Source of the DNA: Tubulanus polymorphus
Lineage: Eukaryota > Animalia > Nemertea
Direction: 5' to 3'
Length of the DNA: 64,000 nucleotides
NCBI RefSeq assembly: GCF_964204645.1
Contig: NC_134035.1
Coordinates: forward strand, 13,114,451-13,178,450
Position numbers and translations under genes: made by a program. How positions within the stretch are numbered: the first letter of the stretch is position 1; each line of letters begins with the position of its first letter. The notes below the pieces were generated by a model. The model saw only the letters and a program-made list of their open reading frames with translations. It searched no databases and was not told the DNA's origin. Shown in pieces: positions 1 to 64,000 of this stretch.

Positions 1-16
1 GACCTAAGTCTACTGG

Positions 17-123
17 ACCCAGTTCCACAGTTGTGAGTTAGAGTTAACTCTGAGTTAAAGTTAGTTCATTTTCAATGTTTTAACCCAGGGTCAAATCTTA
101 ACTCAGAACTATGGAACTGGACC
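17..123. mobile_element. PIF/Harbinger-like MITE (representative; relatives at about 921-1018, 2283-2383, 2480-2606, 4070-4183, 9231-9318, 17500-17618, 22263-22370, 22608-22744, 25939-26012, 34760-34863, 37780-37870, 60773-60895)
   Basis: TIR GRCCCAGTTCCACAG...CTRTGGAACTGGRCC, flanked by a duplicated CTG or CAG (CWG) triplet in several copies. Confidence 0.7.
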
Positions 124-712
124 CTGTAAGTCTGCATACCAGACAATCTTAAGGGTAACAGATCGGAGGACAACAGCTAACACATCGTTTGGTTTGCAAG
201 GAGATTATTAAGTCATAACCTCAAATTGGATACATTCGTACGTATGACCCTATATCAGATTTGAGCAGAGCCTTCTGTATTGAACAGGATTCTTACAGAT
301 CAGGGAATCATCCAAAATATTTTGATGCATATATTTCCCTTATTCTTCTGAAATTTCCTGATTACATTATATAAGGGATTACAAGATATCCTCAGTGGGA
401 GCGGTTTCTCCTTGTGGCCTTATCTTCAGCAAGAACGACAAGACGACAAAAATTAAAATTCCCTGATTGAATTACATTGACTGACTTTTTCCTTATCTGT
501 AAAAACCCTATAACCGGTAGATATTTTATCCATTGAGTTATAGAACTCAATTTGGGAAAGAAACAAAAATGATTAATGAACCAAGTTTTTGATTCCAGTC
601 GCAGGAAGACTGAATAAATACCGAATCGACGTAAATAATTTGTGCAGTTAACTGCGACGACGAACACAACACCAAATGGTATTAAATCCTGTTTATTGCT
701 GTTTTCTCCGGT

Positions 713-3700
713 TTATTCCAGTTTAATCGCGACTCGACAAATTGGACACGTCGCGTTCGTCTGAAAACAAGATAAAATAATCAGTTCTAAAATACTTTTT
801 ATGAATTCAAAAATTCAGCCATTTTTATTTGACTTCGCAGCCCCACGGACCCCGCCCGGAATTCGCTACCAGGAACCCCGTATAAGTTATAAACTTAATG
901 ATAGATGTGAAACTGAATTCAGGACCCGGTTTCACAGTTGTCAGTCAGAGCTGAGTTAAAAACGGCTCATTCTCGATCCTTTTTACTTTAGAGTCAAACC
1001 GTGACTCATAACCGTGGACAGGGTCCGATCTAAGGAATGAAAGCCACTTGCCTGTTGGGCAAGCATATCTGAAATTTCGCTTGCCTCTTCCAAAAGCTAC
1101 TTGCCCTACACAGGCAGTCTGATTGGTGGCGCTATCATCCGTTGTATCGAGTGGGAAAGAAGCTTTGTGACATAAAATTGCACTAGCCCGGTGGACGAGT
1201 GATAATGATAACCTACTCGCCCTGATGAGAATATACTTGTCCCGGGCAATCGGACAAGTGCTTAGATCAGACCCTGGCGGAACATAATCCAGGGTTTCAT
1301 TTAAGAGTCAGATTTCATTTTCTTTATCGTGAAATCTGACGAACGTTTAAACAGTGAAGAGAACGATCACTAACCTGGATCCACTGGTCGATGCATTTCG
1401 TATGAAAATCGTGGAAACATGGTAAAATTCTCAAATGATCGTTATTTTCAAACTCGGTCATACAAATCGAACACTCTAAACTACGAGCTGAACTCGAGTT
1501 AAATCTGTGAGTCGGCAGTTGATTGATCGCAGTCGTTTCAAGGCCACGTGGAACCGCGTCGCCTAGTAACTCCCCGAGGGCCAGTAAATGCTAGAAAGTG
1601 AAATAGACGTTAAGTTATGATGAATGAGGACGCGAAAAGTCGACTGCGGCAATAGAGGATTACACTTGCGACGAGTGAGGATCCACCAGGTGTTGCTAGT
1701 GTGCAAAAGAACAACTACAAAGGCAATAGATTTCGCTTGGCAGGCGCGCTAGTGTGCAATAGGACATTACTATTGACTAACTATGAAGTGGGAAGCTAAG
1801 AGTTCAGATTACAGTCAACTGAAAATAAACTAAATTTGGATCAAGTTTTTCCAATCGATACACACGCCATCTGGTGGAAGATCTGATGCAACGCCTGATG
1901 TCTTTATTAGACGAGGACCGAGTGAGAATGAAAAATTACCTCATAGCTATCATCCTCTACAGCTAGAAATCTCGTTCTATGATTGACGCGACCTCGAGAC
2001 CGGTTTCCAGATCCCCGACGGTTTCTAGTCGGACTTGAATACATCTATGTTTTAATAGAAAATAGAATTAATCACTTAAATCACTTCAACAATTCACTAT
2101 CATCAAGGGTTCTTACAGACCAGGCAATCCTAAATTCCGGTGATATTTCCCCCCAGACTATTGACCAAAAATATTCCCTGATCAAAATGTAAGATATCCT
2201 CAGTGAGGGCTGTTTGTTATCAAGAGGTTCCTTGTGCCACTCATCACCAGCAAGAACAACAAGACAAAATTCAAATTCCCTGGACCCAGTTCCACAGTTC
2301 AGAGTTAAGATTTGACTCAGATTCAACTCATTGAAAATAAACTAACTTAAACTCAGAGTTAACTCTAACTGTGGAACCGGGCCCTGATCAAATCATAAGA
2401 CAATCTCAGACAGAGGTCAGTGAAGGCTGATTCGTGCCACTCGTCACCAGTAAGAACAACAAGACACACAAAACCCCTGGGGCCAGTTGCTCATAAGTTG
2501 GTTAAAGATAACTGGCCGTTAAATACCATAGTAACAATGAAATTTCAATTGTCACCATATCAACTATCCACTGGTTAACTGTAACCAACTTTTGAGCAAC
2601 TGGCCCCTGATTTTCCTTAATCTGTAAGAACCCCAAGATTCTTACGGAAACCTATAATATCGGTACCTGTTGCTCCAATCGTGATAAAGACATGAACTGA
2701 TCAACAAATGGAGCCATTGCATCAAACGGAATTCCTGTAATTTAAACATAATATTAACAATCTCAAATCATTTATAACAGCGGTTTAGAGTCAGAGACAT
2801 TTTCTCAAATCTTAAGAGCGAAATGTTAAATCTTGAGCTGAGTTAATGATTATATAAATCATACAACATCCAATTTTGATATCACCTCCCAAGTCTGGAA
2901 ATATTTCCGTCATCTCAATTTTAGATGTCATCCTAATTTTAGATGACAGAAGTCTTCCCAAGTCAGATCTTTCTAAAAAAGATCTGACTTAACAAACAAG
3001 CCAAACTGAACTAGCCAAATTTTACCTAAATTGTCATCTTCCGTGAACCATAGATTAGTGTTACCGGTACTTCTATATCGACCGCGACTACGCGATGTAT
3101 GATGAGAACGAGGATGATTCGGCTGGTGATGATGGTGGTGATGATGATGAGTTTCGTGTGTATGACCACTAGGGGGAGCCGTTGTTCCCTGAGCGTTTAA
3201 CGCCACAGCAAACTCGTGATCCATTTCTTCCTATAAAATATATAACAACAACGTTGAACTGAACGAATGAACAAAGTTTGGGGTGTTTTTTGATTGTAAT
3301 GTATATTATGTTACCTGAAGCCTTCGTGCCATATCCTCATCATCTTCAATCTGTTGAAATTGACTTATAGTACGTTGAGTTTCTGGAGTAAAACTTGGCG
3401 AACCTCCTAAACTTTCTACAATAATAATTCATTGACACAATTCACTTTTATCCGACTTGCTTTTATCCTTCACTATTCTAACATGCACGTTGTTTTCCCA
3501 AACGAATTTTGATTTTAAACTCTTAACTGATTTTACGTACAATCTAACAATCTCAATTAAATTCCCTGACTTATCCTGGTACTAACTTCCCTGACTTTCT
3601 TCTAAAGAAAAGAAAATTCCCAGACTTTTCCCTGAACTTTGTGAAATTTGACATTGTATTGAAGTAGGAATTGTCGTGCTGGACCCAGTACGCTGACACT

Positions 3701-5323
3701 GATAGACACATACCTCTCGGACGCGGTGACCTCTGCGTTCTAGAACTACGACGCGCTGATCTGTGAAGTCGCGGTGGTGAAATCCAGTGCATACCGGTAT
3801 TTAATATCGAATCAGCAGCTGCAGCTACTGCTGCTACCGCTGCCGTTTCATTATCACTGTTACTCAATATATCCAACAAATCCTCATTTGTACGCGTTCT
3901 AGGCCTAAAATAAACACATTATATCCCTTAAGACTTTATTCAGTTGCAAATCGAAGAAATTGAGGGAAAAAGAAAGTTTTAACTAAATTGATCTTAGCGA
4001 AAAATTCATGGACTATCGAGGACCGGTTTACGTAGTTAACTGCACGAGCCAGTGGAGTTAAATCAGTAAGGCCGGTTCCACAGTGGTCTCAAACTTTAAG
4101 ATAGGTCTAAATTGTTCAATTGGCTATAGGCCTAGAACTAACATGGTCCTAGACTGGTCAAAGCAATGAGTTTAGAAACAGCCCATGATAATGAAATGAC
4201 TCTAATCAGGGTCCGATCTAAGCACTTGGCCGATTGCCCGGGACACGTATATTCTCATCAGGGCGAGAAGTTAGCTTGTCCCCCGGGCTAGTGCAATTTT
4301 ATGTCACAAAGCTTTTTTCCCACTCGATACAACGGATGATAGTGCCACCAATCGGACTGCCTGTGAAGGGCAAGTATTTTTTGGAGGGGCAAGCGAAATA
4401 TCAGATACGCTTGTCCCCGGGCAAGTGGCTTTCATTCCTTAGATCAGACCCTGCTAATGTTGTTTAAAAGGTGCATTAATTATTTCATACCTCGGTCGAC
4501 GGCGACCTTTTCTAATATGATGCATAGCGACTGTAACCGGAACGGGGTCGTGGATCGCGACTGGGGAGGCTCCGTCCTCTGAACTCTCTCTCGCTCGTTT
4601 CTGTCCGTGATGTCGGCTTCCGTTTAAATGGTGACGGTGATGTTTCTTAGCGCGAGGAAACTCGGGGGTCGAACGTCGAGCAGTACGCGACGATGAACCA
4701 TCGGCGAGGTCGAGTGAGGTCGTATCGGTGAGGTCAAGTGAGGTCGTCGGTTGAGGCCCGTCGGTCGACCGGTTATCAGTCGATTCAGAGATGTTCGTTT
4801 GACTGAACGCTCGACTGACTTTGTCGAGTTTTTTGAATTTTCTTTTTCGCTTTTTTTTTTCTTTAGTTCGCAGAAACGTGGCGAGTGAGGCTCGTTCTCT
4901 GGAGTCGTCCTCTTCCTCGTCGCTAGCAGCGCCCTCGCGGTCGTCGGTATCCGTATCGAACAGCGGTAATAACGAATCATGAAGAATCAACTGTCGACGC
5001 GGCGGCGCCGTCTGCTCTTCCGATTCCCGATTCTCTTCAACCGATTCATCGTCGTTTCTGTTTTTACGAACGGAAAGTTTGCGTTTTCCAATCGACTGAG
5101 ATTCGGAATCCTTAATTATCGTAACCGATTCATTGAGATGACTCGTCGATTCACCCTGATTCTCCGATTCATCGGAATCGGCAGCAGCAGCTGCCGCTGT
5201 TGTTTTCGACTGCCGGTTTTTTTCATTTTTCCGATTCTTTTTCAGTTTTTCGGCCCGCCAAAAATCCTCATATTCCGAACTGCTTTCTCCGCTCCATAGA
5301 CATAAAACATCATCTTCGTCCAT
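713..5323 (-). CDS. RING-H2 E3 ubiquitin ligase (RNF38/RNF44/RNF111/RLIM-like C-terminus), 8 coding exons: 5323-4491, 3904-3714, 3415-3315, 3230-3026, 2734-2667, 2044-1940, 1590-1375, 760-713
   Basis: All junctions are GT-AG and in phase. C-terminus reads SYE-HLLALGELLGDAVPRGL...CSICMTEFENNDHLRILPCFHDFHTKCIDQWIQ-TNATCPICRVAIKLE* (C3H2C3 RING-H2). Also an MIU-like ubiquitin-binding motif (QIEDDEDMARRLQEEMD), basic NLS-like runs and a His run. Confidence 0.9.
1019..1276 (+). mobile_element. MITE with CAGGG termini and apparent 5-bp TSD (hAT5-like), copy 1
   Basis: TIR CAGGGTCCGATCTAAG...CTTAGATCAGACCCTG; flanks GTGGA/GCGGA. Confidence 0.75.
4207..4453 (-). mobile_element. Same MITE family, copy 2, inverted relative to copy 1
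   Basis: Same TIRs; interior is the reverse complement of 1019-1276; exact 5-bp flank duplication CTAAT. Confidence 0.8.
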
Positions 5324-5899
5324 TCTCTACCAAAACTTGTCCTACTGAAAATAAAAAAAAGGGATAAAGTCTCCAAAGTCAAGCGGTAATGAGTGACACA
5401 ATGGACTCATTCAAGTCGAGTCTCGACAACCAGGACCGTCACTACACCCTGTAAACCGCGCACCCTAACAAAGTACAGTCTTAATCGGTTTAAAGGCAAA
5501 AGCCTATGCAACCATATTTGATGACGATGATGAAAGATGAAAGCAAAAATGAGAGTCTGAAAACGACCTGATAATTCATTCTTGTATAACTAGCTCAATG
5601 AAAGCTTTTCGAACTCTTTCTTCCTTTTTATAAATTATTAATATAGTGTGCTGTGACTGTGTCAGTGTGTTGCCTCATGTCAATGAACCTTCTGTCATTC
5701 ACCATTCATTCACGTATCCAGATTATTTTCACCACACCTCTCTACAACGCCGTAAAGGTGTTGCTGTTCGTGTGAGAATTTCCAATCCGTTAAATGAATA
5801 AGATTTTGATAAGGTCTGGGGCAGAGTTAGTTTCTGTTGTGAGTGAGAAACCTACCATACACGTCAAACCCGCTATTTATTTCGATCAATAAATATTTA

Positions 5900-6050
5900 A
5901 TTGAATTTAGCCACTCGCTTACCAGAGGTGACTTTCAATCACTCGCTTGCCAGAGCACGTTTTACTCACTTGCCAGAGACGCCGATCAATTACTCGCGCG
6001 TCGCGAGTAGCTCACTCTCAAGGTCGTGGAGCAAAGAGAATATTTTTGAC
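5900..6050. promoter_or_regulatory. Putative bidirectional promoter between the RING-H2 gene and GATD1
   Basis: Divergent genes; candidate minus-strand 5' UTR donor near 5855 and GATD1 ATG at 6094. Three copies of ACTCRCTTRCCAGAG (5913-5978) and a CpG inverted repeat TACTCGCG-cgt-CGCGAGTA (5991-6009). Confidence 0.5.
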
Positions 6051-6093
6051 ATTTGACCGTCAAAATTTGCTTCTAATCTCGAAATCAAAGGAA

Positions 6094-8874
6094 ATGGCTA
6101 AAGCGAATTGTCTTTTCGTTCTCAGTTCTTCAATTGAAGGTAATTTCTTATACATTTCAACTTTAAGAAAATGTTTTTTATCAATGCCAGTTAGCAAGAC
6201 TCCAAGTTTAACGCGGTCTTTTTTAGTTAGAGGCTCCTGCTCTCTCTGCTGGTCTTATTAAGTTCCAGACTTTAAGTTCCTGAGACCGAGCGATCTTTAG
6301 CAGAAAGATGGTATTTTATTTCTATTTTTAGGTGTGAGTGCTCCTTCATTCAGGCAGTCGTATTTATTAGCACATTCTTCCAACTTCAATATTCAACTAG
6401 CGTCACCACAGGTGAATCTAAATTCTCCTCTCTGCGGAAAATTTAATTCTTACTCGACTCTGAAATGATGAAGATGAAATTCACCACTAATTTCTGTACT
6501 TATTTCAGGCAAAATCTATTGAATACATTCATCAAGATGACGAATGTCGATTGTGGTTGAATGATTTTAAGAGCAAATCATTTTCCAATCCGATTGCTCT
6601 GTCTACAGTTGACGGTAAGTTGAGTCTCTTAGATCAGCAGGCGCGTATTCAGACTGTCGCACATGCAGCACGTGATACTAATAAATATGGCGAACAAATT
6701 TTGAGCAAATCTAGTAAAAAGGCAGGCTAAGGTCTGTTTTTAATTAGAATCTGCCTCATTGACATTCTCTTCTATCTTGATCAGGTGGAAAATGCATTAG
6801 AATGACATGAAATTTCAAGACCCTCAAGAGACCCCCTATATCTGCTTCGACACTACGCGTCGCTCGCTGGGCATGGATGGATACTGGCCCTTTTTAAAGT
6901 TGATCTCCTTTTTTTCACTGTGCTGTAGTCATTGAATGTCCCTGGATCCCACGCCTGATCAGTGTCTCCCGGTGATTACACTAATTATCTACCGGTCTCT
7001 CTTCATTCATTTGTTGTTTCAGTGAACCGTTATTCGGCATTGTTGATACCTCACTCGCCAGGGGCTGTGTACGATCTAGCTCACAATACTGAGCTAGCGA
7101 ATATACTGAGTCATTTCATTAGCGAAAAAAGTAAGTTATTCTTTCCTGGAACTCTTCAAACATTCATCGATATTTTAGTTTGAAGTGAGGACGATCAGCT
7201 TTTGAAAGTTTGCTGTTAAAATGTCTTATGTCTTGTGTTTGTAGTTCATTTTATCAATTAGTATTGTCTCAGGTGAAGTTCTGAACACAATTGAAGTGTG
7301 GACGATCAGTTTTTGAAAGTGTGCTGATGAATTGTCTAATTCCTGGTGTTTGTAGTTCATTAATAAAAAATATCTCTGGTAAAGCACCGAACACACGTGA
7401 ATTGTGGATGGTCTGCTTTTGATAGTGTGCTGATAAAATGCCTAATAATATACATGTATTAGATAAAGCACTGAACACATGTGAAGTGTGGATGGATGAT
7501 CAGTTTTTGAAAGTGAGCTATTAAAAATGCCTGATGTCTGGTGATTGTAGATCATTTTCAATTAAAGATTTCTCAGTTGCAATTTGATACCTAGTCCCGT
7601 CTCTGCCTTATTTGTAGTTAAATGTTTGTTTGTTGTTTTTCAGAGCCGATATGTGTAATAGGAATGGGTGTAGCGGCATTGTGCTGCGCTAAAGATCCGG
7701 CCAGTAATGACTGGATGTTTAAACAGTACAGTCTAACTGCTGTAAGTCACAAAAAAACGTGAAAACAATAACCAAAATCTGAATTTTTTCCGCTTTGAAC
7801 AGAGAGGATATCCAGGAGTTGATGTGAATTGAAGTGATTGTTTGTTGTTTTAGACGTCGGTGTATGAATTAGCGCATTCTCACGAATTTTCCTGTTTACC
7901 GATCATTCCTGAAGACTTTATCAAAGATAAGGGAGCTCGATACAGCTGTAAGTATGAAGTGAAATACGGAAAGAATTATTAGCTTTCAATCGACGTTTTG
8001 TCTTTTTATGACACTATCAAATTACTCCCACATCTCAATTAAACATTATCCTAGAATTATGGATGGGTGCAGTGTGGCTTAGTGGTAGAGTGCTCGACCC
8101 CCAATCAGGAGGTTGTCTGTTCGAACCCCGGCTGTGCTGTAGTGTCCTTAGGCAAGGCATTAATTCACAATTGCTACTGGCTGACGACGCCTTGATCGCT
8201 CTGCAGCGTATCGGTGTTGCATCTCCCCAGGGAGAGTAAGAATGTACTGGATTGGTAACAGAAGCTGGGTAATAATTGAGGGACAGCGCTTTGAGCATTC
8301 ATTGGAAAGGCGCTTTATAGGCACTAATTATTATTATTATTATTATTATTATGGGTGGACAACCTTACCTCCGATCTCGCGGAACCAGTAACATTCTAGA
8401 TAGGTTTTGATTATATAATATAATGATAATCTATTTGTTTATATACGCTATAACATAATCATAGCGCTTTACAATGGTAATACAAGAAATCATTAAATTA
8501 TTAAGGTACCATTGGAATACAAGAACATAAAAACAAGCTTATTCAATGGTAAAACGTATTCTGTTTGAGATCAAACTATTTACCGGCCGCTTCTATCAGG
8601 TTCACAGATTCTATTCTGGAGTAGGTTGGGCTTATTCTGATTGATTTTGAAACAAAAGCGTGAGAAGAGAATTCCGCAATCGGTTGAAACCAATCGAAAC
8701 CTGTCATATAAGTTTATCTCTTGTGTAAAGTTGTTTGGTGTTGTTTATTTATTTTCAGCCAGTGAACCGAACTGTGTTTATGTCGTAGTCGATCGACATT
8801 TAGTTTCCGGTCAAAATGAAAAATCAACGTTAACTGCTGTTCAAAACTTAATACTCTTACACAATCAAAGGTAA
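6094..8874 (+). CDS. GATD1: Glutamine amidotransferase-like class 1 domain-containing protein 1 (PDDC1, DJ-1/PfpI superfamily); exons 6094-6139, 6332-6411, 6509-6614, 7023-7130, 7644-7741, 7854-7947, 8759-8874
   Basis: In-phase spliced product [22 protein letters not shown]...[18 protein letters not shown]...[16 protein letters not shown]...[30 protein letters not shown] aligns by eye along the length of human PDDC1/GATD1. Confidence 0.92.
6637..6957. mobile_element. MITE with CAGGCG termini
   Basis: CAGGCGCGTATTCAG...CTGGATCCCACGCCTG with ATCAG duplicated on both flanks. Confidence 0.6.
8061..8352 (+). mobile_element. tRNA-derived SINE (CORE-like centre, L2-type 3' tail) in GATD1 intron 6
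   Basis: A box TGGCTTAGTGG, B box GTTCGAACC, CORE-like GTGTCCTTAGGCAAGGCATT, tail AGCGCTTTGAG...AAAGGCGCTTTATA ending in (TTA)n. Confidence 0.8.
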
Positions 8875-9746
8875 TATAACAGGCGTTAATTTGGTTTCCT
8901 AAAATCTCAGAGCCATGGCTATCGACTCAGATATTTTATTGTGAACTAATTTAAAGGTGCAGCTGCATTTATCTCCCACATTTCTCATTTCAGACAGAGT
9001 AAAACAGTGAAATGAAGAAAATATTTTCTGCACAATTAATTCAGCTTTGATGACATTCAGTTCTTTGTAATTCGAAACAAGATTGATTAGAACTCTTGTG
9101 CACCACCAAACTCTAGCTCTGAAGATTTCATTGCTAAAATTGGAAAGAATACTTAATATCTGCATCTAAAACTGTCTCTAAATTGAGTTGATTTCACGTG
9201 GATATTTTAAAAGATGTTATTGTAGTTAAAGGGTCCAGTTCCACTGTTGTAGTTAGAGTTAACATGAGATCATTTTCAATGAGTCAAATCTTAACTCGTA
9301 ACTGTGGTACCGCGTCCAGCAGAAAATCTGTTCATTAGAAACAAGACGTTTCTACGTTTAACAGTACATGTAGTTTAGAAGTATCTAAACTTACAAGTTT
9401 TTGTAATAAAATGACGATTTGTTTGTATGCTGGTAATCAATATGAAAACCACGTGTAATTGAATGTTTTTTAAGTAAAAACTATGATAAATGTATCTAGT
9501 CTTTGGATATTATTGAAATAATATATTATATTCACTTTATCAGTTGGTGTTTATCAGTGTCTTATGAAAGGACGTTGTATCAGTTCACTAGTTAATTACC
9601 TAATCGTTGGTGGTAAGCTTTTTATAATCGGATGGGCTTATACCAACTTGTATGTGGTTTGTGAAAATATCCGATCGTGAAACTTAACCACAGACAGGTT
9701 ACTTACTAACAGTTCACTAGAGGATATTTACCGTAGATGTTATACT

Positions 9747-10718
9747 CTAGCTCGCTCGACTCATGTTTGTTCTTTTATGATTGGCGACATTCAACATGGT
9801 GACGGCTTCAAACCGAAATCTCTTATTCGTAAAACAATAAATGGTAAAATTCAGACAAGAATCTAACATGGACATTAACAGCGAGACTTTCCTCAGAATC
9901 ATAGCTTCTACATCATTGAAATTTCCAGGTAGCCGATCCAAAACGCCAGGAAATTCACAAATAATATAAACCAGAACAACTGCTGAAACCATCTTCAATA
10001 TTCCCGTATCGTTATCCCTTGAAGCGCCACCTATTAGTGATTTACGGCGTTTTTTGGTCCAAGTAAAAAGAATAAACAAAACCACATTTATGACTAATAA
10101 CGTAGATATAGGCAGGAAAACCATCCCATACATAATTGCGTATTTTCTATCAAATTCAATCGGTTTGAGAACTCTGTCGACATTTTTTAGAAATGTGACA
10201 TCTGTATACTTCTTCCCAAAGAAAATGGTATAAGTATATTGACCTGGCTTCAAACACGGCCATCTCGTTAAACCGGGTATCCTGCGAGGAATTATATACC
10301 TTGAGAAAATCAACAACCCCAGAGTGGTCGTGACGAAACAGAGTAAATTGATAGTTAAAGGTTTCCAGAATCGTTTATATTTTAATGGGAAAATAATGAC
10401 TAAAATTCTCTCTAAACTCACAACAACGACGAGCCAGTTTCTGACAAACTGTGACGGATACAGTCCTATAAAGCCTACATATATAAACCACCAGCCAAAA
10501 TGCCAGTCATCATAACGAAAAACCAAGTCACCCAGATTACTGTAGATAAAATACGTTCTCAGCGGGTACATGATAAAAGATGGTAAACTGAACACAAGAT
10601 CAGAAACCGCTAAAAGACAAATTGAATGATAGCAACTATTGCGTAGTCTGCGTATAATGATGATAGTTAGTATATTCAATAGAATACCACAAACAGTAAC
10701 AGGACCCATTCCTGTCAT
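9747..10718 (-). CDS. Intronless class A GPCR, peptide-receptor-like (FMRFamide/sex-peptide receptor type); N-terminus apparently in another frame
   Basis: Seven hydrophobic segments; LAVSD (TM2), SLER (DRY variant), CEFP (TM6), DSCLNFTIYCFTNKRFR (TM7/helix 8). Confidence 0.85.
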   Translation of the reverse strand: MTGMGPVTVCGILLNILTIIIIRRLRNSCYHSICLLAVSDLVFSLPSFIMYPLRTYFIYSNLGDLVFRYDDWHFGWWFIYVGFIGLYPSQFVRNWLVVVVSLERILVIIFPLKYKRFWKPLTINLLCFVTTTLGLLIFSRYIIPRRIPGLTRWPCLKPGQYTYTIFFGKKYTDVTFLKNVDRVLKPIEFDRKYAIMYGMVFLPISTLLVINVVLFILFTWTKKRRKSLIGGASRDNDTGILKMVSAVVLVYIICEFPGVLDRLPGNFNDVEAMILRKVSLLMSMLDSCLNFTIYCFTNKRFRFEAVTMLNVANHKRTNMSRAS

Positions 10719-11276
10719 ATAGATGTAAACACTGAACTGATAGTTCCATTGTCTGAGAGCAACGATACGGACGAGAACCGTTCACTGCCATTATGGCCAC
10801 ACCTCAAGTATAGCTACGATATACAGCAGCACTTCCAGATTGAATCTAAACTTCGATTGTGTTCTGCAATGATTGTAACAAAGAATAATCAAATCTGGAA
10901 GGCATCACAAATCTGTACAGATTCTGATTTAGAAACCGTCTCAATAAATAACCCTTTTAAGTGAAATCCGATAAATTAAGATTGTCGCAACTAAGCCCTC
11001 CGAGAATGTCAAGATTGAAATATTGAAATCACGTTCTTTCTAGCTAAATAGAAATACGTTATTTAGACTTGTGTGAAAAATAGACACATGTAGGCCTACA
11101 TATATATTTCGCTGTTTTTGAAAATATTCTGATTTCAAACGGCAGCCGAGCCGAAATGTATGCCCCCGTTTTATGCGTTTTATAGGGGACTATTTGTATT
11201 TGAATATTTCTAAATTTTCAACAATTGGTTTCCGTTACTAAATTGGAGTTTTGGTTATTTGCAGAAATCGCTCGAA

Positions 11277-13152
11277 ATGTCACGATTTTCTTGGATTCTG
11301 TTTGGAGTGCTTTATTTTTCTTTAATCTTTTCTCATGCAATCGGCGCAGCGAACGGTGAGTATATTTGAATGCTTCTTAATCACATTCTTGATAATCAAT
11401 CCAATCCCTTAATTGGCCGGTGAATGAGAAATACACTTTGTATGTCCCTCATCGCAGATGATGGAGATGACTCGAATAGAATATGGGTGAAGAAGGTCCT
11501 AAGATCATCGACAAATTGCGATGCCTCTTTCGAGAACTGCGAAGAAATACAAAAGTCGAAGAATTATGACAAACCGAGAGAAAAAGATGACGATGGCCAG
11601 GATGAAAAATCGCCCGTTATTGCTGCTGACCTTCACCCCGCGGACAATGATAAGAAAACAGAAATAAACGTAGAAGTGAACGAAAAGAAACGAATTCAAA
11701 ACAAGGATGAAAAACCGTTGAATAAGAAACATTCGAGCGATCTGGAGATGGCGTATTTTCGAGAGACCCGCGAACACGCTGATGGAAAACCCGTAAAAGT
11801 AGAGGAAACTGACGAGGATAATTCATCATCTTCATCAACGAACGGAGAAAAATCCGAATTACTCGATCATCTTCGAGATGCCGTGGTGCAAGCGCTGAAA
11901 AGTAAAGTAAGCACCGCCGCAGAAGATGAAGTTAAGATTGAGCCACGTCGTCGAACCATCGATAAGAAACCTATCGCCTTACCGGTACGCATGAAGAGAA
12001 GTGTCACAACTCCGGCGCTGGCCGTCAAAGAACATCTTCAATACGATTACGTACAATATTTCAGTAAATCTGAAGATGGTAGGTTGTTATACGTGTTTTT
12101 TGGTGTTTTGAATTTTTTAACCGTCTCTGATTGAAAAAAAGGAATCCAGGTCTGCAGTTCTATAGGGCTCGGGTTGTCCTCCTCGAATACGTTAATACGT
12201 ACATTTTCAATTGATATGTAATCAATCTGAGAGATTTTAATAACTATACATATTTATGTTTCTATATTGAGAAAATTCATTCGATTAATTGAAAGCGTGG
12301 AACCACGTGGAACCAACGAAGTCGGATCCAAAATAGGACAATTTTAGAAATTTCGTACTGAATATAACAGCGAACTACTGGTTATTAAGAATAGATTTTC
12401 TGGTTCGTGAAATTCGTCACTGTTAAAAATGTTTCGATTTGTTCTTTTAGCGGTGCCGTGGACCGAACCGGAAGTGACGTCAGACTGTGTCGTTCAGGCG
12501 ATGTTAACTTCTAAATATCCGTTCTCCCCCAGTTGTACTGTAGAAGGTCTATTCGCCCCGAAACAATGTTACCTTCAGAGGTAAAGTTCTACGTTTTTTT
12601 CGAACATTTGTTAAACACGGTATGAATACGTAAGCTTTACCCTAGATCTCATGGGACCAATTAATCCTCCATTCCGGGGCAGGGATAGGTTTGGAATTGT
12701 CCACGGCCAGGCGCGGATCCAGGATTTTTTTCCAGGAGGGGCTTCATAAAGAATGTTAATGTTAAACCCCCGATTAAAATCTCTCATAGGGCCTATACGG
12801 CATATTGTTTCGCCAAACATAAGACGATATGGTACCGATTATGTGGTACTGTTCGCCCGCTTTGTCCCGAGTACATTCCTTCAAGAAAACGATTTAGAAA
12901 TATTTTTGAGCGGGGGTCACGACACCTGAAACCTCCCCTCTGGATCCGCGCCTGCACGAGGAACAGATTCCGGGGCACCAGATCATCAGAGGCAATCAAT
13001 TCCGGAATGACTTCTACTAATAGTTAGAAATACGTGTTGTATTTTGCAGATGTTGGTGCGTTTATAAAACCGGGCTGCCTCAAGTTACCGATGTAAATTC
13101 CAGGTATCATTACGGTACTACAGGCGTCAAACTCAGGTGTCCTGAACTATAG
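11277..13152 (+). CDS. Secreted thyroglobulin type-1 domain precursor (thyropin-like); exons 11277-11355, 11458-12078, 12451-12580, 13050-13152
   Basis: Signal peptide MSRFSWILFGVLYFSLIFSHAIGA, long charged spacer, RMKR site, then DC...PSCTVEGLFAPKQCYLQR-CWCVYKTG...C, the Tg1 QC...CWCV signature. Junctions are in phase. Confidence 0.85.
12708..12954. mobile_element. MITE with perfect 15-bp TIR
   Basis: CAGGCGCGGATCCAG...CTGGATCCGCGCCTG. Confidence 0.75.
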
Positions 13153-13301
13153 AGTTAAAACAACAACAGTTCGAGACAAAATTCACAACGAAAACTATTT
13201 CTTATTTATTCAAGCTGAATTGTATTTTATCAATATTCTTCTCATTCCAACAATAAATAATTCATGTAATTAGTGATATATTAACAGTTTCAGCGATTCA
13301 T

Positions 13302-15257
13302 TCAGGTTTTATTTTTTCCGTATAATCGGATATTTTTTGGTTTGCTGTCGGAATCTGTCGGTTTCGACGAGGACATCTCTAACGCGACTAACGTGTATTT
13401 CCGTCTACTTTGAGCAACAGGTTCCATCATTGTCGTATTCGTCTGTTTGGCTTTAAATATAGATATGAGATACAATGAGAAAAATAACAATCAATCTGAT
13501 CTGAAGCATTGACCCTGACCCAGACTATCAATTGATTTACATAATCGATATGCAATCTTGAAATTTTTGACCGTCCGCGTGTTCAGAAGTTCAGAAGAGA
13601 CATTTCTAATTGAAAATGTCCACACTTCCAGACTGAATAAGGCATCACAGTCTAACTCGCAGACTAGTCAGACTTGATTGTATCGCCACCTAGTTTCCTT
13701 GCTGTAGTATTATATTTTGTTTTACATTTAACATATTTTATTTGCAAATATTCTCTATTCCTATGTTATCCATTATAAAAGCGATTATAAATGTATGTCC
13801 ACTCTCGTACTGTTTTCCCTGTGTTTTGATGTTAATATTCTATTGCATGTCATTTCCTATGTAACTTGCATATTATATGGAGCAATAAAATTAAAGTTCA
13901 AGTTCAAGTTCAAGTGTCAAAATCGAGGGACTTTTGACTATCAACTCGGGCAAAAATAAACTAAAAGGCAAGGTTTAATGTAGTTCATTTCCAGCAGATA
14001 ACCGTTAAGTCAAAGTTTGAAACCATGCAGTACATGTACTGATATATACTGGTGGGTCAGTTTCAAGCCGTCACTTACTGCAACTCTTACGACAGCAGTG
14101 TCGCGGGCGATGGTGTTTCCGTATCACATAAGCAGCCATTTTCTTTTCGTATCTCTTTTCCTCTTTTTCACGCCGGTTTACCATGACTTGAATCATGCGT
14201 CGTTTTTTCGGTCGACGAGATTTCGAGAGGAATTTTCTCCCTATCGGTGGTGATAATGTTCGATGCTCGCGTGGTAGTGGATCGTCCTCCTGCTGCTGCT
14301 GTTCTTGCGCTGTTGGCTCGAAATCTTCGAATAACTTGAATCCATCGTCAATCGGTGGTTCAGGAACTGAGTCATCTAACTGTAACCCGAAGTTGTCATC
14401 CTCAGAAATATCACTATCTATCCAATCAGGTATTTCTGTGTTCATCTCAGATCGTTCATCTTCATTTTCATCATCATCGCCTTCATCTTCTTCCTCCATA
14501 CCTTCATTTTCCTCTTCTACATCATTGTCTTCATCATCATTCTCTGGATCTATCTGTTCTCTATCTCTGTTAGTATCGACCTGTTCTGATTCTGCATCCA
14601 CGTTCCCGTCGACCTCTTCCTCTGAAGCGCTGAAGTCGCTTGCCCCACCGAATACATCCACATGCGATTTTTTTCTTGTCGTTTTCTGTCAAGAGAAAAA
14701 TGGAGAAAAAAATACAGCGAGAATTGAATTCAGAGTTTAAGGATGGATTCAAGGGGACTCTACTGGACAATCTCACTGCGACCAGCATGGGTTGACCTTG
14801 AACCAGTCCTATCCTTCCCAGAAACCTGGAGAATTCCTTTGTGCTTGTATAGCCTACCTTCAATCCATTTATATTTTCCTGGATTCCGCCCAATGGAGAA
14901 TTTCAGGAGGGACACAAATAGGAAGAGAACTTAGTCAACATAATAGTGAGTACACATTTACAAATTCAGTAAAGCGTTCTCGTGGTGGATAGGCTTTTGG
15001 GTGGGATGAATCCTTCAGATCGAGACCAGGACTGTGTCTGTGGATGGAGGGAAGGCCGGAAATCAAGTACAACATTGACAAGGGTCTGCAGGGTCCTCAT
15101 GTTTCTGTACCTCAGGAAAACGTTCAGAAGCACTAGTTTCTAAGATACGATTGGCGAAATCCCTCATCGAATAAGAATCGATCTTCTCACCACACGCGTG
15201 ATGACGACACGTCGACGTCGCAGCGTCGCCGTCAACTGTCAACTCTTCAATATTCAT
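13302..15257 (-). CDS. Uncharacterised acidic low-complexity protein; exons approx. 15257-15111, 14685-14079, 13450-13302
   Basis: In-phase GT-AG joins link three ORF-track segments (MNIEELTVDG...FPE / KTTRKKSHVDVFGG...CCRKSC / TKQTNT...NKT*). D/E-rich middle and basic C-terminal part. No family recognised. Confidence 0.6.
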
Positions 15258-15649
15258 TGATTTAAAAGCGTCTAAAATTGATGGCAAACGATAAGAAGAT
15301 TAAGATAAAACTCTCATTTGTTTGATGTTAAATAGATCGAGGTAGATATTTTACCTTTCTAACTAATGTGTTGTGGATTCGAGCAAGCTTGACTGATTTA
15401 AATCAAACGCGTGCAAGGCGCCTACGACCTTGAGTATGTCAGGATTATCGTGTAGATATTGTAAGAAATTAAAAAATCCGGGATTCGAACCTAAAATAAG
15501 GAAATCGTACTAAGAGTATAATCTACTGTCTACTCGTGACCATGCAGGAAATGTAAATATTCTTGCAATTAATTCCATATTCATATTCAAAATTATCATA
15601 TTTCTATGTGTTTATGGGTTTTTTTTTTATGAGAAAAGAACAATAACGA

Positions 15650-15790
15650 ATTATTTGTCGCGCCGTCGCTTCGCTGAGTCGTTCTAATTTTAGTAACGCG
15701 GAAGTAATTTCCTGGAAAACCCGGAAGTAATTGTCATTGAACACGTCAGTTTAGATTTCAGTTGATATCTCAAATTGAACGGGTTCGGGT
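15650..15790. promoter_or_regulatory. Putative bidirectional promoter (orphan gene / nucleobindin) with two ETS-type sites
   Basis: GCGGAAGT (15697) and CCGGAAGT (15721) between divergent genes; a non-coding first-exon donor GG|GTGAGT at about 15788. Confidence 0.55.
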
Positions 15791-16467
15791 GAGTATTTTC
15801 ATTGTGTTCTTAAAAAGATGGTTTCAGCTAATTAATGGTATCTTTACGGGTTATAGATAAAGACATCCTGTCCTCGCTTAAACAACACATTCTTGCCTCC
15901 ACTACATCGAATTCGCGAGCACCGGCGCCGGCCGGTTCTCTGCTGGTGCAGCCTACTACTACCTACCAGCTGGTTGTTGTACATATGTTACCATCATTTT
16001 GATAATACCTCTCCGTAGCCCCGTTGCTTATCTCCTCTGGTCCCAGTTCCACAGCTCTTCACTCTCTACTGCTAGTATTATTGAATTGGATTCATCACAG
16101 TTTGACTCTGCTATTACGCCTACTGGAGTTCAAACTACAAATTAATTCATTTTCTTTTAATTCGATCCTATACCTTCTGGTAGGCCTACCCCGAGAACAG
16201 TGGAATTGGGTGTAAGTTAAAAAGCTGCAACTTCAATCCAGGTTTTGGTATTCCAGGCCTAGCTAGCCAGGCCTAGCTTACGTGGCTCTTTCAATAAGAA
16301 TTTGGAATTTTCGATAGATTCTCATCAGTGAAATATTTGGGAAATTGATTTTTCACTTTATGGTGCATAGTTCTAGGATGAGAATATTCGTAGAGTAGCC
16401 GTGTTAACCTGGTTTGGAATAAGTAACGAGACGAGTAGTGCTATATAGGTTAACTATTTATTTGACG

Positions 16468-16508
16468 CACGAGCTTTCGCTACTAATGAATAGAAGCTTC
16501 ATCAGGTG
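16468..16508 (-). ncRNA. Minimal type I hammerhead ribozyme, antisense in nucleobindin intron 1
   Basis: Minus strand CAC-CTGATGA-A-GCT..CTA-ttcat-TAG..AGC-GAAA-GC-TC-GTG. Degenerate relatives at about 18205-18260 (-) and 18754-18800 (+). Confidence 0.65.
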
Positions 16509-16796
16509 AATGACTTCTAGGATGGGAGATTATGTTCTACCTTGATCAACCATTCACTAATATGTCCCTGTAGTATGGAAGTATATTCCCTTTAACAAAG
16601 GCACCATTTCCATTTAGGATCACCTGTGAAAAACTTTTTTAGCTAAATTTTTTATTCTTATCTGCACTGTGGGACCATGATATCTCTTTGAATCAAGTGT
16701 AGGCGTCCTATTGGAGTCATTTTAAACGGTCAATCTTTGACTCTACAGGCTTTGAATCCATTGATAGATTGTTGTTGTATTATTTTCAGGTTCAAA

Positions 16797-19700
16797 ATGA
16801 ATTTGTTCAGTGTGATATTTATCATAACGGTGTATTGTTTACCGGGGATTATTTGTCCGCCTGTAATTCCACAGAAAGAAGAACCGAAGGAAGGCACAGC
16901 TGATGATGTAAGTTTTCATTCATTCATTACTCTCATGAATTGTTATTCTACCCCTGGGTCAGTTTTTGTGTAAAAAGTTTAAGCTTCAAACAGCTTGAGT
17001 TTGAATTGTTTTCCTCATTGAAAACATGAAGCAGAACAAAAGAAATTTAAACCTAAAATTTGCGAGTTAAAACTGACAGATCAGTTTAATTTTCAAGTTT
17101 TGATATTCAACCCGGGGGGGGGGGGGGGGGTAGGTGTGTACTGAGTTGGTTTGACCCTGTGGTATAATAGTTACACTGATCTTTACAACCAGCCTATGGA
17201 GAAAATGTTTGAAGACGACCCAGTTTTAAGAAATTTAACTCAGAGCCTGCGTGCTAACTGAAGTAAAAAGATGGACCTCAGTTCTTATCGATAGTTGCCA
17301 ATTTGGCCCAGGATCTGGTTCTACATGAAAAGAGAAAATGAACTATTTAAAATGTAACGAGTGAAACTGAACCAAAAATTGAGGAACTGAATCCAGCATC
17401 CAGATTTACATAAATATTTAACTCTCAAATTGATTTAATTTCTACATATATTCAGTTTTAACCTTATCTTAAATTGATTTAGTAGTTAATCCAGCCCAGG
17501 GGCCGGTTCCATAGTCGAGACTTAAGTCCCAAAAATGGTCTAAAGTAGATCGATTGGCTATAGATCTAAGATGAGCTAAGTCTGGGTTTCAGTCTAAGCA
17601 GTGACTATGAAACAGCTCCAGGTGTTTAGGGTGTAGTTGGTCATTTGGGTTTGAGCAATAAAATAAATTTTGATGATGCCTTCAGATTCATCAAGCGTTT
17701 GAAGGATATAGCCGTTATCTAAAAGAGATACAAACCGCCCTAGAATCAGACCCTGAGTTTAGGAAACGAATGGAAAACACAACGTACGAAAGTATCCAGG
17801 TAAAAATAACAGCAGAGTTGTTCAGGGTTGTTTTTCACATTTTATTTGTTGTTATTTTGGTACGGGAAACTGCATGCGTGAATTGGTGACCTTTTTTTAT
17901 GTATTTGTGGCTCAATGTGCTCGTAATGTCGGTGAACTTTTTGGCGGTAAATCTCTGAATTGTCACGAGAAAATTTAAACGACATTTGCAGACCTGTGAA
18001 AACTATCGATTACCAGCACGAAACTGAAACATTTCTGTTGGTTCGCATTCGGGGTTCTTGTTCGTTGTCTGTAACTTGTGGAACCCAAAAAAAGGAAAGG
18101 AGATATTGGGTTCTATGAGTGTTAAAAGTTTTAGACGAGCCTTGTTTAACTGGTATCGGTGAACGCGGGTAGTTGCTGCGTAGATTAACTGATTTTATTA
18201 GAAATTGCGAGCTTTCGCTTCTAGTGCTGCCCTCTATATAGTGGCTTCATCGGGTTAATGAATTGAAGTCAATGGAGATGCGAAGTAGTAGAACTATTAA
18301 GGGAGAGTAATCAGGGAATCGTGTCATTTTAGCAAAGCTATTTTCTGTCCTATTCTCGAAGAATGGTCGACGTCGGAAATCCGGAGCAGAACGAAAGAGT
18401 AACGAGCGAACTATCAGTTTGGAATACGAAAACTGGACTCGACTTTATTTTTACACATAGCTATTTATATAACACAGATTCAGACAGGTTGAGACATGGA
18501 AAATGATACAAAAACAAAGGTGCCGAGTAGTGACATGACAGTGAGACAAACAACAATTAACACATTCCGACACAGAAAAACAGTCTCAGAGGACAATGAG
18601 TAATAAGATGGAGACATAAAACAATAAAGAAATACGAAATATAGATGAAATATGTATAACAATTATCAGTGATATTTAGTGTTGTTAAATCATTCTCTCC
18701 CTGACTTTTAATCACAGTCCACACCTTCCTTTATTTCTCCAACTTTGTTCATTTACCTGATGAAGCTATTCTATGCGCTATTAGCAAAACCTTGTGATTT
18801 CTATTAAAGTCAATAACTACTAGTCTTCATGTTTATTGATACTCGATGTGAAACTGCGTTAGATTATACGGTATTTTTATGGCTCGTGTCATCGAGGTAA
18901 AACTGGGTTTTTTTCGCCGTCTTTTTTGCATGATATTCTGGAGAAGGTTTTCGTGTATTTTGTATTTGTAGGTGATGGGTATCGAATACGAACGTTATTT
19001 ACAAGAAGTATTCAGCGCTTTAGAAACCGACGAGAATTTCAAATCGAAAGTGACCGCCGAAAATTTCGAGGTACCACTAAAATCCGTATCGATCCGGACG
19101 GACGAATAAAAACAAAAATGATTATTCGCGTTTTATGTAAAGTTGCAGAAAAACCTAACAGGTGGCGCTAAAAACAACCGGGATAGAGAAGTTTTAAATG
19201 TGTTCGAATTTGCAGTATGACTCATTTTATCATTCGATCGCATAGACAAATTTCAATATCTCGTTTGATATATTTGATAGATTTACATTAAGGGATGATT
19301 ATGGTTTAGTCACATATATCACCCTGATATTACAAATACGTGGCGCAAATTGTCTGGAACACGTTGAACTATGAATATATGTAAAGAGGCTGTTCTGAAT
19401 GAGTATATTTACACGTCGTCCATATTTAACTAGTTGCTTTATTCAAACAGCTATAAAGGATTAAAAGCAGCAGATGGACTGTATTTTATATCCTCATCTA
19501 GGTTTCTATATAATACATGATATAAAATCCACAATCAATTTGAAGACTTTTGTACACATATGGATATATATATATATATATATATATGTATATGTATATG
19601 TATATGTATACGTATACGTATACGTATACGTATACGTATACGTATACGTATATGTATATTACATGACATAGTTTGTTATATTGCTATGCTGGATATTGAA

Positions 19701-22700
19701 AAATTTCATGATCTTTTAATTTTGATATCAATATTCATATATGAACCCACGCTCATCTTTTCATTCAAGCACAGGGTAGATACTCTTAGAAGTCGTCACA
19801 GTATAATTTCAACTGAAATCATCTCTATTTCTAAATCTCAATTTGTATTTCCATTTCGGATAAATCAAGTCATACTACCGAAGTTGTCACTATTTTTTTA
19901 GCCTAAATCTGTATTTCCATTTCAATTTACTAAGGGTAAGTTCTAATTATTGCTAGCTGGGAAAAATTTATCTGTGTTTAAAGAGCTTATTTTGAGTAAA
20001 TTCATAATGTGAATAAATAGATAATTTGACCACACAACACACACAACCCAAACTATCTGGTTCATTCATTAGATATTCATTGACAGTCATTGGGTTCAAT
20101 CATGTGTAATCAATCATAGACCACCAGCTGTACTGACTGACATTACTATAGTCAGCCCCTGACCATCTGTGACATCATAACTAGCCAGCCAATCAGAAAC
20201 CCTAACCCTAGGTCACCTGACTACCTGATTACCTGTGACATCATAACTCTAGCCAGCCAATCGGAAACCCTAACCCTAGGTCACCTGACTACCTGATTAC
20301 CTGTGACATCATAACTCTAGCCAGCCAATCAGAAACCCTAACCCTAGGTCACCTGACTACCTGTGACATCATAACTCTAGCCAGCCAATCAGAAACCCTA
20401 ACCCTAGGTCACCTGACTACCTGATTACCTGTGACATCATAACTCTAGCCAGCCAATCGGAAACCCTAACCCTAGGTCACCTGACTACCTGATTACCTGT
20501 GACATCATAACCCTAGCCAGCCAATCAGACAGTGCTATGACCAGATATATCATGTGACCAGTGGGAGGACCAGCTATCCTTGGCCCATGCAAATTGACTG
20601 AATTTACTTGTATTACCATAAAGGTAATCTGAATAATAGTGACTTCAGTAGGTCAGGTGACCGGTGATGTTTACACCCTATTATAGCCATATAATGAAGG
20701 TTTTCATGTCTAATGTTCACAAATGAATACGTTAAGACAAGCCTTTATCTGATACCCTTCAAATTAAATTTAATAATAATAATAATAATAAAAATAATCT
20801 TTTTGAGTATAGGCCTATAGCGCTGAACTATAAAAATAATCACCATGCATTACAACATTATTGTCATTTATTGTCAATTTGGTCATTTCTACGGGTATTT
20901 TTCCTGATTATCTTATGATTCTAAAAACACCCAACATTCACGTATTTATCTGTGGCTTCTGTTTATGTGCATGTTTTGTGAGGAAACACTGTTACAGTAT
21001 TGAATATAAACGTTTAATTGCTATGAAATATTTTCAGTCTATTCTCGATCTCGTGAGTATTTAACTGATCGCACGTTGCTTCTCATCAGTAGATTCCGCA
21101 GTTCCGAATGATCCACAGAGTTTTGGAGTTTAAAACTTGGCCCTGTTCCGTAGATTTCCGATGATAAATCCTTCCTGTATTTATAGAAATAAACAAAGCA
21201 ATGATTTAGTAGTAGTTTTGTACTTGAAAAGGACCTTTACAATTTACAATTAGAAATTTACAATTTTTAACCATTTTATCACCATATTTTCCATTTTCCA
21301 CATTTTGTGTTGGTCTGAAGAGAGCTTTAAAATTTTCAATTCGTATAATACTATACTATTGTATCGTCTGTCGTATTTCATCTAATTGTTGTGTTTTTCT
21401 CTGATGAATTACAGAAAGGTGATATAGCTCAACATCTGGAGTTCGTCAGTCACGAAGTTCGCACGAAACTCGACGAAATCAAACGAACAGAAATCAATCG
21501 ACTTCGTGAAATCGCTAAATATCAACTTCAATTAGTTAAAGGTAGGTTAAACAACCTCTTTTAAGAGGTCAGTGATAATCAGACATCAGTGATTATCTCT
21601 GAAAGCTCAAGGATAACCTATTTGAGTGGTCATGGATAACCAGAGGTTTTCAATAACCTACCGAGTGTATAAGGATAACCTATTGAGTGGTGAGGGATAA
21701 CCAGAGGTCAGTGATAATCTCTCTTGAGAGGTCAACTATCTGAGTGGTTAGAGGGAATTTCCCTGGTATGATCTCTTTGAGGGGATTCATATCCTCTGCT
21801 GGCTTAAAGATAACCACCCCGAGAGGTCAGGGATAACCTCCCCTAGGATAACCTCTCTGCATTGAGGTGAATCTACTCAAAATATACATTAATTTCATGT
21901 TTTCAAATAATTACGGTTATTTTCAATAGGTAAAAGGATTCCACAAAGGGGTCTCGCCGTAAGGTTTCAACATATGTTCGGACATATGGATATCTTCGGG
22001 GACACAGAATTCTTTAAACCAAGCGATTTAGCGAAATTAGCGCAGAAGGTTTGTCATCACGTCGGATTAGGGTTTTTTTTGTGTTCAGTACACGTTATCG
22101 GATGGGTCCGCATCACTAAAACGGTTAAAAATATCGGGTGTTTGTTGACACGAGGATATCAAGCGTTTAGTAGCAACGAGGTTTTGTATTTCAAAGCATG
22201 ATTTAATGTTTGCATGCATGTTAAAGGGTCGTAGTACGGAGGATGATACAGGATTCATGTTCTGGACCCAGTTCCGTAGTCTTCGGCAGGATTTCGGAAT
22301 CGAAATCGATGATACTAACTAATTTTGAATTTGTTGACTTCGAAATTGATTAAAACTGTGGAACCGGGTCTTGTATTTAAAAAAAACCTTCAGACAATAA
22401 ACGCAGAAGATCAATAATTACAATAATATTACAACAAGTTTATTTCAGAAGAATACAGGTGTGTACTACCATTGAACTTGTCGCCGAAAAAGATGGTTTT
22501 AAGTTAACCACTGGATAGTTGACATAGTGACATTTAAAAGTTTATTGTTACGATGATATTTATCCGCCGGTTCTATTTAACCAACCTTTGAGCAACTTCA
22601 GCCTCAGGGGCCGGTTCCATAGTGAGGGCTTAGACTTAAGACCAGTCTAAGACCAACTTAGTTCTATAACCAATCTAACAATTTAAGACCAGTCTTAAGA

Positions 22701-25700
22701 TTAAGACCACTTTTGTACTTAAGTCATGACTGTGCAACTGGCTCCAGAATTGTAAAGAATGATGATAATTATAGTTTTGCTTCGCTCAAGTGACCGCTGC
22801 TCGACGTCGTCACGTGACGATCTCTGAATAGTCCGAACGTTTGTAACTGTCGTTTGAACGCTGATCGGAAATCTTTACGGAATATTCCGTAGATGAGCGG
22901 GTTGGTAGCGCTCGCTGTGTGCTGAACGATCGTCGATACGGCGTTCAAATGACCGGGCACCGCGGTCACGTCCGCGTAGAATATCGCTTTGAACAGTTTC
23001 GTGAAACAGAACGGCGTCATACAGATGAAGAAGATGATGACGATGACGAGGAGACTGGTGATCGTTTTCGTCGCGTTCAGCGTCTGTTTAAATTGATGAT
23101 TCGCCGCGTCGTAGATTCGTGTTTTCAAACGTTTCGTTTCGCCGATTATTTTACTATACGTGAAAACGATGATCGCGCCGGGAATCAGGAAACACAACGC
23201 GTTCGCCACGACGACGTAAACGATGATTTGAACGATGTTGATGAACCAGTCGATCGCGCAGACCATCTCCCAGTAATCGTAGTGGATCCAGTTCATCCCC
23301 ATCGGTACGACGGCGAACGCCGATCCTTGAAACCACGTATACGCGATCATCATCACGACGTATTTCTTCTTGATGAGAACCACGTATCGTAGCGAATAAA
23401 CAATCGCGAAATAGCGATCGATTCCGATAAACGATAAAGTTAACATCGATACAATTATAAACAGATAGTTTAAAGCGCATTGTAGCTGACACGCGAACTG
23501 TCCGAATATCCAGCGGTCGGAGATTAACGCGATCGCCGACGGTAACATCACGAATATCGAATTCGATAAGTCGGTCACGGCCAGGTTGATGAGGAATAAA
23601 TTCGCGACTTGTGATTTGAGTTTAGGAGTTCGCGCGGTCGCTAGGATCACGGCTACGTTTCCTATAACGCTACATGTTATAATTAACGACAGCGCGAATG
23701 TATAGAGGGCGTTCTCGTAGGGCTCGCGATTTATTGATTCAACAGTCCAATTTGTCATCGTTTCCATCCACTAGAAACTGTAATCAAAAAGTTGTGTTAA
23801 CCTGGTGTCGAGTCTGTTAAACATTTAGACAGATAGTACTAAAAGGGAGCATTTCAAAGTTGCTTTAATTAGAAACTTATTCTAATGGACACAAGTATCG
23901 AAATTTTGAGATGATCCCTAATAATCATCTTTATTTTGTACAAATAGTACAGACTAGGAGAGAAATCAAAGGGATAATACAAAAAATCAAAAGAAATTTT
24001 AAAAATTCACATTCACATGGAGAAAAACGTACAGTGGAACCTTATTACAACATAGAATGTTGTCCTTAGTAAAACAATTTCACTAATTTCTAATTTCATA
24101 CTGGATATAACGAACATATTTTCTGGTCCTGTGAAGTTTGTTCTCATGAGGTTCCACTGTATTTACAATCTGAATGAACTTAATTCGAAGGTTAAACTAG
24201 ATTTACTTACAGTTTACGAGCTCGCGTTACTAGAGTCAGTTGAAGCTTCATCTACACGATGAAGTTTCAAAGTACTATAATTCTACCTTTTAATCATAGC
24301 ATAATATTATTATTCGATAGAATGAATCGGTCATTCACACCAGGAACCTGCACTGACCAGTGTAGATAGTAATGTGACACTGTTAATTAGACAATAAACC
24401 TAGTTGACCAGTGGACCATTGTATAAATTATAATGATAATTTATATGATAGATACTGTATGATTTGCATAACATTGATTAAAAGGTAGATCGATTGCAAT
24501 ATGGAGGTTATTTCACTAAGACACTGTATGCTAAGGATTAGTGTCAGACCATATCTTAATCACTAAATGAATTGTGCAAAATTGTGATTAAAAGATAGAA
24601 TTCCTTGCAATTAATCACGGGCTCTATAACAAAGATTCCAAGACTAAATAAGGCTATCCCAGTGAGCTATTACAACCCTACAGAGTCCTTTAACAATAGC
24701 TAAAACAATTTTCAGTTATTGTATAACATTGACCGTAATTAAGAAATAATCCTTCTTTAGATTAACAGCAATTAACTAATTATTTCGCTTTGAAATATAT
24801 AGAAGTAACTAAGCTAGTAAAACCCTACATAGATTTGATGTATAAGATCCAACACTCGGAAAAGAAAAACAAGTTTGAAAAGGTTTCCTTGAGTTAATGC
24901 TTTATTTTCGACGTTTTGACTTTATCCTAATAGTCATCTTCGGGAATACAGTTTTATACAGTATTATAGATGATATTATAGAGTAGTATTCTGTTAAATA
25001 TGACTAATAGGATAAAGTAAAAAAAGTCGTAAATAAAGCATTAATTAAAGGAAATCTTTCAGACTTGTTTTTCTTTCAGAGTGCAGGATTTTGTAATATC
25101 ATTGAAATACAGACTCTCTGAGCAGAGCAGTCTGTAGGCTTACACTCTGACGTGGAGAATGGATAAAAAGTTTAAAACCAACTTTATACAAAGTTTGATA
25201 GATTAAAAGTAAATTTTATTTATCAAAGTTTGAAATCAACCATAGAGATCATCGTCGATCCTTAACTTATAACAGACTCAGAGTATTTCATCAATAGTAA
25301 ACCGAGTAATACTTACACTGCTGTCAGTTAAAGTTGTCGACTTGTAGTAAACTTTGAAGCTATATTCGTGAAGACATGCGATTGATATGACCTCATGCCT
25401 CGGTGGTCTGTTGGCGAGTGCGATTTCTCTCACCAGAAGATCCCATCCGATTCTCGTAAACATCTCATCGATTAACACGTATTGATGAGTTTCTGTCGTG
25501 CGATGATGGAACATGTGAAATATATCATTGTCTACGTCTTTGTGGGTGTAAAACGACTCGTGACATTTTCATTTACACCTTGTCTGTGTATGTTCTGATT
25601 GGATAGTTGTTATATTGAACTTTACCGAACTTTCATCGTACAAATTCATTACGTATTCCTCTGAAAATGTCCCATATACGGGTCGATTTAGTCGTGATTC

Positions 25701-28700
25701 TAGTCCAGTAAGGATTTAATTATGCCGTTGTTCTTAAGAGCTAGATCTAGGACACATTGTAAAACCGAGTTCAGGCTCAGATTCATTTGAATCCAGTTCC
25801 ACAGTGTTAAAACATTGAAAACGAACTGTCACTGGCTCCTGAGGCTCGGGAGGAAGATATTTAACAGGGTGCAGACTGTCTAATAGTTCACCCTTTCCAG
25901 CTCGGAGTTAGAGGTTTGACAGGGTAAAGATCTCGAGGGGTCCAGTTCCGCAGTTCTAAGATAGAGTTGACTCAATAAGTCAAATCTAAAGTCAACTGTG
26001 AAGCTGAGGTCGGTGATCCGTACTAAGAATGAGATATTGAGTTGGACCACTGTGAATGGACCTCGCGTTTCAATCAGTATATAGTCAGACTATACTGATT
26101 CCACAGTTCTAGACTCCGGACTATACTCGGAGTCTAAGCCTGAAATATGATTTTAATCTGTTTTATTTTTGACTTGCCCGAAGCCGGCGCGTCATTTCAT
26201 AATACCCTTCGCAATTCTCTCGACTTAAACTTTGAATCAAATCTATTTTTCTTTCATGAATTCCCTGTCGATTGATAAATAATAAAATCAGCGAACGGAA
26301 CCGAGTTGAATAAGATGAGGTATCCGATGCTCGAACATCTCGACCTCAAAAATCCTCATTCTTTCGAAATGAAAGATTTGGAAAAACTAGTCAAACAGGT
26401 TTGTTCATCGTTCGTGAGTCTGAAACTTGTTTTTTTTTTGTTCGTGTTTAACCTAACGATTCGTCACGTATCTAACCCCGATACTGAAACCTAGTGATTA
26501 AAATCTGATTTTATTTTCATTTTTATCGACCTCGCTCGAGCAAGTCATCGTTACTACGATAATCATAGCAGCGTTAATTAACCCTTTCCCAGTGATTATC
26601 TTCATAAGGCTGATGATTTGCTAAAGACATATTCGATCTCTCTCCTTGGAGTCTTATCCTTATCCAATCCTTACCTTTAAAGCATATAATTGCAGTAATA
26701 AACGCTTCGAGAAAATAATCTGCTTCAAAATTGAATGAGATTCGTGATTCGAATTTCACAGATTTCGCTAGTGAAGGGGTTAACACGTTGCTCGAGTAGA
26801 GGTAGATTGTTGTCGTTGTCGTGGTTTCCTCGTGTAAAATATTGACAGTTTATCTACCCGATTTGAATCCTGTTCACAACGCGCTCTCTCTCGCTCTGCT
26901 CTCTAGTTCCGAGGTCAGTCGTGAATATTTGAATGATTTAATCATTGTGATTACGATTGAACAGGTATTACGACCGGTTTGGGTAAAATGTGGAACATTA
27001 CGGAGGTAAGAGGCATGCCAGCGGTCATCCTCTCATCTCATCGGCGATTCGAACCTGACGGCATCGCGAGGCTCAACCTCGGCACGAAACCCTGTCTGAT
27101 TCTTCTGCGTACTCAGATACATATGGCACAAATCAGATTGCCCATTATGTAATTGCTGAGGCAAATTTCACTGATAGCTATAAATGGAATAACTAACGTC
27201 ATGGTTAAGCCGCGCATGTACCTGCGGACTCAGGCTATTCAGACAGGGTTTCATGGTTCCGGGGCAGAGTCTTACGATGTTATCGGGTTCGAATCCCCGC
27301 CGAGGAGCGATGATGTCCCAAAAGTAACCATCGATTTACTCATCTTGATGAAGGCATGACCTCTTTAACGACTGATCATGACATTTACGATGAAACTTTC
27401 AGCACAATCTCTACAGCGGGTGATCAGTGACACGGGAGATAACGCTGAATTTCTGAGTCAAATAACCACTTTACTGTGTGACTATCTCGAACAGTGCATG
27501 TGAACTTACTTTCAAAATCTGTGCACTTCTCTCAAATTAAGAGCATCTTACAAATCGAAACGTTAATGAAAATGATAATCGTGAACTGGAACCTTTTTTT
27601 GCATATGGTTCTCGTAAGTTAGGTTCTGAATCGTGGTCCAACACGCCCCCCGCCATCCCCCCCCAATCCCCACCCTCTGATTGATTGATGTCTTATATGT
27701 TATCATCCCCCCTTTTCGATGTTTTCTTTTCTTTTTTCTCGAAGAAAGCGGTGATAAACCGAAGAGAAATTTCGACGGAGTCTACCTCCACGTGGACGCT
27801 TCCAATCCAGACCAATTCGGACCGGATGATCTGAAAATGCTTATCACTCAGGTCTGAACTTAGCGCATGTAGCAAGCAGATTATCTCAGACAATTCTAAC
27901 GCCATCCCCCAATATTTCAGACAATATTCTTTTTCGTTTTATTTGCCTGAATTATTTTCAGCTTAGTTTTTATTTTTAGTTGAAAACTTTCTTCATAACT
28001 TTTATTCAAATCCGGTTTTGAAAAAGGAAATTCTCTGACAACTTTCGACTTTACTTAGAACTGCTTTTTCTAACTGCACATTGAAATCTTCGAAATTAGA
28101 AATTTCCATTAATTGTCACTAGTAAAGTCAAATCTATCCTTTAACCCTAAATCATTTATAAGATGAAAAAATAAGCCGAGCTTTGTTGATTTACCGATGA
28201 AGCAAAGCCTTCAAACTTTCTCGCATAATTGTCTGATACAAGTTGTCTAAAGATGCGTTAATAAGTTTTGATGGAAATCGTTGTTGCGAGCACTGAATGG
28301 ACCATTGCCTCGTAACTGTGTGAACAAATTCATTATAACTAAATCCATGATCCACAATCATCACGAACTTCACCATCTGTAGAACTAACCAAACTAGACT
28401 TCATCTTACTCAGTATTCATTGTCAGCAATGTTAAAACTGTTGGATCCAGATTCAAAGTTCTTAGGTTCAATTTAGCCTATGGACTATATTTTAATAGGT
28501 CTTCGATTACTTAGAGTCTAATTAGTTAGTTATTTCAAATTTGAAATCAGTGAAATTGAAATATTCTTCAGTCATCTGGTACCGAGAGTAACGAGGAGTT
28601 TAATGTATATTGTACTAAACAACTCTATTCTTGATTTATTTTCATGTCTGTCTTTTAATTTATTTTCACATTTACACATTTTCCGTTCTTTTCCTTCGTT

Positions 28701-31700
28701 TTTCTGCACGTTTTTCTCAACCCTGTCAGTTCCTCAGTTGTGAGTTATGTTTTTCTCATTTTATGCCGTTATAAAAATCTTCATAATTCTTACTTCTTAA
28801 GAGTGAATTCAAATTCACAACTGTGGAACTGATTCTTCGTTCGTTTGTTAATTTATTACCGGTGCATGCGCATTCACTTTATTAACGCTTTTTCAATAGA
28901 CATGTTTTGAATCTATCTCATGATTTAATGATACAGTAGACTTTGCTTGCCGTTCGCGGAACCGATGAATTCCTGCAGGGCAGTCTGGGCAGGGACGGGT
29001 TGTGTTATCATGATGACTTGGAATAAGAAAATCTGTAATATATTGTCCACGCAGGGCACGCGATAATCCAAGGTGATGGAGTCAGGGGTAAACACAGTCT
29101 ACTGTATTGTTATTGAATGCAATGAACTTTTGAAATGAAAATGAAATGAGAACTATAAACATGTGGGCAGGTAAGTATTCGTGATAAGCAATCGTTACCA
29201 CATTAAAACCTGCTTAATCTACCATAGATAAACAATGAGAAATCACATTCAAACATGAATAAACGGTAATGTCTGATTGAGATTGAGCAGGTTTTTATGA
29301 TGTTTAAAAACAGACCTGACTTAACAGAATCGGGCGTATTTTCAAATTAAACCGCCTTGCAAATTATGTCGAATTACTCCCATCAGAAAAGTTTTCACTG
29401 TTTTTTGGTCCCAATATGTATTTAAGTGTCATCATGAACATAATGATCATCACACTACAAATGCTTCAGGGAACTTCACTATCAATATCACTGGAAATAC
29501 CGAGATTGTCAGGTCTGAAAGAATAGTACGAACTACTGTCAGAGTCGGTTAAATTGCATGTTTGGTATCGAGAAAAACCATATTGTCGATACGAATATGA
29601 TATTTAAGAATTCTTACGACGGCGTGGTTGATGTTGATTGAGCGTTGTCATTGGACGAGATCATGGCGCTTCCTGCATATATTACTGACTCTGACTGTAT
29701 TCAAAATTGTATCATAGGGGTCATACATTTATTACGTATGCATTAGGGGAGGAAGGAGGGCTGTGATGCTTAATAGATATATGAAAAAATGTCCGATTTT
29801 GCGTACAGAGGGGGAGGTGGGTTGAAAAATTCAAATTTTATGCGTACGTAATAAATGAATGATCCCATATGTTACTGTTGGTTTCTGTGCACAAGTAAAA
29901 GTTTCACTGAAGGAAAACTACGAGAGTTGTGATGTTTCGATTCATTTGCTACGAGATATTTTAAAAACGGATTTATTTTCGAAGAGCAGTTGTGACAATA
30001 GCAACTTCGTTATTCTGTTAGAACCGCTTTTCGAAAAGAATCTGTTGTGAAAATGGCTCATCGCATTGGAGTCGAACGACAAAATCATCTATTAGTTTTT
30101 ACTTTTGTAATTGCCGGTTTATGTCTGTTAGATGTAACTGTTGTCGTGTATTAATGATACAGGCTACGGCTGATCTGGAGAAATATGATGAAGAACGCGC
30201 TGGAAAATTCAAAGACTACGAAATGCAGAAAGAGCACGAACGACGCAAAAAACTGAAAACGATGGACGAAGAACATCGAAAAAAGGCCGAGGCTGAATAT
30301 CAGGAATCTAAGAAAAAGCACCATCAACACGAGAAAGTTCATGAACCGGTAAGTGTTGAGTCAAGTTCCACAGTTTTGTGGGTTTGACTCCGGATCCTGA
30401 TCCACAGCCTTCACCCAACTGGACCCTGAGCTGACAAAATCTTATTACGGGCAGAGTCCATCCTCGCTCGCCTACACAAAGCTTAATTATCTAGCCAATC
30501 AGATGCATTGTATTGATGGAGCGAACCTGCCTGTAAACAACGCATCTGATTGGGTAGATATAAAGACTGGTGGCTACTGAGCGGCAACCAGTCCGCTCGA
30601 GAAATTTTCTGTGGTGTAATAAATAGAAGGAACTGCAGCCCGGGTTTCTGTTGGCATGACGCGATCTAACCCTGGCAAGCGAGTACTGTTGATTCTATAG
30701 CTATGAACTACTATTCAACCTATGATTTATATTTCAGGGATCACGAGCTCAATTGGAAGAAACATGGGAGAAAGAAGATCACATGGACAAAGATACATTC
30801 AACCCAAAAACTTTTTTCAAATACCACGGTATGGATAACACTAACTAACATTTGATTTGTTAGAATTTGAAATTACGATCGATTCTGAATTTTATCCGAT
30901 GATGTTTAGATACAAACGAGGATGGTGTCCTTGAACCTGATGAGGTGGAAGCATTATTCCAAGCTGAGGTAAATATATACAATGCAGCGCTCATGCAAGT
31001 ATCAATCTGTATTTTGTCTGGAATCACCCCTTTCAGACTGTCATCATTCAGCATCATGAAATGTCTTATGTCTGGTGTTAGTAGTTTGTTTTCAATTGAG
31101 AATGTCTCCAGTGAATTTCTGAACATATTAGAAGCATGGACGATCTCAAATTGGGAGAACGGTGTTCATCAAATATATATTAGGGCACAGAGTGCAGATT
31201 GATACTTGTATTGTAGTGAGGTAAGCCTTACTCGAGCAGGGCCAACTTGGAACTTTTGACTAGATTTGACTAAAATGAAATCATCTTTGTGACTCGCTAA
31301 CGTATTTTCCTATGCTTTTACTTAACCTCAACTGATTTCACAGTTTGTCCGAGTTTGACGAGCTTTATCGCAAATTATGCAATAAGAATTGACAGTATTA
31401 AAAACAAACGCACAATGTTATCTGATCATTTAACTTCAGCTCGATAAAGTTTATGAATCGAATCACACTGAAGACGATATGATGGAACGATATGAAGAGA
31501 TGAATCGCATGCGACAACACGTTTACAAAGACTACGACAAGAATAAAGATTCTATGATTTCATTGGAAGAATTCTTGGACGCCGTCAATTCGAATGCTGC
31601 CGCTAAAGATGAAGGATGGAAAGTAAGTGCATACGAGAGTATATTCCTATTAACCCTTTCAGTGCGTCTACACCGCAGTGCAGTGTATAAATCTGTGTTA

Positions 31701-33528
31701 GAATTGCTGTGGTTTCTACGGTTCGGTCTGTTTATCTTTAGTTTTGACGCATTGCTTCTATTTTAGATCCTGTGAGTTTATATGCTTTGTTACTTGTTTT
31801 TCTGGTCATTCCACCTGATGATGGCTGTTAGTCAACAGCCGAAACGTTGTGGTTTCATAATAATAAATTTGATCGTATAATCTTAAATTCGAAGTGTGGG
31901 ATTTCTTCATTTATTGAGAACAATTTGGCATTATGTACTAGAGTATCAATTTCCAACGGCTTTGTGTGGATTGTGTTACTAAATGAAGCTTTTCCTTTTC
32001 TTGAAAATGTAAATAATGGTTATTGATTATTGTTTAGGGCATTGATGATGAAGATCAGTTTACCGAAGACGAATTAGCAGATTGGGAGAAAAAACATCCT
32101 GACGATGATGAGGTAAGTTTCTTCCATCCTTAATATTATAATTCTAGTAATTCTAGGCCCGGTGTCATAGACTAAAACTGATGTATTCTCAGTGTTGAAG
32201 TTGATGAGCAATCCCACAACGATGATGGCTTAAGTTTATTTATCAGACGGTTTGGCAATTTATCGAAACAGCTGTTTCCCTGAAGATGGGATTTAGATAA
32301 ATCTTGAAGAAATTGTCAGATAGATAAACTTTGAAATATTAACATCGTGGGGTTGCTTGTCAACTTCTACACTGAGAATACATCAGTTTATCAACATTGT
32401 GGGTTTATTCATTTTCCCTAAGATAATCTAGAAACTATGGTAATAACTGACAAATTTCCAAATGTTTCCATCTATTTCGCACTCACATCTTTGGAACTTT
32501 TCTTCCGCACAGAACGCAGTTAAAGCTGACGGTGATAAACTCAAAGTTCAGCCTAAAGACGGCGCTGCTGCAAGTCAAAATAAAGATGGCGTCGTAAACA
32601 TGCAACAGGTACAGGATAAACAAACTGAACACGAAGCAGGAGCACAATATGATGAAAGTCGTACGGGAGAAGATCGTCGAAAACATCGAAAAAATATTCC
32701 GCGATTAATTCTTCCTTCAATGTTGAAAAAATACTCCAAAACACAACCTCAAAAAGAGTATCCAAACCCGAATGATCGACAGGACCGTTCCCAAACTGAC
32801 CATCCTGATTCTAGTTCAGACCCATCTTCCCGATCCAGTTCCCTCCATCAAAGTTCTCATGAAGAACACCCTAATCCTGAACACCATGAGGCCGTTGAAG
32901 GTGAACACCTCAAGGCCCAGGGTGAACACCAGGAGACCGGGAGTGAACACCACGAGGCCCAGGGTGAACACCATGTGGCCCAGGGTGAACACCACGAGGC
33001 CCAGGGTGAACACCACAAAGCCCAGGGTGAACACCACGAAGGCCAGGGTGAACACCATGAGGCCAAAGTTGAAGACCATGAATCCCAAGGTGAACATCAT
33101 GAGACTAAAAGTGAACACCACGAGGGCCAAACTATGCCGGGGGTAAGATTAGTGTTATGAATATTTGCCTGCTGCCCCCAGAATAGAGAATTTTTAGGAT
33201 CTTTTCAAGTTCAGGTTCAAGGTTTGAGTTTTAATTGTACCAATAAGGCAGATAGTTTGGGTACCACATTTAGTGCCCGCAGGATCTACAGATATTTAGC
33301 TTATAGACGTCCATATTACCTAAAGTCGCAGTTTCTAATAATAACATTCATTCAAAATTTGGTGAAAGTTTCTTTCATAGAATATTTCGGATTTTTCATA
33401 TTCATTCCGTTTTCATCTGTAGAATAGAATTGAAAAATATGAATAGTATTTAAATTCATTGAAAAAAGATTTTTCTGTAGTAGTTTTTGAGCAATTATTT
33501 TATTCATTTTATTTTTCAGGGTAAATAA
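16797..33528 (+). CDS. NUCB2: Nucleobindin (NUCB1/NUCB2 family); exons 16797-16907, [17686-17799 or 18972-19070], 21415-21541, [21930-22048, 26292-26398 or 27745-27851], 30163-30348, 30738-30828, 30910-30968, 31440-31622, 32038-32112, 32513-33142, 33520-33528
   Basis: Signal peptide; [17 protein letters not shown]; [25 protein letters not shown]; [14 protein letters not shown]; FNPKTFF; two EF-hands ([24 protein letters not shown]). All are nucleobindin hallmarks and the junctions are in phase. NUCB1 versus NUCB2 cannot be distinguished in an invertebrate. Confidence 0.93.
20165..20530. repeat. Minisatellite, about 68-bp unit, 5-6 copies, with CCCTAACCCTA and CCAAT motifs
   Basis: Repeated CTGTGACATCATAACTCTAGCCAGCCAATCAGAAACCCTAACCCTAGGTCACCTGACTACCTGATTAC. 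Confidence 0.9.
22769..23767 (-). CDS. Class A GPCR, biogenic-amine/GPR161-like, nested antisense in a nucleobindin intron
   Basis: GN in TM1, [34 protein letters not shown]; in-frame N-terminal NWT sequon; acceptor just upstream of the ATG; minus-strand AATAAA at about 22439-22444. Confidence 0.92.
   Translation of the reverse strand: METMTNWTVESINREPYENALYTFALSLIITCSVIGNVAVILATARTPKLKSQVANLFLINLAVTDLSNSIFVMLPSAIALISDRWIFGQFACQLQCALNYLFIIVSMLTLSFIGIDRYFAIVYSLRYVVLIKKKYVVMMIAYTWFQGSAFAVVPMGMNWIHYDYWEMVCAIDWFINIVQIIVYVVVANALCFLIPGAIIVFTYSKIIGETKRLKTRIYDAANHQFKQTLNATKTITSLLVIVIIFFICMTPFCFTKLFKAIFYADVTAVPGHLNAVSTIVQHTASATNPLIYGIFRKDFRSAFKRQLQTFGLFRDRHVTTSSSGHLSEAKL
24032..24159. mobile_element. 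Tc1/mariner (pogo-like) MITE
   Basis: TA-CAGTGGAACCT...AGGTTCCACTG-TA. Confidence 0.7.
28934..29104. mobile_element. Tc1/mariner-like MITE
   Basis: TA-CAGTAGACT...AGTCTACTG-TA. Confidence 0.65.
29717..29866. mobile_element. Harbinger-like MITE
   Basis: GGGGTCATACATTTATTACGTA...TACGTAATAAATGAATGATCCC imperfect TIR. Confidence 0.6.
31811..31852 (+). ncRNA. Minimal type I hammerhead ribozyme in a nucleobindin intron (Penelope pLTR-type)
   Basis: CCAC-CTGATGA-T-GGCTGTT-agtc-AACAGCC-GAAA-CG-TT-GTGG, then AATAAA. Confidence 0.8.
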
Positions 33529-34734
33529 GAAGAGAACTCGACTAAATCACCCTCAACATCAACAACTTGCTGTCTTAACAAAAACCTTATTATTTCAACA
33601 ACCGAGTTTCAAGAAACACCGTGATCATCGTCGACTAAAAACAGTTCGCGGAATTATTTTTAATATACGCCAGAAAATACGCTTTGAATTTAGAGACAGT
33701 TTTCATATGATCTGAGAATGAAATTCTTCATAAATATATTCAACCAAGAAAGAGAGAGAAAGGGAGGGAGATGGCGAGAGGGTTGACATGGTTTTGAATT
33801 TCATAATGAAATCAGCATTCACTCTGCATAATTACCTATTTTCTGTATTTATGCATTTAATACCCATTTGAGAAGTAGATAGTAGAAGAGATTTGAAAAT
33901 TAATCAATATTTATCAATTCAGTAACGTATATTTGAAATGATGAATCGGCACCAACCACTCCCCACCGAATCCCATAGGCCTTATGTATGAACAGATTAT
34001 TGATATCATTGTGTATGAATAAGAGGAAAGAGATTTAGGCATATACTCAACTAATTACTGATAGATGTGTCTTATTCGAAAAAAAATTCAACATCATTGT
34101 CCTACTGTCTCACTAACGAACCTGGTGGATCCTCACTCGCCACAAGCGGAATCCTCGCTTGCCACAGTCAAAATTGTAAAGTCATCATTCAGATATTTCG
34201 AGATAAACATTTTTAAACAGAAATTCAGAGCTGAATTTATCGTTGTAATTCTCTCCATATAAAACGACAACCTGCTGAAAACTGACCCCAATTGATGTTG
34301 TGAAACTGTGAATTTGTTTATGTCAATAACTGCCATTTGTAATATCTCTGTCGCGATCCAGTTCCACTGTAATGGCTCCAATTGAATGAGTTGAGGGAAA
34401 AGTTAAAAGTACATTCAACTGAATCAAATTAGGGTTTAGCTCACAATGAACAGTGATGAGAAGTTACCGTGGAACTGGATCCCGATAACTACTGAGTATT
34501 GCCTGTAATTTGTATATGTTTGTATGTTGAAGGTATGTAACAGGTTTATGATATATATATGTGTGTAAATATATGACAGATAATTTTGAATTCTCACTCT
34601 ATAGATTTACATTTAGAAATAGATAGCTGGACCCCATTTCACAGTTGTGGCATGAATTGATTTGAAGCTAAATGGCAACTGTGGAACTGGGCCCTGAAAT
34701 TTCCCTGTTTCTGGATTTAGTTGTTGTTGGATTT

Positions 34735-35151
34735 AGTTGAACATTTTTCGAATAACTGACTTCAGCATCCTGTTCCACAGTTCTCGGGTTGGTTGTAAAT
34801 AATTAATTTAGAATTAGTTAATTTTACCGTCAAATCTAAACCAACTACTGTGGAACTGAGTCCTTTGAATGTGTTTTTGATTCTCTAAATTTACAATTCA
34901 TCCTGAGAACTCAAAGAGAATACTTTACTAAATCGAATGATTCAATGTTAGACTTATTAGAAGTATTTTATATCATTAGAATGTATTTATTTTCACTAAT
35001 TTATTATAAACTCGATTGAGTTTAGTTTATTCAACCACGCATTTGTTTTTTGTTTTTTTTCGTTCTGACAGATGCTGAATTTTCCCACTGAAATATAAGT
35101 TCATATTCTAATCCAGCTATATTTTCTAGGTGTTTGGTCTTTCTGTGGTGA
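34735..35151 (+). repeat. About 410-bp direct repeat, copy 1 (copy 2 at 37750-38146)
   Basis: Colinear, with long identical blocks such as TCGAATGATTCAATGTTAGACTTATTAGAAGTATTTTATATCATTAGAATG; both copies end at GGTCTTTCTGTGGTGA. Confidence 0.9.
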
Positions 35152-36642
35152 AAGTACTGGCCACATATTTTCACTTATAATATTCTTACCGTAAAATTGC
35201 GTTATGTTTTCCTGGAAAAAATCATTGTATCAATTATACAATTATCATGGCCTAGTGTACATGTGATTTATGTAGTAAACTTTGAAGCCTACTCCGACAT
35301 GTCAGGCTGCGACTAGAATTTGAAAAACTGAATCATTTTCTGGCGTCTTTTTCTTGAATTCGGCTCGTATCGAATTGTTTTCTCAATAAATGAATACGAC
35401 TGATATTGTGTCTTTTATTCTTCTTAAATCAAAATTTCCATACATCGAAATATTATGTTACATTATGTATTTGAGTTACATTGTATTATGTATTTGAGTT
35501 ACATTGTATTATGTATACGACTTACATTGTATTTTGTATTCGAGTTACATTGTATTATGTATTTGAATTACATTGTTTTATGTATTTGAGTCTACTGTAT
35601 TAAGAAAAGAAATGTATTTTTCTATGTCTGGCGAGTTGAATATTCGTTCATGCGTGAAGAGAATGTGATGACAAGAAAATATGATAATAAAAATTACATC
35701 CATTTCATTATTTCTGCGGCTTGTTGTGAATCTTGAGTTTCTGCGGGGATTTTCCCGGAACAGTTTCACACATGACTCAGTGTTTACCTCGGAGTCGATT
35801 GCCTACGATTATCACAAGCTCCGGACAATAACGTTCTCCAATTTATATCGTGATAACGCGATCCATCCCTGCTCCAACTGTACCGGAATTCACATCTCTC
35901 TCGGGGACTTGTATTGATTGGTCTCGCGAGAGAGTTCTGAGTGATTTAAACCGACTAGTTGGTAATGCCAGAAAATCACAGGACCTCCTCACTCTTATAG
36001 GCGGTGGCCATTCCGGCCAGAATCAACCTTGTACGTTGAATTGATAAAACGCAAAAGTCTATCGTCAAAACGTATTACTGTTTTGATACGAATTCTCTGC
36101 TTTTGTCCATTTTTAAAAGATTTGTAAATAATAAAATGATGATAAAACTGGCGCCGGAATCTGTTGTTTCGTTATATACCAACATCGCCGCACATATCAT
36201 AATCATCTGGGCCCGGTTTCATAGACTGAGTATCAAAGTTATCCCTAGGGGTAAAACGTCAATTTGGGTGACAACCACCACAATAACAATGAGAAACCAT
36301 GGTTGTAACTGACAAATTTCAAAATGTTCCCTGGGACTATTTTTCTTCCACATCTATGAAACCCAGCCCTGAACTTTAACTTCTAGCTGCTATTGTGATA
36401 ACTGATTCGTTCAAAATTTACAAATTTAGAGAATTTCCGGAAAAGAAAATCACAATACGACACAATGCTAGAATTACTCGCATCGTGTGCATGTACGTAT
36501 CATTTGTGGTAAAAGCCTAACAATAATTTGATTTACATACCAGCATAGTCTATAGAACTCAGGATGATCAATTCCACGGTGAATTCAACGTCATACACCG
36601 ACATACGTTTGGCGTAGAACTGAATCCCGTAACTTATTCAGG

Positions 36643-37578
36643 ATGGTAACTTCAAGTTTAACATCACATGCCCACAGATGGGTTATGGCAGGACTTATTT
36701 TGCCTCCTCTTCTTATAGTGGGGGTCGTTTTAAACACGATTGTCATAATCGTATTTGTCAAAATGAAAACTAAAAACCGCTGCATCTATCTACTGAAATG
36801 TCTCGCCGTCGCTGATAACATGTTTTTAATAACGAAATTCATTCAGGACCCGGTGCGCTATTATGTTCACTACGCTTCGTACGGTGATATGATCAAATAT
36901 TTCAATGCAACTTGGGTCTTCCCTCACATATACATATGGATGACTATGTTTAACAACGGATTTCAAATGTTTCGTAACTATTTAACTGTAATTATTCAGT
37001 GCGAAAGATTATTTACGATGATTTTCATCTTCAAGTTTCAACGCAATATCATCCTCAATTTTATCGTTGTCTTCGCATGTATATTTTCAGTGGCAATGTG
37101 TTCCTACTACCCAATCACTATGCGGGTTATATTTCAACAACGATCCAGACTCGGTCCTCACTACAGAGCGTACTACTCACGTGACAGTATTTTTCGAATC
37201 ATGAACCGTTACGTGGACCCAATCTTCCGAATCGTGATACCGAATATAGTAGTTTTCGTAGCGAATATGGCACTAATTATTGTTTTACGAGTTAAAGCAA
37301 AAAAACGTAAATTTCTATCAGCGACTAGTAAACCACAATCAGAAAAACAGGGCGCGTCGAAAGCGACGAAAATGGTACTTACAATGAGTATCATATTCAC
37401 GATTTTGGAATTTCCCGGTTTACTCGGTAAAATGGGAAGATTCTTTCTTTTCCAACAGAAAATGAACACTATTTATCTTCTAACATCGGTGATTAATTCG
37501 TGCTTGAATCTAATTATTTATCTAATTGTGAATAAACAATTCAGAAAAACGATTTTTCAACTGTTGAAATTCAGGTAA
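36643..37578 (+). CDS. Intronless class A GPCR, peptide-receptor-like, related to the 9747-10718 receptor
   Basis: LAVAD, RNYLTVIIQCER, ILEFPG, NSCLNLIIYLIVNKQFRK; same motif set as the first receptor. Confidence 0.85.
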   Translation: MVTSSLTSHAHRWVMAGLILPPLLIVGVVLNTIVIIVFVKMKTKNRCIYLLKCLAVADNMFLITKFIQDPVRYYVHYASYGDMIKYFNATWVFPHIYIWMTMFNNGFQMFRNYLTVIIQCERLFTMIFIFKFQRNIILNFIVVFACIFSVAMCSYYPITMRVIFQQRSRLGPHYRAYYSRDSIFRIMNRYVDPIFRIVIPNIVVFVANMALIIVLRVKAKKRKFLSATSKPQSEKQGASKATKMVLTMSIIFTILEFPGLLGKMGRFFLFQQKMNTIYLLTSVINSCLNLIIYLIVNKQFRKTIFQLLKFR

Positions 37579-39712
37579 TAACTCACAGTGCCAGTAAACA
37601 CATCTCTTCTATCTTTCATCAAAAAGGGGCTTACCTAATTTCATCGTCCTGTTTATCTGACCCTGTTCCACAGACAACTGTTGTGGCTTGGACTGATTCT
37701 AACCTGAATCGCAACTGGGCCCTGAAATGTGACAGTTATCTGGACTCTCTTGAACATTTTTTTTAGTAACTGACTTAAGCACCCAGTTCCACAATCCTCG
37801 GGTTAGTTATATAATGAATTTATAATTAGTCGCTTTACCATCAAATCTAAACCAACCACTGAGGAACTCCAGAATGTGTTTTAGATTATCTAAACCTTCA
37901 ATTTATCCTCAGAACTCAAGGGGATATTTAATGCATTCGAATGATTCAATGTTAGACTTATTAGAAGTATTTTATATCATTAGAATGTATTTATTTTCAT
38001 TAATTTATTATAAACTCGCTTGAGTTTAGTTTATTCAACCACGCATTTGTTTTTTCGTTCTAACAAATAATGAATTTTCCCACTAAAATATAAGTTCATA
38101 TTCTAATCCAGCTATATTTTCTAGGTGTTTGGTCTTTCTGTGGTGATTCATTTTATATATATTTCAACAGAATTTCTTCGCTGTAATTCTTGATTTTCTA
38201 AATTTAGTTTTCACCGCCGAGTGAAATATCTATCAGCTACTGTGAGACCGGTAAAAGTAATCTGATTTCAATGAAAATGTGTCCAATGAAATTACATCAG
38301 GCCTACTGCTTATTACACTCAATTTATCAGTGAAAGTAGAATCACCAGACTCACAATAGCAGTTTACATTTAGTCAGGAGGTTTCTGCAGAATTCAATAG
38401 GATGAAATGGTTTTGTCGCCGAATGTAATTGTGTTAACTTTGTGAAAGCAGTACTGTCGTGTATGACTCGTGGCTATTGAGGTGTGAACAATGGCAATGC
38501 CCAACGCAGACGACGCGGGAAAACACGGAAACAGGAAACAGAAACATGTTTACGAGTGTTTCCCAGTGTCCTGTGCGTTTACGAGTTGGTCTTTGTTACA
38601 GCTCCATACATATTCTTTTCTAGTTTTTGCTCCACTTGATTTCTAGTTCTTGATTTCTTAATGATTATACAATCAAGTTGGAATCCGGACTTTTTTTACA
38701 CATAACATTTCATTTTTTCAATACAAAAATACACGTTTTTGCGTTATTTCTGTTGTTACTTAATTGCTTCGGTGCGGTATTGGAGCACGGTGTGCCAAAG
38801 CAAAGTCGGTTTTCTAAATTTCAACTTATTTTTACAACATGCCAAATTTTTGTATCTGAAGCCAATTTTTTTTATCTTCGAGAAGCGTTCGCGTGCTTTC
38901 TCCTGTTCACACTTCTGCCATCTATCGGAATACGCTGACATAACGTGTTGCATTTTCGTTGGTTGCTATATGATAGTTGACGTTTCTAAGAGGGGTAATT
39001 CAACTGCTACAGCATGATTTCTGCCCGTGTAGACAGTTAACAGCTTGCTCGTTATTGTAAAAATGGCATAAGGGGCGGATACAGGGGGGGGGGGGGTCAC
39101 TAGTGGCCAGTAAAATCCACATCTTATTTTTCCGAATAAAGATGATATTTCTGAAAGAGATCTCTTCCTTACATTTCCTTGTACGATATGAACTCGGACT
39201 CGTTTAGCTAATGATTGATAAGGTATGTTCACTAATATCGTCGAGTTACCTTCGGTTCATCCAGTAAATAATATGCCGACCCCAGTTCCGAGGAACCCCT
39301 GCACACCATCAGTAGGTACCCGGTACCACAAACAGTATTGTTATATCCCTGGTCCCACCTGTTCTGAAACTCAGCACACCTGGCTCATCAAACTATCGGG
39401 TGCTACTCTTCACCAAGCCACGAATGTTTAGTTCATTATTTACAGCCGTGGAGAGAATTATGTTGTTTTTTTGTTGTAACGATTCGCACGAGTGAACATT
39501 CCACATACACAAAACATCTAGTTATATTCCTCGCTTATTCCTAACAAGATGCTCTATGATGGCCCTCAGAGCCGGAGCTACGAGTCAGAAGATAAATTTC
39601 AGTGAAATAACTAGAAAAATAGTATTTAAATCTACCAATTATCCGACATCGTAGTTGATAAAATTGGGCTCAGAAGAATCGATGGGTAATAAAAAAGAAA
39701 AAATGAATGTTT

Positions 39713-39794
39713 CGCTGCGAGTAGGGTTCGAACCTACGCGGGAAGATCCCATTAGATTTCAAGTCTAACGCCTTAACCACTCGGCCATCGCAGC
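39713..39794 (-). tRNA. tRNA-Ser (anticodon UGA)
   Basis: GCTGCGATGGCCGAGTGGTTAAGGCG-TTAGA-CT-TGA-AA-TCTAA, long variable arm, GTAGGTTCGAACCCTAC-TCGCAGC-G. Full cloverleaf with a downstream oligo-T Pol III terminator. Confidence 0.96.
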
Positions 39795-40982
39795 TGCTAT
39801 ACATTGTCTGCGTCACAGTATGCTTTAACCCAGAGCGCTATTGGCGCGCGCTATGCATATTGTATAGTGATGCGTGTAACCCAACTACATTACACGACCA
39901 TTACTCTTGTCATTTCCCAGAATTTCAAATACTTAACGGTTTTTAATATTTCTGCTATACGTTAGAATTATACGTGAGTTTGCTTGCGCTCCTCTAGGCG
40001 TCGGTTAAAGCAGATTTACTTGAGTTGAAACCCGAGAGGTGTCCAAATCACAGGATTCAGCTTATTCAAAATCAATTCAATTTCTCAATTAATTCCGTTT
40101 TGGTTAAATCGATTTAGGAATTAATCCTACTTAGGATCAGTCCTTCTCAAAATATCTTCCACTGGAAACGCTAATTTTCACGAAGCATTTCCACGAAATT
40201 TTTTCACCAATCAACATTGATAAAAAAAAAGAAACGAGCTTGTTTTTCTGTTTTGCAGAATAATTCCGTTTTTCATGTGATTCAACCAATCACAATACGA
40301 TATAATTTACAATACTTATCAAATAATGAACAATCATTTCTTTTTATATCTGATGTATTTTTGAGAGCATCGTCGCCTATTTGCTGATATTGCAAAAAGG
40401 AACCGACAGGTCTCCTTGCTAGGCCTTCGTTTCGTCCGTGACGATGAAGATGATGATGTATATCGGCAGCAGTTCAAGTAAACTCCATCATCCAACGTCA
40501 GATTTAAAACGAGATCCAGGTTTTTTTTCTAGTTATCGGAAAATTTCAAAATGTTCGATCATTTCATAGGGCATGTGTGCCAGCGCGTCTCAATGGCGCA
40601 TTGAAAAATCCTCCCAGCTCTGATGGATCCGCCGGACCATAAACTCTCTATCGGCCGCTTCTATCAGGTAGATCATGCTATTCCCGGAATTGACAGAAAA
40701 GCGTGTATGCTATACTCGCGCCAGAATCCGAAATCGATAGAGACCAATCGAAACCCAAAAACTCCCGGCGAACTTTAGCGCGGCGCCACAGTCGCGCGCG
40801 TTAACGACATTAAAACTAGTTGTTCAACCGCACTTCAGTCAGTCACGTTCAACACTCACAGTTATCAAAAACACCGAGAAAGAAAGAGATCGAGATAGAG
40901 ATAATCTTACGGATTAAAGGATTATCTCGTGGATTAAATATATATTATTACTTATAGAAATATTCGTCAAGTGCCCGCACGC

Positions 40983-41020
<38 letters not shown>

Positions 41021-41926
41021 GTGTACTTAACGGATTAACGACGATATCCATTGGATTAAAGAATAAACTCTAAGAGGTTCATATACTTCACACATTAGTT
41101 TATTACCAGTAATATCACACTGAAGAGGCACTTGATTTATCATCTATTTTCATAACGCGGTAAGCACAACTAAAATCTTATCCGAGTTCAGTCAATGAAA
41201 TATCTCAATCCAACTTGATTGAAAAGAGAGCAAACTGTTTTTAAATATGTTATATGAAGAATGTTTCTTGATTTTCTTGAATAATTCGATAGAGACAATG
41301 GAAATTGCATTGATATTCTCCTAAGATTTTTGTGTGATTTACAAATAAGATCCCGCGACTTAAAAAGATTCGAGCAATAAGATGAGTCTTTGAAATTCAA
41401 CTTGGCAAAATTGAATATATCTCGACTGTAAGAAATTTGTCGAAATGTCGCATTTCATATTTTTGATCTACTTTATTTTTGAATTAACCGACATTAAAAT
41501 CATAAAGCTATATATTTTTCAATTATGCTAAAGGTGATTCAGCAATCAACACAATGATAACATTTTAAGTTGATCTCAAAGTTGAAGTTTATGCGCAATT
41601 ATTTCACCATTAAGCGATAATGATGCAAGAAAAAAATTAATAAAAAAACGACGCTTTTTTGCTGAAATAATTCTACAATCTTTCATTTCCTGTGTAGGGA
41701 CTAATTTTGTTTTTTTTTTGCTCCGAATAATTAATCGCGTTTTGCAATGCTTTATTTTTACAGATGCCGAGTCTACGGCGAACGGGCCGCAAGCCTTGAT
41801 ATCAACATCAACGAAAGTTTCAAGTATCGTCATATATTAAACGAACTTAATTTGCACTTGTAAAAACTGCTGCGAAAGATTTTCTCGTTCCGTGTCTGAG
41901 GAATTTAAACAAGAAGGATTAATCAC

Positions 41927-63824
<21,898 letters not shown>

Positions 63825-64000
63825 GTCAGTCCCGCTGTAGATTACGTGCCTATAACTTCAGTGTGCACCAACATTTAGGTAGACCCGGAAGGGAGTCCCA
63901 TACTCCCATGGGGGAGTAGTATCTATCTATCTATTGGACCACTGAGGGCTCAGAAAGTTTTAAGATACACTCTTGTTTCTGATTGAAGATATCGAAGCCG

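What the first reader, a model, noticed from the sequence alone, without database searches (positions are those of the whole stretch)
21930..27851. Three-way mutually exclusive exon cluster in nucleobindin
Seen: three homologous exons that all start in phase 1 and end in phase 0: 21930-22048 (..[25 protein letters not shown]), 26292-26398 (..[24 protein letters not shown]) and 27745-27851 (..[24 protein letters not shown]). All match human NUCB2 HLNHLNPDKFESTDLDMLIKA. Lengths are 119, 107 and 107 nt, so including none or two shifts the frame. With the upstream pair this gives 2x3 = 6 isoforms. I know of no such combinatorial splicing in nucleobindins. The middle exon has a weak, A-rich acceptor.
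Basis: partly seen in the sequence, partly recalled or inferred. Interest (0 to 1): 0.78.

Follow-up and report, generated by a model that had tools for sequence, protein, structure and literature searches.

The report
Ribbon-worm nucleobindin with swappable exon sets
The single nucleobindin gene of a ribbon worm carries three duplicated versions of one exon (plus a short fourth candidate) and two versions of another; public annotation lists one-at-a-time isoforms, one RNA data set shows one route directly, and the choice is likely set by tissue-specific splicing factors, a known kind of splicing that the literature searches did not find described for this hormone-precursor family.

Summary
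Observation confirmed. The window is the nucleobindin gene of the nemertean Tubulanus polymorphus. The three exons have the stated coordinates, lengths and phases, and every zero- or multi-exon combination gives an early stop. Direct RNA support is thin: contigs of one run show only exon 4 joined to 27745 and the route through upstream exon 3b. No docking/selector pairing beat shuffles. GCATG, the RBFOX motif, is the top pentamer of 1024 beside the six alternative exons (9 of 30 copies in 4.7% of the window). Its placing predicts coupled choices, not six equal isoforms, as in C. elegans unc-32. Annotated isoforms show either/or segments in other lophotrochozoan nucleobindins, including this exon in Owenia. 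The swapped parts match the nesfatin-1 active core and part of nesfatin-2, and they add or remove dibasic sites. New member of a known kind; the scan index held no earlier nucleobindin finding.

The parts
16797..16907 (+). Exon 2 coding part (start codon, signal peptide). Exon numbers are mine and count an inferred non-coding first exon near 15750-15789.
   Evidence: Matches all 7 RefSeq isoforms; joint 16907>18972 in run X1
17686..17799 (+). Alternative exon 3a, 114 nt, phase 0-0; aligns to the nesfatin-1 mid-segment; carries a KR site and an N-glycosylation sequon
   Evidence: RefSeq X1, X2, X3, X7; Pfam NUCB1_N E 1.2e-7; no joint among those shown (32 joints not shown)
17871..17876 (+). TGCATG 73 nt downstream of 3a, after a TTGTT-rich tract (predicted to enhance 3a)
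18927..18932 (+). TGCATG 40 nt upstream of 3b (predicted to repress 3b)
18972..19070 (+). Alternative exon 3b, 99 nt, phase 0-0
   Evidence: RefSeq X4, X5, X6; both flanking joints seen in run X1 at contig depth 575 and 440
21415..21541 (+). Constitutive exon 4, 127 nt, ends in phase 1; holds the KR site that aligns with the end of nesfatin-1
21930..22048 (+). Alternative exon 5a, 119 nt, most diverged copy; the join with exon 4 makes a G-K-R motif
   Evidence: RefSeq X1, X4; donor-anchored score; the one variant seen in it is synonymous; no RNA joint seen
22195..22220 (+). Three GCATG copies (two are TGCATG in tandem) 148-168 nt downstream of 5a (predicted to enhance 5a)
   Evidence: low variant density from 21863 to 22250 in run X2 (3 in 388 nt vs 10 in the next 281 nt, Fisher p=0.019, boundary chosen after seeing the data)
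26292..26398 (+). Alternative exon 5b, 107 nt, closest to the family consensus; weak A-rich acceptor; no dibasic site, one N-glycosylation sequon
   Evidence: RefSeq X3, X6; Pfam E 3e-7; the one listed variant is synonymous; no RNA joint seen
26965..27005 (+).
   Evidence: RefSeq X7 only, with 3a; shuffle p 0.11-0.62; GCATG at +8 and +209; no RNA joint seen
27745..27851 (+). Alternative exon 5c, 107 nt, strong pyrimidine tract; carries a KR site; TGCATG at -245 and GCATG at +14
   Evidence: RefSeq X2, X5; joint exon 4>5c (skips 6203 nt, GT..AG) at contig depth 434 in run X1, absent from X2, X3, X4
30163..30348 (+). Constitutive exon 6, phase 0; holds the RR site that aligns with the end of nesfatin-2
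30738..33528 (+). Exons 7-12 (EF-hand half and short tail): 30738-30828, 30910-30968, 31440-31622, 32038-32112, 32513-32608, 33520-33528
   Evidence: RefSeq match; joints 6>7>8>9>10 in run X1 at depth 906

Best explanation
This is a nucleobindin gene with two clusters of tandemly duplicated exons (3a/3b and 5a/5b/5c, with a possible short 5d), in which each mRNA likely takes one exon per cluster, the choice likely being set by tissue-specific splicing factors of the RBFOX kind. Shown: the exons, their phases, the early stop in every zero- or multi-exon form of cluster 5, the annotated single-exon isoforms, the route 2>3b>4>5c in one RNA run, and the motif enrichment. Inferred: without RBFOX, 5c (the strongest acceptor) and 3b are the default. 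With RBFOX, GCATG sites downstream of 3a and 5a raise those exons while sites upstream of 3b and 5c lower these, so 3a+5a and 3b+5c would be coupled. U/UG-rich tracts behind 3a, 5a and 5b may recruit a second factor (CELF or TIA1 type), which would let 5b be chosen in a third setting. Nonsense-mediated decay would remove mis-spliced cluster-5 products but cannot police the frame-neutral cluster 3. At the protein level exon 5 supplies the loop and the first ten residues of a long predicted helix, so exactly one copy is needed. The swaps change the surface and the predicted convertase and glycosylation sites of the nesfatin-1/2 half while leaving the calcium-binding half unchanged.
For: RefSeq X1-X7 map letter for letter onto single-exon choices. 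The model 3b+5d is absent, which suggests the set is not a blind enumeration (inference). Run X1 has 7 GT..AG joints at exon ends that runs X3 and X4 lack, including exon 4>5c over 5a, 5b and 5d. GCATG: 9 of the window's 30 plus-strand copies lie in the 3000 nt flanking the six alternative exons (p 6e-6, rank 1 of 1024 pentamers at 250 nt; rank 1-5 at all 7 flank sizes). With tandem copies collapsed, 8 of 29 (p 4e-5); 5a/b/c alone, 5 of 30 (p 6e-4); constitutive-exon flanks, 1 in 3033 nt. The reverse-strand word gives 3 of 27. RBFOX usually enhances from downstream and represses from upstream (PMC11874969, passages). In C. elegans 11 of 29 mutually exclusive clusters have UGCAUG, and 14 of 19 non-3n clusters rely partly on decay (PMC4165533, passages). 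Both variants seen inside cluster-5 exons are synonymous (n=2). The AlphaFold model of 3b+5c (mean pLDDT 87, pTM 0.77) puts exon 5 at residues 113-148, running into helix 139-181. F137, D141 and L145 are invariant in the 115-sequence alignment and present in 5a, 5b and 5c.
Against: No joint to or from 5a, 5b or 5d appears in the complete joint table (7 joints listed), and none for 3a among those shown. The same table also lacks 5c>6, so these contigs drop true junctions and the blank is uninformative. Only one run behaves as RNA, and it is not on record as RNA. That RefSeq 'X' isoforms rest on transcript-supported introns is recalled, not checked. 5b has no GCATG within 250 nt, so RBFOX alone cannot explain it. 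GCATG also lies just downstream of 5c (+14) and 5d (+8), which does not fit a clean on/off map. No related genome was available to test motif conservation. The U/UG-rich count (7 vs 0.6 expected) was made on three exons picked after looking.
Confidence: 0.6

Rival explanations
1. The exons are real and functionally exclusive, but only passively: splice-site competition sets fixed ratios and nonsense-mediated decay removes the rest, with no tissue-specific regulator and no coupling between clusters.
For: All 12 non-single subsets of cluster 5 carry an early stop. Acceptor strength differs widely, and the exon with the best pyrimidine tract (5c, 95% pyrimidine) is the one seen in RNA. RefSeq lists all six combinations.
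Against: It does not explain the GCATG enrichment. It also cannot keep the frame-neutral 3a/3b pair exclusive, yet none of the 7 RefSeq isoforms has both or neither.
Confidence: 0.2
2. Exclusivity is enforced by competing RNA pairings (one docking site, several selectors), as in Dscam or ATE1.
For: The intervening introns are long (4243, 566, 739 nt), so steric blocking is unlikely. One element 90-110 nt behind 3b can pair with either the 3a downstream flank or the 3b upstream flank (-16.5 and -19.1 kcal/mol).
Against: None of 3 common-docking scans for cluster 5 exceeded 12 shuffles each. None of 15 flank pairs for cluster 3 was better than z -0.7 against 25 shuffles. The long inverted repeats found are local hairpins or A/T-rich pairs. 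The scans covered only 150-600 nt flanks and had no conservation filter, so a distant pairing is not excluded.
Confidence: 0.12
3. Only 5c (perhaps also 5b) is used at a meaningful level; 5a and 5d are decaying duplicates or low-level noise picked up by automated annotation.
For: Only exon 4>5c is seen in RNA contigs, and an X1 contig runs unbroken through 5a at intron-like depth (the tool warns that contigs cannot show absence). 5a escapes Pfam and the HMM.
Against: 5a/b/c are only about 25-40% alike in their cores, yet all keep an open frame, splice sites, phase and the invariant F/D/L residues, which is hard to keep without selection. The variants seen are synonymous. The densest GCATG group sits behind 5a. 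Owenia has two annotated versions of the same segment.
Confidence: 0.08
4. For the short exon alone: 5d is not a fourth member of the cluster but the counterpart of the optional cassette that other lophotrochozoans insert between exons 4 and 5, or a noise exon.
For: Optional 9-22 residue inserts occur at this junction in Lineus, Owenia and most mollusc sets. 5d sits just upstream of 5c and has internal GT sites that would give 12- or 18-nt frame-neutral forms. It is not detectably homologous to 5a/b/c and appears in only 1 of 7 RefSeq isoforms.
Against: RefSeq X7 joins the 41-nt form straight to exon 6 through a strong donor. The AlphaFold model of X7 keeps both long helices with a short turn (mean pLDDT 85, pTM 0.67, 60-64 around the junction).
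Confidence: 0.35

Closest known systems
C. elegans unc-32 (V-ATPase a subunit), exons 4a-4c and 7a-7b (PMC3585155; abstract and passages read)
   Same: One three-way and one two-way mutually exclusive cluster, six possible isoforms; UGCAUG (RBFOX) and UG-rich (CELF, UNC-75) intronic elements direct the choice; only three of the six combinations predominate there.
   Different: Unrelated gene and phylum; here the two-way cluster is upstream and only one 127-nt exon separates the clusters; factor binding and tissue pattern are untested here; a possible short fourth exon.
Tandem-duplicated mutually exclusive exons in general (human atlas, PMC5740500; passages)
   Same: Similar neighbouring exons in one reading frame, lengths not divisible by three (60% of human clusters), exon ends inside secondary structure.
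   Different: The string NUCB does not occur in that paper's main text (supplements not checked). Exon 5d fails its length and similarity criteria.
Vertebrate NUCB1/NUCB2 and nesfatin-1/-2 (PMC2997068 passages; PMC9590162 and PMC11134965 abstracts; bioRxiv 10.1101/129783 passages)
   Same: Signal peptide, NUCB1_N domain, EF hands; the KR and RR sites that bound nesfatin-1 and -2 align with exons 4 and 6; exon 3 aligns with the 24-53 active mid-segment and exon 5 lies inside nesfatin-2.
   Different: Vertebrates have two genes, invertebrates one (10.1101/129783). No swapped segment was seen in the 2 vertebrate isoform sets examined. Processing and hormone activity are untested in nemerteans. 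The C-terminal tail after the EF hands is short.
Annotated isoforms of other lophotrochozoan nucleobindins: Owenia fusiformis CAH1785387-91, Lineus longissimus XP_064634206-10, Mytilus spp., Littorina saxatilis
   Same: Either/or homologous segments whose ends match Tubulanus exon ends: exon-5 span in Owenia, exon-3 span in Lineus.
   Different: Two versions, not three or four. Mytilus and Littorina swap the exon-7 span and Owenia also the exon-10 span. Seen at protein level only; orthology of copies unresolved.

Membership tests
Mutually exclusive exons from tandem duplication | Neighbouring internal exons with sequence similarity | tested here: met
   5a/5b/5c pairwise shuffle p 0.0002-0.017 and top ranks among 987 frames; 5d not met
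Mutually exclusive exons from tandem duplication | Same reading frame and phases, similar length, no in-frame stop, GT-AG ends | tested here: met
   119/107/107 nt, phase 1 to 0; 5d keeps the phase but is 66-78 nt shorter
Mutually exclusive exons from tandem duplication | Each exon is joined to both flanking constitutive exons in RNA | tested here: inconclusive
   Only 4>5c seen in contigs of one run; the rest rests on RefSeq models
Mutually exclusive exons from tandem duplication | No stable double-inclusion or all-skipping transcripts | tested here: inconclusive
   None among 7 RefSeq isoforms or 7 listed joints; all would carry early stops; contigs cannot show absence
RBFOX-regulated mutually exclusive exons (unc-32 type) | (U)GCAUG in flanking introns above chance | tested here: met
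RBFOX-regulated mutually exclusive exons (unc-32 type) | Motif conserved in related species; factor binds and changes exon choice; tissue-specific use | not testable with these tools
   No related genome or tissue RNA reads available
Dscam-type docking/selector clusters | One site complementary to a selector beside each exon | tested here: not met
   No better than shuffles in the flanks scanned; distant sites not scanned
Steric-hindrance clusters | Donor-to-branch-point distance under about 50 nt between alternative exons | tested here: not met
   Intervening introns 4243, 566, 739 and 1172 nt; AG-free zones at most 120 nt
U2/U12-incompatible clusters | Mixed U2 and U12 splice sites around the exons | tested here: not met
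   All donors are GT with U2-like sequence; the U12 donor consensus used for comparison is recalled
Nucleobindin (NUCB1/NUCB2) | NUCB1_N domain followed by EF hands, with an N-terminal signal-like segment | tested here: met
   Pfam PF25434, PF00036, PF13499; PDB 1snl nucleobindin 1 E 6.7e-27; hydrophobic helix 2-18 in the model
Nesfatin precursor | Convertase cleavage into nesfatin-1/-2/-3 and peptide activity | not testable with these tools
   Dibasic sites are conserved by alignment; cleavage not shown

The most novel reading that the evidence does not exclude
Splicing rewrites the processing code of a hormone precursor. One RBFOX switch selects 3a+5a, which puts a KR site inside the nesfatin-1 active core and a G-K-R amidation-plus-cleavage signal 18 residues after the nesfatin-1 site (G-K-R in 0 of 203 homologous exon-5 segments; KR in 9 of 178 exon-3 segments). 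Neurons would release a new short amidated peptide and a clipped nesfatin-1, while other tissues make an intact core. Lophotrochozoans, which have one nucleobindin gene, would have used repeated exon duplication (exons 3, 5, 7, 10 in different lineages) where vertebrates used gene duplication.
Probability: 0.12. Interest if true: 0.7.

Novelty: new member of a known kind. Interest (0 to 1): 0.38.

Why it matters
The role of nesfatin-2 is stated as unknown in the vertebrate literature, and nesfatin-1 and -2 are reported to be structurally interdependent (PMC9590162, PMC11134965; abstracts). This gene offers natural variants that swap the nesfatin-1 core and a nesfatin-2 segment on a fixed background, so that interdependence can be tested directly. 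The recurrence of either/or segments in 7 of 17 lophotrochozoan isoform sets and 0 of 8 arthropod or vertebrate sets marks nucleobindin as a repeated target of exon duplication. The splicing mechanism itself is a known type.

Tried and rejected
No RNA holder was listed on record; no whole genome is held for this window. Contigs of 5 runs were laid. X2, X3 and X4 show no exon joints and behave as DNA. X5 laid only on a repeat. X1 shows no joint for 5a, 5b, 5d or 5c>6; contigs show presence, not absence, so this is not used. An X1 contig over 5b has higher depth (37.8) than its neighbours (13.6, 24.5), but contig depth cannot rank parts of a gene, so it is not used either. Docking/selector pairing: null. 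Steric and U12 mechanisms: rejected. Extra hidden copies of any exon: none in six frames of the window. Orthology of duplicated copies across species: trees of 17 exon-5 and 14 exon-3 segments had no starred branch. 5a's best match is one Owenia copy (score 59, next 40), but that copy matches fly and fish better (72, 68), so neither an ancient shared duplication nor independent ones can be claimed. A search for short protein fragments spanning the junctions found 7 distant hits among 17 candidates, none from this species. Rfam over 15000-35500: 0 matches. A first splice enumeration had exon-3 and exon-6 ends off by one base and was replaced. Literature: 8 searches; none listed a paper on mutually exclusive exons in nucleobindin. 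PMC8557429 (nemertean neuropeptidomics) has no mention of nucleobindin or nesfatin in its main text. bioRxiv 10.1101/566836 discusses splice-site positions, with no alternative exons in the 12 of 16 passages shown. PMC8361300 was read as passages for background. Supplements were not read, and subscription journals are not in the library.


Full report
Identity. The exon at 30163-30348 is 100% identical to RefSeq 'nucleobindin-2-like' isoforms of Tubulanus polymorphus, a palaeonemertean ribbon worm. Seven isoforms, XP_074661007-013 (X1-X7), are on record. Spliced by coordinates, the window's exons reproduce all seven exactly. Exon numbers below are mine.

Observation. 5b and 5c hit Pfam NUCB1_N and an HMM built from 251 aligned homologues; 5a hits neither. 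In a donor-anchored scan of 987 candidate frames, 5a ranks directly after 5b and 5c, about five standard deviations above the mean. Its shuffle p-values against 5b and 5c are 0.003 and 0.017. All three keep the F, D and L residues that are invariant in a 115-sequence alignment. No other copy exists in the window.

Two corrections. First, RefSeq X7 uses a fourth exon, 5d, 26965-27005, 41 nt with the same phases, not detectably homologous to the others. Second, the upstream pair (3a 17686-17799, 114 nt; 3b 18972-19070, 99 nt) is phase 0-0, so taking both or neither stays in frame. For cluster 5, the 4 single inclusions are full length and the other 12 of 16 subsets stop 596-927 nt before the last junction.

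Expression. Five runs were listed, none on record as RNA. Run X1 has seven GT..AG joints at exon ends that X3 and X4 from the same sample lack: 2>3b, 3b>4, 4>5c, 6>7, 7>8, 8>9, 9>10 (15 of 47 joints shown). I therefore read X1 as RNA. A narrower, stricter lay of X1 and X2 listed 7 joints in full, of which only 4>5c is a splice. This shows directly that 5a, 5b and 5d can be skipped in favour of 5c, and 3a in favour of 3b. It does not show use of 5a, 5b, 5d or 3a. The 5c>6 joint is also missing, so the contigs drop true junctions. Use of the other exons rests on RefSeq (that such models need transcript support is recalled), on kept frames and residues despite deep divergence, and on two of two variants in these exons being synonymous.

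Mechanism of exclusion. Steric blocking and U12 incompatibility do not fit. Docking/selector pairing did not beat shuffles in 3 scans for cluster 5 or in 15 flank pairs for cluster 3. The positive signal is GCATG. 9 of 30 plus-strand copies in the window lie within 250 nt of the six alternative exons (p 6e-6, rank 1 of 1024 pentamers; rank 1-5 over seven flank sizes). The count is 8 of 29 after collapsing tandem copies, against 1 copy in 3033 nt beside constitutive exons; the reverse-strand word gives 3 of 27. RBFOX usually activates from downstream and represses from upstream (PMC11874969, passages). The full TGCATG sites lie downstream of 3a, upstream of 3b, downstream of 5a (twice) and upstream of 5c. 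That predicts 3a+5a when RBFOX is high and 3b+5c when it is low; X1 shows the joints of the second route. Against a clean map: 5b has no site, and GCATG lies just behind 5c and 5d. TTGTT tracts follow 3a, 5a and 5b (7 vs 0.6 expected; picked after looking). The closest precedent is C. elegans unc-32, with a three-way and a two-way cluster directed by RBFOX and the CELF protein UNC-75, where three of six combinations predominate (PMC3585155, abstract and passages). In C. elegans, decay supports 14 of 19 non-3n clusters (PMC4165533, passages). Binding, tissue pattern and coupling are inferred here, not shown.

Protein consequences. In the AlphaFold model of 3b+5c, exon 5 is the loop between helix 83-114 and helix 139-181 plus the first ten residues of the second helix. 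The 5d isoform models as the same two helices with a short turn and lower pTM, 0.67 against 0.77. By alignment to P0055, exon 3 covers mature residues 24-53, the reported active segment of nesfatin-1 (PMC2997068, passages; mature start set by eye). Exon 5 lies between the conserved KR and RR sites, inside nesfatin-2. The exons differ in predicted sites: 3a has KR and a sequon, 3b neither; 5a has G-K-R, 5c KR, 5b and 5d a sequon only. Reading these as convertase, amidation and glycosylation signals rests on established knowledge; none is tested. No solved structure covers this half of the protein in the sequence search.

Other species. I compared 25 same-species isoform sets taken from 90% clusters (sampling is partial, e.g. 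15 of 29 members listed for one cluster). Swapped homologous segments appear in 6 by rule: Tubulanus, Lineus (exon-3 span), Owenia (exon-5 and exon-10 spans), and three Mytilus species (exon-7 span). Littorina shows two near-identical exon-7 forms by inspection. That is 7 of 17 lophotrochozoan sets and 0 of 8 arthropod or vertebrate sets. A Dimorphilus model carries two exon-3-like segments in tandem. These are protein-level observations; I did not see those genomes. Whether the duplications are shared or independent is unresolved.

Verdict. A real cluster of tandem-duplicated, most likely mutually exclusive exons. It is already present in automated annotation, was not found described in eight literature searches, and is of a well-known mechanistic class. 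The added value is the missed fourth exon, the RBFOX-type motif map with a coupling prediction, the mapping onto nesfatin segments and processing sites, and recurrence across lophotrochozoans. New member of a known kind; interest 0.38. The scan's index returned no earlier finding near this place or on nucleobindin.

Noticed in passing
window 22769-23770 (-): Intronless rhodopsin-family GPCR reading frame (Pfam 7tm_1 E 3e-42) nested antisense inside the 5a-5b intron. 12 of 13 listed variants are synonymous, so it is likely a functional gene; any effect of its transcription on exon choice is untested.
   Followed up: partly
window 32513-33142 (+): Exon 11 stays open past the RefSeq donor (32608) to a second donor at 33142. 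The 630-nt form is in frame with the last exon and would add a tail of His/Glu-rich repeats; it is not among the 7 RefSeq isoforms.
   Followed up: partly
window 21558-21859 (+): Degenerate direct repeats fill the intron just upstream of 5a; run X2 carries a 39-nt deletion there. Unexplained.
   Followed up: no
window 27654-27712 and 27899-27909 (+): C-rich CATCCCC elements flank exon 5c on both sides and rank among the top hexamers near the alternative exons; possible poly(C)-binding protein sites (recalled, untested).
   Followed up: no
window 9747-10781 (-) and 36583-37578 (+): Two more intronless GPCR-like reading frames (Pfam 7tm_1 / 7TM_GPCR_Srw) flank the nucleobindin gene.
   Followed up: no
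window 11266-13150 (+): A spliced gene upstream with a signal-like start and a C-W-C-V motif that recalls a thyroglobulin type-1 domain (read from the sequence; not tested).
   Followed up: no
proteins P0273, P0276, P0281, P0169 and others: An optional 9-22 residue insert at the exon 4/5 junction recurs in Lineus, Owenia and most mollusc nucleobindin isoform sets.
   Followed up: partly
protein P0201 (Dimorphilus gyrociliatus): One gene model holds two exon-3-like segments in tandem, possibly a mutually exclusive pair annotated as both included; an unnamed close relative (P0183) has only one.
   Followed up: partly
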